This document shows positions 1-64,000 of a stretch of DNA of 64,000 nucleotides, piece after piece; position 1 is the first letter of the stretch, and every line of letters begins with the position of its first letter. The notes beneath the pieces were generated by a model that saw nothing but the letters and a program-made list of their open reading frames with translations, was not told the origin of the DNA and did no database searches. A program made the position numbers and the translations under genes. The stretch spans positions 34,100-98,099 of the forward strand of contig JBIIEO010000003.1 of NCBI GenBank assembly GCA_044237775.1. Reading direction: 5' to 3'. The DNA comes from Ilumatobacteraceae bacterium. GTDB lineage: Bacteria > Actinomycetota > Acidimicrobiia > Acidimicrobiales > Ilumatobacteraceae.

Positions 1-568
1 ACGGGAGCTGATCCTTCAGTTGCGCATCGGTCGAACACGCATAACGCATCGCCCGGGCGAAGCATTTGAACACCGCTTCCACCTTGTGGTGCGACGACCG
101 ACCATAGAGCACTTTGGCGTGCAGGTTTGCTCCGCAGGCATTGACGAATCCGCCAAAGAAGTCGGGCAATAACTCCACCTGCAAGTCACCCACGGTGACC
201 GCGCGGATCTTGTCGGCATACACGAGTGCGGGTCGGCCGCTCAGGTCAACCGCGACGACGCAGAGCGTTTCGTCCATCGGCAGCACGAAATAGCCCGCGC
301 GATTGATGCCGACCTTTTTACCGAGGGCCTTTTTAAATGCCTCGCCGAGGGCGATGCCGACGTCTTCGACGGTGTGGTGTTGATCGATGTCGAGGTCGCC
401 GCGCGCCTTCACGGTGAGGTCGAAACCTCCGTGTTTAGCGAAGAGTTCGAGCATGTGGTCGAGAAACCGAATGCCGGTGTCGATGCTGTAGGAGCCTTTT
501 CCCTCGATCGACAATGAAATGGCGATCGATGTCTCCTTGGTTTCGCGCTTGACGGTCGACTTTCTCAT
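1..568 (-). CDS. hisB: Imidazoleglycerol-phosphate dehydratase (3' end cut by the window edge)
   Basis: Open-ended minus-strand frame, absent from the ORF track because it runs off the window. My translation from the ATG at 568..566 reads [51 protein letters not shown]...[17 protein letters not shown]...[11 protein letters not shown], which carries the IGPD signatures. The ATG overlaps the hisC stop (ATGA). Position after hisD-hisC fits. Confidence 0.9.
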
Positions 569-1614
569 GTGTGTTCCTCCACGATTGAAATGAAAAGCTC
601 CATTTGTTTTTGCGTTCCGATGGTGACGCGCAGGCAGCCATCAATTTCGTGACTGCGATCGCGCACGAGCACCCCTTCACTTCGCAGTGCGGCCCACAGC
701 GGTTCCCTGCGCTCACCCGCAACGACGAGCAGAAAGTTGGCATCACTCGGAAACACGCGATAGCCCAGCGCGCGAAGCCGATCGCTTGTAGATTGTCGTG
801 CTGCGAGCACCTCGGTGACGTACTGATTGACGTAGTCAGGCTTGGCGATTGCCGCCGCTGCGGCCACTGCAGCCAGCGCATTGACGCTGTAGGGCGACTG
901 CGCCCGACGCACCCACTGCAGCGCATCGGGTGCCGCAACGAGACAACCGCAGCGCAGACCGGCAAGACCGTAGGCCTTCGAAAACGTGCGGCTGACGACC
1001 AGGTTGGGATACTCATCGATCAACTCGATCGCCGTCATCCCGCTGAACTCCACATACGCCTCGTCGATCAACACCACCGCATCAGGTGCTCGCTCCAAAA
1101 TCCGTCGCACGGCATCGATGGGCAGCGCGCCGCCGGTGGGATTATTCGGATTAGCCACGAACACCGCGTCCACTCCGGTGTCGATGACCGCAAGGAGTTC
1201 GTCGAGCGGGAAGGCAAGGTCGTCGTCGAGGCGATACGCCACCGGCACCACCTCGACGCCCGCAACCTCGGCGTAGAACCGATACATGGCATATGACGGC
1301 TCGAGGATCACCAGCCGATCGCCAGATTCGAGGAACGTATTGACGAGCAACTGGATTGCCTCGTCGGTGCCGTTGGTCAACACGACGTGATCGCTCGTCA
1401 CGCCAAGACCGCGAGCGATCACCGGAAGCGCCTGCGAATAGTCGGGATACATCGCGAGCGTCTCACCCGTCACCGCCCCACGAATCGCCTCGATTACCGC
1501 ATCACTTACCGATGTGGTGTTTTCATTGAAGTCAAGGCGCAGCGCACCGTCACGATTACCTGTTGGCGGAACATACGGGCGCATGGCGCGCACGGAGGGT
1601 CGTGGGTCACGCAT
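565..1614 (-). CDS. hisC: Histidinol-phosphate aminotransferase
   Basis: ORF 565..1707. Class II aminotransferase pattern: [34 protein letters not shown]. Start moved to the ATG at 1614 ([17 protein letters not shown]), which overlaps the hisD stop by 8 nt. The track's longer N-terminus would run inside hisD. Confidence 0.9.
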
Positions 1615-2839
1615 CGAGCCGAACCTCCACGCTGCGCGCGTGGGCCTCGAGCCCCTCTGCCCGCGCGAGTGACACCGTGGCAGGCGCAACACTCGCAAGA
1701 GCATCACGATTAAGTCGCTGCACGGTGATGACCTTCACAAAGTCATTAACCGACAGCCCTCCGCGTAGGGCCGCTACGCCCATCGTGGGCAACACATGGT
1801 TTGGCCCACTCACATAGTCGCCCACCGCCTCGGTGCTCCACGGCCCAAGGAAAATCGACCCCGCGTTGACGATCCCCGCAAGAAGGTCGGGATCATGCAG
1901 CGAGAGGTGCTCGGGTGCACACGTGTTGATCGTTGCCACCACTTCGGCATCATTGCGACACACCACGACTGCCGAGTTGTCGTCAATTGCGCGTTGTGCG
2001 ACGTCACGCGTGGGCAAGCAATCCAACTGGCGGTCGATCTCCTCGGCCACGCGGACACCAAGATCGCGCGACGTGGTCACCAGAATCGCGCGTGCACGCA
2101 CGTCGTGTTCGGCCTGCGCCAACATGTCGGCGGCAATCCATCGCACATCGCCCTCGTTTGCGGCGATCAGAATCTCACTTGGCCCGGCCACAAAATCGAT
2201 CCCCACGTCGCCAGCGACCTGTCGCTTGGCTTCGGCTACGTAGGCATTGCCCGGCCCGACGATGCGTTGAACTCGCCCAATGCTTGCTGTGCCGTACGCC
2301 ATTGCCGCAATTGCCTGTGCACCACCAATACGCAGCACTGATTCGATACCAAGGCGCGCGGCGACGGCGAGAATTTCCGGCGTGGGCTTCGGGCATGCCA
2401 CTTCGATCGATTGCACGCCCGCCACGCGCGCGGGCACCACTGCCATGATCAACGAACTAATGAGCGGATAGCGGCCGGCTGGTACATATACGCCGACGCG
2501 TTCGAGGGGGCGAATCACCTGCCCGAGTGCCCGACCGTCGTCGTACTCCTTCGCCCACGAGGTCTGCAACTGTTCGCGCGCGAAGTCGTCAATGTTGGCT
2601 ATTGCGCAATCAACCGCTTCCGCCAAGTCGGGCGACAGTTCGCCCCCCGTTGCCACGCGCATCGTCGCGGCGGTGAGCTCGACACCATCGAACTGGCGCG
2701 CATAGTCAAACACCGCCTCGTCTCCCCGGCTGCGCACCGCGGCAATGATCTGGTGCACCGCCGCATCGATTGCATCGTCGCGATCGGCAGACCGACGCAA
2801 CCACTCCCCGGCCTCGTCGGAGTCGATGATGCGCAACAT
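1607..2839 (-). CDS. hisD: Histidinol dehydrogenase
   Basis: 410-aa ORF with typical HisD segments (GVYVPGG.YPL, QAEHD, GDYVSGPNHVLPT). 1-nt overlap with the hisG stop (TGATG). Confidence 0.95.
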   Translation of the reverse strand: MLRIIDSDEAGEWLRRSADRDDAIDAAVHQIIAAVRSRGDEAVFDYARQFDGVELTAATMRVATGGELSPDLAEAVDCAIANIDDFAREQLQTSWAKEYDDGRALGQVIRPLERVGVYVPAGRYPLISSLIMAVVPARVAGVQSIEVACPKPTPEILAVAARLGIESVLRIGGAQAIAAMAYGTASIGRVQRIVGPGNAYVAEAKRQVAGDVGIDFVAGPSEILIAANEGDVRWIAADMLAQAEHDVRARAILVTTSRDLGVRVAEEIDRQLDCLPTRDVAQRAIDDNSAVVVCRNDAEVVATINTCAPEHLSLHDPDLLAGIVNAGSIFLGPWSTEAVGDYVSGPNHVLPTMGVAALRGGLSVNDFVKVITVQRLNRDALASVAPATVSLARAEGLEAHARSVEVRLDA

Positions 2840-3708
2840 CAGGCCACGATCTTGTTGAGCGGATATTCGACAATTCCTGTGGCGCCGGCGTCTTTCAGGC
2901 GCGGGATGATGGCCCGCACTGTTGACTCCTCAAGAATCGTGTTCAGCGCCAGCCAGTCGTCATCGGCCAGCTGCGACACGGTTGGCGTTTTCAGTGCGGG
3001 AAGCACCTCGAGCACCGCGGCTAAACCTGAACGCGGCACGTTCATCATCAGCCCCACTTTGCCCATGGCGTTGATAGCGCCCTCGAGGAGCATCTTGATG
3101 TCGAGCATCTGGCGACGCTTGTCTTCATTCGCCCAAGCATCTGCGTTGGCGATGAATTGCGTGTTCGATTCGAGCACCGTTTCAACGATGCGCAAGTTGT
3201 TGGCCCGCAGCGACGAACCCGTCTCGGTGACTTCGACAATCGCATCTGCCAACACCGGCGGCTTGACCTCGGTGGCCCCCCAACTGAACTCCACCTTGGC
3301 GTTCACGCCGTTGGCCTCGAGATACCGCTGCGTCGTGGCCACGAGCTCGGTCGCAATGACCTTGCCCTCGAGATCGCGCACGCTCGTCACCGACGAGTCG
3401 TTGGGTACCGCGAGCACCCAGCGCACGCGGCCGAAGCTCTGCTTGGCGTACACCAAGTCGGCCACCGGCTGGACACGTGCACCCGATTCGGCCACCCAGT
3501 CGAGGCCCGTGAGCCCCGCGTCCAAGATGCCGTCTTCTACATAGCGCGCCATTTCTTGTGCGCGAATCAACATGCACTCGATCGAGGGGTCGTCAATGAC
3601 GGGAAAATACGAACGGCTACTTACCGTGATTTGATACCCGGCCCGTCGAAATAGGTCGATGGTCGCGGCCTCGAGGCTGCCCTTGGGGATACCGAGCTTG
3701 AGTGTCAT
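2839..3708 (-). CDS. hisG: ATP phosphoribosyltransferase (long form)
   Basis: 289-aa [28 protein letters not shown]...[10 protein letters not shown]. Long-form HisG with a C-terminal regulatory domain. 4-nt overlap with hisI. Confidence 0.9.
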
Positions 3709-4106
3709 CGCGCACCGCCGTACACCGACTCAGGGGCGTAGGTGGGTGTCTCATTCGTTTGCCACTCGCCATCCACATTGAGGCGAAAGAAGCAACTGGC
3801 AAATCCCTCGTGACACACGCCGGGGCCATTTGCCTTCACGCGAACTACCAGCGAATCAACATCGCAGTCGGTGAGGATGTCGACCACCTCCAACGTGTTG
3901 CCTGACGTTTCGCCCTTCGTCCACAGCCGCCCTTTGGTGCGGCTGAAAAAGGTCACGACGCCAGTGGCGCGTGTGGTGCGAAAGGCCTCGTCGTTCATGA
4001 ATCCGACCATCAGCACGCGATTGGTGTCTGCGTCCTGAATCACGGCCGGCACGAGGCCGCCGAGCTTGTCGAAATCGAGCGTGGATGTTGGTTCAGTTGT
4101 GGTCAT
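3705..4106 (-). CDS. hisI: Phosphoribosyl-AMP cyclohydrolase
   Basis: 133-aa ORF with GLVPAVIQD...MVGFMN.EA...[19 protein letters not shown]...DCD.D.L. GGAG Shine-Dalgarno 8 nt upstream of the ATG at 4106. First gene of the hisIGDCB string. Confidence 0.9.
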
Positions 4107-4142
4107 GGTGTTGCTCCTGTGCAGTGAATAAAGGGGGGAAAT

Positions 4143-4169
4143 GAAAAACCCGCCGGTGTGACCGGCGGG
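4143..4169 (-). terminator. Intrinsic terminator; proposed attenuator of the his operon, and also terminator of the upstream operon
   Basis: Minus-strand RNA reads CCCGCCGG-UCACA-CCGGCGGG-UUUUUC: a perfect 8-bp GC stem (4169..4162 pairs with 4156..4149), a 5-nt loop and a 5-U tract (4148..4144). There is no U tract in the plus orientation. It lies 37 nt upstream of the hisI ATG and 30 nt downstream of the His-rich mini-ORF stop. Confidence 0.75.
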
Positions 4170-4198
4170 CTCGCGATGGTTCTGAAGAACCGGGTGCG

Positions 4199-4261
4199 CT
4201 ACTGATGAGCCCGACGTGTCACGTGATGCACGTGATGGTGGGCATGATGCGCGAAGAACAT
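4199..4261 (-). CDS. His-rich leader peptide (20 aa), hisL-like
   Basis: Hand translation of the minus strand: ATG TTC TTC GCG CAT CAT GCC CAC CAT CAC GTG CAT CAC GTG ACA CGT CGG GCT CAT CAG TAG = MFFAHHAHHHVHHVTRRAHQ*. 8 of 20 codons are His, 7 of them within codons 5-13. Too short for the ORF track. Its 3' part can pair with the 5' arm of the terminator. Confidence 0.55.
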   Translation of the reverse strand: MFFAHHAHHHVHHVTRRAHQ

Positions 4262-4271
4262 GAGAACGATG

Positions 4272-4300
4272 ACGCTAACGAGAACGCGGCGCCACGACAA
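4272..4300 (-). promoter_or_regulatory. Candidate sigma-A-type promoter for the leader/his transcript
   Basis: Minus strand: TTGTCG (4300..4295), a 17-nt spacer, TAGCGT (4277..4272, fits TANNNT), then 10 nt to the leader ATG. No Shine-Dalgarno is present, so the transcript would be leaderless or nearly so. Motif match only. Confidence 0.25.
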
Positions 4301-4304
4301 CCTG

Positions 4305-5510
4305 TTATTCGAGAATTGCCGGACGCGCACTCATCTCGAGCATGAGATCAGTGCCCGTGTACGGGTGGGCCAACGCGACCTCTTCGTTGAGTTCGACGCC
4401 GAGCCCCGGCTCGGTTGGTGGTATCACGAAGCCGTTATCGAACGTGATTGGCTTCTTCAGAATCTTCGCGTGGAAGCCGTCCCAGCGTTGGATGCTCTCC
4501 AGAATGAGGAAGTTGGGCGAACAGGTGGCCAACTGAATGTTGGCGGCGCCGACGATTGGGCCGCAATACAAGTGAGGCGCGATTTGGGCGTGATACACCT
4601 CGGCCATGCCGGCGATTTTTTTTGCCTCTAGCAACCCACCGCATCGACCCAGGTTCATCTGGATGATTGAGGCGGCACCAGTGGACAACAGGCGATGGAA
4701 CTCATACTTGGAGGTCAGCCGCTCCCCCGCCGAAATCGGGATGCTGGTCGCACGCGCCACCTTGGCAATCTCCTCGGGGCTATCCGGTGGCACCGGTTCT
4801 TCGAACCACAACGGATCGTATTTTTCGAGTCGCTTGGCCAACCGAATGGCGCCAGAGGCGGTGAACTGTCCGTGCGTGCCAAACAGAATGTCGGCACGAG
4901 TGCCGACGGCCTCGCGTACTGCACGCACCATCTTTTCCGATCGATCGATGGCCTCGAGCGCGGGCTGGCGGCCGTCGTACACCGAGTACCGCCCGGCAGG
5001 GTCGAACTTCACGCCAGTGAATCCGCGCTGCACCGCCACGACAGCCGACTCGGCCGCAGCCTGCGGGTCGCTGTAGACGGGATGATCGGCATACACGTCG
5101 ACGTCGTCTGGCGGATACAGATACGTGTAACACCGCAACTTGTCGTGCACGCGTCCGCCGAGTAGCTCGTAGACGGGTTTTCCCGTCTCCTTGCCGCAGA
5201 TATCCCACATCGCCATCTCGAGTCCACTGACGATGCCACCCAACGTGAGGTCGGGACGCAGTGCATAGCCACGCCCATACACGTTGCGCCACATGTGCTC
5301 GATGTGGAAAGGATCCTGCCCGACGACGTGGCGCTCGGCGACTTCCTCTGCCATCTTCGCCACGAGATGTGGCGAAAACGTTGCCGTGTAGATCTCGCCG
5401 ATACCCGTCACGCCACTGTCCGTCGTGAGTTTGACGAAGATGAAATAGCGGCCGCCGTGTCGCGGAGGCGGATTACCCACCACGAACGTCGTGACGCCAG
5501 TGATCTTCAT
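4305..5510 (-). CDS. Enolase-superfamily enzyme (mandelate racemase / acid-sugar dehydratase-like)
   Basis: 401-aa ORF, MKITGVTTFVVGNPPPRHGGRYFIFVKLTTDSGVTGIGE...GLEMAMWDI.GK..G.PVYELLGG. This is a typical MR/MLE N-terminal plus barrel pattern. Last gene of a six-gene operon. Confidence 0.85.
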   Translation of the reverse strand: MKITGVTTFVVGNPPPRHGGRYFIFVKLTTDSGVTGIGEIYTATFSPHLVAKMAEEVAERHVVGQDPFHIEHMWRNVYGRGYALRPDLTLGGIVSGLEMAMWDICGKETGKPVYELLGGRVHDKLRCYTYLYPPDDVDVYADHPVYSDPQAAAESAVVAVQRGFTGVKFDPAGRYSVYDGRQPALEAIDRSEKMVRAVREAVGTRADILFGTHGQFTASGAIRLAKRLEKYDPLWFEEPVPPDSPEEIAKVARATSIPISAGERLTSKYEFHRLLSTGAASIIQMNLGRCGGLLEAKKIAGMAEVYHAQIAPHLYCGPIVGAANIQLATCSPNFLILESIQRWDGFHAKILKKPITFDNGFVIPPTEPGLGVELNEEVALAHPYTGTDLMLEMSARPAILE

Positions 5511-5511
5511 T

Positions 5512-6591
5512 TCAGAACACGATCACGTTGCGCAGGGCCTCGCCACGCTTTACCGCTGCAATTGCCTCGTTGATCTTTTCGAGCGGGTAGGTCTTCGTCA
5601 CCAACTCATCGAGTTTGACGCGACCTTGGCCATAGAGGTCGACCAAATTGGGAATGTCCACCTGGATGCGGGCCGAGCCCATCTTCGAGCCGAGGATGTT
5701 CTGGCTGTATGCGGCCATCGTGCCGGGATCGATCTCCGACATCACTCCCGATGCAGGCATGCCGACAAGCACCACCGATCCACCCTTGGCAAGCAGGCCA
5801 TATGACGAGTCAAATGCCGACTTGGCACCCACAGTGACAAAGACGTAGTCGGCGCCGTGACCCTCGGTGATTGCACTCACCTGTTCGGCAACGTTGCCCG
5901 TCATCGAGTTCACACCGTGCGTGGCGCCGAATTCCTTCGCAGCTTCCAGCTTGTTGTCGGCAATGTCGACGGCGATCACCGTGCGCGCGCCTGAGACATG
6001 CGCGCCCTGGATGGCATTCAAGCCAACGCCGCCCGTGCCAATGACGACAACATGGCTTCCCGCAGGCATGCGAGCCGTGTTGGTGACCGCACCGAAACCG
6101 GTGATGACGCCGCAAGCGAGCAACGATGCACTTGCCATCTTCATGGATGTGGGAATCGCAACGCACTGTGATTCGTGCACGAGCACGTATTCAGCAAATC
6201 CGCCGGTGCGCATGCTCTGCACCACCGACTTGCCGTCCTTGTCGGTGATCGGCGACTTGGCATCGAGGGGAAACTGCGTGGAGCATGTAACCGGGTTGCC
6301 GGTACTACAACCGTGACAATGGCCGCAGGAACGAATGAGGGTAACCACCACGTGATCACCGGCTTTCACCGTGGTCACGCCCGTGCCTACCGTTTCCACC
6401 ACGCCCGAACATTCATGGCCGTACACGGCGGGCAGCTCGCCGCCCCACGACCCATCGGCATACGAGATATCGCTGTGACAAATTGCGACGGCAGACACCT
6501 TGACCCGCACCTCGCCGGGGCCGGCGTCTGCAAGACGCACCTCCTCGATGACGAGGGGCTTGCCGAACTCGCGACACACAGCAGCTTTCAT
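5512..6591 (-). CDS. Zn-dependent alcohol dehydrogenase (class III / mycothiol-dependent ADH-like)
   Basis: MKAAVCREFGKPLVIEEV...CHSD...GHECSGVVETVG...CGHCHGC...GTGGVGL. Start moved to the ATG at 6591 (GAAGGAA Shine-Dalgarno upstream), because the track start at 6672 would overlap the upstream gene. Confidence 0.85.
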   Translation of the reverse strand: MKAAVCREFGKPLVIEEVRLADAGPGEVRVKVSAVAICHSDISYADGSWGGELPAVYGHECSGVVETVGTGVTTVKAGDHVVVTLIRSCGHCHGCSTGNPVTCSTQFPLDAKSPITDKDGKSVVQSMRTGGFAEYVLVHESQCVAIPTSMKMASASLLACGVITGFGAVTNTARMPAGSHVVVIGTGGVGLNAIQGAHVSGARTVIAVDIADNKLEAAKEFGATHGVNSMTGNVAEQVSAITEGHGADYVFVTVGAKSAFDSSYGLLAKGGSVVLVGMPASGVMSEIDPGTMAAYSQNILGSKMGSARIQVDIPNLVDLYGQGRVKLDELVTKTYPLEKINEAIAAVKRGEALRNVIVF

Positions 6592-6625
6592 TGTGGGTAT
6601 TCCTTCGTTGGTTGTAGTGGGTGAA

Positions 6626-7744
6626 TTAGCGCGATGCAAGTGCGGCGTGCTCGAGAATTGCGAGTCGACCATACAACTCGTCGGTCTCGATGTAACACGA
6701 CTGCAGGTGACGGCTACCGCCCGAGGTGAACCCGGTGCGTCCGTGCATCACGCGACGGTTATTGACCATGTACATCTCGCCCGCGCCCATGGGGACCTGG
6801 ATGCGATAGCGCGGATCTTCGCGCATTGTCCCGAATGTTGCATACGCGTCGTAGAACGCTTCCATCTTGTTGGAGTCAATGAGGAATGGCTGGCATGAAT
6901 GGTTGGAGAACCGCACGGCCTTAACTTCGCCAGCCGGATCCAACTCGATGATCGGGCCATCGTTTTCAAGCACGATGTCGACGTCGGCGAAATGGAAGTA
7001 CAGCTCGGTGTTGCACAGCAGGTCGAACTTCTCGGGTGCCTGCTGACGCAAGTCGTGAGCAACCTTAAAGCCGTCCACCAACGTGGCATCGCCGCCGGTG
7101 GACTCGGAGACGAGGAAGTGTTGCAGCTGCACCGTGGGTGCAGGATCGCGGTATCCCTCATCGGTGTGCAGCACGAGCGGCAGGCTGGTGTAGGCCAACG
7201 AGTTGGCCTTGGCGATGGACTTGACGTCGAAGGTGCGCCCCCAACTCGTCTCGCGCACGCGGCCGAGTTCGTCGCCAATCTTGGCAACTGTGCCCTCAAC
7301 GTTGGGCAGGCCGGTCATGATCGCCACGCCATAGTCGCGAAATCCGCGGATCCATTCGATGCGTGCCTTCGTATCGCTGAACAACTGGTCGTAGGTCATG
7401 CGCGGCACGCGCGGCGCGAAGGAGCCATCCCACAGCGTGGGCTGCGGCTTCGAACGACGGGCGCCATTGGAGTAGTCGTAGCGCGCGAGCCACATCGGGT
7501 CGAATGTGCTGACGTGATCATCGTGCCACGACACCTGCAAGGCGCCGTCGACCACGCCTACTGTCGTCGGTGCAATATCGAGTGGAATCGATGAGGTTTC
7601 GTCGACCCGGTGGTTAGTCTGCGGATGACGCTTCTGCGGGCAGTTGTCACGTAACCAGACATGGTGAAATGTGCTTGTGTGCCCGTCACTCCACTGCACA
7701 CTCACGTGTCGTGGATGACTCTCGACTGCGACAATTGTTGCCAT
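6626..7744 (-). CDS. Fe(II)/2-oxoglutarate dioxygenase, gamma-butyrobetaine hydroxylase / TauD family with N-terminal DUF971-like domain
   Basis: 372-aa ORF. The N-terminus (VQWSDGHTSTFHHVWLRDNCPQ) resembles the BBOX/TMLH N-domain. Catalytic part has HTDEGY (HxD), a distal VMHGR and SRHLQ. AAGGAG Shine-Dalgarno upstream of the ATG at 7744. Confidence 0.85.
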   Translation of the reverse strand: MATIVAVESHPRHVSVQWSDGHTSTFHHVWLRDNCPQKRHPQTNHRVDETSSIPLDIAPTTVGVVDGALQVSWHDDHVSTFDPMWLARYDYSNGARRSKPQPTLWDGSFAPRVPRMTYDQLFSDTKARIEWIRGFRDYGVAIMTGLPNVEGTVAKIGDELGRVRETSWGRTFDVKSIAKANSLAYTSLPLVLHTDEGYRDPAPTVQLQHFLVSESTGGDATLVDGFKVAHDLRQQAPEKFDLLCNTELYFHFADVDIVLENDGPIIELDPAGEVKAVRFSNHSCQPFLIDSNKMEAFYDAYATFGTMREDPRYRIQVPMGAGEMYMVNNRRVMHGRTGFTSGGSRHLQSCYIETDELYGRLAILEHAALASR

Positions 7745-7755
7745 ACGGGTGCTCC

Positions 7756-8487
7756 TTACTTGCGGTAGTCCGGTTCGTGTTGATCGAGAATCTCGAGCAA
7801 CGCGCTCAAATGCAGATCAGCAAACTGCGGATACTCGCGCCACTGTTTGCAGGCAAGTGCGGCGGTTTCATGATCAACGAGCGACAACTCGCGTCCCGTT
7901 GACAACGCAAGTACCTGCAGTTGGGCGGCTTTTTCCAAGTAGTACAACTCGTCAAAGGCTTGCGCCACCGACTCGCCAACGACGATGACGCCATGGTTGC
8001 CAAGGAATAACACATCCTTGTCGTCGCTGAGCAGCGACGCGACACGCTCGCCTTCCTGCGGGTCGAGCGCCATGCCGGAGTAGTTGCGGTCATAGGCGAT
8101 GCGCTGATGAAAGCGGCACGCGTTTTGATCCAACATCAGGAACTCGAAGTCCTTCAGGCACGTAAGGGCCGTCGTGTACGGCATGTGCGTATGCAGAATG
8201 CAGCGAGCCCGCGGCACGTTGCGGTGTAGGTAACTGTGCAAAATCCATGCGGTGGGATCGACGTTGTGTGCGACCGGATCGCTTGCGCGGTCTGCGGTGT
8301 CGATCAGCTCCAGTTCGCTCGCACGAATCTGCGAAAAATGCCGGCCACGGGGGTTGATAAGAAATGACTGGCCGTCGTCGGAGACAGCGGCGCTGAAATG
8401 GTTTGCGGTGGCCTCGTGCAGATTGAGGCGTGCGGCCCAGCGGAACGCTGCCGCTAGTTCACGTCGCGTCTGCTTCTCTACGCCCAA
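7756..8487 (-). CDS. Class II aldolase / adducin-head family protein
   Basis: ORF 7756..8634 contains ...EATANHFSA...INP.G..F..I.ASELELID...ILHTHMPYTTAL...FLGNHGVIVVGESVAQAF. Start placed at the TTG at 8487, preceded by GGAGGA with 5-nt spacing. The track start would overlap the upstream gene by more than 80 nt. Confidence 0.8.
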   Translation of the reverse strand: MGVEKQTRRELAAAFRWAARLNLHEATANHFSAAVSDDGQSFLINPRGRHFSQIRASELELIDTADRASDPVAHNVDPTAWILHSYLHRNVPRARCILHTHMPYTTALTCLKDFEFLMLDQNACRFHQRIAYDRNYSGMALDPQEGERVASLLSDDKDVLFLGNHGVIVVGESVAQAFDELYYLEKAAQLQVLALSTGRELSLVDHETAALACKQWREYPQFADLHLSALLEILDQHEPDYRK

Positions 8488-8549
8488 CGCAATCCTCCGT
8501 TCGGATAGTCCCCCGCGCGCCCCATGTTGCCACCAGAGATGATACGGCG

Positions 8550-9467
8550 CTACTCGAGTTCGGCGGGAAACCCAGGGGCGCGCAAATCGGTGGAAAGCGC
8601 ATCTTCGAGCAACTTCACCACCTGCGATGACCACGCCGAGCCGCCATATGCCTCACGCGCCCGGACGAACGTCTGGTACGTCATGCCGGCGAGGTCGAGC
8701 GGCACGCCGAAGTCGCGGCCAAAGCCCATGGCAAACCCGAGGTCCTTCAACGCCAAGTCCATCGTGAAGTTGATGTTGTACGAGCCGTTGAGGATGACCT
8801 GGCTCTCGGTCTCATGCACAAAGCTGTTGCCCGAGGAGTGCTTGATTGCCTCAAAGGCAGTGGCGAGATCGAGGCCGCCGCGCTTTGCCAGCATCAACGC
8901 CTCACCCGCAGCGACCAAATGAATGAACGCCAACATGTTGGTGATCACCTTGATCACCGCGGCACTCCCAAGCGGGCCGATATAGAGCACGGGGCTACCC
9001 ATTGCCTGCAGCGCTGCCTCGTGCGCACGGAACACAGCGTCGTCGCCGCCGACGAGCACCGTGATGTCGCCGTGTGCCGCCTTGTGCACGCCGCCGGTCA
9101 CGGGGGCCTCCAGCATCTGTACGCCGCGTGCAGCCGCCAAGGCACTGAGACGCAGCGTTTCGCTTTGATCGTTGGTGCTCATGTCGACCCAGGTGCCGGG
9201 TGTCGAACGACCGGCAAGTGAATCAATCACACCACCCGACTGCGCAACGACCGCGTCGATTACCTGCGGCGAGGGCAAACAGGTGAATACCGTGTCGGAT
9301 GCTGCGCACACGTCGGCCACCGATGTCGCTCCACGCGCGCCCTTGTCGACAAGCGCGGCCACCGCCTTGGCATCAAGGTCGTAGACGGTGACCTCGTAGC
9401 CGTTGCGCACGAGGCTTCCCGCCAAGAACTTGCCGATGTGACCAAGTCCGATGAATCCGTAACGCAT
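8550..9467 (-). CDS. NAD(P)-dependent beta-hydroxyacid dehydrogenase (3-hydroxyisobutyrate / tartronate-semialdehyde reductase family)
   Basis: MRYGFIGLGHIGKFLAGSLVRNGYEVTVYD Rossmann N-terminus and the HIBADH-family body. ATG at 9467 has a GGGGGA Shine-Dalgarno. The track start at 9479 is a TTG four codons upstream. Confidence 0.85.
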   Translation of the reverse strand: MRYGFIGLGHIGKFLAGSLVRNGYEVTVYDLDAKAVAALVDKGARGATSVADVCAASDTVFTCLPSPQVIDAVVAQSGGVIDSLAGRSTPGTWVDMSTNDQSETLRLSALAAARGVQMLEAPVTGGVHKAAHGDITVLVGGDDAVFRAHEAALQAMGSPVLYIGPLGSAAVIKVITNMLAFIHLVAAGEALMLAKRGGLDLATAFEAIKHSSGNSFVHETESQVILNGSYNINFTMDLALKDLGFAMGFGRDFGVPLDLAGMTYQTFVRAREAYGGSAWSSQVVKLLEDALSTDLRAPGFPAELE

Positions 9468-9504
9468 GTTGTCCCCCAATGAACGCCGAACGTGTCGTGT
9501 GTAG

Positions 9505-11001
9505 TTAGAGCTGAATCCAGGTGGTCTTCAGGTTGGTGTAACCCTCGATCGAATGCAACGAACGATCGCGACCCGTGCCCGACTGCTTGAAGCCGCCGAA
9601 TGGTGTCGTGATGCTGCTGCGATCGAAGGTATTGACCCACACCGTGCCGGCACGCAGTTGACGAGCAATTTTGTGCGCCTTGCTTACGTCTCGCGTCCAC
9701 AGCGCGGCCGCTAAGCCATACTGCGAGTCGTTGGCAATGCGCACTGCTTCCTCTTCCGATGTGATGCGCACCGAGGCGAGCACCGGCCCGAAGATCTCTT
9801 CCTTTTCAATGCGCATGCCCGGCTTTACGTTCTGAAAGATTGTGGGCGGAATGAACACGCCCCCCTTGACCGGTTCGACGGGCTTGCCGCCGGTGTGAAT
9901 CGTTGCACCTTCCTGCTGACCGATGGCGATGTATTCATTCACGCGATCAAACTGGGCGCGGTCGACAATCGTGCCCATTGCCGTCGATGGGTCATAGGTA
10001 TCGCCCGGCATGATCGATTGCGAAACCGTACGCACTTTGTCGAGAAGTTCGTCTTCGACGCGCTGATCGACGAGGATGCGGGTACCGGCGTGGCAGGTTT
10101 GACCAGCGTTGTAGAACACACCCCAGGCAATTGCCGACGCCGCGGCGTCGACATCCGGGCAATCGGAGAGCACGACGTGCGGCGTCTTGCCACCCAGCTC
10201 CAACGACACCGCTTTACCGTTGCTTTCTGCCGAGTAGCGAAGGAAGTACTTGCCCACTTCGGTCGAGCCGGTAAATGCCAACTTCTGCACGTCCATGTGC
10301 TTACCAAGCGCACCGCCAGCCGTTGGACCGAAACCGGGGATGATGTTTAATACGCCATCGGGAACGCCCGCCTGCGTGGCCAGTTCGGCAAACAGCAGCG
10401 CAGACAACGGCGATTGCTCTGCCGGCTTCAACACCACCGAGTTGCCCGCTGCCATAGCGGCGCCGACTTTCCATGAGGTGATGATGAGCGGATAGTTCCA
10501 CGGCACCACCGCGCCCACCACACCCATTGGTTCGCGCTCGATCAGCGCCACCGAATCGCGCGGGATCGGTGCGATCTCGCCGTACATCTTGTCGATCGTC
10601 TCGGCGTACCACTGGATGTTGTTCGAACACGACGCGACGTCCACGTTCAGGGAGTCGCTGATTGGCTTGCCGCAGTTCATTGTCTCCAGCAGCGCAAGCT
10701 CCTCGGCGTTGTCACGAATGAGCTGTGCCCACTTCAGCATGATGTTCTTGCGATCCAGTGGTGCCATCTCGCGCCACGCACCTGCCTCGAAACTGCGCTT
10801 GGCCGCGGCAACGGCGCGATCAACGTCTTGAGCGTCGCCTTCGGCCACATGGGCGATCACGCTTCCATCGCGCGGATTAACCGACTCGAACGTCTTGCCA
10901 CTCGCTGCATTGACGAATTTGCCGTCGATATACAACTGCGTGCGCGCAACCTTGTGCGTCGCTCGCTTGGTCCACTCGTCCTTAGATGGCATCGCGGCCA
11001 T
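9505..11001 (-). CDS. NAD(P)+ aldehyde dehydrogenase
   Basis: ALDH motifs: VVPWNYPL, FTGSTEVGK, LELGGKTP, catalytic-Cys region YNAGQTCHAGTR, EEIFGPV. Start at ATG 11001 (MAAMPSKDEW) with a GGGAG Shine-Dalgarno. First gene of the six-gene operon. Confidence 0.9.
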   Translation of the reverse strand: MAAMPSKDEWTKRATHKVARTQLYIDGKFVNAASGKTFESVNPRDGSVIAHVAEGDAQDVDRAVAAAKRSFEAGAWREMAPLDRKNIMLKWAQLIRDNAEELALLETMNCGKPISDSLNVDVASCSNNIQWYAETIDKMYGEIAPIPRDSVALIEREPMGVVGAVVPWNYPLIITSWKVGAAMAAGNSVVLKPAEQSPLSALLFAELATQAGVPDGVLNIIPGFGPTAGGALGKHMDVQKLAFTGSTEVGKYFLRYSAESNGKAVSLELGGKTPHVVLSDCPDVDAAASAIAWGVFYNAGQTCHAGTRILVDQRVEDELLDKVRTVSQSIMPGDTYDPSTAMGTIVDRAQFDRVNEYIAIGQQEGATIHTGGKPVEPVKGGVFIPPTIFQNVKPGMRIEKEEIFGPVLASVRITSEEEAVRIANDSQYGLAAALWTRDVSKAHKIARQLRAGTVWVNTFDRSSITTPFGGFKQSGTGRDRSLHSIEGYTNLKTTWIQL

Positions 11002-11097
11002 GGTGACTCCCGTTCTCGTGTCGTTAGCCGATAGGGCGACGAAACGGTAGCAGCGTGACTCCTGCACACCCGTGCCAGAGCGTGGGGGCTTCCTAGT

Positions 11098-11916
11098 ATG
11101 TGGTGCGTGACAGGCGGCGATCGAGGGCGAGTATCCCGGCTGCTCGCCATTGCCTCAGTCGAGCGCACCGGCAGCACCCTGCTGTGCTCGATTCTTCGGG
11201 GCACCCAGGCGGCGGGAACGCCAATCGAATACCTCAATATTCAGACCGATAACTTCGCACGATTTCGCCAGCGCCATGGCGTACCGAGACTGAAGTGGTA
11301 CCTACGCCCCATCGGCCTGATGCGCACGCGCATGGGGCGTCGATTTCCCTGGCGCAACGTGCACTGGTTTACGACCGCTTCGTGGCGCCGCTACTTGGTA
11401 GCGATCGCCGACGAACGGGCGACAGCCAATGGCGTCTTTGGTATCAAGATGCACTGGAACCAATACGAACGTCACCTACTCCAGCAGGATCTCAACGTGG
11501 AGTTTTGGCAAGCCCCGGTGTCGTGGGTGCGCATCACCCGCGAGGACGAGATTCGCCAGGCCATTTCATTCGTTCGCGCCGACCAAACCGAGTCGTGGAA
11601 CAGTTCGATGGTGATCAAGCGCGAGCCCGTGTATGACGCAGCGGCAATCACCCGCGCGCTCGATCGCATCCAACACGAGAACGACCAGTGGTCGCAGTAT
11701 TTCACTGACCATGGCATCACGCCGCTGCACATCACCTACGAGCAACTCACCCGCGACACCGAGTCAACAATTCGTTCAATCATGGATTTCATCGGCGCAC
11801 CGGTCGACCGCGTGCCTGCGGCGACCACCCGCTCACAATCCGACGGCATCAACACCGAGTGGGCCGCACGATTCCTCGCCGATCATCCCCACCTCGCCCA
11901 CCGCGCTTCCCACTGA
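11098..11916 (+). CDS. stf0: Stf0-family sulfotransferase (trehalose 2-sulfotransferase-like)
   Basis: 272-aa ORF. ...ERTGSTLLCSIL..T..AG.P.EY (PAPS-loop-like), NGVFGIKMHW, VRADQTESW and a DxIN.EW C-terminus all resemble mycobacterial Stf0 as I remember it. Exact start uncertain. Confidence 0.7.
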   Translation: MWCVTGGDRGRVSRLLAIASVERTGSTLLCSILRGTQAAGTPIEYLNIQTDNFARFRQRHGVPRLKWYLRPIGLMRTRMGRRFPWRNVHWFTTASWRRYLVAIADERATANGVFGIKMHWNQYERHLLQQDLNVEFWQAPVSWVRITREDEIRQAISFVRADQTESWNSSMVIKREPVYDAAAITRALDRIQHENDQWSQYFTDHGITPLHITYEQLTRDTESTIRSIMDFIGAPVDRVPAATTRSQSDGINTEWAARFLADHPHLAHRASH

Positions 11917-11965
11917 ACCAGCGCCCCGTGGTGGGGTCCGCGTCGCTTCCTGCGACAATGGAGCC

Positions 11966-12877
11966 GTGACCGACACCATTGTCTCCGAAACGTTTGACCC
12001 ACGGGCTTGGCGTGAAGTGCCCGGCTTTTCTTTTCAGGACATCACCTACCACCGCAGCGTCGAACACGGCACCGTGCGCGTGGCGTTCAATCGCCCCGAG
12101 GTACGTAACGCCTTTCGCCCAGCCACGGTGGACGAGTTGTACACGGCACTCGAACATGCGCGCCAGAGCGTGGATGTGGGCTGCGTGCTGCTCACCGGCA
12201 ACGGCCCGTCGCCCAAGGATGGCGGATGGTCGTTCTGCAGTGGCGGTGACCAACGCATCCGCGGTAAGGACGGCTACAAGTACGCCGACGGTGACACTGC
12301 CGCGTCGATCGATCCTGGTCGTACCGGCCGACTACACATCCTCGAGGTACAGCGCCTGATTCGTTTCATGCCCAAGATCGTCATCTGCGTGGTACCCGGC
12401 TGGGCCGCGGGTGGTGGGCACAGCCTCCATGTCGTGTCCGATCTAACACTCGCGAGCAAGGAACACGCGCGCTTTAAGCAGACCGACGCCGACGTGGCGA
12501 GCTTCGATGGCGGTTTTGGCTCCGCGTATCTCGCTCGCCAGGTGGGCCAGAAGTTTGCGCGCGAGATCTTCTTCTTGGGTCGCGAATACTCGGCCGACGA
12601 TGCCGTGCGCATGGGCATGGCGAATGCCGCCGTGCCCCACGCGGAGCTCGAATCCACTGCGCTGCAGTGGGCGAAGGAAATCAACGCCAAGAGCCCAACG
12701 GCACAGCGCATGCTGAAGTACGCGTTCAACATGATCGACGACGGACTCGTTGGCCAACAGATTTTTGCTGGCGAAGCAACACGCCTTGCCTACGGCACCG
12801 ATGAGGCCACCGAAGGTCGCACATCATTCTTGGAGAAGCGTCCTGCCGATTGGAACGCATTTCCCTGGCTGTATTGA
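11966..12877 (+). CDS. menB: 1,4-dihydroxy-2-naphthoyl-CoA synthase
   Basis: Near-colinear by eye with actinobacterial MenB: AFNRPEVRNAFRP.TVDELY, LLTGNGPSPKDGGW.FCSGGDQRIRG, GRLHILEVQRLIRFMPK, GWAAGGGHSLHVV.DLTLAS, FKQTDADV.SFDGG.GSAYLARQVGQKFAREIFFLGR. In-frame GTG at 11966 chosen, because the track ORF start at 11633 lies inside stf0. Confidence 0.9.
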   Translation: MTDTIVSETFDPRAWREVPGFSFQDITYHRSVEHGTVRVAFNRPEVRNAFRPATVDELYTALEHARQSVDVGCVLLTGNGPSPKDGGWSFCSGGDQRIRGKDGYKYADGDTAASIDPGRTGRLHILEVQRLIRFMPKIVICVVPGWAAGGGHSLHVVSDLTLASKEHARFKQTDADVASFDGGFGSAYLARQVGQKFAREIFFLGREYSADDAVRMGMANAAVPHAELESTALQWAKEINAKSPTAQRMLKYAFNMIDDGLVGQQIFAGEATRLAYGTDEATEGRTSFLEKRPADWNAFPWLY

Positions 12878-12887
12878 TCAGCCGAGC

Positions 12888-13700
12888 ATGATCATCGAGG
12901 TCAGCGATTCGGGCGACACGCGCCTCGACGCATTCCGCTGGCGGGAACGCCAGCTCACCACGATTGCACAACGTCGATCGGCAGAAGATCCCGGCCGCTT
13001 CATCGCCGAGGGCGACCTCGTGGTCGAACGCGCACTGGCCGCGCACTACACCCCGGACGTGGTCTTGTGTGACCCGAAATGCGCTGAACGCTTCGACGAC
13101 GCCGTCACCGCAGCCGGGGGCACGGTCCTTGTGGCACGCGCTGATTTGCGACGCGAGGTCACCGGACTCGGCGTGCCGCTCGATGCCATCGGCGTGTTTC
13201 ATCGTCGGCCACTGCCCGACCCCACCACATTGATTTCAGAAGCGTTGCGAATCGTTGTCGTCGATTGCGTCGATAATCCCAGCAACGTGGGCTCAATCGC
13301 CCGCACCGCAGCAGCGCTCGGCTGGAACGCCATGCTCCTTGACCACACGTCTGCCGACCCGCTCGCACGGCGAGCCCTGCGCGTGAGCATGGGCACAACA
13401 TTCCTATTGCCTTTTACTCGCGTCGACGATGTACCCGCCCTGCTCCACAACATGCATCGCAGTGGATTCGCCGTCTTCGGCCTCACCCCCGCCCATCCGC
13501 ATCGCAGCGTTACATCACTCGCCGACGTCGCCAGTGACCAGACATCAAAGCGCGCGTTGGTGCTCGGTTCCGAACGCCAAGGACTTTCCGAAGCGACGCT
13601 GGAGGCGTGCACGCACCTTGTGCGCATTGACATGGCACCAGGCGTCGACTCACTCAACGTGGGTGGCGCAGCGGCCGTGGCGTGCTGGGCGCTCGCCTAG
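12888..13700 (+). CDS. TrmH/SpoU-family RNA 2'-O-methyltransferase
   Basis: C-terminal SpoU motifs (VD.V.NP.N.G.I.RTA.A.G, LVLG.E..GLS, IDM..GVDSLNV). Start at ATG 12888 (MIIEVSDSG), 8 nt after the menB stop (stop ends 12877, ATG at 12888 leaves a 10-nt gap). Confidence 0.8.
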   Translation: MIIEVSDSGDTRLDAFRWRERQLTTIAQRRSAEDPGRFIAEGDLVVERALAAHYTPDVVLCDPKCAERFDDAVTAAGGTVLVARADLRREVTGLGVPLDAIGVFHRRPLPDPTTLISEALRIVVVDCVDNPSNVGSIARTAAALGWNAMLLDHTSADPLARRALRVSMGTTFLLPFTRVDDVPALLHNMHRSGFAVFGLTPAHPHRSVTSLADVASDQTSKRALVLGSERQGLSEATLEACTHLVRIDMAPGVDSLNVGGAAAVACWALA

Positions 13701-14071
13701 GCGTTGACCATGTGCTGGGCAGCGTTGGTCATGTACTCCACCAAACGCGCCTTCACCGACGCGTCGTAGTTGCCATCGGCGCACACGCCGTCAATCGCCG
13801 CGAGCATGTGCGTGAGCCAGTGGTCGCGTTCACGTTCGCCGATCACGAACGGAAAGTGCCGCTGACGTAGGCGCGGATGGCCGCGTTCGTCGCTGTAGGT
13901 GGTCGGGCCTCCCCAGTACTGGATGAGAAACAAGGAGAGTCGCTCCCTGGCACCAGTGAGATCGCTGCCCTCGGGATACAACGGCATCAGCACGTCGTCG
14001 CCTGACACACCCACGTAGAACCGATCCACCAACTCGACGAAGAATGCTGAGCCACCCACCTCGTCGTACAT
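13697..14071 (-). CDS. glbO: Group II truncated hemoglobin (trHbO)
   Basis: 124-aa frame MYDEVGGSAFFVELVDRFY..V..D..L.PLYP...L..A...L..FL.QYWGGP..Y...RGHPRLR.RH.PF.I, typical trHbO. ATG at 14071 lies 2 nt after the echA-like stop. The track's 351-aa extension overlaps that gene and is an artefact. Confidence 0.85.
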   Translation of the reverse strand: MYDEVGGSAFFVELVDRFYVGVSGDDVLMPLYPEGSDLTGARERLSLFLIQYWGGPTTYSDERGHPRLRQRHFPFVIGERERDHWLTHMLAAIDGVCADGNYDASVKARLVEYMTNAAQHMVNA

Positions 14072-14073
14072 CG

Positions 14074-14940
14074 CTACGAGAACCTCGGCTCCTGCCAGTC
14101 CGGAAAAATGTCGGGCATATCTGTCGACACCTTCTCGGGAAAGTTGGCCGGTCGCTTCTCGAGGAAACTGGCGACGCCCTCGGCAACATCTTTTGAACGG
14201 CCACGCAACTGAATGCCTCGGGAGTCGACGCGATGTGCATCCATCGGATGATCGGCGCCCAGCATCCGCCACATCATGTGCCGGGCGAGCGCGACCGCGA
14301 CCGGTGCCGTGTTGTCGGCGATCTCGAGGGCCAGTGCACGTGCCGCTGTAAGCAGTTCGTCGGCCGGGTGCACGCTGCGCACGAGTCCGCACCGCAGCGC
14401 CTCGTCGGCGCCGAAGATGCGGCCCGTCAGCGTCCACTCTTGCGCCTGGGCAATACCCACGACTCGTGGAAGGAACCACGATGAGCACGCTTCGGGCACA
14501 ATGCCGCGGCGGGTAAAGACGAAGCCGAAGCGCGCCTGATCGCTCGCGAGGCGCATGTCCATCGGCAGGATCATCGTTGCGCCCACGCCTACCGCGGGAC
14601 CATTGATCGCGCCGATGACTGGCTTGTTCGATGCGAACATGCGCAGCGTCACCGTGCCACCGCCATCGCGACGAAACTCCGAATCGGACTTCGTTGACAA
14701 CTGCCCGTCGCTGAATGTGTCGGCTCCCGCTGAGAGATCCGCACCGGCACAAAAGGCGCGTCCCGCCCCCGTCACGATGACCGCCCGTACGCCATCGTCG
14801 GCGTCGATCAGGTCGAATGCCGCGATGAGTTCATTCATCATCGTGTTGGTGAACGCGTTCAGCTTGTCGGGCCGGTTGAGTGTGATCGTCGCAACGCGGT
14901 CGTCAACGTCGTACGCGATTGCCTTGAACTGCTGAGCCAT
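14074..14940 (-). CDS. Enoyl-CoA hydratase/isomerase (crotonase family)
   Basis: [30 protein letters not shown]...VIVTGAGRAFCAGADL. ATG at 14940 overlaps the ftsX stop by 1 nt (TGATG). Confidence 0.85.
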   Translation of the reverse strand: MAQQFKAIAYDVDDRVATITLNRPDKLNAFTNTMMNELIAAFDLIDADDGVRAVIVTGAGRAFCAGADLSAGADTFSDGQLSTKSDSEFRRDGGGTVTLRMFASNKPVIGAINGPAVGVGATMILPMDMRLASDQARFGFVFTRRGIVPEACSSWFLPRVVGIAQAQEWTLTGRIFGADEALRCGLVRSVHPADELLTAARALALEIADNTAPVAVALARHMMWRMLGADHPMDAHRVDSRGIQLRGRSKDVAEGVASFLEKRPANFPEKVSTDMPDIFPDWQEPRFS

Positions 14941-15845
14941 CAGACGTCCAAGAATCGCGACGCTGCGATTGCAGAACCCACCGCACCCACGATGGCGCCG
15001 ATAACAAGCATCATCACCATGACGCCACTGAGATACCCAGCGGGCACGATCAGCGACGAGATTCCCGTGCCGGGTTTGAACCCGGCGACGCCGTTTTCCC
15101 ATGCGGCGTTCAATACCCACAGGCCGCCGCACGCCGCCAGCGCACCCAGTAAGCCCTGCAGGAGTCCTTCCAACATGAACGGAATCCGGATGAACCAGTT
15201 CGTTGCACCCACGAGCTTCATCACCTCGATCTCGCGGCGCCGTGCAAACATCGCGGTGCGGATGGTGTTCCAGATCAATCCGACAGCGACAACGAGGAGC
15301 ACCACCGACATCACCAGCGTGACCGCTCGAACAAATTGCGACAGTGTGGAGATCACCTGAAACTCATCCTCCGCCAAGGCCACATCCTCTACGCCGGGCA
15401 AGGAGCGGAACTGTTCGCTGAGCGACCGCACCAGCGCGGGATCCTCGGTGAGCGGCACGACCTTGAACTGCGACGGAATGTTTTCAGGCGTCAGAAGACT
15501 CAATGTGACGGGGTCGCCGACGAAAATGCGCTGTGCCTCCTCATAGGTCTGGGCCTTGTCGAGGTATTGCAGCTTCTCCACATCGACAATCGTGCTTGCT
15601 GATCGAATCGATGTGTCGATGTAGGCGATCTGCTCGGGCGTGGCATCACTGCGGACGAACACAATCATCTCCACATCGCCGCGCCACTGCACGAGAAGGT
15701 TTTCGAACGCCCGCTGAATGAGGAATGTCGCACCCACCAGCAACAGCGCGATGGCCGACGTGAGCACCGCGGCCGCGGTCAGCGTCAGGTTGCGCCGGAA
15801 ACTCGCCCACATTTCGCGGAAGGCGTACACCACCCTGGCGATCAT
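14940..15845 (-). CDS. ftsX: Cell-division ABC transporter permease FtsX
   Basis: 301-aa ORF. N-terminal TM, periplasmic loop and three C-terminal TMs. 4-nt overlap with ftsE, in the standard ftsEX position after prfB. Confidence 0.9.
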
Positions 15846-16519
15846 TCGTACACTCCTCGCTCCTGGTCGCGCACGACGACGCCGCGATCCAACTGGATCA
15901 CACGTCGACGCATGGCATTGACAACGCGATGGTCGTGCGTGGCCATAACAACAGTCGTGCCGGTGCGATTGATTTCGTCGAGCAGCGCCATGATGCCTTC
16001 GCCCGTGGCGGGATCGAGGTTGCCCGTTGGTTCGTCGGCCAGCAAGATGAGCGGGCGATTGACAAAGGCCCGGGCGATCGACACGCGCTGCTGCTCGCCG
16101 CCCGACAACTGGTGCGGGAAGCGATCTTCCTTGCCCGCCAGGCCCACGAGGTCGAGCACCAGTGGAACCTGGCTCGCAATCACATGGCGCGGCTTGCCAA
16201 TGACCTCTAAGGCGAAGGCCACGTTTTCAAAGACGGTCTTGTTGGTCAACAGCTTGTAGTCCTGGAAAACGTTGCCCATGCTGCGACGCAAGAACGGTAC
16301 GCGGGAGTCGGAAATGTCGTTGATGTTGCGACCGGCGACCCACACCTCACCGCGCTCAGGACGCTCCTGGCGATTGATCAGGCGCAGGATCGTGGACTTG
16401 CCCGACCCCGAGGGACCCACGAGAAAGACGAAGTCACCCTTGGCGACGTCGAACGACACATCGCGCACAGCAACGGTCTCCCCGCCATACCTCTTGGTGA
16501 CATTTTCCAGACGGATCAT
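15842..16519 (-). CDS. ftsE: Cell-division ATP-binding protein FtsE
   Basis: Walker [13 protein letters not shown] signature LSGGEQQR, Walker [12 protein letters not shown]. Confidence 0.95.
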
Positions 16520-16543
16520 CGATCCCCTCTCAGGGGCTTGAGT

Positions 16544-17653
16544 CTAATTTTCCGCCTCGGCGTTTGCTCGTCGCCACCGCAGGTAGCCCTCCATGAACAC
16601 TTCCAAGTCGCCATCGAGCACGCCGGCGACATTGCCGCTTTCCACATCAGTGCGCAGATCCTTGACCATCTGGTAGGGCTGCATCACGTAGGAACGAATC
16701 TGACTTCCCCATCCCACGGTGGCCTGCTTGCCCGCAATGCGACGCAGCTCTTCTTCGCGTTCTTCTTCGACACGCGCAGCCACCATCGTCTTCAAACGCT
16801 TCAATGCATTTTCGCGATTTTGCAATTGCGATCGTTCCTGCTGCGAAGAGGCAACGAGTCCCGTGGGTTCGTGAATCAGACGAACGGCTGACGACGTCTT
16901 GTTCACGTGCTGACCGCCCGCGCCCGACGCACGAAAGACTTCCATTCGAATGTCGGACTCGTTGATCTCAACGTCGGCTTCTTCCAACACCGGCCAAATC
17001 TGCACGTTAGCGAAACTCGTCTGTCTACGCCCTTGGTTGTCGAACGGGCTGATGCGCACCAAGCGATGCGTGCCGCGTTCCGAGGTGAGCAGCCCATAGG
17101 CGTAGCGACCGCGCACCGTGAAGTCAGCCGAGAGGATCCCTGCCTCAGTCCCCTCCGACACATCGCCGATTTCAATCGCAAACCCCTTGCGCTCCGCCCA
17201 TCGGGTGTACATGCGCAGCAGCATTTCGCTCCAGTCCTGCGCATCGACGCCACCGTCCTTTGCGTTGATCTGGACGATTGCTTCGGCCTCGTCGTGGGTG
17301 CCGGTGAACAGACTGCGCAACTCGAGTGCATCTAACTTGTTGCGACACTGTTCGATGCCGCGCTCCAAGTCGGGCTCTTGGGTCTCATCGTCGACCTCTC
17401 GCGCCATCTCGTGCAACACCTCGAGATCTTCGACAGCACCCGACAAAGCGGCGAACTCGTCGAGGTCGGCTTTCAGGTTCGCGTATTCAGTGTTGACCTT
17501 TTTGGCATTTTCTTGATCGTCCCACAGGTCGGGCTTGGCAACTTCGACTTCGAGTTCGGCGAGTCGCGTGCGACCAACGGCAACCTTCAGATAGACGGAT
17601 GCCTCGTCAACACGCCGCCGCACGTCGGCGAGATCATTCGAAAAGTCGCGCAT
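16544..17653 (-). CDS. prfB: Peptide chain release factor 2 (single uninterrupted frame)
   Basis: 369-aa ORF with the SPF tripeptide (RISPFDNQGRRQTSF) and GGQ (SGAGGQHVNKT). No in-frame TGA or +1 frameshift site near codon 25. Confidence 0.95.
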   Translation of the reverse strand: MRDFSNDLADVRRRVDEASVYLKVAVGRTRLAELEVEVAKPDLWDDQENAKKVNTEYANLKADLDEFAALSGAVEDLEVLHEMAREVDDETQEPDLERGIEQCRNKLDALELRSLFTGTHDEAEAIVQINAKDGGVDAQDWSEMLLRMYTRWAERKGFAIEIGDVSEGTEAGILSADFTVRGRYAYGLLTSERGTHRLVRISPFDNQGRRQTSFANVQIWPVLEEADVEINESDIRMEVFRASGAGGQHVNKTSSAVRLIHEPTGLVASSQQERSQLQNRENALKRLKTMVAARVEEEREEELRRIAGKQATVGWGSQIRSYVMQPYQMVKDLRTDVESGNVAGVLDGDLEVFMEGYLRWRRANAEAEN

Positions 17654-17659
17654 CGGGGG

Positions 17660-20413
17660 TTAGCTGCGCCCGTGGCACATCTTGTACTTCTTGCCCGACC
17701 CGCACGGGCACGGCGCATTGCGCGGCGTCGTCGACCAATCGTTGGCCTCCTTAACGACCGTCTTTTGCGCGGCGGGAGCGGTCGGTGCAACAGGCGCCGG
17801 CTCACCCAATGATGCAGGCTCGAAGCTTTCGGCGGAGAGTTCCTGCACGTTTGCTACCTGCATCGCGGGCGCGTCATTGCGCACTACTTGCACGTGCATC
17901 ACGTATTTCACGAAGTCCTGGGCGATGCCCTTCATTAGGGTGCCAAACATTTCAAAGCCTTCGCGCTGCCACTCGACAAGTGGATCCTTCTGACCCATCG
18001 CGCGCAGGTTGATGCCCTCCTGCAGGTAATCCATTTCCTCGAGATGTTCGCGCCAACGCTGATCGATGATGCGCAGCATGACCTGGCGCTCGACTTCGCG
18101 CATGGTGGCGACACCGAGCTCTGACTCGCGCTTGTCGTAGTAGGTCGATGCATCGGCCATGACCACGTCGTACATGTCGTCCGTTGTGGCACATCCGGCG
18201 AGTGCATCCACCGACACCGCCGTCGGCCAGTACGACGCCAGTTCTTTTGCGAGGCCTTCCAAGTCCCATTCGTCCTCTGCATCCGAAACACAATGGCTAT
18301 CGATTAGTGCGTCGACTGCCTCGGCAAGGTATTCGAGGGCCGCCGACTTGAGGTCGAGCCCTTCGAGAATCTGATCACGGCGCTGATAGATGATCTTGCG
18401 CTGCTGGTTCATGACCTCGTCGTACTTAAGTACGTTCTTGCGAATTTCACCGTTGCGCTGCTCTACCGTGGTCTGCGCGCGCTCAATCGCTTTGGTGACC
18501 ATCTTCGCTTCGATCGCTTCGTCTTCCGGCAACGCACGACCCATCACCCACGACAACGCGCCGGTAGCAAACAGACGCATCAATTCGTCGTCGAGGCTCA
18601 AGTAGAAGCGGCTCTCGCCGGGGTCGCCCTGGCGGCCAGCGCGGCCCCGCAACTGATTGTCGATACGTCGCGACTCGTGACGCTCGGTGCCGAGCACGTA
18701 GAGCCCACCAAGTGCGCGCACACGCTCACCCTCCGCCTTGCACGACACCTCATACTCGGCGAGTAGCTCCCGATATCGCGCCTGTGCCTTGTCGCGCTCA
18801 GTCCGGAAATCCGGCGGCATCTGGTCAAGCGGCACGGGCATCGCGAACTCGTCGACCAGCATCTCGGGCTGGTATCCCTCGCGAAGCACGTGCTGACGCG
18901 CCAGGCCCTCCGGGTTGCCGCCGAGCAGGATGTCCACGCCGCGTCCTGCCATGTTGGTGGCCACGGTTACCGAGCCCAAACGGCCGGCTTGCGTCACGAT
19001 CGTCGCTTCGCGCGTGTGCTGCTTGGCATTGAGCACTTCGTGAGTAATGCCGTTTTGCTGCAACTTGCGGGACAGCAATTCGCTCTTCTCCACGCTCACC
19101 GTGCCAACGAGAATCGGCTGACCCGCGGCATGCCGTTCCGTAATGTCGGCCACAACCGCCTCGAACTTGGCGGTCTCGGTCTTATAGATGAGGTCGGGCT
19201 GATCTGCTCGCACCATCGGCCGGTTCGTGGGAATCGGCACCACCTGCAGGCTGTAGGTGTTCATCAATTCGGCGGCTTCGGTCTGCGCCGTTCCCGTCAT
19301 GCCCGACAACTTGTCGTACATGCGGAAGTAATTCTGCAGCGTGATCGTTGCCAACGTCTGGTTTTCTTCCTTGATCTTGACGCCCTCTTTGGCCTCGACG
19401 GCCTGGTGTAGGCCCTCGCTCCAGCGACGCCCCTCAAGGATGCGGCCCGTGAACTCGTCGACGATTTTTACTTCGCCGTCTTGCACGATGTAGTCCTTGT
19501 CGCGGTGGTACAACACCGACGCCTTCAGCGCGACCTGCAGTTGATGCACGAGATTCTGTTGCACCTCGTCGTAGAGGTTGGCAATTCCGAGGGCTTGTTC
19601 GACTTTTTCGATGCCCGACTCGGTCGGCACCACGATGCGCTTGTCCTCCTCGACGTCGAAGTCGACATCGCGACGCAGCGATCGAACAATCGAAGCAAAC
19701 TTGTAGTACGTCTTGGCCGCGTCAGCGATGCGACCAGAAATGATGAGCGGCGTGCGTGCTTCGTCGATGAGGATGGAGTCGACCTCGTCAACGATCGCGT
19801 AGTGATGTCCGCGCTGCACCTTGTCGTCTTTGGTGCCTGCCATGTTGTCGCGCAGGTAATCGAAACCAAACTCGTTGTTTGTGCCGTAGGTGATGTCGGC
19901 TGCGTAGTCAGCCCGCTTCTCTGCCGGTGTCGGCCTGCTGCCCGGCACCACCAAGCCCACCGACAATCCCATGAAACGGTGGATGCGACCCATCCATTCG
20001 GCATGGAACTTGGCGAGATAGTCGTTGACGGTGATGACGTGAACGCCACGGCCCGACAACGCATTGAGATACGCGGGAAGAGTAGACACCAAGGTCTTGC
20101 CCTCGCCCGTCTTCATTTCTGCAATCCACCCTGCATGCAGCGCGGCGCCACCCATCATCTGCACATCGAAATGTCGCTGGCCGATCACCCGAATCGCTGC
20201 CTCACGCACCACAGCGAACGCCTCGATCATGAGGTCGTCGACGTCTTCGCCCCGCTCAAGGCGCTGACGAAATTCGGCCGTCTTGGCCTGGAGCGCGGCG
20301 TCCGACAACGCCTGCATGGACGGTTCGAGCTCGTTGATCTCGGGGACAATTCCCGCGAGCGCCTTGACCTTTTTGCCCTCGCCGGCGCGGAGGATGCGAT
20401 CCAGGAGTGCCAT
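17660..20413 (-). CDS. secA: Preprotein translocase ATPase SecA
   Basis: 917-aa [12 protein letters not shown] Walker [31 protein letters not shown]-terminal zinc motif [14 protein letters not shown]. Confidence 0.97.
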
Positions 20414-20426
20414 GCAGCATGTGATG

Positions 20427-21014
20427 CTACCGAGTGTTCATCGGCGCGGGGGTGGCGGCAACGGCAACACACACCACGCTCGTAGCCCCTGCCGCAATCA
20501 GTACCGCGCGTGCCCGATCGAACGATGCGCCAGTCGTCACCACATCATCAACAACCATGACCCGAGTCGCCGCGCCCACAGGTCGTGCAACAAAGGTGGG
20601 GCCTTGCAAACGTTGGCGCCGCGTGCGCCCGGTCTGCACTTCATCTGACGTCTTGCGCAACAGGCGACGCACGGGAACACGCAGGTGCCGGCCGAAACGC
20701 CTCGCCAATAGTTCAGATTGGTCGACACCCCGCTGGCGTTGGCGCTGGCGCGTTGTAGGCACCCATGTGATGACGTCAACAGTCGGTAACGGGTGGAGCC
20801 GCTGCAGCACGGCATCAACGAGCACGCGTGCATTCGCACGATTGTTGCGGTACTTGAGACCGATGATGAGCTCGCGCGCCATGCCTGCAAAAACGAATCC
20901 CGCCCAAATTGCAGACCCTGTTGGTCGCGCTTCGCTCAGCAGTCGGCGCATACATGCATCGCATGTGCCACGTCCACGTTCGCCGCACCCGTCGCACACG
21001 TGTGCAAAGAACAT
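20427..21014 (-). CDS. comF: ComF-family phosphoribosyltransferase-domain protein
   Basis: N-terminal Cys pairs ([15 protein letters not shown]) and the PRTase motif [13 protein letters not shown]. Typical position upstream of secA in Actinomycetota. Confidence 0.75.
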
Positions 21015-21057
21015 TGACCTCCCGTTGCTGCTCGCTGCGGATCATTAGTGTTGAGCG

Positions 21058-21690
21058 GTGCGTCAGTTCCTGCAACCATTGGCTGATCGCCCCGCGCAGC
21101 GCGTCACCCGATGTGTGGGCGGTCTGGCACTCTTCGGCATCGGTGTCGCCCTTCAGAAAGAGGGGCAAATGGGTCTTGCTCCGTGGGACGTTTTTCACGA
21201 GGGCTTCAGTCAGGTGCTGGGATGGCAATTTGGACGTGCGCTGGTGTTGACCAGCTTCCTCGTTCTACTGCTGTGGATTCCGTTGCGTCAGCGACCCGGC
21301 ATCGGCACGTTGCTCAACGCGGTTGAGATTGGCGTCGTCGCCGACATTGCGATTGCGGTGCTGCCCGAACCCGAAACGCTGTGGGTGCGCATTCCTTTCA
21401 TGCTCATAGGGGTGCTGCTTGTCGGAATCGGTTCCGGCTTCTACATCGGTGCCGGACTAGGGCCTGGCCCGCGTGACGGATTGATGACTGGCCTGGCCGC
21501 TCGCGGCATGAAAGTGTCACGCGCACGCACGTCGGTTGAACTCACCGTGCTGCTGCTCGGCTGGATCCTCGGTGGCTCGGTGGGCGTGGGCACGCTCGTG
21601 TTTGCACTCAGCATCGGGCCAATCGTGGCGCGCACGATTCCCCTGTTGCGCCTCGCTCCGCTCGACGACGCGCAACCTTGGGGCGAATGA
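21058..21690 (+). CDS. Polytopic membrane protein (YczE/YitT-like)
   Basis: 210-aa ORF (GTG start) with about 5-6 hydrophobic helices and a GLGPGPRDGLM motif. Family call is weak. Confidence 0.55.
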   Translation: MRQFLQPLADRPAQRVTRCVGGLALFGIGVALQKEGQMGLAPWDVFHEGFSQVLGWQFGRALVLTSFLVLLLWIPLRQRPGIGTLLNAVEIGVVADIAIAVLPEPETLWVRIPFMLIGVLLVGIGSGFYIGAGLGPGPRDGLMTGLAARGMKVSRARTSVELTVLLLGWILGGSVGVGTLVFALSIGPIVARTIPLLRLAPLDDAQPWGE

Positions 21691-21691
21691 A

Positions 21692-23140
21692 TTAGTAGCG
21701 GTACGCCTCTGGCTTGAACGGGCCAGAGGGTTCGATGCCCAAGTACTCGGCTTGCTCGTCCGACATCTTCGTCAGCTTCACGCCAAGTGCTTCAAGATGC
21801 AGCGCCGCAACCTTTTCGTCGAGGTGCTTTGGCAACACATACACACCAATCGGGTACTTGTCCAGGTTGTTGAACAATTCCACCTGCGCGATGACCTGAT
21901 TCGAAAATGAGCAGCTCATCACGAAACTGGGATGGCCCGTGGCACAACCGAGATTCACCAGGCGGCCCTCGGCGAGGACGATCACCGCGTGTCCGTCAGG
22001 GAACGTCCACAGGTCGGTGCCCTGCTTGAGTTCGTCACGCTGCGCACCGCTGCGCGCCAGACCCGCCATGTCGATTTCATTGTCGAAGTGGCCGATATTG
22101 CACACGATCGCATTGTGCTTCATCTTGGCCATGTGGTCGACGGTGATGATGTCGGCATTACCGGTAGCCGTCACGAACACGTCGGCAATTGACACGGCGT
22201 TGTCGAGCGTGTCCACCTGGTAGCCCTCCATCGCCGCCTGCAAGGCGTTAATGGGGTCGATTTCCGTGACGATCACGCGCGAGCCCTGGCCGCGCAAGCT
22301 CTGTGCGCAGCCCTTGCCAACATCTCCATAGCCGCACACCACCGCGATCTTGCCCGCGAGCATGACGTCGGTAGCGCGATTGATTGCGTCGATGAGCGAG
22401 TGGCGACAGCCGTACAAGTTGTCGAACTTCGACTTGGTCACGCTGTCGTTGACATTGATCGCCGGAAACAACAGTTCGCCGTTTTCGGCCATGCGATACA
22501 GACGCTTCACGCCAGTTGTGGTTTCTTCGGTAACGCCCTTGACGCCTTTGGCCATCTTCGTCCACTTCTGCGGCTCGGACTTCAGCGAACGCTGCAGAAG
22601 ACCGAGCACGATCGCCAACTCGGGGTTCGATGCCGTCGTCGGGTCGGGCACCGCGCCCGCCTTTTCGTATTCCACACCCTTGTGCAACAGCAACGTCGCG
22701 TCACCGCCGTCGTCGAGGATCATGTTTGGGCCGTCCCCATCGGGCCACGTCATCATCTGATCAGTCGCCCACCAATACTCTTCGAGCGTCTCGCCCTTCC
22801 ACGCAAACACCGGCACGCCCTTGGGTTCGTCGACCGTGCCCTCGGGCCCCACCACCACCGCTGCGGCGGCGTGGTCTTGCGTCGAGAAAATGTTGCAGGA
22901 CGCCCAGCGCACCTCTGCACCCAATTCCACCAGCGTCTCGATGAGTACCGCCGTCTGAATGGTCATGTGCAACGATCCCGAGATACGCGCACCCTTCAGT
23001 GGCTTCGACTTACCGAACTCCTTGCGCAGCGCACGCAGTCCAGGCATTTCATGCTCGGCGAGATGGATCTCCTTGCGGCCGAAGGGGGCAAGCGACAGAT
23101 CGGCGACGCGCCAATCACGACGTTGGGCAAATGTGGACAT
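21692..23140 (-). CDS. ahcY: Adenosylhomocysteinase
   Basis: 482-aa ORF, ...[21 protein letters not shown]...DDGGD...GYGDVGKG...EIDPI.ALQA.MEG. AAGGAG Shine-Dalgarno upstream. Confidence 0.97.
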
Positions 23141-23206
23141 TGATGCTCCTTGATGGGTAGGCGTAGCGACTCTAGTTCGGGTGACGTACGCGACGAGACA
23201 CGTGGA

Positions 23207-23443
23207 TCAGGCGACGAAGGTGGGCTCGATGCTTTCGGCATCGATGCGGGCCATGAGACGAGCATGCTCGGCATCGTCCACACCTACCGCCTCATCGATC
23301 AACATCACCGGAATGCCGTCGCGAACTTCGTACTTACGATGCAACCGCGGGTTATAGAGAAAGTCATCTGCCGCGAAGTAATAGAGCGGCCCTTTGTCCT
23401 GCGGGCAGGCGAGGATCTGGAGCAACGTCTGGTCGAGTCCCAT
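23207..23443 (-). CDS. Trm112-family (UPF0434) small protein
   Basis: 78 aa. LLQILACP.DKGPL ... DGIPVMLIDEA is the family hallmark. Confidence 0.8.
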   Translation of the reverse strand: MGLDQTLLQILACPQDKGPLYYFAADDFLYNPRLHRKYEVRDGIPVMLIDEAVGVDDAEHARLMARIDAESIEPTFVA

Positions 23444-23460
23444 GCCTCGACACTAGTTCG

Positions 23461-24816
23461 TCAGGATGCCGTGATCTCGAGGAGTAGTTCGGCAACACGG
23501 TCGTCGCACTCCTCACGCGTGGGTGCCTCGAGGTTAAGTCGCAGCAATGGTTCGGTGTTCGACGGGCGTACATTGAACCACCAGGGACCGCAGTCGACGG
23601 TCAATCCGTCGAGACGGTCCTGATCGAAGTGCGCGTACTTGTCAGCAATGCGCTGAATCACCGCGTCGATATCCGGCACCGTCGTGTTGATCTCACCACT
23701 CGACGCGTAGCGCTCGAGCGGCTCGCGCAACTGTGCGAGCGACTTACCTGAGTGGCACATCTCGCCGAGCACGCCCATCGTGGCGATCAGCCCGCTGTCG
23801 GCCCGATAGTTGTCGGCAAAGTAGTAGTGCCCCGAGTGTTCACCGGCAAACACTGCGCGAGTCTCGGCCATAATTTGCTTCACGTAACTGTGACCGTTCT
23901 TGGTGCGAATCGCGTTGCCACCCAGCTCGGCGATGACCTCGGGAACCGCACGCGAGCAGATCAAGTTGTAGAGAATCGTTGCACCAGGTGTAAGGCGGAG
24001 GAATCGCGACGCCAGCAATGCCGTTGTCGTGCTGCCAGACATGCCGCGACCTTTTTCATCGACAAGAAAAACGCGGTCCGCGTCGCCATCAAATGCCAAA
24101 CCCACGTCGAATCCACCAGCGAGCACTCGCGCTTGCAGGTCTCGCTGATTGGCCGGCTGCAGCGGATCGGCAGGATGGTTAGGAAATGTGCCATCCAATT
24201 CGCCGTACATGATCTCAATGTCAAAAGCCTCGAGACGTTCGAAGACCGCAGGCACCACAAGGCCGCCCATGCCATTTGCCGTGTCGGCGACGATGCGCAG
24301 CGGCCGCAACGTGTCGCCAGCAATGAACCCCACCACGTGCTCGGCGAACTCGGCGAGCAAGTTCGCAAAGCTCAGCGTGCCAGCCTTCGCAGCGGCCGGA
24401 GGCTCGCGGCCATCCAAGACCTCCACGGCGATTGCTTTCATGTCGCGCAGGCCGTTGTCGATGCCGATCGAACGTGCGCCCGCCAAGCAACACTTGATGC
24501 CGTTGTATTGAGCGGGGTTATGCGACGCCGTGAACATTGCGCCAGGCACGTTGAACTTGCCCGACGCGTAATACAGCAAGTCGCTGGAGGCCAGCCCAAG
24601 GTTGGTGACGTCGACGCCGTGATTCAGCGCGCCGCGCTGAAACGCATCGACCAGCTCGAGCCCGCTGGGACGCATGTCGTGGGCCACAACGATCGCAGAT
24701 GCGCCCGTGAATCGCGCGAATGCCACGCCGAGGGCGTAGGCCGCAGAGGCGTCGAGCTGATCGGGAACGGTGCCCCGAATGTCGTAGGCCTTGACGATTG
24801 CATCCAGATTGGGCAC
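23461..24816 (-). CDS. manB: Phosphomannomutase / phosphoglucomutase
   Basis: 451 aa. YDIRG, active-site TASHNP, metal loop FDGDADR, GEHSGHY. Confidence 0.9.
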   Translation of the reverse strand: MPNLDAIVKAYDIRGTVPDQLDASAAYALGVAFARFTGASAIVVAHDMRPSGLELVDAFQRGALNHGVDVTNLGLASSDLLYYASGKFNVPGAMFTASHNPAQYNGIKCCLAGARSIGIDNGLRDMKAIAVEVLDGREPPAAAKAGTLSFANLLAEFAEHVVGFIAGDTLRPLRIVADTANGMGGLVVPAVFERLEAFDIEIMYGELDGTFPNHPADPLQPANQRDLQARVLAGGFDVGLAFDGDADRVFLVDEKGRGMSGSTTTALLASRFLRLTPGATILYNLICSRAVPEVIAELGGNAIRTKNGHSYVKQIMAETRAVFAGEHSGHYYFADNYRADSGLIATMGVLGEMCHSGKSLAQLREPLERYASSGEINTTVPDIDAVIQRIADKYAHFDQDRLDGLTVDCGPWWFNVRPSNTEPLLRLNLEAPTREECDDRVAELLLEITAS

Positions 24817-24827
24817 AAACGGTGAGG

Positions 24828-27275
24828 CTAGCGAGCCGTGCGCGCCCTGCGACGTGTAACGACGATCAGCGCACCCACACCAAACACCGTCAACGCATAA
24901 GCCGAATAGTCGCGTCCTGACATATCAAAATGCAGACGTACGTCGTTGTCGGTGGGAACCACGACCATCATGTTGGGCGCAACGCGAAACGGGCCAAGCG
25001 CCCCATCGACTTGCCAGTTCGGAAAGTAACTCACCCGTACAAGAATCGGTACTCCCGTTTGGTCTACAGAAAAGCGCACCGACTCCTGTTCAACCGTTAC
25101 CGCCGACACCTGCACCGGCGGCAACACCACCGACTCGAGCGCATCCGCGGGCACCACCACGTCGACGCGGCGGCCCGACTCCCCCGGCTCCCCTTCGCGA
25201 CGAGCCTCGTCAACTTGCACCGCCACGCGCTGCCACGTACTTGGACCATCGTCGGCCACAAGCGTTGCCCAGTCTTGGGGATTTTGGAACCAACTCGTGC
25301 CGATCTCCAACCAACGTTCGCGTGGATCGCTGCCCCCAAATTCGGCGACCACCGGTTGCATCGCTAACGGCGACACGATGTCGGCGTCGCTCACCTCGTA
25401 CACCACCCACGGTCCACTGCGGGCAACCTCGGTAAGACCCTCAACGCGTGATGCTTCGGCCAGCGCCTCTGGCGTGAACCCCATGTAGTAGCGCACGCCG
25501 AGTTCACGTAGATACCGCAGGCCGCGCTGCGCATCATTGTTGTCGTAGCGCAGTTCGCGAACCGGGTTGCTGCTCTGCTTCGACATTGCCGCAGCAGTGA
25601 TGAAGTGATACGGCGTCGTGCCCGCCGCCTCGAAAAACAACCCCTCCATCGAACCGATACACCCGCTCGTCCAGAACGGGAGCAGCATCAACGACATCGT
25701 CGTGCCGTACTTGTTCAGCTCCGAATTGTTCTCCCACAGTGCGCGCCCGCAGCCGTGCGCTGGATCCTCGCCGAGGCGCTGCATCGTCTGCACGATGTCG
25801 TAGTACTCCCCGTAGGCACTTTTGCCCTCGTAGCCGGTGAAGTTCCACCGGGCCCAGCCGTCGACAAAACCATCGTTACCGGACTTCGTCTTAAACGGCC
25901 CCCACGTGTAATACGACACGCCTTGCGCATCCACCGTGATCGAGCCAAATGGCAATTCCTGAAAACGAAAGCCGATTGCCACCGTGCTCACCAGCGCCAC
26001 AAGTGCCAGCACGCCCATGTTGAATGACAACCGTTTCTCCACCCGCGGGGCCACCACGCGCCCGACCGGTGGCGTCGCATCCGCATCGGGCCCATCGTTC
26101 TCGCGCGTCGACACCTCTGGCACGTTCTCGCGCGCGGGTCGCAGCGACCGCTGCAGCGCAATGGCCCGAATGAAGAATGCGGCCACCTCGTAGGCCCCGA
26201 CCATAAACAGGAGGTACCGCAACAAGTAGAAAAACGGCAGGATGCGCGGATTCCACAGCAGGCCAATGATCGGCAGGCTCTCGCGCGCGATGAACACACT
26301 TATCGCCAACACGACGGCCATCACGCCCATCCACGTGCCAACTCGGTGACCCTTGCGCAACAGAGCAACAAATCCGATCACTGCCCCCGCCATAAACAAC
26401 ACGTCGAGGAAAGGATGAAGCGGAAAGAACATGTCCCAGAACGAATCGTTCACGCCGCTCGGACGCGGTTCATATTTCATATCGGTCATGTACGCATGGT
26501 TAAACACGAATGGCACCACCCAAAACGCTGACAGCAGGACGCCAAACACCATGATCTGCACACCAAGCCCGCGGTTCTTGGCCTTGGCCACAAGGAGCAC
26601 CATCATCAGCACGCCGCCGAACACGAACAGCAACACGATGCCGTGGCTCAGCGCCGCAAGCGCGAGAAACACCGCCGACACCGCGAGACCCGTTCCGCGC
26701 TCCATTGCGCGCGCAACATAGGCAAACGCCACAAACGTCAACGCGAGTGCGAGCGAAAACGAGAACTCGCCGGCCATCGTTGAAGCGATATTGCCGCCGT
26801 AAATCGTGAAGCTCTCGTCATAGAGAAAGACCGTTGCGCCAATCGCCAGCAACTCCGGAATCGGAAACGCAAATCGAGCGAAGCGACCGAACAACCACAC
26901 GCATGCGGGCAGGGCAAGAATCCCGAGAACCGCCACCACCTTCATTGCAACGCCGTATGGCAGAAATACGTCCAACGCCAAAATCAACAGTGCGGGTACC
27001 ACCATGTAAAAGCGATACACGGGAAGCCCCGAGTACCAATCCATGCTCCATCCCATCAACCTGAAGTTCGCCAGCAAGTTGTCACGCAGGTATGCAGGAC
27101 CCCAGACATGCGCGCCCATGTCGCCACCGGTGGGCGTGTTGTTGCGCACAATCAACTCTGGATGCAGCGTGAGCAGAAGAAACGCCGTCGCGCCGCCCAC
27201 CACGACGATTGCGGCGAGTCGCCGCCAATACTGCTCGTCGTGCTTCAGCCCGCCATCGACTGGTTGGCCATCCAC
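24828..27275 (-). CDS. Large polytopic membrane protein, GT-C-like (putative lipid-linked-sugar glycosyltransferase)
   Basis: 815-aa ORF (GTG start). N-terminal half has more than 10 predicted TM helices with an early TPTGGDMGAHVW loop. The C-terminal ~400 aa are soluble and look extracytoplasmic. Architecture-based call only. Confidence 0.6.
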   Translation of the reverse strand: MDGQPVDGGLKHDEQYWRRLAAIVVVGGATAFLLLTLHPELIVRNNTPTGGDMGAHVWGPAYLRDNLLANFRLMGWSMDWYSGLPVYRFYMVVPALLILALDVFLPYGVAMKVVAVLGILALPACVWLFGRFARFAFPIPELLAIGATVFLYDESFTIYGGNIASTMAGEFSFSLALALTFVAFAYVARAMERGTGLAVSAVFLALAALSHGIVLLFVFGGVLMMVLLVAKAKNRGLGVQIMVFGVLLSAFWVVPFVFNHAYMTDMKYEPRPSGVNDSFWDMFFPLHPFLDVLFMAGAVIGFVALLRKGHRVGTWMGVMAVVLAISVFIARESLPIIGLLWNPRILPFFYLLRYLLFMVGAYEVAAFFIRAIALQRSLRPARENVPEVSTRENDGPDADATPPVGRVVAPRVEKRLSFNMGVLALVALVSTVAIGFRFQELPFGSITVDAQGVSYYTWGPFKTKSGNDGFVDGWARWNFTGYEGKSAYGEYYDIVQTMQRLGEDPAHGCGRALWENNSELNKYGTTMSLMLLPFWTSGCIGSMEGLFFEAAGTTPYHFITAAAMSKQSSNPVRELRYDNNDAQRGLRYLRELGVRYYMGFTPEALAEASRVEGLTEVARSGPWVVYEVSDADIVSPLAMQPVVAEFGGSDPRERWLEIGTSWFQNPQDWATLVADDGPSTWQRVAVQVDEARREGEPGESGRRVDVVVPADALESVVLPPVQVSAVTVEQESVRFSVDQTGVPILVRVSYFPNWQVDGALGPFRVAPNMMVVVPTDNDVRLHFDMSGRDYSAYALTVFGVGALIVVTRRRARTAR

Positions 27276-27286
27276 GATTGATCAGC

Positions 27287-28027
27287 CTATGTGAGCGCGA
27301 CGACGCTCAATCCGGCGGCGTTAAAGGCGATATGCGTGACAATGGCCAACCCGACTGTTCGGGTCTTGGCAAAACACCAGCCGAGCACGAGGGCGAAGGC
27401 AAACAGCCCAGGAAACTCAACGGGATGCAGGTGGACAAGTGTGAAAAACACGGCTGCCAACATCAGCGCACGCGTGGCGCCGAGCCGAGGGGACAAACCT
27501 CCCTGGATCATCCCGCGGTACACGAGTTCCTCGATGATTGGTGCGCCAAAGACGACGATCGCTACGAGTAGTACGAACCACCAGCCCGTGGCGAGTTCAC
27601 TCAACTCCCGCGCACGGCGTTCGACGTCTTCCACGTTGAATCGATCGGGAAACAGCAGTCGCAATGGCAACATGACGAGATTGACCAGCAGGAATTGACT
27701 CGCGAGCCCCAAGGGAATACCCCACAGGTCGCGCACCGCAAACGACCATCCGAAATCCTGTCGCCAATTGCCCGTCCCGAAGCGACGCGACACGACCACC
27801 AACATCGCTACCTGCGGCACCCATAACGACAGCGATGACAGCGCAATCACCCATGTCGGCAACACGTCAGCTTCGGCGTACCCGCTGGCGCCGAGCACGA
27901 GACCGCCGAGCGCGATCGCCACGACATACGACGCCACCCACGCCACACCCACCACCGTGGGCGCAAAACCCGCCGGCCTGTTAGCGAGCGGTTCGCCGCT
28001 CGGGGGCGGCCAGGGTGCACCGGTCAT
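27287..28027 (-). CDS. CPBP-family (CAAX) intramembrane metalloprotease
   Basis: Motifs APIIEELVYRG, FFTLVHL and HIAFNA in a multi-TM protein. Start set to the ATG at 28027, because the track's N-terminal extension runs across the DUF3499 gene. Confidence 0.75.
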   Translation of the reverse strand: MTGAPWPPPSGEPLANRPAGFAPTVVGVAWVASYVVAIALGGLVLGASGYAEADVLPTWVIALSSLSLWVPQVAMLVVVSRRFGTGNWRQDFGWSFAVRDLWGIPLGLASQFLLVNLVMLPLRLLFPDRFNVEDVERRARELSELATGWWFVLLVAIVVFGAPIIEELVYRGMIQGGLSPRLGATRALMLAAVFFTLVHLHPVEFPGLFAFALVLGWCFAKTRTVGLAIVTHIAFNAAGLSVVALT

Positions 28028-28041
28028 GATGCGAGGCGTCG

Positions 28042-28272
28042 TCACCCAGCGAGACGGTTGGGCACGACTGCGCGAAAACGGTGACGCCGGTCCTCGAGTC
28101 GCCAGCCGCTCGGCGGAGTGACGCGACGACCGTGGCGCTCGCACAAGTCGTAGGCGTGCGGATCTGGTTCCTCCGCAAGATCGTCGATCCACACCAGAGC
28201 GCGACCGTACTGGTACGTCAGGGTGATCGTCGGTGCGTCCTTGCACGCTTGACGGGAACATTTCCGAGCCAC
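28042..28272 (-). CDS. DUF3499-family protein
   Basis: 76 aa, MARKCSRQACKDAPTITLTYQYG...DPHAYDLCERHGRRVTPPSGWRL. Matches the actinobacterial DUF3499 pattern (CSR..C...A..TL.Y.Y...PH.YDLC..H......P.GW). Confidence 0.8.
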   Translation of the reverse strand: MARKCSRQACKDAPTITLTYQYGRALVWIDDLAEEPDPHAYDLCERHGRRVTPPSGWRLEDRRHRFRAVVPNRLAG

Positions 28273-28311
28273 GACCCAAAAAACTAATCATTACGTGTGT
28301 CCTAACGGTGG

Positions 28312-30273
28312 ATGGGCACGACGGGACACCGCCAGTGGGTCGGCCGTAGCATGACCGATGTGAGCAAACTTCCTCCTCCCCCACCTCCCGCTCCGAAGCG
28401 TTCATCGAAGCGCAGGACGCCATCGTCGCCGTCGAACAAGTCTTCGGGTGAGCGCCAATCGCTTCCTCGCTGGGCCGTGTGGATGCTCGTAGCCGTAGCC
28501 GTCGGCCTCATCATCGGCCCCCGCCTGTGGCCCACCGACACCGCCACCGAGGTGACCTACACCGAGTTTCTCGAGCTCGTGAATGACGGCAAAGTCGACG
28601 CGGTAACAATCAACAACATCAGCAACGTCATCAGCGGCACGCTCGCCGACGGCAGCGAATTCAAGACGACCGGCTCTACGTCGCTGTCCGATGCGGACGA
28701 GCAGTTACTGAAGGCAAAGGGCGTTGACTACGACTACGTGACACCGACGGGCAACTTCTTCACCAATATGTTGCCGCTATTGCTGCCGTTCTTCCTGATC
28801 ATGGGCTTCTTCTTGTGGATGCAGCGACGCGCCATGGGCCAGGCCGGCAACATCATGTCAATCGGGCGCAGCCGTGCCAAGAATTACGACGCCGACAAGC
28901 CAAGCACCACATTCGCCGACGTGGCCGGGTACGCGGGGGTCAAGCAAGAGATCAAAGAAGTCGTCGACTTTCTGCGCATGCCCGAGCGATTCAAAGAGAT
29001 TGGTGCCCGAGTGCCGAAGGGCATTCTGCTCGTGGGCCCTCCGGGAACGGGAAAGACGCTCTTCGCGCGCGCAGTTGCCGGAGAGGCGGGCGTTGGCTTC
29101 CTGTCAGTGACTGGCTCTGACTTCATGGAGATGTTTGTTGGCGTTGGCGCAAGCCGGGTGCGTGACCTGTTCCAGCAAGCCGCCAAGATGGGGCGAGCGA
29201 TCATCTTCATCGACGAAATCGATTCGATCGGCCGCAAGCGAGGCGCTGGCCTTGGCGGTGGCCACGACGAGCGCGAGCAAACGCTGAACCAGATGCTCGC
29301 CGAGATGGACGGCTTCGAAGCCACTGAAGGCATCGTGGTGATGGCGGCCACCAACCGCCCCGACATCCTCGACCCCGCACTGTTGCGTCCGGGCCGCTTT
29401 GACCGACAGATCATCGTCCCACTTCCCGAATCTGACGAGCGCCTGGCAATCCTCAAGGTGCACTCCGCCGGCAAGCGCATGGGTCAAGACGTGGATCTCG
29501 ACACCATGGCGAAGGCCACACCCGGGATGAGCGGCGCCGACCTTGCCAACCTGGTCAACGAGGCCGCGCTCTTTGCCGTGCGCCGAGGTTCGACCCACAT
29601 CGAGCGCATCGACTTCGAAAATGCGCGCGACCGTGTGGTGCTCGGCGCCAGCCGCGAGAGCCTGATCCTCAACGCAGAGGAGAAGCGCGCGACCGCCTAT
29701 CACGAGGGTGGTCATGCCGTGCTTGCCGCAGTCCTTCCCCACTCCGACCCCCTGCACAAGGTGACGATCTTGCCGCGCGGCATGGCGCTTGGTGTGACGT
29801 GGACGTTGCCCGAAGAACGGCACACGTATTCACGCGAATATTTCGAAGACATGATCTGCAAGGCCATGGGTGGACGCGTGGCCGAAAAGATCGTCTTCGG
29901 TCACCTCAACAGTGGCGCCGCAAACGATCTCGAGCAATCCACCAACATTGCTCGACGCATGGTGCGCGAGTGGGGCATGAGCGATGCCGTGGGACCGATG
30001 GCCTTCGCCGGCCAGCAGCAGGTGTTCCTCGGCGAAGATCTCATGACGAGCGGCCGCGAGTACTCCGACGAAATGGCCCGAAAGATCGACGAAGAGATCA
30101 GCCGCATCCTGCACGAGCAGGAACAGCGCGCACACCGAATGCTGGAAAAGCACCGCAAGGGTCTTGACCTCGTGGCGCAGTCACTCCTCGACAACGAGAC
30201 GATTGACGGTGCAATGGTGTCGCGGCTTGTTCAACAGGGACTCGGCGAACCGAGCAACGCTCGACAGTTTTAG
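28312..30273 (+). CDS. ftsH: ATP-dependent zinc metalloprotease FtsH
   Basis: 653 aa. [41 protein letters not shown]. An alternative ATG at 28351 is equally plausible. Confidence 0.95.
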
Positions 30274-30719
30274 CTCTGCTCAGCGTGGCGGCAGTCGCTG
30301 ACGTCGCCGCCATCGCGCACTCTCGCGAGTCCCGCCCACAGATCGGTCGCACTGACGGGACCGATGAACGACGCGCGCACTACGCCATCCCGATCACTGA
30401 ACAACACTGACGGCACTGCGTCGACGCCGTACTTGTCATGCAATGCGCGCTGCGCGCTGTACTCCACCACCTGCACGGCAACCTGAGGCGACTCAAGCAC
30501 GACGACCTTCCGTTCGATGTCGGCACACGTGTTACACGTTGCCGAGGTGAATGCCAGCACAAGCCATGGCGCTTCTGCGCGCACAAAGTCGTCACGATCA
30601 ACTTGTGACGGCACGGTGTGTCCGACCTGGGTGGGGCCATGGGGTCGGCGGCGTGCAACGACTCGAGAGACCACAATCGCCACTGCCACCACCGCCACAA
30701 CGATCAATACGCGAATCAC
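30270..30719 (-). CDS. Membrane-anchored thioredoxin-fold protein with CxxC
   Basis: 149 aa (GTG start). N-terminal TM (IRVLIVVAVVAVAIVV), then FTSATCNTCAD (CxxC) and a cis-Pro-like DAVPSVLF. The GTG overlaps the upstream gene's stop (GTGA). Confidence 0.6.
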   Translation of the reverse strand: MIRVLIVVAVVAVAIVVSRVVARRRPHGPTQVGHTVPSQVDRDDFVRAEAPWLVLAFTSATCNTCADIERKVVVLESPQVAVQVVEYSAQRALHDKYGVDAVPSVLFSDRDGVVRASFIGPVSATDLWAGLARVRDGGDVSDCRHAEQS

Positions 30720-32263
30720 GGTGCACCTGGTAGCCGATGGGGTAACCCGAGTGCCGTGGTGCGACCCACCAGTTCGCCACCACGACTCAACATGCGCTGC
30801 ACCACTACGGGTTCGCTGGCACGCACGATGAACTCTGCCTGCGGCAACCCTGGCGGCGTTGCGATCACGACAATCCCTGCGGCAGGAACGGTGATCGACT
30901 CAAATCCCACGATCGCCACTGCCCCTGCGGGCCCCACTTGTTCAATCGACACGGTGGCCTCGTCCGGCGTGGCATTTAACACCACGAGGGAGTCGGGCAA
31001 TCCGGGCGTGAAGCCCGAGGGCGCACTCCACACCGTGCTGAGCGCCAACGACGGCGTACCGAGCACAACGGATGTACCGACGGTGTTGCCCACACGGCGA
31101 TTGATGACCTGCTCGACAACGATGCCTGCCGCCGTACCGGTGAGATCATCGACCACCGAGACGTTGATGCCGTAGCGACCCGCAGGAAGACCTGGCAAAA
31201 GCGACGTGTCGACAACGGTGACGCGGCCTGCAGGAGCCGACACCACGAGCGGTTCGATCGCCGTAGCGGGATCATTGCCATTCAGAAACACCACACTCAC
31301 CTGCTGGTCGTCGGCGGCGGGATTGAACATCACCAGCTGTTCGGTAACGCCATCGCCCTTTTCGCCATCGGCAAACCACCAGTCTGTGGCTAGCCCCATT
31401 GACCCGAGGTTCATCACATAACCCAGACGTCCCTGTCCCAAATAGTGCTGCGAGCGGCCCGCGACGATGCGACCCGATGAGGCCCGAACCGCCACTGCGA
31501 GCACTGGTTCGTTCCGCGCACCCTGCGCCCCCATCTGCAACGTCAGCACCGAACGCGGCGGCACAACAAGACCCTGCAAGTTTTGTGGTTCGCGACCCGA
31601 TTCCTTGGTCACGAACGACACGTTGACGACACTGGCGTCGCTAAAGGGATTCGACAGGACGATGTTTTCAATGCTGTCCGCAGCGGTAAAGCCGTCGGCG
31701 AAGTACCACTCAGACGACGTGCGATCCGCACACATAGTTGTCGCATTTCCTGCGGGGTGAGTGATGAATTGCTCAACCGAACCGTTCGCGCCAAAGATCT
31801 CGACGATCGTCGACACGAACGGCGCCTGCAAGCCGCCGTCCGCATCAACCGTCACTGTCGATCGCGCAGGCACCGATACTGTCGACTCGATTGGCTCAAC
31901 GCCGAGACCGTAATGAGTAATGGTTGCCGCTACGTCCTCTTCGCCGCGATTGCCGAGAACGAGCGAACCACTAATCGAGCCATCGTTGGCAGGCACGCCC
32001 GGACAGAACCATGTCGATGCGGCAAATTCAGATCGATTGTCGTCACTCGCGACGGCAATCATTGGGATGGTCGCACGTCCTCTGCCAGCGGATCCTGCAT
32101 CGGGAGACTCGATCAGTGCAACGCCTCCCGTGACGTCATCGCGTGCCGAGTCGTTGGATGGCCGGCGATCGAATACCACCATGCCCACCACGAGCACGAA
32201 TGCGATTAGTGCGACGATGAGCTGTCGCACCGTCAGGTGTGTGCGGGTGCCCAAATCGTTCAT
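30716..32263 (-). CDS. Exported/membrane-anchored beta-rich protein, DUF5719-like
   Basis: Start at ATG 32263 (MNDLGTRTHLTVRQLIVALIAFVLVVG) overlaps the stop of the 1054-aa GT2 fusion (ATGA). One N-terminal TM, then about 480 aa rich in V/G/T/S/A. A partner of large GT2 proteins in Actinomycetota as I recall; family name unverified. Confidence 0.55.
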   Translation of the reverse strand: MNDLGTRTHLTVRQLIVALIAFVLVVGMVVFDRRPSNDSARDDVTGGVALIESPDAGSAGRGRATIPMIAVASDDNRSEFAASTWFCPGVPANDGSISGSLVLGNRGEEDVAATITHYGLGVEPIESTVSVPARSTVTVDADGGLQAPFVSTIVEIFGANGSVEQFITHPAGNATTMCADRTSSEWYFADGFTAADSIENIVLSNPFSDASVVNVSFVTKESGREPQNLQGLVVPPRSVLTLQMGAQGARNEPVLAVAVRASSGRIVAGRSQHYLGQGRLGYVMNLGSMGLATDWWFADGEKGDGVTEQLVMFNPAADDQQVSVVFLNGNDPATAIEPLVVSAPAGRVTVVDTSLLPGLPAGRYGINVSVVDDLTGTAAGIVVEQVINRRVGNTVGTSVVLGTPSLALSTVWSAPSGFTPGLPDSLVVLNATPDEATVSIEQVGPAGAVAIVGFESITVPAAGIVVIATPPGLPQAEFIVRASEPVVVQRMLSRGGELVGRTTALGLPHRLPGAP

Positions 32264-35200
32264 CGTGTGTTGTCCAACCGCAGTATCGGTTGTTCGATGC
32301 CGGCATCGACCAGCGTGACGGCGCCAAGCAACTTGCGACGCCGGAAGCGGCCAATGTCCGTCACCGCAACGATGGCAAGCAACCAGACGATGACCTGGAC
32401 AACGACGAGTGCAGCATGAGTCCACGGCGTCCGAAGATCCACTTCCGCAATGCCCGCAAGTGGCGAGTCGAACGCCGTCGTGCCACCGAATGCCACGCGC
32501 GACTGCACCGCGACGCCGCCGACGTCGAGAGTGAGTCGATCGCTATGCGGTGCCGCGAGATGAATCGTGCCTTCCTCGATAAACGTCGGCTCGCTCGAAG
32601 TGGCTGATGTACGGCGCAACGGGAATTCGCTCACCACGTCGCCGGTTAACAGGACCTCGGTACCCGCCTGCGTGCTCATCACGGCAGAGGGGTCACTCAG
32701 CTTGGCCAGTGACGGAATCCACGCGGTGTTCTCAAAAATCACGAGCTCACTTGAGAAATAGGTGCGGCGGAAATCGAGCTGACTCGACAAGCCCTCAAGG
32801 AATGCCACCACCGACGGATCGGCCTCAACAGTCTCTTCGCTTGGGCGCAACCTGGAATCACCCGGGTTACCCAGCACCACCGCCACGTAGCGCACGGCGA
32901 GAGGAGCCAGCAGCTTGCCACCACGCACCGTTTCGGATCGTGTGATCGCGAGTAGCGCCTCGTCTGCACGATCGAGCAGCACTTCACCGTGCGGTTGCCA
33001 GCGATCCCGAAGTGTGAGTTCGCCATCATCGGCGATGCCGACATACGCCGCATCAACGAGTTGGTGACCGTCAAGGGGCAGTAACTCCGGCCGCCCGACG
33101 AACACGGTGGCGAAGTCGCCCTCTGCCGGGTCGGTGGGAATCTGGGCGAGTAATTGGGCGATTGTGGTCTCCGGCTGCCCCCACCGACCGTCGACGGCCG
33201 CCACCGCAGCGGGGACGATACCGACGAGTGAACAGACCATGCCCAGCACACCAATCGCACGCAACGCACCTGCACGATCGGCGACATCGAGCACCTGGCT
33301 GGCGAGCGCCGACGTGCCGAGGGCAAGACCGAGGCCCACAACGACCAAAAGCGCATCACTTCGCGGCGTAAATGCGGTAACGACATCGCGGTCAATCAGG
33401 AATATCAGCATCAACGCCGGCACGACGAGCATCACCGCACGAATCGCCCATACCGCGCGAACGCCACGCGTCACCAACACGGCAAGCGCCGCGCCAACAT
33501 ACAGCAACAACGCGAATGGTCCGAGGGTGGAATCACCGAAGTCAAATCGAGCGAGGTTGACGAAGCCAACGGGATCGGTGATCTGTGGCGTGCCTGGCAA
33601 CAGTCGGCCCATTGCATCATCAGAAAGGAAGGTGATTAACCACGGCAGGTTCAACACCGCCGCACCCACGATGCCGAGTACTACTAGACGCACCGCAAGC
33701 AGCGATCGAGGCAGCGAAATCCCGGCCATAATCGAGCCAAGTAGCCACGCAACGGCAATCCACGTCGCAATCACCACGAACGACGCCTCGAATGCCACCG
33801 TGAGTGCGAGCAACAATGATGTCGCAGCGACCAGTTTGGTCAGGCGTGCGCCCACCACGCGCTCTTCTGCCAACGTCATCACGCGCACCACCCACGGTGC
33901 AGCCGCATAGGCAATCAACGTTGACCACGCACCACGCGCCAGGGCGTCGTACACCAATGGCAACGCGGCATAGATGACCACGCCGACGATGCGAGCGCGC
34001 ATGCCAAAGACGCGTCCCGTTGCCGTCCATACGCCCACCCATCCCACAACAACAAGCCCGAGCACCGAAAGGGTGTGCAACAGGCCGATCTGTCCAAATG
34101 CAATGACACCTGCGACCGCCATCAGCGCAATGCCTGTGGGCAAGGCCGCCAGCTGACCAAAGCCGGCCTGCCACCAACCGGTGACGTAGTCGGCAAACAG
34201 CGACGCCGGCGCCTCGGAGCCTTCGCGCATCGGCAGGAATTCGCCGATCGGTGCCACACCGCGGGCAAGTATCGCCCGGCTACCCACCACTGCGAACACG
34301 GCGAGGGCCAGCGACACAAGAAACACCACGCGCGTGTGACGGGGATCCAAATCATCAGCGAGTGCCGCAGTGCGCACGAGACGCGAGCGACGCCGGCGTA
34401 CGAACGATGCGATCCGAGCACTACCACGCAATTGCAGGTCGTGTATCTCCCGTGACGGCACGCGTCGATAGACACGTACCGCAGCACGCCTGCGCGCAAT
34501 ACGTCCGATGCCGGCAACTGCGCCGAGTGTTGCGCGAAGCGAGGCCAGGGCTTGGCGCATGCCACCGCCAAAAACGCCGAGGATCACATTCGCGATCGCG
34601 CCCAACAGCATTTGGACAAGTACCAACGGTGTGCGCATCACCCCGGACAAGCTCAAGACCGTGAACACCCGTGTGCGCTCAATAGAGGTGAGCGATGGCA
34701 GCGCGTCGAGGCGAGAGCGGATTGCACCGCGGTGACGGCCGCGAGCAGAAGGAACAACAAGGACGCGGGCACCTGTGAGGTGCGCGCGCCAACACAAGTC
34801 GAGATCTTCACCATAGAAGGGAACATCTCGATCGAACCCGCCGATCTCGCGAAACAAATCGGCGCGAATCAACATGCACGCCGATGGCACGACAAACACG
34901 TCACGCACGGCATCGTGTTGCTCTTGGTCTTTCTCGCCCGACTCGACGACATTGTCAAGCCGACCGAAACGATCGGCATCCAATCCGACCATCTGCACGA
35001 TGCTGGGGTCGTCCCAGTCGACCAATTTCGGCCCTACGACGCCCGCATTCGAGCGATACGTCTCCTCAATCAACCGACTCACTGCATCGGCGTCGAGTGC
35101 GACGTCGTCGTGGAGAAAACAGAAGAAACCCGCGTCACCCTCTACGAGGCGCATCACCTCGTTTGCAACTGGACCAAATCCCGGATTGCCCTGCACTGAA

Positions 35201-35424
35201 CGAACGACAGCCTGCGGCAATGCGGTACGAATACGCGCACCCACTTCCTCGGCACACGCATCGGTCAGAAAAAACAGTGTCTGCAGATTGGGATAGTCCT
35301 GGGCAGCCAATGCCCCCACCACCTCGTCGAACCACGGACCTGGGTCGTGCACGACCATGGTCGCCACCACGGGGGGCGCATCGACGGGCCGCAGGGCGGC
35401 GTGGATCTCTCGGGGCTCAGACAC
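32260..35424 (-). CDS. Family-2 glycosyltransferase fused to a large polytopic membrane domain
   Basis: 1054 aa. N-terminal GT2 domain (TMVVHD..., FLHDD, FGEDLDLCWR), then about 15 hydrophobic helices and a ~350-aa C-terminal soluble domain. Confidence 0.85.
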   Translation of the reverse strand: MSEPREIHAALRPVDAPPVVATMVVHDPGPWFDEVVGALAAQDYPNLQTLFFLTDACAEEVGARIRTALPQAVVRSVQGNPGFGPVANEVMRLVEGDAGFFCFLHDDVALDADAVSRLIEETYRSNAGVVGPKLVDWDDPSIVQMVGLDADRFGRLDNVVESGEKDQEQHDAVRDVFVVPSACMLIRADLFREIGGFDRDVPFYGEDLDLCWRAHLTGARVLVVPSARGRHRGAIRSRLDALPSLTSIERTRVFTVLSLSGVMRTPLVLVQMLLGAIANVILGVFGGGMRQALASLRATLGAVAGIGRIARRRAAVRVYRRVPSREIHDLQLRGSARIASFVRRRRSRLVRTAALADDLDPRHTRVVFLVSLALAVFAVVGSRAILARGVAPIGEFLPMREGSEAPASLFADYVTGWWQAGFGQLAALPTGIALMAVAGVIAFGQIGLLHTLSVLGLVVVGWVGVWTATGRVFGMRARIVGVVIYAALPLVYDALARGAWSTLIAYAAAPWVVRVMTLAEERVVGARLTKLVAATSLLLALTVAFEASFVVIATWIAVAWLLGSIMAGISLPRSLLAVRLVVLGIVGAAVLNLPWLITFLSDDAMGRLLPGTPQITDPVGFVNLARFDFGDSTLGPFALLLYVGAALAVLVTRGVRAVWAIRAVMLVVPALMLIFLIDRDVVTAFTPRSDALLVVVGLGLALGTSALASQVLDVADRAGALRAIGVLGMVCSLVGIVPAAVAAVDGRWGQPETTIAQLLAQIPTDPAEGDFATVFVGRPELLPLDGHQLVDAAYVGIADDGELTLRDRWQPHGEVLLDRADEALLAITRSETVRGGKLLAPLAVRYVAVVLGNPGDSRLRPSEETVEADPSVVAFLEGLSSQLDFRRTYFSSELVIFENTAWIPSLAKLSDPSAVMSTQAGTEVLLTGDVVSEFPLRRTSATSSEPTFIEEGTIHLAAPHSDRLTLDVGGVAVQSRVAFGGTTAFDSPLAGIAEVDLRTPWTHAALVVVQVIVWLLAIVAVTDIGRFRRRKLLGAVTLVDAGIEQPILRLDNTR

Positions 35425-35513
35425 GCTCAGCGAAGGCTAGTTCTGACTTTCCAGACAATGACCTCACCGCTTGGCACGTGTACGTGCGCCCTCGGTAGCC
35501 TCGGCTCCACAAC

Positions 35514-35855
35514 ATGAAGACGTTTCCCTGCCCCACGATCGACTTGTCGAATGTCGACCTGCGTCGATTCGACACGGTACGCGATCTCGCGGGCCGCGTT
35601 GCCGATGCGGTGAGCGATGTCGATGTCGACGAGGCAACACGTATCGCTCGCGAGGCCACCTACACGCTCGTCGGTTTTGGTGTTCTCGCGTTTCAGCGCG
35701 CCCAGGTGCAGCGACGCGCGATCGTCGACTCACTGCAGGAACATGGGCCGACATACGTAGCCACGGTCTCACATCAAGCTGCAGCCGTGTTGGACGAATT
35801 GCGGACACTTGTCGACGTAGTGCGACAACCGCAACGTGCGTCCTCACCTGCCTGA
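35514..35855 (+). CDS. Hypothetical protein
   Basis: 113-aa ORF with GC3-rich codon usage and one central hydrophobic stretch (TYTLVGFGVLAF). No recognisable motif. Confidence 0.4.
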   Translation: MKTFPCPTIDLSNVDLRRFDTVRDLAGRVADAVSDVDVDEATRIAREATYTLVGFGVLAFQRAQVQRRAIVDSLQEHGPTYVATVSHQAAAVLDELRTLVDVVRQPQRASSPA

Positions 35856-35895
35856 CCAGCCCCTCCCCGCCAACATCGTCCTCTAGTGTCGTGCC

Positions 35896-36660
35896 GTGGC
35901 CAATGACCAGGGAGCGCGCAACAACGACTGGTGGCGACCGGAGAATCTGCAACGTGCAGAGGAAATTGCTCGAATGAGTTCGTCGCACGACACGGAAAGT
36001 GATTTTGGGTCCTACGGAGTTTTGGCTCAGGGTGGCGGCCCGGCTAATGCCAGAATTGGCATCCACAACGACGTCCAACCGCTCGCCAAGGTGCGTTCCA
36101 TCGCTCGTCTGCTCGGCCACGCCGACCCACGTTCAATACTCGATGCCGGCTGCGGCGCCGGGTTCACCACCGAGGCACTCACCGCCGTCTATCCCCAAGC
36201 CGATGTGTTGGGCGTCGACCTTGCCGTCGATGCCATCGCGTATGCCGCGCGCACGCATCGCCGCGCGCGATTCCTTGCCGCACCCATCAGCGTGGACCAG
36301 CCGCCGCTTGGATCGTTCGATCTCATTTTCTGTTTCGAGTTCTACCCATTCACGCGCAACACGGACGCCGCGACGCAAGCCAGTTTCATTCGCTACTTCG
36401 TTGAGCAGTTGCAGCCAGGCGGCGCACTCGTGATCTATCAAACCTGGAAGAACATGAATTCGCTCGCATCGTGTTTCGATGCTGTGCGCGCGCTAACCCC
36501 CGAGTTGCACTACGCCAAGCGCCCAACGCCACATGCGCGACTCGCTGCCCGACTTCCCTTCCGCGTCGCTCAGATGCTGTCGTGGACTGCGACCATGTTC
36601 GCCGGCCGCGATTGGCAGAAGCCGATCGTCATCGTTACCCGCGAGGCTCAGTCGTCGTGA
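35896..36660 (+). CDS. Class I SAM-dependent methyltransferase
   Basis: Motif I ILDAGCGAGF, acidic loop VLGVDL, motif post-II DLIFCFE, LQPGGALVI. Start could instead be the internal ATG (MSSSHD). Confidence 0.75.
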   Translation: MANDQGARNNDWWRPENLQRAEEIARMSSSHDTESDFGSYGVLAQGGGPANARIGIHNDVQPLAKVRSIARLLGHADPRSILDAGCGAGFTTEALTAVYPQADVLGVDLAVDAIAYAARTHRRARFLAAPISVDQPPLGSFDLIFCFEFYPFTRNTDAATQASFIRYFVEQLQPGGALVIYQTWKNMNSLASCFDAVRALTPELHYAKRPTPHARLAARLPFRVAQMLSWTATMFAGRDWQKPIVIVTREAQSS

Positions 36661-37970
36661 CACAACCTGCCGCCGAGGGACGCACCCCGCTTCCCGAGGG
36701 CACCGTGGCGGTGGGCATCGGCCTGTTTGTCGCGGGCATATCGGCCTACGTCTTTTTCAAGATCGGCCAGCAAGCACTCGGGCAAGATGGATTCAAGCCG
36801 ATCGTTGCCATGTGGTTCATCATGTTTGCGCTCGCGCCCGGGTTCTTCCTGCCGATCGAACAAGAGGTGTCGCGCGCAATTGCCCATCGTCGTGCCGTTG
36901 GACAAGGCGGAGCGCCGATTGTGCGGCGCGTTGCGCCGCTCGCCGCTGGTCTGCTGGCACTGATCATCGCCGTCATTGTTGTGCTGACGCCGATTATCAA
37001 CGACGATCTCTTCGAGGGGTACGGCGTCGTCACCCTCTGTCTCGTGCTCGGACTGGTGTCCTATGCCCCGCTCCATCTAGCGCGGGGAATCTGCTCCGGC
37101 TCCGGTCGGTTCGGCAGCTATGGACTCATCATCGGCCTCGATGGCGCGGTGCGCGTCATTGGTTGCGCGGCGTTGTGGCTCCTCGGCGTCGACAACGTGG
37201 GCGCATACGCGCTCACCATTGCCGTGTCCCCTGTAGTCGGCGTGCTTGCAGCCTTGCTCGCAGGCAAGCTGCACACCGACCCAGGCCCGCCCGCCTCGTG
37301 GTCTGAAGTGACGCCGAACCTCAGTTGGTTATTGCTCGGATCGCTGTTTGCAGCCGCACTCGTCAATGCCGGGCCGATCACCGTCGACCTGCTGGGCGAC
37401 ACCGCCCCCGCGAATGTGGTGACCCGCTTCGGTAACGCAGTGATCTTTGCTCGCGTACCGCTCTTCCTCTTTCAAGCCGTGCAAGCGGCACTGCTGCCAC
37501 GGCTCGCACGATTGGCCGCGCAACGCGAGTTGGTGGAGTTCCGAATCGGATTACGCCGCCTGCTCATCCTCGTTGTCGGCGTGGGTGTCGCGGGTGTCGT
37601 GGGCGCATACCTCGTGGGGCCGCAGGTACTTGAGTTTGTCTACGAGGGCGGCATCGACAGGCGCACGCTCACGCTGCTGGCATTTGCCAGTGCGTTGTAC
37701 ATGATTGCTGTGGCGATTGCCCAGGCCGTTATTGCCCTACATGGTCATGCACTGGTTGCCATTGGATGGATGGCCGGGTTCGTGACCTACATCGTGCTCG
37801 TCGTGTGGTCGAGTGACGACCTGTACCTGCGCGTGGAGTTGGCGCTTGTAGGCAGTTCGATCGCCGCCCTTGCCGTATTCGCGCTGGCGATTCGCGCCAA
37901 AATGCGCCGTGACGTGGTTGCCGATGGCGAATCGGCAATTGAGGCATTCGCCGAACGACTCCTCGACTAA
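36657..37970 (+). CDS. Polysaccharide flippase-like (MOP/Wzx-type) membrane protein
   Basis: In-frame GTG at 36657 overlaps the methyltransferase stop (GTGA). About 437 aa with 12-14 hydrophobic helices. Architecture and context call. Confidence 0.55.
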   Translation: MTQPAAEGRTPLPEGTVAVGIGLFVAGISAYVFFKIGQQALGQDGFKPIVAMWFIMFALAPGFFLPIEQEVSRAIAHRRAVGQGGAPIVRRVAPLAAGLLALIIAVIVVLTPIINDDLFEGYGVVTLCLVLGLVSYAPLHLARGICSGSGRFGSYGLIIGLDGAVRVIGCAALWLLGVDNVGAYALTIAVSPVVGVLAALLAGKLHTDPGPPASWSEVTPNLSWLLLGSLFAAALVNAGPITVDLLGDTAPANVVTRFGNAVIFARVPLFLFQAVQAALLPRLARLAAQRELVEFRIGLRRLLILVVGVGVAGVVGAYLVGPQVLEFVYEGGIDRRTLTLLAFASALYMIAVAIAQAVIALHGHALVAIGWMAGFVTYIVLVVWSSDDLYLRVELALVGSSIAALAVFALAIRAKMRRDVVADGESAIEAFAERLLD

Positions 37971-37984
37971 CTCGTGAGTGTGAG

Positions 37985-38971
37985 TTACCGCTTCAAGCGG
38001 GCCGACTCGTACGCAAGGTCGTGCTCGACCATCATCGACACCAACTCATCGAAACTCACCTCGGGCTGCCAGCCCAACTGCTCACGGGCCTTGGAGGGAT
38101 CACCGATCAGGAGATCCACTTCGGCCGGCCGAAAGAATTTGGGGTCCTGGCGAACGTACGGCCGCCAATCGCCGAGCCCCACACGTTCAAAGGCGAGCGT
38201 GAGGAACTCCTCCACCGAGTGCGTCTCGCCGGTCGCAATGACGTAGTCGTCGGGCTCGTCCTGCTGCAGCATCATCCACATTGCCTTGACGTAGTCGCCG
38301 GCATAGCCCCAGTCACGCTTGGCGTCGATATTGCCAAGCACCAGTTCCTTTTCGACACCCAACTTGATGCGCGCTGCGGTGTTGGTGATCTTGCGGGTAA
38401 CAAATTCCAGCCCGCGACGTGGGCCCTCGTGGTTAAACAGGATGCCTGAGCAGGCAAACAAGCCATAACTCTCGCGATAGTTCACCGCCAGGTGATGACC
38501 AAACACCTTTGCCACGCCGTAGGGCGAACGCGGATGAAACGGCGTGAGTTCGGTCTGAGGCACTTCGCGTACCTTGCCGAACATCTCGGACGAAGAGGCT
38601 TGATAAAAACGAATCGGATTGTTCTGCGCGCCACCCACCATGCGAATCGCCTCGAGCGCGCGTAACACGCCAAGACCGGTGACGTTTGCGGTCAGTTCGG
38701 CCTGGTTGAACGACATCGCAACAAACGAGATCGCCCCCAAGTTGTAGAACTCATCGGGCTGGGTCTGCTCCAATGCCGACACCAGGCTGGTGAGGTCGGT
38801 GAGATCGCCCGGCACGATTTCAATGAAGGGAAACTCGTCGCGCAACATCTCGGCGCGCGGGTTGTGCTGGCCCTTCATCATGCCGCACACCTTGTAGCCC
38901 TTCCCATGGAGGAACTCGGCCAGATGTCGCCCGTCCTGCCCCGTGACTCCGGTGATGAATGCGGTAGGCAT
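37985..38971 (-). CDS. gmd: GDP-mannose 4,6-dehydratase
   Basis: [63 protein letters not shown]. Start placed at ATG 38971. Confidence 0.95.
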
Positions 38972-39016
38972 GTGGCACACGAATCTACCAGTGGTCCATC
39001 GTTACGCTTCTGATCC

Positions 39017-39985
39017 ATGATCGCCGTGCTTGCAGGAGGTGTCGGGGCCGCGCGCTACTTGCGCGGACTGCTCGGCGCGGTCGACCCATCGCATGTCACC
39101 GCCATCGTCAATACCGGCGACGACACGGTGTTACACGGCCTGCACATCTCGCCCGACATCGACACGGTGACCTACACCCTCGCCGGCGCAATCGATCCCG
39201 AACGCGGTTGGGGCTTGCGCAACGAAACGTGGACGGCGATGGCAGCCCTCGATCGATACGCGCACATCCGACCGACCGGTTCGAGCGCCGCACCGACGTG
39301 GTTCAACCTCGGCGACAACGACTTGGCAACGCACTTCTACCGAACCGCACGCCTCGCCGAAGGTGCCACGATGTCAAGCGTTACTGACGAGATCGCGCGA
39401 GCGTGGAATGTGCCCATTGCGCTCCTTCCGATGACAAACCAACCGGTACGCACCATGGTGACTGTTGCTGATGACTGCGCGGCGGGCCCCACCGGCACCG
39501 AGATCTCCTTTCAGGAATATTTCGTTCGCCATCGCCATGCGATTCGCGTCGCAGCCATTCGTTTCGACGGTGCCGCTGACGCCGAGCCGCTCGGCCTCGA
39601 TGTGCTGTCATCGGCCGACCACATCGTGATTGCCCCGTCGAACCCACTTGTGTCGATCGGCCCGTTGCGCGCATTGCCTGGCATCGATGAGATGCTGGCG
39701 CACCGTCGCGATCACGTCGTGGCGGTGTCGCCAATTGTTGCCGGAGCCGCGTTGAAGGGGCCCGCCGATCGCCTCATGAGCGAACTCGGCCACGAGCCGT
39801 CCGTCGTCGGCGTCGCCGACCTCTATGCGCCAATTTGTGGCACGTTGGTGATTGATCATGCCGACGCACAACACGCGGAGGCCATTCGCGACCGCGGAAT
39901 GCGCTGCGTCGTTACCGACACGATCATGCGCACACCAGCCATTGCCACCGAGCTTGCCCGCCTGACGATTGGTGCGCGCGCATGA
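39017..39985 (+). CDS. cofD: 2-phospho-L-lactate transferase (F420 biosynthesis, FbiA/CofD)
   Basis: MIAVLAGGVGAARYLRGL...VNTGDD...HGL.ISPD.DT..YTL, typical CofD. Confidence 0.9.
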   Translation: MIAVLAGGVGAARYLRGLLGAVDPSHVTAIVNTGDDTVLHGLHISPDIDTVTYTLAGAIDPERGWGLRNETWTAMAALDRYAHIRPTGSSAAPTWFNLGDNDLATHFYRTARLAEGATMSSVTDEIARAWNVPIALLPMTNQPVRTMVTVADDCAAGPTGTEISFQEYFVRHRHAIRVAAIRFDGAADAEPLGLDVLSSADHIVIAPSNPLVSIGPLRALPGIDEMLAHRRDHVVAVSPIVAGAALKGPADRLMSELGHEPSVVGVADLYAPICGTLVIDHADAQHAEAIRDRGMRCVVTDTIMRTPAIATELARLTIGARA

Positions 39986-40695
39986 ATCGTCTCACCACAT
40001 GGGGCGTCACCGGCATCGGCGAAGTGCGGCCGGGCGATCAAGTTGGCGACATCGTGGTGGCGTCCTGCAGTGCCGAGCCGAACGGCCCGTTGCACGACCT
40101 CGACGTGGTGGTCGTCACGCAAAAGATTGTTTCCAAGGCTGAAGGTCGCCTCGTGGAGGTCGACCCCGACGATCCCCTCAGCCACAAGAAGCTGGTGGAG
40201 CAGGAAGCCGTACGCGTCTTGCGACGCCGTGGCGACCTCATCATCACCGAGACGAAACACGGCTTTATTTGTGCCAACAGCGGTATCGATCTGTCGAACG
40301 TGGAGCGCGGGCAGGCAGCGCTCCTCCCGCTCGACAGTGATCGCTCCGCTCGGCGTATCCGCGACATCGTGAAGGCCAAACTCGGCGTCACGATCGGCGT
40401 AATCGTCAGCGACACCTTCGGACGTCCATGGCGCATGGGTCTCACCGACGTGGCCATCGGTGTTGCCGGCATTGCCGCGGTCGTCGATCTGCGCGGCACT
40501 CCCGATGCGCTCGGTCGCACAATGCAGGTCACCGAGGTGTGCGTCGCTGACGAACTCGCCAGCACCGCAGAACTCGTCATGGGCAAGTCTTCGGGCATTC
40601 CAATTGCGATTGTGCGTGGTGCAGATCCGTCGTGGTTCCGCGAATCGTCGATGAAAGAAATCGTGCGCCCGGCCCGCGAGGACCTCTTCCGTTAG
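39982..40695 (+). CDS. cofE: Coenzyme F420-0:L-glutamate ligase (single-domain CofE)
   Basis: 237 aa. VVVTQKIVSKAEGR, GFICANSGID.SN, DTFGRPWR.G..DVAIG. 4-nt overlap with cofD. The gene ends without the nitroreductase-like C-terminal domain of mycobacterial FbiB. Confidence 0.9.
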   Translation: MNRLTTWGVTGIGEVRPGDQVGDIVVASCSAEPNGPLHDLDVVVVTQKIVSKAEGRLVEVDPDDPLSHKKLVEQEAVRVLRRRGDLIITETKHGFICANSGIDLSNVERGQAALLPLDSDRSARRIRDIVKAKLGVTIGVIVSDTFGRPWRMGLTDVAIGVAGIAAVVDLRGTPDALGRTMQVTEVCVADELASTAELVMGKSSGIPIAIVRGADPSWFRESSMKEIVRPAREDLFR

Positions 40696-41663
40696 TCGCC
40701 GTCGCGTAACTCACTCGGCATACGCAAGAACAGATCGCGAAAGACCGCGAGCCCGTCGTCGAGACTCGTCCACGGTGTCCAACCCAACTGAATTTTGGCC
40801 CGCACCGGCGACACGGCGAGACGCTGCACATCACCGTGCCGCGACTCGCTCTTGCGTGCGCGACGCCCCGTGCCGGCCGCGATGCGCTTCCACAACTCTT
40901 CGATCGATGTTTGCACACCCGTTCCCACGTTGATCGTGAGTCCGCCGCCGCGATTCATGGCCCGCGCGAGCGCATCCACAACATCATCGACGTACACGAA
41001 GTCACGAGTTTGCTTACCACTGCCAAAGATCTCAGCATCCTGACGCCGGATGACGGCAGAGGCGAATGCCGCGACTACCCCGTCCTGTGGACGCTGACGC
41101 AGTCCGTACACGTTGCTCGTTGCGAGCACGCTGAACTCCACCGCATGTGCCTCTCGGTACACCGTCATCACGTCAACGATTGAGCGCATGATCACTTGCG
41201 GCACGTCGGCGTTTGCGGCCGCGCGTCCCTCCTTGACAGGAAGATGTTTCACCTCTACCTCGCCGTACATCAGCGCCGCGGGCAGACATAGCACCACCTT
41301 GCCCACCGCATATTGCTGCGCAGCCTCTAGCGCTGACATCAACACCGTGAGCGACCGCAACACGTCACCCATCTCGGTTGCAGACGGCGGCATCACCGCG
41401 AGGTGATAGATGACTGCGGGTTTACGCAATCCAACGAGTTCCCCGAATTCGAGTGCAGTGACATCAAGATGATGAAACCGCAAGTCGCCACCAATTCCAC
41501 GGGCATCGCTCAAATTGGCCAGCGATCCCGACGACAAGTCGTCCACCACGTCCACCTGATGGCCTTCGACCAACAATCGTTCAACCAGATGCGAACCAAT
41601 GAACCCCGCGCCACCACAGACCATCACCGGCCCGTTGTGCGTGGTCGATGCGCCGCGACCCAT
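40692..41663 (-). CDS. NAD-dependent sugar-nucleotide epimerase/dehydratase (SDR family)
   Basis: VMVCGGAGFIGSHLVERLL..GH.V.VVDDLS.G Rossmann N-terminus. Start ATG 41663 lies 2 nt after the manC-like stop. Confidence 0.8.
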   Translation of the reverse strand: MGRGASTTHNGPVMVCGGAGFIGSHLVERLLVEGHQVDVVDDLSSGSLANLSDARGIGGDLRFHHLDVTALEFGELVGLRKPAVIYHLAVMPPSATEMGDVLRSLTVLMSALEAAQQYAVGKVVLCLPAALMYGEVEVKHLPVKEGRAAANADVPQVIMRSIVDVMTVYREAHAVEFSVLATSNVYGLRQRPQDGVVAAFASAVIRRQDAEIFGSGKQTRDFVYVDDVVDALARAMNRGGGLTINVGTGVQTSIEELWKRIAAGTGRRARKSESRHGDVQRLAVSPVRAKIQLGWTPWTSLDDGLAVFRDLFLRMPSELRDGD

Positions 41664-41665
41664 CG

Positions 41666-42658
41666 CTACTGCTTGTCGTGCAGGGGAATACGCGCGCCAA
41701 CACATGTTGAGCCAGCCGCGACAACTCCATCGCGGCCGACCACTGACTCACTCACCGCCGCTTCGGATTCCACCGTGCCCATGACAATCGATCCTGACAC
41801 CGTGGCGCCCGCGCCGATGACCGCTCCCGCCAACACGACCGAATGCTCCACCACGGCGCCAGCCTCGATGACAGCACCCTCCTCGACAACGACATGCGAT
41901 ACACGCGCGCTCGCGTCCACCCGCGCACCGCGCGCAACCGCAGCCTCGGGGTTCAGCGACGCCGCACGGAGATTCACTGCGAGATACGTCTCAGGCCGTC
42001 CCGCATCGATCCAGTAGTCGTTGGTCGACATCGCATACAGCCCCCCGTCGGCGACGATACATGGAAACACTTCGCGTTCGATCGACTGTTTCGTTGTTCC
42101 AGGCATGCGCTCAAGTGTGCGAGGCTCCATCACATAGGTCCCCGCGCTGGCGTTGCGGCTCGAAGTTTCGCCCGGCTCCGGCTTTTCGACGAAACGCAGC
42201 ACCTTGCCATCCGCCGCAGTCTCCACAATGCCGAACTGGCTCGGATCATTGACGGGGGTGAGCGAGATTGTCGCCTCCGCGCTGCGATCGCGATGAAATG
42301 CAATGAGCGAGCTCACATCGAGGTCGGTCATGACATCGCCGTTGGCGACAATAAACGTGGACTCGATTCCCGCCTGACGAGCGGCAAATCCGATCGCGCC
42401 CGCAGTATCGAGTGGCGAATCCTCGACGGCATAGACAAGCCGCACACCTGCACATACGTCGCCGGGAAACGCACTGAAGAACGGTTCGGGATTGAATCCG
42501 AGCGCGAGCACCGCGTCGGTCACTCCCGCACGAGCCAGTGATCCCAGCAGATGTTCGAGCATCGGCTTGTGCAAAATGGGCAACAACGGCTTCGGCGTCG
42601 TCAGCGTCAGCGGCCTCAGCCGAGTCCCGAATCCCCCGACCAGCACGACTGCGTGCAT
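41666..42658 (-). CDS. manC: Mannose-1-phosphate guanylyltransferase-type NDP-sugar pyrophosphorylase
   Basis: MHAVVLVGGFGTRLRPLT...PKPLLP, FVEKP, and a C-terminal left-handed beta-helix repeat region. Start at ATG 42658. Confidence 0.85.
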   Translation of the reverse strand: MHAVVLVGGFGTRLRPLTLTTPKPLLPILHKPMLEHLLGSLARAGVTDAVLALGFNPEPFFSAFPGDVCAGVRLVYAVEDSPLDTAGAIGFAARQAGIESTFIVANGDVMTDLDVSSLIAFHRDRSAEATISLTPVNDPSQFGIVETAADGKVLRFVEKPEPGETSSRNASAGTYVMEPRTLERMPGTTKQSIEREVFPCIVADGGLYAMSTNDYWIDAGRPETYLAVNLRAASLNPEAAVARGARVDASARVSHVVVEEGAVIEAGAVVEHSVVLAGAVIGAGATVSGSIVMGTVESEAAVSESVVGRDGVVAAGSTCVGARIPLHDKQ

Positions 42659-42668
42659 CGGGTGAGTA

Positions 42669-43337
42669 CTACCCCTGGCGGGTAATCGTCGAGAGCAACT
42701 CGACCGAGTCAGGCTGCGGCACGTCGGTGCCACTTGCCGTGAACGCAAGCACGATCGCCATGTTGTCGTCGGTCAGACGCACACCATCGAAACTCGCGAT
42801 CGACACCTTCGAGTCGGCGTCATTAAATGCGTCCTTCCACGACACCACGCTGACCGTTGCTGGCTCGTCGCCACACGTGGTGTCTGCTTCGGTAATCGTC
42901 TCGCCGCCATTCACCGCAGCAGGGAAAGTGATCTCGGTATCAGTGACGGTCAGGCCGTACAACTCGAAGATGGTGCCCAACTTGGCCTTGCGCTCGCCGG
43001 CGAGGATCTGGGGCTTCCACAACACAAGGCCATCGCCTGCGATGTACGCCGGCTCATCAGTATCGAAGTTGGCCAAGTCGTCCGGGCCGACAGGAAAGCC
43101 CGTAACAAAGGTGTCGCAGTAGTACACGCCAAACGACAACGCGTATTCCTGATCGGCGGTCACCGATGCATCCACCGGCGGCGCGGCCTGGCGCGCGTAG
43201 GCAACAAGCATCGAGCCGAGAATGACAACTGCCAGTACGACGGTTGGGAACACTGATCCGCCCTGGAAGCGGACCTTCTTTCCCTTGCCCTTCTGGGCAA
43301 GTCGGGAGATCTTGTGGGCGGAAGATGAACGAGCCAC
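42669..43337 (-). CDS. Membrane-anchored hypothetical protein
   Basis: 222 aa. Basic N-terminus (KGKGKKVRFQ), one TM (VFPTVVLAVVILGSMLVAY), then an acidic soluble domain. No motif recognised. Confidence 0.5.
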   Translation of the reverse strand: MARSSSAHKISRLAQKGKGKKVRFQGGSVFPTVVLAVVILGSMLVAYARQAAPPVDASVTADQEYALSFGVYYCDTFVTGFPVGPDDLANFDTDEPAYIAGDGLVLWKPQILAGERKAKLGTIFELYGLTVTDTEITFPAAVNGGETITEADTTCGDEPATVSVVSWKDAFNDADSKVSIASFDGVRLTDDNMAIVLAFTASGTDVPQPDSVELLSTITRQG

Positions 43338-43349
43338 GGGAACGACAGG

Positions 43350-44588
43350 CTATCGGTCGGTCGTGAACAACGACTCATAGCGCGCGGCCACTGCCGCGGG
43401 CGAGACGTGGCGCACCACCCATTGGCGGCCGGCGAGACCCATTGTGCGCAACGTGTCGGGGTCGGCCACCATCGCGCCAAGCGCGTCAACAAATGCGTTC
43501 GCATCGTCGGGGGCGACGGCAATACCGGCGCCACTGGCGGCAAGGATGCGTGGGACTTCGGTACCGGGATCGATCGCGGCCAGAATCGGTCGCCCAGCGG
43601 CCAAAATCGAATACGTCTTGGATGGCACGCTCACCCGCGCGAGGCCTGCACGCAACGGCACGACGTGGACATCGCCCGCCGCGAGGACCTCAGGTAGCCG
43701 CTCGATCGACTGATACCCGACGAAGTGCACATTCGACAGGTCACTCGCCTGCGCACGAAGACTCGCCAGCGCCGACCCGTCACCGTTGATAACGAACTGC
43801 ACGTCCGGATATCGGCGCGCAGCAGCCAGCACCAATTCGAGGGATTGTGAGAACCCGACGTTGCCTGCATACATGACCACCAGCTCATCGCCGATTCCCA
43901 ATTCATCGCGATATGTGTTGCGCCGATCAACGGGTTGAATCGCATCGGCGTCGACAAAGTTTGGGATAACGCACGCCTTGTGGCGGTGCTTCGCCGCGAC
44001 CTTTGCGCGGATATTGTCGGCAAGGTCGTCCGATAGCAACACCACGTCATCGGCACGGTGATAGCTCATGCGCTCGAGCCAACGCGCGGCAGCAATGATG
44101 CGGCGATTCGTTATTGCACCCGTCTGCAGCGCCGCATCCGGAAACACATCCTGAATGTTGAACACCAATCGTCCGCCGCGTAGTAGCCGAATGAGCCAAC
44201 CCGTGATGCCGAGCGTGAGTGGCGGCGACATTGCCAACACGCCATCGATGCGACGGCCAGGGCCGGCGAATGCGCCACGCAACCCGACAAGCACACTGAA
44301 TAGTGCAAACCCGATTGCCCGACGCAGCACGTTGCGTTTCGACTTTCCAGGAAATGGGTGCACACGGGTGATAGTCCCCCACGCGGTGTGCTCCGTGCTC
44401 CACAGTCGACCCGACCAGCCTGGTTCTATCGCGTGGTCGCGATACCACGGCAACGCAGTGACGACATGCAACTCGTGACCACGTGCTGCGAGTTCGTCAA
44501 CAATGCGCGTCATTACCACGCCCGTCGGAGCAATGTCGGGGGCAAAGTGTGGACACAACACCACAAGACGTAGTGGCGCGTTGGTCAT
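43350..44588 (-). CDS. Glycosyltransferase, GT-B fold (GT4, WcaI-like)
   Basis: MTNAPLRLVVLCPHFAPD.APTG......ELA.RGHE.HV. C-terminal EGF-type motif region. The ATG overlaps the upstream GT stop (ATGA). Confidence 0.85.
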   Translation of the reverse strand: MTNAPLRLVVLCPHFAPDIAPTGVVMTRIVDELAARGHELHVVTALPWYRDHAIEPGWSGRLWSTEHTAWGTITRVHPFPGKSKRNVLRRAIGFALFSVLVGLRGAFAGPGRRIDGVLAMSPPLTLGITGWLIRLLRGGRLVFNIQDVFPDAALQTGAITNRRIIAAARWLERMSYHRADDVVLLSDDLADNIRAKVAAKHRHKACVIPNFVDADAIQPVDRRNTYRDELGIGDELVVMYAGNVGFSQSLELVLAAARRYPDVQFVINGDGSALASLRAQASDLSNVHFVGYQSIERLPEVLAAGDVHVVPLRAGLARVSVPSKTYSILAAGRPILAAIDPGTEVPRILAASGAGIAVAPDDANAFVDALGAMVADPDTLRTMGLAGRQWVVRHVSPAAVAARYESLFTTDR

Positions 44589-45712
44589 TGCTGCTTCCGA
44601 TTCAGTGCGGCGTCGTAAGCCCCACACAAATCACGTGCAGATTCGCGATTGGTGTAGCCGGAGGCGTGAGCGTGTCCCCGCTGCACCCACTGGTCGCGCT
44701 CGTTACGCATGCGCTGCGGCGCGGCCGCCCACGCCTCGCGCGTGAGTGGTAAGGCGAGTCCTGCATCGCCCACCACTTCGGCAAGCGCGGTTTCATTGCT
44801 CGCAATCACCGGCGTACCCAACGCCATGGCCTCGATGATCGGTGCACCAAACCCCTCGTACCGACTTGGGAAGACGAGCGCATCGGCGAGGGCAATCAGT
44901 CCGTCTCGATCGTGAGCGTCAACACGCCCAATACGGCGAATGCGGTGCGCAACACCCAACTCGCGCGCGCGAGTCATGACGCGCTCCTCTGCACGACCCT
45001 CTCCCCCGGCAAACACCACGACGAAGTCTTCATCGCGCCATTCGTGAGCCAGCAATTCGAGAAGAAACTCGTGGTTCTTGTGTGGATGCGTCATCGCGGG
45101 AAACACCAACACCGGGGAATTTCCCAGGTCGAAGCGCGTTCGCAGTTGCGACTCGTGGGTGGCGTTCGCACCAAGACTTGCCTCAATGCCGTGACGAACC
45201 ACATGCACCGACGCCCGCGACACGCCAAAGGCGCTCACCAATGAGTCGCCGACATAACGCGACGGCACCGCTACGCAGGTTGCGCGCCTCACCGACGCAG
45301 GCACACGACTGCGCAGATACCGCAACTTGAGCGGACTGAAGTAGTCGGGATACGTCAGATACTGCACATCGTGAACGGTGAGCACGGTGGTGTCGTTCCC
45401 GCGCGTGGGCAAGGTGCCACCACCGTGATGTACAACTTCAAATGTGCGTGTGTGTCGAGCGAGCCACGTGTTTTCTGCCAACACGCGCTGCGCCCTGCGG
45501 CGTGCATCAGTGCGCGCCTCGACAATGGGCATCGCCGCAGCCAACGCGGGATGCGCTGCAGCAAACCCCCGCGGCGCAAAGATCGTCAGGTCATACGGCG
45601 CGTCGATTGCGGCCATGCCGAGCAGTTGGCGCACGAGATACTCCTCGCTCCCACCCACCTCGCCCGGCACACACCACAGCAGATTGATCGCAACGCGCGG
45701 CGTAGCGCTCAT
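44585..45712 (-). CDS. Glycosyltransferase, GT-B fold (GT4)
   Basis: C-terminal ...LVFPSRYEGFGAPIIEAMALGTPVIAS (E-x7-E motif). The ATG overlaps the upstream GT stop (ATGA). Confidence 0.85.
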   Translation of the reverse strand: MSATPRVAINLLWCVPGEVGGSEEYLVRQLLGMAAIDAPYDLTIFAPRGFAAAHPALAAAMPIVEARTDARRRAQRVLAENTWLARHTRTFEVVHHGGGTLPTRGNDTTVLTVHDVQYLTYPDYFSPLKLRYLRSRVPASVRRATCVAVPSRYVGDSLVSAFGVSRASVHVVRHGIEASLGANATHESQLRTRFDLGNSPVLVFPAMTHPHKNHEFLLELLAHEWRDEDFVVVFAGGEGRAEERVMTRARELGVAHRIRRIGRVDAHDRDGLIALADALVFPSRYEGFGAPIIEAMALGTPVIASNETALAEVVGDAGLALPLTREAWAAAPQRMRNERDQWVQRGHAHASGYTNRESARDLCGAYDAALNRKQQ

Positions 45713-46791
45713 GCTTCGAGTACCTCGTCGTAAGCAGATGCGGTTAACGCCGCAGCTCGCTCCCACGTCATGACTTGTGCGCGTGCACGGCCGAGTGCGC
45801 CATAGCGATCGGCGTTGGCCAGCGCGCGAGCAATGCCATCAGCGATGGAGTTCTCGTCCAACGGATCCACGAGCACTGCGGCGCCTCCGGCCACTTCTGC
45901 AGTCGAGGTCGTCGCGCTCGTCACCACCGGCGTCGACTGCACCATGGCCTCGAGCACGGGCAAACCAAACCCCTCACGAATCGAGGGATACACCAGTGCT
46001 GCTGCCGCTTTATACAGCGCGTGCAACGACATGTCGTCGACGTGGCCCACAAATCTGACACGTTCAGAGGGCGCCACCTGCAAGTCTCCCCATCCGTCAG
46101 CGCCAGCAATTACCAAGGGCGGCAAGTCACTGTGCGTGGCGTGTGCGCGCACCAACCGCGCCAAGTTCTTCCGGGGCTCGAGCGTGCCGACAAACAACAG
46201 GAACTCATTCGGCAATGACATCTCTCGTCGTACTCGCTGTACCGCGGCGTCGTCCACGGTCACATGACGCACTCCAAGCGGTACATGGCGCAAGCGATCT
46301 GCAGAAAATCCAATCTCGCGACAATCATCGTACGTTGCCTGCGAACTGCACAGCACCACGTCGGCGCGCTTACGCAGTGCCGAAAGACTGCGCCGAAACA
46401 CCGCGTTACCTCGTCGCGTAAAAAATTCAGGATGATGCAAGAACGCCACGTCATGAATGGTGGCGACCAACTTGCGTCGCGTCGCAAACGGAATAATCGT
46501 CGTGCAGTGCACCACCTGGGCCTCTGGCCACACCGATTCGACGCGCGGCCATCGCAGGCGCAGCGACGTCTCATAGAGCAGTGGGCCGGCAACAGGCAAT
46601 CCGGCGACATCCATCGATACGTCGAAGTCCACCGCGGGATCTTCGTCATGTCGCCCCGACACGCCCAACAACTGCACGTCCCGCCGAACGTGTGGCATTG
46701 CGCGAGCAACTTCCAATGCAGCGGTTGCCGTGCCACCGGGCACGCGGTGCCAGCACTGCTCAAGGGTGTAGGCAACCCGCACGACCTCCAT
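45709..46791 (-). CDS. Glycosyltransferase, GT-B fold (GT4)
   Basis: C-terminal ...LVYPSIREGFGLPVLEAMVQSTPVVTS. First gene of a three-GT string. Confidence 0.85.
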   Translation of the reverse strand: MEVVRVAYTLEQCWHRVPGGTATAALEVARAMPHVRRDVQLLGVSGRHDEDPAVDFDVSMDVAGLPVAGPLLYETSLRLRWPRVESVWPEAQVVHCTTIIPFATRRKLVATIHDVAFLHHPEFFTRRGNAVFRRSLSALRKRADVVLCSSQATYDDCREIGFSADRLRHVPLGVRHVTVDDAAVQRVRREMSLPNEFLLFVGTLEPRKNLARLVRAHATHSDLPPLVIAGADGWGDLQVAPSERVRFVGHVDDMSLHALYKAAAALVYPSIREGFGLPVLEAMVQSTPVVTSATTSTAEVAGGAAVLVDPLDENSIADGIARALANADRYGALGRARAQVMTWERAAALTASAYDEVLEA

Positions 46792-46817
46792 TGTGCCAAC
46801 TCAGTATCGTTCTACGC

Positions 46818-47792
46818 ATGACATCGACTACCAATGGGTCGTTCTGGAGTGGACGCACCGTAGTCGTCACCGGCGGGAATGGATTTCTCGGCTCCAAAGT
46901 TGTGGCCGCGTTTCGTCGCAAAGGGGCACAGGTCGTTGCGCCCCGCCACGTCGAAGCCGACCTCACACAGCCTGGCATCGCGGAAGAGTTGTTTCGCAGC
47001 CATCAGCCATCGCATGTCGTGCACCTCGCCGCACGCGTTGGTGGTATTGGATACAACCAAGTAGCGCCTGCACAGCTGTATCTCGACAATCTGATGATGG
47101 GCACACTGACCATCGAAGCGGCACGCGCGGCCGGCGTCGACAAGACGGTGATTCTCGGCACGGTGTGCTCGTATCCCAAGTTCACGCCGGTGCCCTTCCG
47201 CGAGGAATCGATCTGGGACGGCTACCCCGAGGAGACCAACGCGCCGTACGGTATTGCCAAGAAGGCACTCCTCGTGCACGCACAAGTCAACGCCGCTCAG
47301 TACGGACAGAAGTTTGCCTTCGTCATTCCGACCAATCTCTACGGACCAGGTGACAAATTCCACGAGTCGGTCTCCCACGTCATTCCCGCACTCATCAAGA
47401 AGTGCGTGGAGGCAAAAGAACGCGGCGAAGACAAGGTGCATGTGTGGGGAACCGGCACCGCGAGCCGCGACTACTTGTATGCAGACGATGCGGCGGAGGC
47501 AATCGTGTTGGCCGCAGAGGTGCACGAATCAACGGAACCCATCAACCTTGGCAACAACCGCGAGGTCACCATTCGCGAGACTGCTGAGACCATCGCGCGT
47601 GTCGTGGGTTTCACGGGCGAGTTGGTGTGGGACCCCTCGCGCCCCGATGGACAACCGCGCCGTCGCGTAGATGCGAGTCGCGCGGAGCGCGAACTGGGAT
47701 GGCACGCTCACACAACGTTCGAAGACGGTATGCGCCGCACGGTCGAGTGGTACCTGGCCAACCGCGATGAAGCAGAACAGGCGCCGGCCTAA
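46818..47792 (+). CDS. fcl: GDP-L-fucose synthase (GDP-4-keto-6-deoxy-D-mannose 3,5-epimerase/4-reductase)
   Basis: From ATG 46818: ...VVVTGGNGFLGS, HLAARVGGI, C.YPK, APYGIAKK (YxxxK), PTNLYGPGD, G.G...RD.LY.DD. The track's longer N-terminus overlaps the divergent GT gene. Confidence 0.9.
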   Translation: MTSTTNGSFWSGRTVVVTGGNGFLGSKVVAAFRRKGAQVVAPRHVEADLTQPGIAEELFRSHQPSHVVHLAARVGGIGYNQVAPAQLYLDNLMMGTLTIEAARAAGVDKTVILGTVCSYPKFTPVPFREESIWDGYPEETNAPYGIAKKALLVHAQVNAAQYGQKFAFVIPTNLYGPGDKFHESVSHVIPALIKKCVEAKERGEDKVHVWGTGTASRDYLYADDAAEAIVLAAEVHESTEPINLGNNREVTIRETAETIARVVGFTGELVWDPSRPDGQPRRRVDASRAERELGWHAHTTFEDGMRRTVEWYLANRDEAEQAPA

Positions 47793-47798
47793 ACACGC

Positions 47799-48548
47799 GT
47801 GAGTCTTCCTCCCCCACAACTTCCCCCGCCTCCACCTCCGCGGGCCCAGACACGACGCAGGATCACGCGTCGGCCCGCGGGTCGTCGTTCACGATCCACA
47901 AGCCCGTATCCCGTCACCAACGCACTGATCGCCATCAATGTGGGCATCTTCGTGTGGGAACTCCTGATGAACATCGGCGCGCGTGGCTTCAGTCAAGATC
48001 TCTCTGAAATTCAGTACCGAATGGTCATCTCGCAGCAGTTCATTGATGACGGCGAGTGGTACCGCCTGCTGTCGGCCGGTTTTATTCACTTCGGTCTCTT
48101 TCACGTAGCAATGAACATGTTGCTGCTGTACCAACTCGGTCGCCTGCTCGAACCCGCCGTTGGCTCGCTCACGTTCGGACTCGTCTACTTCGCATCGCTG
48201 CTCGGTGGATCCGCGGGCGCACTCGTGGCCAGCCCCGACGCGCTCACCGGCGGCGCCTCGGGAGCGGTGTTTGGCCTGATGGCAGCAGGGGTCGTTGGCC
48301 TGCGCCAGCGCGGCGTCAACCCGATGCAAACGGGCCTCGGTCTGACGTTTGTCATCAATCTGCTGTTCACATTGGCCATTCCCGGTGTCTCCATCGGCGG
48401 CCACTTCGGCGGCGCACTTGCCGGTGCCCTCTGCGGATCGGTGGCGCTCGCCCCGGCGCGGTGGCGACTACCGGCATGGAGCGCAAACGCGGCTGCCGTC
48501 GTCGTTGGGCTTCTTGCCGTCGTCATCGCCGCCACACCCCGCCTGTAA
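47799..48548 (+). CDS. Rhomboid-family intramembrane serine protease
   Basis: GFIHFGLFHVAMNM (HxxxN), catalytic GASGAVFG, later GGHFGG. GTG start 6 nt after the fcl stop. Confidence 0.85.
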   Translation: MSLPPPQLPPPPPPRAQTRRRITRRPAGRRSRSTSPYPVTNALIAINVGIFVWELLMNIGARGFSQDLSEIQYRMVISQQFIDDGEWYRLLSAGFIHFGLFHVAMNMLLLYQLGRLLEPAVGSLTFGLVYFASLLGGSAGALVASPDALTGGASGAVFGLMAAGVVGLRQRGVNPMQTGLGLTFVINLLFTLAIPGVSIGGHFGGALAGALCGSVALAPARWRLPAWSANAAAVVVGLLAVVIAATPRL

Positions 48549-48559
48549 ATACTCGGGCA

Positions 48560-48973
48560 ATGCTTGCCCGACTCCGTCCGCCGTTGCGCATACCCCGCGC
48601 TGTACTCGACCCCATCGCCAGCCCGCTCGATGCACTCGGCGTGATCACCCTTGCCCTCGGTCGCCCCTTGTCGCGCCAACTCATCGTGATCGCCTGCGAC
48701 GATGTCCGCCGCGGCCTCAGTCTCTCGCGCTTCATTGTCGACGGCAACACGAGCAGCCACATGGGCGATGCACTCGACCGCATGATCGGCTACTGCAGTC
48801 AGGTTGCGTCCTCGGCCAACGTCATCGTGGGCGTCAGCGAACCGTTAGCCGCGAGCGCCACACAGCGGCTGATCGATTGCACTATGGCGAGCGAACGATG
48901 TCGCCGCGCCGGTATTGCACTGCGCGAGTGGTTAGTGGTGACGCATGGCGGCGTGTCGAGTGCGCTCGGCTAG
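48560..48973 (+). CDS. Hypothetical protein
   Basis: 137-aa frame from ATG 48560, the C-terminal part of track ORF 48056..48973. Strongly GC3-biased codons. No motif recognised. Confidence 0.45.
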   Translation: MLARLRPPLRIPRAVLDPIASPLDALGVITLALGRPLSRQLIVIACDDVRRGLSLSRFIVDGNTSSHMGDALDRMIGYCSQVASSANVIVGVSEPLAASATQRLIDCTMASERCRRAGIALREWLVVTHGGVSSALG

Positions 48974-49179
48974 CGACAGCCGCAGCCAGTTCCGCAGCCA
49001 CCGGCTCGCGGTGCTGGGGTCGGCGCGTTCATCGTGCCCACTGATGCGAACACGCTGAGTAGACGCACCACGTCGTCGTGGCCGTCAGGACATGTGGCGG
49101 GTGCATCGGCATCGGCCATCGAGCGGCGTTCTTCGAACACCGTGCTGCATCGCTTGCACCGAAACTCGTACGTAGGCAC
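48970..49179 (-). CDS. FmdB-family zinc-ribbon protein
   Basis: MPTYEFRCKRCSTVFE......CP.GH......V + C-terminal Gly/Cys tail, the CxxC_CxxC_SSSS pattern. Confidence 0.8.
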   Translation of the reverse strand: MPTYEFRCKRCSTVFEERRSMADADAPATCPDGHDDVVRLLSVFASVGTMNAPTPAPRAGGCGTGCGCR

Positions 49180-49197
49180 GGGCGTAGTCTATGAACC

Positions 49198-49488
49198 GTG
49201 AGTACTCCGCTGCAGACCCGCCCTGTCGTCGACCAGCCGGACACCCAGCGCGTTCCCGAGACCGCCGAACCCACCATGGCCCACATCGTGAAGACCGAAC
49301 CAGGCGAAGACGCTGCGGCCAAGGTGCTCGAGGCCCGCATCATGGGCACACCACTCGAAGCATTGTGCGGTCATGTCTGGGTGCCCTCACGCGATCCCAA
49401 ACAGTTGCCGCTGTGCGACTCGTGCAAGGACATCTACGAGACGTATCGCATGTTCAACGACGGCCTCAACGAGCGACCCGCCGAGTAA
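49198..49488 (+). CDS. DUF3039-family protein
   Basis: ...ALCGHVWVPSRDPKQLPLCDSCKDIYE matches the conserved core of actinobacterial DUF3039. GTG start uncertain. Confidence 0.7.
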   Translation: MSTPLQTRPVVDQPDTQRVPETAEPTMAHIVKTEPGEDAAAKVLEARIMGTPLEALCGHVWVPSRDPKQLPLCDSCKDIYETYRMFNDGLNERPAE

Positions 49489-49491
49489 CAC

Positions 49492-52400
49492 TCACCGAAA
49501 GTTGCGTGCGGCGACGCGTGCTGCAATCGCCAGCGGCGCCAGATGCTCGGCCACGATATTCACCACCCCACCGTCGCCGATTTCCAATCGCCCACGCACA
49601 AGCAACGCACCCGCGCCTCGCGCCACGCGGCGATACCGCACCCAGCATCCCTGCGAACACACCACGTTGATAAGCCCCGTTTCATCTTCAAGGTTGATGA
49701 ATGTCACGCCCCGCGCCGTCATCGGGCGCTGACGATGCGTGACCGTGCCCGCCACGAGCACCTTGTCAGCACCGCAGCGGGCGAGGTCAACCGCGGTGAC
49801 CACGCCCATCTGGGTGAGTTCACGACGCAACAGTTCGGTTGGGTGCCCGTTGGGCGCGATGCCCGTGGCCCACAGGTCGGCGATGGTCTCCTCCATCGGC
49901 GCCATGCCGGGCAACCGTGGCGCGTCGACGCCTGTGGTAATTCCAGCAAGACGATCGGGGCGCGAGTAAATCACTGCGCCGGCACTCCACAGCGCGCCGC
50001 GTCTATCGCTGCCAAAACACTCGGTGAATGCGCCCGCAGTGGCGAGCGCCTCGAGGCGCGTGACGTCGAGACGCGGGACACGACGTACGAGATCTTCCAT
50101 GTCGCGATACGGCCGGCTCGCTTCAATGTCGTTGGCCATGTCGTCGGTAATGCCGCGCACCGAGGCCACACCAAGGCGCACTGCAAGCCCACCCGCCGAT
50201 TCGTGGTGCGGCTCGAGGGTTGCCCGCGCACATGACGCATTCACATCGGGCGTCAACACCACAACACCGTGACGACGGGCGTCTTGTACCAACGAATGTG
50301 GCGACCAAAACCCCATGGGCTGCGCATTCAATAATGCGGCACAGAACGCGGCGGGTTCGTGCAGCTTGATCCATGCCGAGGCATACACGAGATACGCGAA
50401 GCTCACCGAGTGGCTCTCGGGGAAGCCGTAGTTGGCGAAGGCTTCCATCTTCGCGAAGATCTGGTCAGCAACGGTGCCGACAATGCCGTTGCGCGCCATG
50501 CCTTCATACAAACGTTCGCGTAACCGTTGCATGCGGGTACGTGAACGCTTGGACCCCATCGCCTGACGCAGTTCGTCGGCCATTGCTGGCGTGAAGTTGG
50601 CGACGTCGATCGCCATCTGCATCAGCTGCTCCTGAAACAGCGGCACACCGAGCGTCTTGCCGAGACTGTTTTCCAACAGCGGGTGTAGATACGTGATGGG
50701 CTCGACGCCGTTGCGCCGCCGAATATAGGGATGCACCGACCCACCCTGAATGGGGCCCGGGCGAATAAGCGCGACTTCCACCACCAAGTCGTAAAACCGG
50801 CGTGGCTTGAGCCGTGGCAGCGTGGCCATCTGGGCACGCGACTCGATCTGGAACACGCCCACCGTGTCGGCGCGACACAACATCGCATACACCTCGTCTT
50901 CTTGAGGAATGGCAGCAAGATCGATAGCAACGCCACGATGGTGCGCAATTAGGTCGACTGCGTTGTGCAGCGCAGACAACATCCCCAACCCCAGAAGGTC
51001 AAACTTGACGAGCCCCGCCGCAGCGCAGTCGTCTTTATCCCACTGCAACACCGTGCGACCCTCCATGCGCCCCCACTCCACGGGACACACCTCGGTAACG
51101 GGTCGATCGCACATCACCATGCCGCCGGAATGAATGCCCAAGTGACGGGGGGCGTGTTCGATTTGTGCGGCCAATTCCACCACCAAGGGGGGAATCGAAT
51201 CGTGATCGCCTAACGATCCAAAGCGATCCACCTGCTTGCTCCATGCATCCTGTTGCCCTGCCGCAAAGCCCAACGCCCGGGCCATGTCGCGCACCGCCGA
51301 GCGTGGCCGATAGGTAATGACATTGGCGACCTGAGCAGCGTGGTGTCGGCCGTGGCGCTCATACACATATTGAATGACTTCCTCGCGGCGGCCACTTTCG
51401 ATGTCGATATCGATGTCGGGTGGGCCATCCCGTTCGGGTGACAAGAACCGCTCGAAGAGCAAGCCGAGCGACACAGCGTCGGCAGCGGTGATACCCAGCG
51501 CGTAACACACGGCGCTGTTGGCAGCGCTGCCCCGGCCCTGACAAAAGATGTCGCTGCGTCGACAGAACTGCACGATGTCCCAGACCACAAGGAAATACCC
51601 CGCGAAACCCAGCGTGGCGATGACCTCCAGTTCGTGATCGACGGTTCGCCACGCACGTGCGCGTAGCGATAGGTCTTCACCTGCCGCTGATGGTCGGCAG
51701 CCGTAACGCCGCGTTGCGCCTTCCTCGGCCAAGCGCCGTAAATACGCCATCTCGTCAAGGCCGTCTGGGCATGGAAATGGCGGCAGTCGTGGCGCCACGA
51801 GGCGCAGGTCGAATGCAGCATCGCGGGCAAGTGCGGCGGCACGCTCCACTACCCCCGGATAGCGCGCGAAGCGGCGAGCCTGCTCCGAGCCACTGCGCAG
51901 GTACGCAGTGGCGGCCGGCGGAAGATCACAGTCGATGACATCCAGGCTCGTCCGTCGACGCACGGCGGCAACCGCAGTCGCCAATCGATACTCGGCGACC
52001 GTTGCGTACGACACGTCATTCGTCGCCACGCACTCAATGCCCACTCGATCGGCGAGACGCACGAGTTCGTCGTTGCGCACCGAATCGAGCGGGTCACCGT
52101 GATCCCACAATTCGGCCACCACGTGTTCGCGCCCGAATGCGTCGATCAACCGCTGCAGTTGACGTTGCGCCGCCACAGGACCACCCGCCGACAGTGCGCG
52201 GGTCACGATGCCCTCCGACGACCCCGTCAGCACCCACCAGTCACCCACGCAGAAGTCGGACAACGACTCAACGCTAAAGACGGGGCTGCCCTTGCTACCC
52301 GCCAACTGCCCCGCGCTAATTGCCGACGACAGGTGGGCATACCCGCGCGGGTTACGTGCGATAACGAGCACCTCGCCATCCGGGCACTGCAGCTCGGCGC

Positions 52401-52764
52401 CGAACACGGTGGGTAGCCCCAATGCGCGAGCCGCCTCGGCAAAACGCACTACGCCGTACAACCCGTTGCGATCAGTGATTGCTAGTGCGCGCAGGTTGAG
52501 TCGTGCGGCCGTTTCGACGAGTCGTTCCGGATGCGACACACCCTGCAGAAATGAAAAGTTGGATCGACAGTGCAATTCTGCGTACTCGACCGCATCGATG
52601 CGCGCGTTGCTAATGATCGGTGGCGTGTACGCGCCACGCTTGGCAGAAAACGCTGGCCCGTCGCCGCCGGCATTCCAGTCATTGCTGCGCGGCGGGCGGC
52701 CATCGGAGAGCCGGGCCTCAAGAGCGGCCCACGATACGTGTGCATGCGACGGGTCGAACCCCAT
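49492..52764 (-). CDS. dnaE2: Error-prone DNA polymerase III alpha-like subunit DnaE2 (ImuC)
   Basis: 1090 aa. N-terminal PHP domain (YAELHCRSNFSFLQG), polymerase core (GRGSAANS, DIDIDIES, HAAG). Sits in an imuA'-imuB cassette, with a LexA box 15 nt upstream. Confidence 0.95.
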   Translation of the reverse strand: MGFDPSHAHVSWAALEARLSDGRPPRSNDWNAGGDGPAFSAKRGAYTPPIISNARIDAVEYAELHCRSNFSFLQGVSHPERLVETAARLNLRALAITDRNGLYGVVRFAEAARALGLPTVFGAELQCPDGEVLVIARNPRGYAHLSSAISAGQLAGSKGSPVFSVESLSDFCVGDWWVLTGSSEGIVTRALSAGGPVAAQRQLQRLIDAFGREHVVAELWDHGDPLDSVRNDELVRLADRVGIECVATNDVSYATVAEYRLATAVAAVRRRTSLDVIDCDLPPAATAYLRSGSEQARRFARYPGVVERAAALARDAAFDLRLVAPRLPPFPCPDGLDEMAYLRRLAEEGATRRYGCRPSAAGEDLSLRARAWRTVDHELEVIATLGFAGYFLVVWDIVQFCRRSDIFCQGRGSAANSAVCYALGITAADAVSLGLLFERFLSPERDGPPDIDIDIESGRREEVIQYVYERHGRHHAAQVANVITYRPRSAVRDMARALGFAAGQQDAWSKQVDRFGSLGDHDSIPPLVVELAAQIEHAPRHLGIHSGGMVMCDRPVTEVCPVEWGRMEGRTVLQWDKDDCAAAGLVKFDLLGLGMLSALHNAVDLIAHHRGVAIDLAAIPQEDEVYAMLCRADTVGVFQIESRAQMATLPRLKPRRFYDLVVEVALIRPGPIQGGSVHPYIRRRNGVEPITYLHPLLENSLGKTLGVPLFQEQLMQMAIDVANFTPAMADELRQAMGSKRSRTRMQRLRERLYEGMARNGIVGTVADQIFAKMEAFANYGFPESHSVSFAYLVYASAWIKLHEPAAFCAALLNAQPMGFWSPHSLVQDARRHGVVVLTPDVNASCARATLEPHHESAGGLAVRLGVASVRGITDDMANDIEASRPYRDMEDLVRRVPRLDVTRLEALATAGAFTECFGSDRRGALWSAGAVIYSRPDRLAGITTGVDAPRLPGMAPMEETIADLWATGIAPNGHPTELLRRELTQMGVVTAVDLARCGADKVLVAGTVTHRQRPMTARGVTFINLEDETGLINVVCSQGCWVRYRRVARGAGALLVRGRLEIGDGGVVNIVAEHLAPLAIAARVAARNFR

Positions 52765-52778
52765 CGCGCGAAGTGTAG

Positions 52779-52792
52779 CGAACGTATGTTCG
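52779..52792 (-). promoter_or_regulatory. LexA (SOS) box upstream of dnaE2
   Basis: CGAACGTATGTTCG is a perfect CGAAC-N4-GTTCG palindrome of the Gram-positive/actinobacterial SOS-box type. On the minus strand it is followed by C, then TACACT (-10-like) and 7 nt to the dnaE2 ATG. Confidence 0.7.
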
Positions 52793-52804
52793 CTTTATTG
52801 GCCC

Positions 52805-53356
52805 TTACAGCAGTCGGCGGACCGTGCGCAGCGCACCGGCAAGACCCACGTCGGCCATATCCAGTGCGGTTTCCCAGTCGAACCAGGCCACTTCTTGGCT
52901 CTCGCCCTCCGGCGGGTTCGGGTCGTCGTCGGCAGCATAGATGACGTAGCGCACGTCCAGGTGGGTGTGGCCCCGCGGGCCGGGGTGCACGTCCAGATGC
53001 ACCAGCCACGGGCCAGTTGCGGGATGCTCGAGCTCGAGCCCCGTCTCCTCGCGCGCCTCGCGCAAAGCAGCCTCGGCTGGCGTTTCATCGGTGTCGATGT
53101 GACCGCCCGGCTGCAACCACATGTTCAGTCGCTTATGACGATGCAACACCACACCGCGACGACCGACAACGATGGCTGAGCCAGTGACGTGCGTCGGATC
53201 TGCGTGTTCGTCGAACGGTGCGATCAACGTGGGCGCAACACGCAGAAACGTTTCGATCGATTTCCGTTCGCGTTCGTCACACGGAATTGCGGCGGAGAAA
53301 TGCGCGCACAGCGCCTGCACGATCTTCGTATCGTGCTCACCGATTCTCACGTTCAT
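52805..53356 (-). CDS. NUDIX hydrolase
   Basis: NUDIX box GGHIDTDETPAEAALREAREETGL. Start placed at ATG 53356 (MNVRIGEH), downstream of the imuB stop. About 60-aa N-terminal extension before the NUDIX fold. Confidence 0.8.
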   Translation of the reverse strand: MNVRIGEHDTKIVQALCAHFSAAIPCDERERKSIETFLRVAPTLIAPFDEHADPTHVTGSAIVVGRRGVVLHRHKRLNMWLQPGGHIDTDETPAEAALREAREETGLELEHPATGPWLVHLDVHPGPRGHTHLDVRYVIYAADDDPNPPEGESQEVAWFDWETALDMADVGLAGALRTVRRLL

Positions 53357-53405
53357 GGAACGGAAAAATCTACCAACTATCGAGAAAAAACATTCTCCAA
53401 CATTG

Positions 53406-54989
53406 TTAGAGAAATTCTGCCGCAACGGCCCATGTTCCACGCTCCAGTACAAGCATCATGGCGCGACCACCGGCTACGACATGCATTCGCACGGCACGAC
53501 GTTGTCGACGATGATCCCACCAACACTCCTCCACCGGCCATGGTCCGGCCCACCACTCCACATCGCACGTCACGCGATCAACAATCACCTGCGTTGGCGC
53601 TGCACTCAACTCGTGTCTGCCACTCACCACAATGTGCGCACCGTCTGCACTCATTACATCGACCCCAATCGGCTCGTCGTAGACGCGAGTGGGTGAAGGG
53701 GACGGTAATGCCCCTCGCCATCGACACTCTTCGCGTACCGCGGCGCTGCGCTGCTCGAGGTCGACAAGCGACGCCGGCGTGTGCACAAATACCTCCATCG
53801 GGTCGCGCCCGCCGCGCCATTCGGGCACTCGCACGGCAGCGGCCCCGAGCCGCTGCACAAGGGCCGCCGTTGCCCGCCGCGCCGCCTCGTCTGGCGCATC
53901 GGAGGCCCCCCACAGCCCCACCTGGCAGCCTTCAAAAGGCCGTACGGCAAGGGGAATCAGGTGCATGACGACCACGCCGCTGGTGAGGCCGCGGGTGCTT
54001 ATCCAGCCTTCCATCTGCCAGCGAATGCGCTCGATGATCGCCCCCACCCCAAGCCCTTCTGGCACGTACCACACGCGATCACTCTGCTCGCCGTGATCAC
54101 CAAGCAGACCTACTTGCAGGCGCACACACACCACACCGTGATTGCTGAGATGCGCACAGAGCTCTTCGGCCATAGCACGACCGTTGGCCGCAACGACAGT
54201 GAGATCTTCGATCGGATGCTCGAAGCGGCGCGTGCTTGCGTGATCGGGTGGCGGAGGCACCACCACGGGCGGATGGCGATCGACACCACGAGCGAGTCGA
54301 TGCATTTCGGCTCCTACCGGACCAAAGCGCGCAGTCAGGGTGGACTCGGGCAACGCCGCGACGTCACCCAATGTGCCGATGCCCAAACGTTGCAGCAGCG
54401 ACACGACGTCGCGAGACACACTCGCGTGATCTGCTAACACCGCTACCGAACAGTCCCCTAATTGGGCGCGTGATGTTCCGGCAGCAATAACGAGCGGCGA
54501 CACGTTGGCGTGCGCCGCAATCGTGGCCATCAGTCGACCATCAGCGATGCCCACGCCATAAGCAGTGTCGTGAAGATCGAGCGCGCGAAACACGTCACTG
54601 AGCACTGCAACGATGCGTGCGCCGAGTGCGTCGTCACCGCCGAGATACCGCGAGGGGCCGCGCGTGGGAAACACCACCATCCCGCACTCGCCCACTTCGA
54701 TCAACGGGACCACATCGGCAATTGCACGCACGACGGGTTCGAACATCACGCGGTCGCGGTCGGGATTGTCCGTGGCGACGAAGAGGTCGGGGCAGCATTC
54801 CTGGGCCTCCCGCCGGCGCATGCCGAGGTCTACCCCGGCTCGCGCCGCTGCAGGTGTGCGGGCTACCACGCGATGAGCACGCACCACCGCCACGGCGTCG
54901 TGTACGGCCCCGTGTTCGCGACGGGCGGCGGTGGCCGACCAGTCGTGGCATGCCGCCACCACGACACGCGTGGACGACTCAGCAGCCAA
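53406..54989 (-). CDS. imuB: ImuB, Y-family-polymerase-like mutasome subunit
   Basis: ...RVVVAACHDWSATAA...RRREAQECCPDLFV...FEPVV.....P..EV.......FP.RGPSRY.GG. Colinear by eye with mycobacterial ImuB. Start uncertain: TTG 54989 or GTG 55013, both overlapping the imuA' end. The track start at 55169 is too far upstream. Confidence 0.8.
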   Translation of the reverse strand: MAAESSTRVVVAACHDWSATAARREHGAVHDAVAVVRAHRVVARTPAAARAGVDLGMRRREAQECCPDLFVATDNPDRDRVMFEPVVRAIADVVPLIEVGECGMVVFPTRGPSRYLGGDDALGARIVAVLSDVFRALDLHDTAYGVGIADGRLMATIAAHANVSPLVIAAGTSRAQLGDCSVAVLADHASVSRDVVSLLQRLGIGTLGDVAALPESTLTARFGPVGAEMHRLARGVDRHPPVVVPPPPDHASTRRFEHPIEDLTVVAANGRAMAEELCAHLSNHGVVCVRLQVGLLGDHGEQSDRVWYVPEGLGVGAIIERIRWQMEGWISTRGLTSGVVVMHLIPLAVRPFEGCQVGLWGASDAPDEAARRATAALVQRLGAAAVRVPEWRGGRDPMEVFVHTPASLVDLEQRSAAVREECRWRGALPSPSPTRVYDEPIGVDVMSADGAHIVVSGRHELSAAPTQVIVDRVTCDVEWWAGPWPVEECWWDHRRQRRAVRMHVVAGGRAMMLVLERGTWAVAAEFL

Positions 54990-55641
54990 GACGAATGGTG
55001 TGCGTTGCCACACCCGGCATACGCCGGCCACCCGTGTCGATACGCACGTCGCGGCCCTGCACGTGTCCAACACCCTCACCGATGCCGAACCACTGCAACG
55101 TGGTGGTGTGCAAGGTGACATCGGGCTGAAAAACCGATGCGACGGCCGGTTGACGCGCAGGATCGACAAGGACCATCACCCCTTGCCGCGCCTGCACGCG
55201 CGCCACCACCTTGCGCGCCTCGCCCACCGTGACCCCGTGTGGCACCTGCGTCATGAGCACGGCAAACCCATCGATGGCGGTTGCCAGCGTGGCTGCCCAC
55301 TCACGCGTCGCACGCGGCGGCGCAACCAACACCGTGCGCTGCAACGCAACACCCTGCTCGGCGGCAGCGGCAAGACCGAGATCGTCGATACCCACCACGG
55401 CAAGCCATGCACCCTCCTGCGTAGCGCGCGCCACCACGCGCAACGCCAGGGCCAACGCCGCATCCCCGCTACAGGCAATGGTGCGCCCACGGGCCATGCC
55501 CACGCCGATCACACCGGTCAGCGCCTCGTCGAGGGGCAGCGTGTGTCGCTCGACTGCAGCTGCCGGACGCAACACGGCAGAGGGGCGCAGGCCGTGATGC
55601 AGCGCATGACTGGTGAGGAGATCGCGCGAGGAAGGAGACAC
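54979..55641 (-). CDS. imuA': ImuA'-like RecA-fold mutasome subunit
   Basis: LPLDEAL.G.....GMARGRTIACSGDAALALAL.VVARATQEGAWLAVVG..DLGLAAAAE.GV.L.R..LV is the ImuA'/SulA-like pattern. Start put at GTG 55641 because the LexA box and a TACAGT -10 lie inside the longer track ORF. Confidence 0.65.
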   Translation of the reverse strand: MSPSSRDLLTSHALHHGLRPSAVLRPAAAVERHTLPLDEALTGVIGVGMARGRTIACSGDAALALALRVVARATQEGAWLAVVGIDDLGLAAAAEQGVALQRTVLVAPPRATREWAATLATAIDGFAVLMTQVPHGVTVGEARKVVARVQARQGVMVLVDPARQPAVASVFQPDVTLHTTTLQWFGIGEGVGHVQGRDVRIDTGGRRMPGVATHTIRLGC

Positions 55642-55654
55642 GCCCTCACTGTAG

Positions 55655-55668
55655 CGAACGTATGTTCG
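55655..55668 (-). promoter_or_regulatory. LexA (SOS) box upstream of imuA'-imuB
   Basis: Same CGAACGTATGTTCG palindrome. The identical 19-mer TGTAGCGAACGTATGTTCG occurs at both sites. On the minus strand it is followed by C, then TACAGT (-10-like) and 6 nt to GTG 55641. Confidence 0.7.
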
Positions 55669-55682
55669 TAGTTCCTCGGGGG

Positions 55683-56531
55683 TCAGTGGCGGCGGGCGAG
55701 GGCGTTCAACGACTCGATGAGCAGGCGGGGATCCTGCGCCCACTGGTCGGCCCCCAGCCGCTCCACCGTGGCGGCCTCGCGGATGGCTGCCCCGCCCACG
55801 TAGATCGGTACCTCGGTACGCACGACCTTGCGAATCTCACCGATCACCTCGCGTGCCGAGGCAAGTGAGTGCTCCATCGTGATACCCACACACACCGCGA
55901 CCACGTCGTTGCACTGGCGAACTGCCTCGGCGAAGGCATGTGCAGGCATGTTGCCGCCCAAGTCGTGCACGTCCCATCCCTCGCTACGCACAAGGTCGGC
56001 CACGATCGATACCGCAAGCGCGTGCTCCTCGCCCTTCGGCGCGCCAAAGATGACCGCGCCCTTGCTCACCCCGCGCCGAGCAAAGCGCGAACCAATCTGG
56101 CTCATCAACCGCAGCGACACATTGGTGGCGCGGTGCTCAACGTGGATACCCAGTTCGCCCTGTGCCCATCCAGCGCCAATCGATGCCAACGCCGGACTCA
56201 ATACCTGGGTATATAAAAAGAGCAGATCGTGGCCCGCCCGTAACACGGACTCCATGACCTCGAATGCGCCGCGCTCGTCGCCCTCGATCAGGCGCGACTC
56301 CAGCCGCTTGGCCCACGGGGCCTCGTTACGCGCCTCGGGCCGCGGCGCCGCCGTCGACTCCGGTTCGCACTTGGCCGACTGAAAGCGCTCGAGGTCCTCT
56401 GTCAACACAAACCACGACCTGCCCACCTTGCGCGCAGGCAATAAACCCTGGCGCACATAGCGATAGACGGTCATGTAGTGGACATGAAGGGCTTCGGCGA
56501 CCTCGTGCAGGGAGACCTCGGTGTCCAACAT
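55683..56531 (-). CDS. B12-binding transcriptional regulator, CarH/LitR-type (HTH + cobalamin-binding domains)
   Basis: N-terminal excisionase/MerR-like HTH (SLHEVAEALHVHYMTVYRYVRQGLLPARKVGRSW). B12-binding_2 helix bundle with W122-x9-E132-H133 (GWAQGELGIHVEH). Rossmann B12 domain with GEEH170ALAV, an ExHxxG-like lower-ligand His. Confidence 0.8.
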   Translation of the reverse strand: MLDTEVSLHEVAEALHVHYMTVYRYVRQGLLPARKVGRSWFVLTEDLERFQSAKCEPESTAAPRPEARNEAPWAKRLESRLIEGDERGAFEVMESVLRAGHDLLFLYTQVLSPALASIGAGWAQGELGIHVEHRATNVSLRLMSQIGSRFARRGVSKGAVIFGAPKGEEHALAVSIVADLVRSEGWDVHDLGGNMPAHAFAEAVRQCNDVVAVCVGITMEHSLASAREVIGEIRKVVRTEVPIYVGGAAIREAATVERLGADQWAQDPRLLIESLNALARRH

Positions 56532-56573
56532 CAGGCCCCCATATTCACACGGCCACCCGCGGCCGCGCGTAAC

Positions 56574-57035
56574 TCAGCCGTTCTTTGCCCGCGCCTTTTC
56601 CAACGCCGCACGGGAGCGCGCCAACAAATGTGCCGGCACGCGTGACAGGTTCGGGTCGCCACCGGCCTCGACTGGTGCGCCCGATGCCGCGGGTGCACTC
56701 GTCGTTGCCACCTGCGCCATCAACTCCGCCTCGGACGGTGGCTGCATGCCGGGCTTCCAGTACTGGTACAAATCTTCGACCACTTTGACGACCACGTCAT
56801 GTGCACCCGACGGCGTCATGTCGACAGTCACCATGTTGCCAAACACATGCACCGAGCGCACGGCGCCTGTATCGAAAAGTCGTCGCGCGAGGACATCTGC
56901 CGGCTTTTCCGTTCGTGCCGACTCTGGCCCCGCATAGCGCTCATGGCCCATGCCGGTCAACGAGCGATTCAATTCGAACCGCATCCGGCCCGGCGAGGCT
57001 GACGACTGCATCTTGACTGCGACTGGCTGACCCAT
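56574..57035 (-). CDS. Nfu/NifU-N-terminal-like domain protein
   Basis: 153-aa frame from ATG 57035. ...LARRLFDTGAVRSVHVFGNMVTVDM........V..... resembles the Nfu_N scaffold domain. Ala/Pro/Gly-rich C-terminal tail. The track's 295-aa version would overlap the divergent acyl-CoA dehydrogenase gene. Confidence 0.45.
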   Translation of the reverse strand: MGQPVAVKMQSSASPGRMRFELNRSLTGMGHERYAGPESARTEKPADVLARRLFDTGAVRSVHVFGNMVTVDMTPSGAHDVVVKVVEDLYQYWKPGMQPPSEAELMAQVATTSAPAASGAPVEAGGDPNLSRVPAHLLARSRAALEKARAKNG

Positions 57036-57095
57036 GCCGATCACACTAGTTGGCACGCCTTCGCCGGCATCGACCGACACCGATACGGTTGGGGC

Positions 57096-58361
57096 ATGAC
57101 CACCGACACCGCGTCGATCGACGAGTTTTCCCAACGCGCCCGCGCCTTCCTCGACGCCCACGCCGAACGCAAGGAAGTCCAACGGACATTCGTGTGGGGC
57201 GAAGGGTCGGACAACGTGGCGATGTTCGAAGAACGTGACCGCGAAATGGAACAGGAAATCGTGCGCCAGGCCAAGGACTGGCAGCGCACGCGTTTTGACA
57301 ACGGATTCGGGTGGATCACCGGCCCCATCGAGTACGGCGGCTCGGGGCTCACGCCCGCTCATGAACGCGCCTATGCCGCAGTTGAACGCGAGTACCGCAC
57401 GCCCAGCCTCGGCGTGTTTCAAATCGGTCTCGGTATGGTCGCCCCGACGATCCTCGCCCACGCCACGCCTGCCGCACGCGAGCGCTACCTGCGACCAATG
57501 TGGCGCGCCGACATCGTGGGCTGTCAGCTGTTTTCCGAACCAGGCGCAGGAAGTGACCTCGCATCGCTGCAGGCCAAAGCCGAGCGCGATGGTGACGAGT
57601 GGGTTATCACCGGCCAGAAAGTGTGGACATCGGGCGCACAGTTCAGCGACATCGGCGAGATCGTCTGCCGCACCGACCCAGGCCTACCCAAGCACAAGGG
57701 CCTCACCGCATTCATCGTCGACATGCACGCCCCTGGTGTTGAAATTCGTCCGCTTCGCCAGATGACGGGTGGCGCCAGCTTCAACGAGGTGTTCTTCAAC
57801 GAGGTACGCGTTCCCGCCGACCACATACTCGGTGAAGAAAACCAGGGCTGGACGGTGGCGTTGACAACGTTGATGAACGAACGCGCCTCGATCGGCTCGA
57901 TGGGCAGCGGCGAGACGTCGATGTTCGTGCGGCTCCTCGGCATGATTCGCCACTTCGGGGTCGACGACGACGCAATCGTGCGCGACATGCTCGCCGACCT
58001 CTACATCAATTCAAAGATTGCGGGCTTCACCTCGCAACGGGCGATGGACAAGATCCGTGCTGGTCAAACGCCAGGTCCCGAGATGTCGATCGGCAAGATG
58101 GCGCTTGTCAACAACCAGAAGCGCATGAACGACCTCGTGGCGCACGTGCTGGGCGCAAAGTTGCAAGCCGACACCGGCGAATGGGGCACGTATGCGTGGA
58201 GTCAGTTGCTCCTCGGCGCACCGGGCATGCGCATTGCAGGCGGCAGCGACGAAGTCATGCGCAACATTGTCAGCGAACGCGTGCTGGGCATGCCCAAGGA
58301 CGTCGGCATTGATTCCAAGTCGCCGTTCCGCGATATCCAAGTGGGAACGCTGAAGAGTTAG
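57096..58361 (+). CDS. Acyl-CoA dehydrogenase
   Basis: 421 aa. CQLFSEPGAGSDLASL...A.RDGDEWVI.G.K.W.SGA, GGSDEVMRNI. Confidence 0.9.
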   Translation: MTTDTASIDEFSQRARAFLDAHAERKEVQRTFVWGEGSDNVAMFEERDREMEQEIVRQAKDWQRTRFDNGFGWITGPIEYGGSGLTPAHERAYAAVEREYRTPSLGVFQIGLGMVAPTILAHATPAARERYLRPMWRADIVGCQLFSEPGAGSDLASLQAKAERDGDEWVITGQKVWTSGAQFSDIGEIVCRTDPGLPKHKGLTAFIVDMHAPGVEIRPLRQMTGGASFNEVFFNEVRVPADHILGEENQGWTVALTTLMNERASIGSMGSGETSMFVRLLGMIRHFGVDDDAIVRDMLADLYINSKIAGFTSQRAMDKIRAGQTPGPEMSIGKMALVNNQKRMNDLVAHVLGAKLQADTGEWGTYAWSQLLLGAPGMRIAGGSDEVMRNIVSERVLGMPKDVGIDSKSPFRDIQVGTLKS

Positions 58362-58365
58362 TGAC

Positions 58366-59088
58366 TCAGCGGCGCGGGCGCGCCAGTTGCATCTCGCGAC
58401 GTAACGCCACGCGCAGCACGCACCGCACCATGTGCAACGCCGAGGCGAAAGCGCCTGCGGACGCCACGCCGGTGGTGCGATTTGCGAATGGTGCCGGAAT
58501 CTCGACAACGGTGTAGCCCGCTCGTCCCGCAGCAACTAACACCTCGTAGGTGTCGCTGAGGTATGCCGAAGGCAACTTCTCTGCCAACTCACCCAGCAGC
58601 GGCTGCCGGATAAGACGAAAACCCGAGGTCGGGTCAGTGATTGGCGTGCTACAGGCACGCGATGCACTCCATGCCAACAGGCGGGATGCCGAACGCCGCA
58701 CCGCTCCCATCGTCATCGTGTTCGCGGTTGACCGAAATCGACTTCCTACGACCACGTCCACGCCACCCGATGCGGCAATCAGCGCGGGAATTTCTGCCAC
58801 CGGATGCTGCCCATCAGCATCGCACTGCACGATCACTTCGTAGCCCCGCTCGACCGCCGCAGCAAAGGCAGTGCGAATTGCTACACCAACGCCCGAGTTG
58901 CTGTTCAGGCTTACCACTTCTGCCCCAGCAGCAGCTGCCCGTGTCCGCGTGTGGTCAGTCGAACCATCATCGACCACGAGAACACGGAAGCCAGCTATCG
59001 CAATCTGTTCGATGACCTCGGCTATCGCATCCTGTTCGTTGTATGCCGGCACCACGACGAGCACGTTCGTGGCCGGGGCTGCATTCAC
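58366..59088 (-). CDS. Family-2 glycosyltransferase, polyprenol-phosphate sugar synthase-like (GtrB/DPM1-like)
   Basis: VLVVVPAYNE, VVDDGSTD, QCDADGQH, DPTSGFR. 240 aa, GTG start. Confidence 0.8.
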   Translation of the reverse strand: MNAAPATNVLVVVPAYNEQDAIAEVIEQIAIAGFRVLVVDDGSTDHTRTRAAAAGAEVVSLNSNSGVGVAIRTAFAAAVERGYEVIVQCDADGQHPVAEIPALIAASGGVDVVVGSRFRSTANTMTMGAVRRSASRLLAWSASRACSTPITDPTSGFRLIRQPLLGELAEKLPSAYLSDTYEVLVAAGRAGYTVVEIPAPFANRTTGVASAGAFASALHMVRCVLRVALRREMQLARPRR

Positions 59089-59102
59089 CGCAACATTGTG
59101 TC

Positions 59103-60014
59103 ATGGCTACTGTTAATCGCCAGATGACTCCCCGAATCCACTTCCTCGTGCCGTTCAAATCCAACGTCGCGTTTCTGCACGAGACGCTGTCGTCGATCCT
59201 CGCCCAGTCCCTCTCGGACTGGACCGCCACGGTGTTCGACGATTCGGCGAATCCTGCCGAGGTGGACGAACTCGTAACACGTGTGGGCGACGCGCGAATC
59301 ATGGCGATACACAACGCCACGCCACGTGGCATCGGGGGTAACTGGAATGCCGCGCTGGGCGCCACTAATGCCGAGTTTGCCGCCCTCGTGCACGCCGACG
59401 ACGTGCTTGCCCCCTCATATAGCAAGGCAGTGCTCTCACTGCACGAACACTTCCCCGACTCCTATGGCGTGTTCACTGGGGTGCGCATCATCGATGCATC
59501 GGGTGCACGCAAACGGTTCTCGGCGCCAGATGTCGCCAAGAAAATCCTCCACCCACTCCTACCCGAACCATGCGTGGTTGCAGGTGATGCAGGACTGCGT
59601 TCACTCCTACGCGGCGACTTCATTTTCTGCCCTACCGTGACGTATCGCGTCAACCGGTTACGACAACCCGTGTTCGACGAATCACTCCGCATGACGCTCG
59701 ACCTGCAGTCGTTCGCCGATGCAATTCTGCGCGGCGAACAATTCGTTGGCACCAAAACCGCGCACTATTACTACCGTCGCCATGCCGCCAGCACGACCAG
59801 CACGCTGAACGCCGACGCATCACGCTTCGATGAAGAGCTCAGCACCTACCGACGCATCGCCGACACCGCCGCCCGAACGGGATTTGAACGCAGTGCCCGC
59901 ACCGGCCGACGTGCGGCCGTCGTCAAGGGCCACCTCCTCTATTCGGTACTCGCCAGCGTGGTACGCGGCAACATTTCCCATGGGCGCCGGTATGCGGCGA
60001 TGCTCCGATCATGA
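59103..60014 (+). CDS. Family-2 glycosyltransferase
   Basis: From ATG 59103: IHFLVPFKSN..FL.ETL.SIL.QS..DW...V.DDS, HADD. 4-nt overlap with the downstream DUF2142-like gene. Confidence 0.7.
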   Translation: MATVNRQMTPRIHFLVPFKSNVAFLHETLSSILAQSLSDWTATVFDDSANPAEVDELVTRVGDARIMAIHNATPRGIGGNWNAALGATNAEFAALVHADDVLAPSYSKAVLSLHEHFPDSYGVFTGVRIIDASGARKRFSAPDVAKKILHPLLPEPCVVAGDAGLRSLLRGDFIFCPTVTYRVNRLRQPVFDESLRMTLDLQSFADAILRGEQFVGTKTAHYYYRRHAASTTSTLNADASRFDEELSTYRRIADTAARTGFERSARTGRRAAVVKGHLLYSVLASVVRGNISHGRRYAAMLRS

Positions 60015-61522
60015 AGACGCGACTCATGCGCATTGCCGTTGCACTCGGGGCGGCAACGTTTTCCTCACTCGCCTTGTGGACGTGGAGCATCAGTTCGCCC
60101 GTGGGTTCGTCGCCCGACGAAGGGTTCCACCTAGTGAGCATGTGGTGTGGACCCGACGAACTGATCGTCGACTGCAAGGAAGATGTCAACAACCCGCCCA
60201 ACTATCTCGTACCCGGCATGATGGCCGAGCCGTGGGTGTGCTTCTATGGCCGCGCCGAGCAAAGTGCCGGCTGCCAAGCCGACAACACCGCTGGCCTTCG
60301 CCTGAGTACCACCAAGTACAACACCACCGAATATCCGCCTTACTACTACAACGTCGCACGAAACTTCGTCTCTGAAGACATCGAGTCGAGCGTGCTCGAC
60401 ATTCGCACGCTTAACATCGCCGTCGGCGTAATCCTCATGTCGCTTGCGCTTGCGCTCCATGCCCGGCGCAGTTGGACTACGGCCATGTTGCTGCTCGCCC
60501 TCGCCGTGCCTTTGGCGCTGTTCTTCGTCGCCTCAGTGAATCCCACCGGCCTCGCGATGAGCGGCGTTGCGGCGTTCTCTCTGTCGGCATCGGCACTTGT
60601 TCGCCGACCATCGTCGCTGCGCACGTTTTGGGCCCCCACTGCCGTGTTTGTCCTGGCATCGATGCTGTCGCTCGGCTCTCGCCGCGATGCAGTGGCCTAC
60701 TGCGCGCTTGTCGGCGCAGCCGTGCTCGCGCTCGACGCAATTGATCGATTCGAGCGTGGCACATCGAAGCGGTCATTCCTCCGTGCCTTCATCTCGCGCC
60801 CTTCCACAATCATCATCAGCGGTGGGTCGATTCTCCTCGGTCTGTCATTCCTTGCTTCTGGCATCGGCAGCGTGGTCACCACGGGCCTCGACGGCGACAT
60901 CGCGGATCGCGAGCCACTTACCGTGTTCATCACCAACATCGTCGAACTACCCACATTCATCGGCGGATTCTTCTCTGGGCCCGGCTGGGGATTGGGATGG
61001 CTCGATACGCCCATGCCCCTCGTCGTGCCCCTCGGTGCCATCGTCGCCACACTCCTGCTGTTTGCGCCACTCATTGGTGCGTCAACCAGAGCAGAGCAAA
61101 CTGTCTTCGTCCTCGCGCTCGTCATCATCGCGGCATTGACATTGACCGCGCTGCAAGCCGATCTCCGCTACGTGGGCGAGACCGTCCAACCGCGCTACCT
61201 GTATCCGTTGTTTCTTGGCGCAACACTGCTCGTCGCCACGCGATCGCCGGCCCATCTGCGCACGACCACGCTCGTGACGGCAGGCATCGCAGTTTCCGTT
61301 GCACATTCCGTGGCGCTACGTACGAACGTCCGCCGCTACACGACCGGACTCGACGTTCGCTCGTGGCGCCTCGACGATCCGCTTGAGTGGTGGTGGTCGT
61401 CAGGACCGACACCCACTGCGACGTGGCTCGCGGGTTCAGTTGCCTTTAGTGCGGCCTTCGCGCTCTGCGCGCTCGGGACTCGCCTGTTCGATCCGCGGCC
61501 GGCTAGCGGCGTGGACGTTTGA
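60011..61522 (+). CDS. DUF2142-like polytopic membrane protein (putative GT-C-type glycosyltransferase)
   Basis: 503 aa. N-terminal SSPDEGFHL motif after TM1, a Cys-containing loop, YPPYYY, then more than 10 TM helices. Typical partner of GT2 pairs. Confidence 0.65.
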   Translation: MKTRLMRIAVALGAATFSSLALWTWSISSPVGSSPDEGFHLVSMWCGPDELIVDCKEDVNNPPNYLVPGMMAEPWVCFYGRAEQSAGCQADNTAGLRLSTTKYNTTEYPPYYYNVARNFVSEDIESSVLDIRTLNIAVGVILMSLALALHARRSWTTAMLLLALAVPLALFFVASVNPTGLAMSGVAAFSLSASALVRRPSSLRTFWAPTAVFVLASMLSLGSRRDAVAYCALVGAAVLALDAIDRFERGTSKRSFLRAFISRPSTIIISGGSILLGLSFLASGIGSVVTTGLDGDIADREPLTVFITNIVELPTFIGGFFSGPGWGLGWLDTPMPLVVPLGAIVATLLLFAPLIGASTRAEQTVFVLALVIIAALTLTALQADLRYVGETVQPRYLYPLFLGATLLVATRSPAHLRTTTLVTAGIAVSVAHSVALRTNVRRYTTGLDVRSWRLDDPLEWWWSSGPTPTATWLAGSVAFSAAFALCALGTRLFDPRPASGVDV

Positions 61523-62969
61523 AGTTGAGCGCAGCGTCGATGAGCAAGCGCGTGCCATAGGCGGTCGCGCCGCGCTGCAACCAGCCCGAGTCGCTGTTTG
61601 TCCACATCGGGCCGGCGATATCGATATGCGCCCACGGCGTGTCGCCAACGAATTCGTCGAGGAACAACGCGGCGGTGATCGCTCCGGCCTCACCGCCCAC
61701 GTTCTTCATGTCGGCGATGTATGAGTCGATCGCGGGACGGTAGTCACGCTCGAGAGGCAACTGCCACAGCTTCTCATCGGTGCGCGACGACGCCTCCAAC
61801 AATTGGTCAACCAGCTTTTGGTTGTTCCCAATGACGCCGGCCATGCCGTCGCCCAGCGCGCGCGCCATCGCACCCGTCAACGTGGCGATGTCGACAATCG
61901 CATCTGGCTTCTGCTCTGCGGCAAGCGACAATCCATCGGCAAGGATCAGACGGCCCTCAGCATCGGTGTTATGAATTTCGACAGTCTTACCGTTGCGAAT
62001 CGTGAGCACGTCGCCAAGGGCGAGTGCGCTTCCCGACGGCAGGTTGTCCGTGCACATCAAGTAAGCGGTCACCTGGTTTGCACAGCCGAGCGCCTTCAGC
62101 GTGCTCATCGTGGCCAACACCGCGGCTGCGCCGCTCATGTCGCCCTTCATCATTGCATGCGATGCATCTGACGGCTTGAGCGAGATACCGCCCGAGTCGT
62201 ACATGACGCCCTTGCCCACGAACACGACATGTGGCTTGGCCGCCTTGCCCTTCGCCGCACCCGACGGCTTGTAGGTGAGACGCACCATGCGCGGCGGCTC
62301 GACGCTGCCGCGATTGACGCCAACGATGCCGCCACAACCCATGGCAAGTAGTTGGTCTTTGTTGAATACCTCGACCTTGAGTCCGCTGTCGGCGCCGATA
62401 GCCACCGCTTTGTCGGCAAAGATGCGCGCGGTCAGGTGCGCGGGTGGCATGTTGGCGAAATCGCGGGCCATGTTCGTCGCGCGGGCGATGGTCTCGCCGC
62501 GCTTTACTCCGGCCGATACCGCAGTGCCGCCCTGCCCAACCAGCGTGATGAGTTCGAGTTTCGGTGCGCTCTTATCGACCGTCTTCAATTCGGTGAAACG
62601 ATGCGTGGCAAGCAAAAGGCCTTCAACAACGGCCTGCGCAGCTTCGCGACGATCGAGGCGCCCAACACTGGCGAGCGACGTGGCAAGCGATGCACGGCTG
62701 GATGCCGCGCGAGCGAGTGCGGCTGCCGACTTACGCAGCGACGATGCGCTCACCTTTGCCGCCTCGCCAATGCCGACGAGGATCGTGACGGTGCCAGATG
62801 CCGATGGCACCACGGTGGCCTGACCCACCTTGCCGGTGAACCCGAGCGACTCGAGTGCCGCACGCGTCATACCGGCCTCCTTGGGCACCGCGCCGTCGAC
62901 TGATACGGGAATGCCGACGGCGGCTACCGATGCTGGGGCTTTAGCGGCGAGTGCAAACTTCAGGGCCAT
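61503..62969 (-). CDS. pepA: Leucyl aminopeptidase (M17)
   Basis: VGKGV.YDSGG.SLKP, NTDAEGRL.LAD, DIATLTGA. ATG 62969 with a GGAGGA Shine-Dalgarno. Its 3' end overlaps the convergent DUF2142-like gene by 20 nt. Confidence 0.9.
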   Translation of the reverse strand: MALKFALAAKAPASVAAVGIPVSVDGAVPKEAGMTRAALESLGFTGKVGQATVVPSASGTVTILVGIGEAAKVSASSLRKSAAALARAASSRASLATSLASVGRLDRREAAQAVVEGLLLATHRFTELKTVDKSAPKLELITLVGQGGTAVSAGVKRGETIARATNMARDFANMPPAHLTARIFADKAVAIGADSGLKVEVFNKDQLLAMGCGGIVGVNRGSVEPPRMVRLTYKPSGAAKGKAAKPHVVFVGKGVMYDSGGISLKPSDASHAMMKGDMSGAAAVLATMSTLKALGCANQVTAYLMCTDNLPSGSALALGDVLTIRNGKTVEIHNTDAEGRLILADGLSLAAEQKPDAIVDIATLTGAMARALGDGMAGVIGNNQKLVDQLLEASSRTDEKLWQLPLERDYRPAIDSYIADMKNVGGEAGAITAALFLDEFVGDTPWAHIDIAGPMWTNSDSGWLQRGATAYGTRLLIDAALNFKRPRR

Positions 62970-63026
62970 GACGTATTCCTCCACACGTGTTGAAGCCGAA
63001 CGTATCGGCGACAAAAGTATGCCCGA

Positions 63027-63575
63027 TTACTTGACGTTCTTGACGACTAGCGACTCACCCTCTTGCCAGCGTGCCAGTGTCCACAACAAGTCAGACAGAC
63101 GATTCAAGTAGGGACACGCCTGCGACGGCGGTGGCGCAGCGGCCAGTGAGTGCCGCTCGGCGCGGCGCGCCACGGTGCGCCCGACGTCGAGCAACGCCGA
63201 CACTTTGTTCTGCCCGGGCACCACGAAATCGGTCGGTGGCTCGAAACGTTCATCGAGCGAGTCGATCAAGTGTTCAAGCTTTTCCACCATCGAGGCAGTC
63301 ACACGCGTCTTGTCGTCGACCAACTTTTGGCGATTCTCCGGCAGCGTGGCGAGTTCGGCCATCAACACCCACAGGTCGCGACAAATGTGCACGAGTATGT
63401 CGTCGAGTTCGGTTCCGGCGCCGGCTTCTGCGCGCACCAGACCGAGAATTGCCTGCGCCTCGTCGACCGCGCCATACGCACGCGGCAACGCGCTGTCTTT
63501 GGCGACGCGCCCGCCATAGAAGAGGCCCGTCGTGCCGTCGTCGCCAACCCTCGTGTACACCTTTTCGCGAGCCAT
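63027..63575 (-). CDS. pduO: ATP:cob(I)alamin adenosyltransferase, PduO type
   Basis: VYTRVGDDGTTGL..G.RV.KD......YG.VDE...., DLW.LMAELA, F..PG.......LD..RTV.RRAER. Confidence 0.9.
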   Translation of the reverse strand: MAREKVYTRVGDDGTTGLFYGGRVAKDSALPRAYGAVDEAQAILGLVRAEAGAGTELDDILVHICRDLWVLMAELATLPENRQKLVDDKTRVTASMVEKLEHLIDSLDERFEPPTDFVVPGQNKVSALLDVGRTVARRAERHSLAAAPPPSQACPYLNRLSDLLWTLARWQEGESLVVKNVK

Positions 63576-63609
63576 GTGAGGCCAGACGCTACTCGTTTAA
63601 CCTTGGGCA

Positions 63610-64000
63610 ATGCCTGACGAAGCGGCACCAATTATTGATTTGTCGGCTTTCGAATCAGGTTCATCGGATGTTCGTCATCACATTGGCGTAGCAGTCGACG
63701 ACATCTGTCGGAGCACCGGATTCATCACGCTTTCTGGCCACGGCGTGGACGCCGACGTGCGTGTGCACATGTGGGATGCGGTGCAACGATTCTTTGATTT
63801 GCCGGTCGCATATAAGACGACGTCGTCGGTGCGCCCTGGTTATCCCTACGGTTACATGGGCAATGAGGCCGAATCGCTCGCCGGTTCGCGTGGCGACGCA
63901 ACGCCCCCCGACATCAAGGAGACCTTTAACGCCGGCCCGCTGCGCGCGCCTGACGACATTGTGGATCCCGACGCGCTGGCCTTTTGCTACGCCCCCACTC
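63610..64000 (+). CDS. 2OG-Fe(II) oxygenase-family protein (N-terminal part; 3' end beyond the window)
   Basis: Open-ended frame translated by hand from ATG 63610: MPDEAAPIIDLSAFESGSSDVRHHIGVAVDDICRSTGFITLSGHGVDADVRVHMWDAVQRFFDLPVAYK..., the DIOX_N pattern of isopenicillin-N-synthase-like oxygenases. Confidence 0.7.
   Translation, partial: MPDEAAPIIDLSAFESGSSDVRHHIGVAVDDICRSTGFITLSGHGVDADVRVHMWDAVQRFFDLPVAYKTTSSVRPGYPYGYMGNEAESLAGSRGDATPPDIKETFNAGPLRAPDDIVDPDALAFCYAPT

Follow-up and report, generated by a model that had tools for sequence, protein, structure and literature searches.

A probable ribosome-mediated histidine attenuator upstream of hisIGDCB in an Ilumatobacteraceae-like genome

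The his locus and its leader region

The window, by which we mean the whole 64-kb stretch of DNA that was analysed, carries a set of histidine biosynthesis genes on its minus strand. Start and stop codons overlap at the hisI/hisG and hisC/hisB junctions, which suggests that hisIGDCB is expressed as one translationally coupled transcript. The upstream neighbour, a dehydratase gene of a catabolic operon, lies on the same strand as the his genes and ends at 4305. Between its stop and the hisI ATG (4106) there is a gap of 198 nt, the length that had been reported for it. SecA encoded in the window is 79-81% identical to proteins from Ilumatobacteraceae and Acidimicrobiaceae MAGs, which confirms an actinobacterial origin, and the genome is, judging by SecA and HisG, that of an Ilumatobacteraceae-like freshwater member of the Acidimicrobiia. 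The features of the leader region and of the operon are as follows, in the order of transcription.

4295..4300, minus strand: -35-like hexamer TTGTCG of putative function; all close relatives have TTGNNN at this spacing
4272..4277, minus strand: -10-like hexamer TAGCGT (TANNNT), whose end is 10 nt from the leader ATG, with no Shine-Dalgarno (SD) sequence between
4199..4261, minus strand: leader ORF of 20 codons plus TAG, MFFAHHAHHHVHHVTRRAHQ, with its ATG at 4261 and TAG at 4201..4199
4223..4249, minus strand: presumed regulatory cluster of His codons (codons 5-13, 7 of 9 His), assigned from sequence and ribosome-mask folding
4238..4243, minus strand: segment 1, GCCCAC (codons 7-8), paired in the ribosome-free fold to the GU-CGGGC of segment 2
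4219..4235, minus strand: hairpin UCACGUG-CAU-CACGUGA, formed from His-Val-His-His-Val codons
4207..4222, minus strand: segment 2, GUGACACGUCGGGCUC, the 5' strand of the antiterminator (codons 14-19, V-T-R-R-A-H)
4178..4191, minus strand: spacer hairpin H2, GGUUC-UUCA-GAACC, between leader stop and terminator, with a putative role
4144..4172, minus strand: intrinsic terminator, with 5' arm GAGCCCGCCGGU at 4172..4161 (segment 3), loop CAC, 3' arm ACCGGCGGGUUU at 4157..4146 and a U run to 4144
4117..4114 and 4106..3705, minus strand: GGAG SD sequence and hisI (phosphoribosyl-AMP cyclohydrolase, NCBIfam-confirmed), the first gene under the proposed control
3708..2839, minus strand: hisG, NCBIfam-confirmed
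2839..1607, minus strand: hisD, NCBIfam-confirmed
ending at 565, minus strand: hisC, NCBIfam-confirmed
from an ATG at 568, minus strand: hisB (IGPD), incomplete, extending past the window start

A His-rich leader ORF behind a putative promoter

Re-reading of the sequence bore out the mini-ORF that the original prediction had placed at 4261..4199, with His at 8 of its 20 codons and 7 of these in codons 5-13. When the 64 kb were searched in six frames for stop-free stretches of 10 codons with at least six His, the leader was the sole instance, and His accounted for 4% of all-frame codons in the window. Since it is the only such site, the His-dense ORF is not a product of chance. In close relatives, whose HisI proteins are 73-99% identical to the one encoded here, the ORF is kept through synonymous changes (CAT/CAC, ACA/ACC/ACT), and both the promoter spacer and the spacer from stop to terminator diverge around it. 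The in-frame extension upstream of the leader ATG is not conserved, and is interrupted by a stop in one locus (L017). The run of His residues is broken up (HH-A-HHH-V-HH), with His6 replaced by Val in some relatives.

The promoter-like motif that had been pointed out, TTGTCG-17 nt-TAGCGT ending 10 nt before the ATG, is correct as sequence, though it went unmarked in a generic sigma-70 promoter scan of positions 3000..6000, which made no call at all. Our assignment rests on comparative box spacing. The sequence of the 17-nt spacer diverges among close relatives. Of 74 loci, 59 have a TANNNT box whose end is 6-10 nt upstream of the leader start, and only 3 have an SD-like motif ahead of that start. 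Sister clades have 6-7 nt between the -10 box and a GTG start; for most Bryobacterales the distance is 8 nt. With 10 nt between box and ATG in the window, the 5' UTR here is probably a few nt long and not strictly zero, and the mRNA would be leaderless or nearly so. The idea of a leaderless mRNA fits the missing SD sequence and the spacing in general, amended to a very short 5' UTR in place of none.

Terminator, antiterminator and competing hairpins

The predicted intrinsic terminator is found in the sequence with an inner form CCCGCCGG-UCACA-CCGGCGGG-UUUUU at 4169..4144 and a distance of 37 nt from the end of the U run to hisI; its onset had to be corrected to 29 nt past the leader stop, instead of 30. 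The stem comprises 12 pairs, 8 of them GC, with a folding energy of -21.6 kcal/mol (4172..4146), and the leader RNA as a whole folds with a z-score of -5.1 against dinucleotide shuffles. Hairpin H2 is kept by five helix sequences (GGUUC/GAACC, AGUUC/GAACU, GCUUC/GAAGC, AAACU/AGUUU and CAGUUU/AAACUG), as judged by folding the sequences singly, given that MAFFT misaligns H2 across clades. RNAalifold, applied to 65 sequences, yielded no compensatory pairs and no structure but the invariant terminator.

The antiterminator helix that had been proposed joins segment 2 (4222..4207) to GAGCCCGCCGGUCAC (4172..4158) by 14 bp and contains a bulged A and a single U-C mismatch; ViennaRNA gives exactly that helix once the terminator 3' arm is withheld. 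Throughout the family, segment 2 has the core CG(A/U/G)CGGGC. Relative to the leader stop, the terminator 5' arm finds its best partner at a median position of -16 to -4 nt, within the last 5-6 codons. Of 65 loci, 42 carry a copy of the arm complement there with at most one mismatch, compared to 5.8% of control windows. Pairing in the helix amounts to 77% on alignment A5 and to 26-46% when the helix is slid, and the covariation score is 0.136 versus 0.116, with 7 of 500 shuffles reaching it. An ungapped covariation test anchored on the core was not significant at most offsets, limited by the bulges and by the invariant core. At one internal position of the helix most clades have a mismatch (U-C in the window), and only the clades of L025 and L112 have an A-U pair, for which reason the third position of the Arg codon opposite the terminator C/U was rejected as a case of covariation. 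Overall, covariation in the antiterminator is modest, and its core is nearly invariant.

We then consider how these structures depend on a translating ribosome. In folding with the ribosome footprint masked, 9-11 of the 12 nt of the terminator 5' arm pair with the leader ORF when the A site is at codons 2-10, 6-9 of the 12 when it is at codons 11-13, and 0-2 from codon 14 to the stop. The modelled outcome is that a ribosome on His codons 5-10 leaves the antiterminator free, and that one anywhere from codon 14 to the stop abolishes the pairing. This reproduces the positional logic originally put forward, in which a ribosome at the stop masks the antiterminator strand and an early stall leaves it free.

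Two further pairings involve the leader ORF. Segment 1 pairs with segment 2 in both the minimum-energy and the centroid folds of the full leader; its sequence is kept in most Acidimicrobiia clades, with an uncompensated G to U change in some of them. The 1:2 pairing could conceivably act as an anti-antiterminator, a candidate means of terminating transcription when the leader is not translated. A truncated transcript with no ribosome thermodynamically favours the antiterminator, so termination without translation would need to be under kinetic control. The CACGUG hairpin suggested earlier also forms part of the minimum-energy fold. Acidimicrobiia clades retain it, one pair being weakened where GTG has become GTT, and Bryobacterales leaders lack it.

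Proposed mechanism

From these elements and the mask folding, we consider it highly likely that the region is a ribosome-mediated, His-responsive transcription attenuator of hisIGDCB. This reading, with its terminator/antiterminator switch and its probably leaderless start, was the core of the original prediction, and it survived every computational test applied. In our model, transcription would begin a few nt before the ATG at 4261, and the 20-codon peptide would be translated from the very 5' region of the transcript. When charged His-tRNA is plentiful, the ribosome would reach the UAG and cover segment 2; the terminator hairpin and its U run would then form, and RNA polymerase would stop at about 4144, before reaching hisI. 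When charged His-tRNA is scarce, a ribosome stalled on His codons 5-10 would disrupt the 1:2 pairing and leave segment 2 exposed. Exposed segment 2 could pair with segment 3 before the 3' arm of the terminator has been synthesized, with the nested hairpin H2 closing the long antiterminator loop, and the terminator would be blocked, allowing read-through into hisI. The operon would thus most likely be switched on only under histidine scarcity. On an untranslated leader, the 1:2 pairing, H2 and the terminator would all form and transcription would stop. If termination occurs without leader translation, the same hairpin can also end read-through from the upstream operon.

Conservation across phyla

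The original prediction proposed a search for His-run mini-ORFs before hisI in related genomes, and such ORFs were indeed found. A HisI-alignment search of genome contigs gave 80 loci, mostly from Bryobacterales; the matches listed all have HisI identities of 66% or less, and the window's own species is not among them. Among these listed loci, about 73 of the 80 have a mini-ORF that contains at least five His in a 10-codon stretch and stops 70-150 nt short of hisI, and about 69 of the 80 also have a GC-rich terminator 19-37 nt past the mini-ORF stop. The terminator core GCCCGCCG..CGGCGGGC with its U run likewise occurs in about 69 of the 80 genome loci listed. A pattern scan of metagenomes returned 24 matches, 17 of which are true leaders; the remaining 7 are chance matches within unrelated sequence and were discarded. 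The hisI gene lies downstream of 14 of the 17 leaders, 12 of them identified by tblastn and two by contigs identical to loci L004 and L005. For the other three, tblastn found no hisI after the leader, and two of the contigs end within about 500 nt of it.

The module occurs in dozens of orthologous loci from three phyla. All that the leader peptides have in common across loci is the His run and C-terminal codons of the R-R-A type, and a profile built from Acidimicrobiia leaders detects the Bryobacterales leaders in place, with E values down to 8e-11. Leader peptides are usually assumed to be re-invented lineage by lineage. It is possible, though we would stop just short of calling it probable, that the leaders described here belong to one uncatalogued, sequence-homologous family, found in Acidimicrobiia (Actinomycetota), Bryobacterales (Acidobacteriota) and at least one genome of Chthoniobacterales (Verrucomicrobiota), which has moved between phyla together with a hisI-G-D-C operon. 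If this is true, the attenuator was inherited or transferred within an operon cassette, and not re-invented in each lineage. The make-up of the proposed family is a promoter, a leaderless or near-leaderless His mini-ORF, a nested hairpin and a terminator of the GCCCGCCG type.

In a cmscan of positions 3900..4500 with E up to 10, there was no match to His_leader (RF00514) among seven chance-level hits, and none to the T-box; at gathering thresholds, Rfam gave nothing in the whole window or in 8 related loci. Hits to sroD, SdsR and RNAI were rejected, as they merely reflect the terminator. The RNA family was found neither in Rfam nor in the literature that we searched; coverage of the literature was incomplete, and an earlier description is possible.

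Alternative explanations

Regulation at this site could be real and yet be read out in another manner, by Rho-dependent polarity, by sequestration of an SD sequence, or by sensing of tRNA or a ligand in the way of a T-box or riboswitch. There are actinobacterial models for this: the leaderless Cys sORF attenuators of mycobacteria target translation and not termination (bioRxiv 10.1101/834739), and his control in Corynebacterium glutamicum is ascribed to a T-box-like 5' UTR (PMC3896937). Against such a read-out, the canonical hairpin and U run are conserved family-wide, the hisI GGAG, 26 nt past the U run, is unpaired in the fold and outside the alternative pairing, and the scans described above revealed neither a T-box nor any other Rfam family in the leader or in the related loci. 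We therefore regard a different read-out as very unlikely.

The mini-ORF might also encode a functional His-rich micropeptide, either metal-binding or acting in trans like peTrpL, with its position before hisI of secondary importance. In favour of this are the likeness of HHxHHHxHH to metal-binding motifs, the strong conservation of the C-terminal HHVHHV(T/S)RRA among Acidimicrobiia, and an earlier case of a leader peptide that acts in trans (PMC7298713). These conserved residues are, however, accounted for by RNA pairing, in the CACGUG hairpin and in segment 2. What the peptides share between phyla is limited to the His run and the codons of the antiterminator strand (CGN CGG GCN, that is, R-R-A); the N-termini are unrelated, and no peptide family was matched. 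A micropeptide function is, in our estimate, highly improbable.

A third proposal is that the hairpin is just the terminator of the upstream catabolic operon and the His-rich ORF fortuitous. The upstream genes are indeed on the same strand, and a terminator scan found no second same-strand terminator between 4305 and the leader. The hairpin may end read-through in addition, but this leaves the ORF unexplained: it is the sole His-dense stretch in the window, its conservation is of the coding type, and mini-ORF and terminator recur before hisI in Bryobacterales and other loci that have no dehydratase gene. We find this account scarcely credible. Just as little weight can be given to a reading of TCACGTG-CAT-CACGTGA as a DNA operator for a transcription factor with an incidental coding look, since this 7-3-7 inverted repeat, albeit highly conserved in Acidimicrobiia and placed just past the putative promoter, arises from His-Val-His-His-Val codons, loses its symmetry through GTT in half of the clades, and is missing from Bryobacterales leaders that retain the His run, the antiterminator and the terminator.

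Significance

Ribosome-mediated attenuation, which remains our preferred reading, appears here in its textbook form, and the novelty appears to lie in an uncatalogued RNA family present in three phyla. Comparative screens reported no his element in Actinobacteria other than Corynebacterium, whose T-box-like leader is the only studied case and is disputed (PMC3896937). The leader provides a concrete candidate regulator of his genes for a widespread, uncultured freshwater lineage. Almost no attenuators with assigned functions are known from Acidobacteriota (PMC2965389), and the Bryobacterales leaders would extend the classical mechanism to that phylum. An Rfam entry is possible, and would provide annotation of his control for hundreds of genomes from soil and freshwater. 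The homology across phyla offers a useful case for the question of whether attenuators travel with their operons. The general understanding of attenuation is unchanged by the find.

Comparison with known systems

Compared to enterobacterial hisL (RF00514), the leader described here has a four-segment, trp-like layout with a nested spacer hairpin, whereas hisL has six segments, A-F. That six-segment layout was reportedly described by Johnston et al. in 1980. The His codons are interrupted here (7 of 9) and 7 consecutive in hisL, and the leader has no SD sequence and a promoter box 10 nt from its ATG. Gene order differs as well, being hisIGDCB in the Acidimicrobiia host and hisGDCBHAFI in enterobacteria. 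What the two have in common is a His-run ORF before a his operon, an intrinsic terminator, and an antiterminator that excludes it and, here by prediction, is set by the ribosome (PMC3896937, PMC9413887).

Within Actinobacteria, the hisDCB operon of C. glutamicum also has an RNA leader with alternative structures, the T-box-like 5' UTR that the original prediction had named correctly (PMC3896937). The C. glutamicum leader, proposed to be a direct sensor of tRNA, contains no His-rich ORF; here there is an ORF, and there are no T-box features. The polycysteine sORFs of the Ms5788A type are likewise actinobacterial, leaderless and rich in the cognate codon, and stalling on them relieves downstream repression (bioRxiv 10.1101/834739). 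Ms5788A, however, sequesters a downstream SD sequence, whereas here a canonical terminator would be controlled.

The suggestion that a leaderless leader peptide is in itself unusual proved overstated, since trpL, leuL and ilvL of Streptomyces and 14 leader peptides of Deinococcus deserti are leaderless (PMC8079986, PMC4007540). These attenuators share with ours the lack of an SD sequence and hairpins with a U-rich stretch before an amino-acid gene, and have the start at or near the 5' end that is predicted for ours (PMC8079986, PMC4007540). They differ in that no attenuator listed for S. lividans concerns histidine (PMC8079986), and in that the start proposed here is deduced from box spacing only.

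Finally, His leaders predicted in Firmicutes (hisZ/hisS in the Bacillus cereus group, Peptostreptococcaceae and Erysipelotrichales) also combine lineage-specific His ORFs with a terminator and an antiterminator (PMC9413887, PMC2965389). They are comparative-genomics predictions, and they too have no matches to RF00514 (PMC9413887, PMC2965389). These leaders have 3-5 consecutive His codons and no reported leaderless arrangement, and belong to other phyla with unrelated sequences, whereas the family proposed here spans three phyla with detectable sequence homology.

A histidine-rich leader upstream of hisI

The leader region occupies the 198 nt on the minus strand between the stop codon of an enolase-superfamily dehydratase gene (4305) and the hisI ATG (4106), and contains the following elements:

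4300..4272, minus strand: promoter-like motif TTGTCG-17 nt-TAGCGT (sequence reading)
4261..4199, minus strand: leader ORF of 20 codons, peptide MFFAHHAHHHVHHVTRRAHQ, beginning ten nt 3' of TAGCGT
4191..4178, minus strand: small hairpin H2, GGUUC-UUCA-GAACC (sequence and folding)
4172..4144, minus strand: GC-rich hairpin of 12 bp with a U run, the terminator (sequence and terminator prediction)
4117..4114, minus strand: GGAG 5' of hisI (sequence reading)

The coordinates and pairings of the original prediction all held when rechecked on the sequence and by folding. Its terminator was correctly positioned and paired, but lies 29 nt rather than 30 nt after the leader stop and has a longer stem. 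His codons make up 4% of codons in all frames, and the leader is the sole place in the 64 kb, read in six frames, where a stop-free window of 10 codons holds at least six of them. Folding gives the leader RNA an energy of -50.8 kcal/mol, which dinucleotide shuffles place at z = -5.1. ATG 4261 is the predicted leader start, since the longer in-frame reading initiated at GTG is not conserved and is broken in the related locus L017.

In contigs with HisI 73-99% identical to that of the window, the mini-ORF is kept nearly base for base, its changes being synonymous (CAT/CAC, ACA/ACC/ACT), H6V, or in the last codon, while the promoter spacer and the stretch from stop to terminator are free to diverge. 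The window peptide and the other Acidimicrobiia peptides have ...HHVHHV(T/S)RRA.. in common. In every Acidimicrobiia clade (L011-L121) the stop is directly followed by CGC (UAG-CGC/UAA-CGC; 4196..4198 in the window) within an otherwise variable spacer; stop-codon context or a role in a closing helix could account for this. In one Acidimicrobiia clade (L065:227-345, L072:2907-3005, L106, L119, L121) hisI starts 100-120 nt past the terminator, and GAAGTAATGAAYA repeats, each with an ATG, lie in the interval or in the hisI N-terminus. They may extend the protein by N-terminal repeats or offer alternative start codons. A low-GC leader variant is borne by two freshwater MAG contigs, L025 and L038, titled 'Ferrithrix thermotolerans DSM 19514 isolate MaH-/MsH-...'; these look like mislabelled MAG records, not the type strain.

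Folding of the proposed switch

In the ribosome-free fold of the full leader, GCCCAC:GU-CGGGC forms around a CACGUG hairpin, followed by H2 and then the terminator. When the terminator 3' arm is withheld, 4222..4207 pairs with 4172..4158 in an antiterminator helix of 14 bp, interrupted by one bulged A and one U-C mismatch, lengthened by GCG/CGC and enclosing H2. A ribosome was represented by a mask reaching from -15 to +12 relative to the A site. When this site was at codons 2-10, 9-11 of the 12 nt of the terminator 5' arm were paired to the leader, falling to 6-9 at codons 11-13 and to 0-2 from codon 14 to the stop, a modelled behaviour that corresponds to classical attenuation logic. In truncated ribosome-free RNA the antiterminator is thermodynamically preferred, so termination on an untranslated leader would have to be under kinetic control.

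For the terminator 5' arm, the family-wide median position of the best pairing partner is -16 to -4 nt relative to the leader stop. Of 65 distinct loci, 42 have a complement of the arm with at most one mismatch at the antiterminator position; among 10,551 control windows the frequency is 5.8%. In the 65-sequence alignment, the 10-bp antiterminator helix is 77% paired, compared with 26-46% when slid by 1-3 columns, and its covariation score is 0.136 versus 0.116 in shuffles (7/500 reach 0.136), with four or five pair types at each of the two outer pairs. This covariation support is modest because the core is near-invariant and most clades have a mismatch at one internal position. RNAalifold recovered the terminator as the sole structure, and no compensatory changes were found for the 1:2 pairing, that of GCCCAC (4238..4243) with the antiterminator 5' strand. 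The R-R-A conserved in the C-terminal part of the peptides is what the antiterminator strand, CGN CGG GCN, encodes. H2 is maintained by five different helix sequences; its likely role is either to close the long loop of the antiterminator or to serve as a pause or spacer element.

The conserved mini-ORF and terminator, the antiterminator position and the ribosome-mask folding bear out the proposal of a His attenuator. We consider it very probable, judging from sequence, that a conserved element acting by the classical mechanism lies upstream of hisI.

Distribution across phyla

A HisI-based scan with one genome per species gave 80 loci among the matches listed: mostly Bryobacterales (Acidobacteriota), with five Acidimicrobiia, three Chthoniobacterales, and a few MAGs labelled to phylum at best or unlabelled. 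About 73 of these 80 have a mini-ORF in which 10 codons include at least five His and whose end is 70-150 nt 5' of hisI, and about 69 also have the terminator core GCCCGCCG..CGGCGGGC with a U run, 19-37 nt past the leader stop. An exact-pattern scan of metagenomes returned 24 matches, 17 of them true leaders. The contigs of 14 of these 17 carry hisI 3' of the leader (12 by tblastn, two by identity to L004 and L005); the other three contigs gave no hisI match with tblastn, and two of those run out within about 500 nt of the leader.

A profile built from Acidimicrobiia leaders alone matches Bryobacterales leaders in place and near full length (E down to 8e-11; 24 loci with E < 0.01 in 442 kb), which argues that the two groups of leaders are homologous and not merely analogous. 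Gene order hisI-G-D-C is common to leader-bearing loci across phyla. HisG (2839..3708 in the window) is 84% identical to that of other Acidimicrobiia clades and 75-80% to that of Bryobacterales (L025, L038, L065, L072, L018-L097), whereas HisI, HisD and HisC show just 51-66% identity across phyla. The explanation is either much slower evolution of HisG than of the proteins encoded around it or movement of the operon between phyla.

A possibly leaderless leader mRNA

The -10-like box of the window ends 10 nt before the leader ATG, which would leave a 5' UTR of about 0-4 nt and fits a leaderless or near-leaderless mRNA. Sister Acidimicrobiia clades have a GTG start, in frame with the His run, and there the gap between the end of a TANNNT box and the start is 6-7 nt. 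Among 74 loci, 59 have a box-to-start distance of 6-10 nt and just three have a motif resembling a Shine-Dalgarno before the leader start. Most Bryobacterales (including L026, L028, L035 and L045) have an extended -10-like TGnTATACT ending 8 nt before the leader ATG and no Shine-Dalgarno, suggesting leaderless leader peptides in Acidobacteriota too.

Genomic context and host

Beyond the leader region, the window carries the following features:

from 568, minus strand, running off the window: hisB, imidazoleglycerol-phosphate dehydratase (window sequence)
4305..11067, minus strand: same-strand gene cluster 5' of the his leader (annotation)
17660..20413: SecA (annotation)
28312..30273: FtsH (annotation)
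49492..52764: error-prone DNA polymerase, DnaE2 type (annotation)

NCBIfam confirmed hisI, long-form hisG, hisD and hisC. At the hisI/hisG (3705..3708) and hisC/hisB (565..568) junctions, ATGA overlaps place the stop inside the next start, suggesting translational coupling. The long hisC ORF (GTG 1707) overlaps hisD by 100 nt; gene calls on related contigs begin later, giving 339-349 aa. The upstream cluster encodes the dehydratase (galactonate/mannonate-type), an NDMA/mycothiol-type alcohol dehydrogenase, a TmpA/gamma-butyrobetaine-dioxygenase-like enzyme, a class II aldolase and an aldehyde dehydrogenase. Between this cluster and the his leader no separate terminator was found, and the attenuator hairpin may therefore double as the end of the upstream operon. 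Several Acidimicrobiia clades keep the dehydratase gene in synteny with the leader. The whole 64 kb yielded no tRNA genes and no Rfam family at gathering score.

SecA is 79-81% identical to Ilumatobacteraceae and Acidimicrobiaceae MAG proteins, HisG matches Acidimicrobiia MAG loci at 84% identity, and near-identical contigs come from lake metagenomes. These matches point to a freshwater member of the Acidimicrobiia, in agreement with the actinobacterial origin first assigned.

Relation to known attenuators

Beyond Proteobacteria, His-leader attenuators have been predicted in some Firmicutes only (PMC9413887, PMC2965389). Screens of Actinobacteria describe trp, ilv, leu, cys and other attenuators and none for his (PMC1262725 via PMC3896937; PMC8079986). 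His-containing leader peptides of Actinobacteria were the subject of a 2015 conference paper, cited in PMC4833913 together with a 2010 Russian survey; either may contain an earlier mention. Both Actinobacteria and Deinococcus commonly have leaderless leader peptides (PMC8079986, PMC4007540), and this feature is therefore no novelty by itself; the mycobacterial Cys leaderless sORFs act at the level of translation, not termination (bioRxiv 10.1101/834739). The window element matches neither Rfam His_leader nor any other Rfam family, and is part of a cross-phylum family that is apparently uncatalogued. Its predicted mechanism is the same as that of the enterobacterial his leader (PMC3896937). Unlike hisL, it has no Shine-Dalgarno and its His run is interrupted. 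It also differs in following a trp-like plan of four segments plus an additional nested hairpin, and in that the gene after it is hisI, not hisG.
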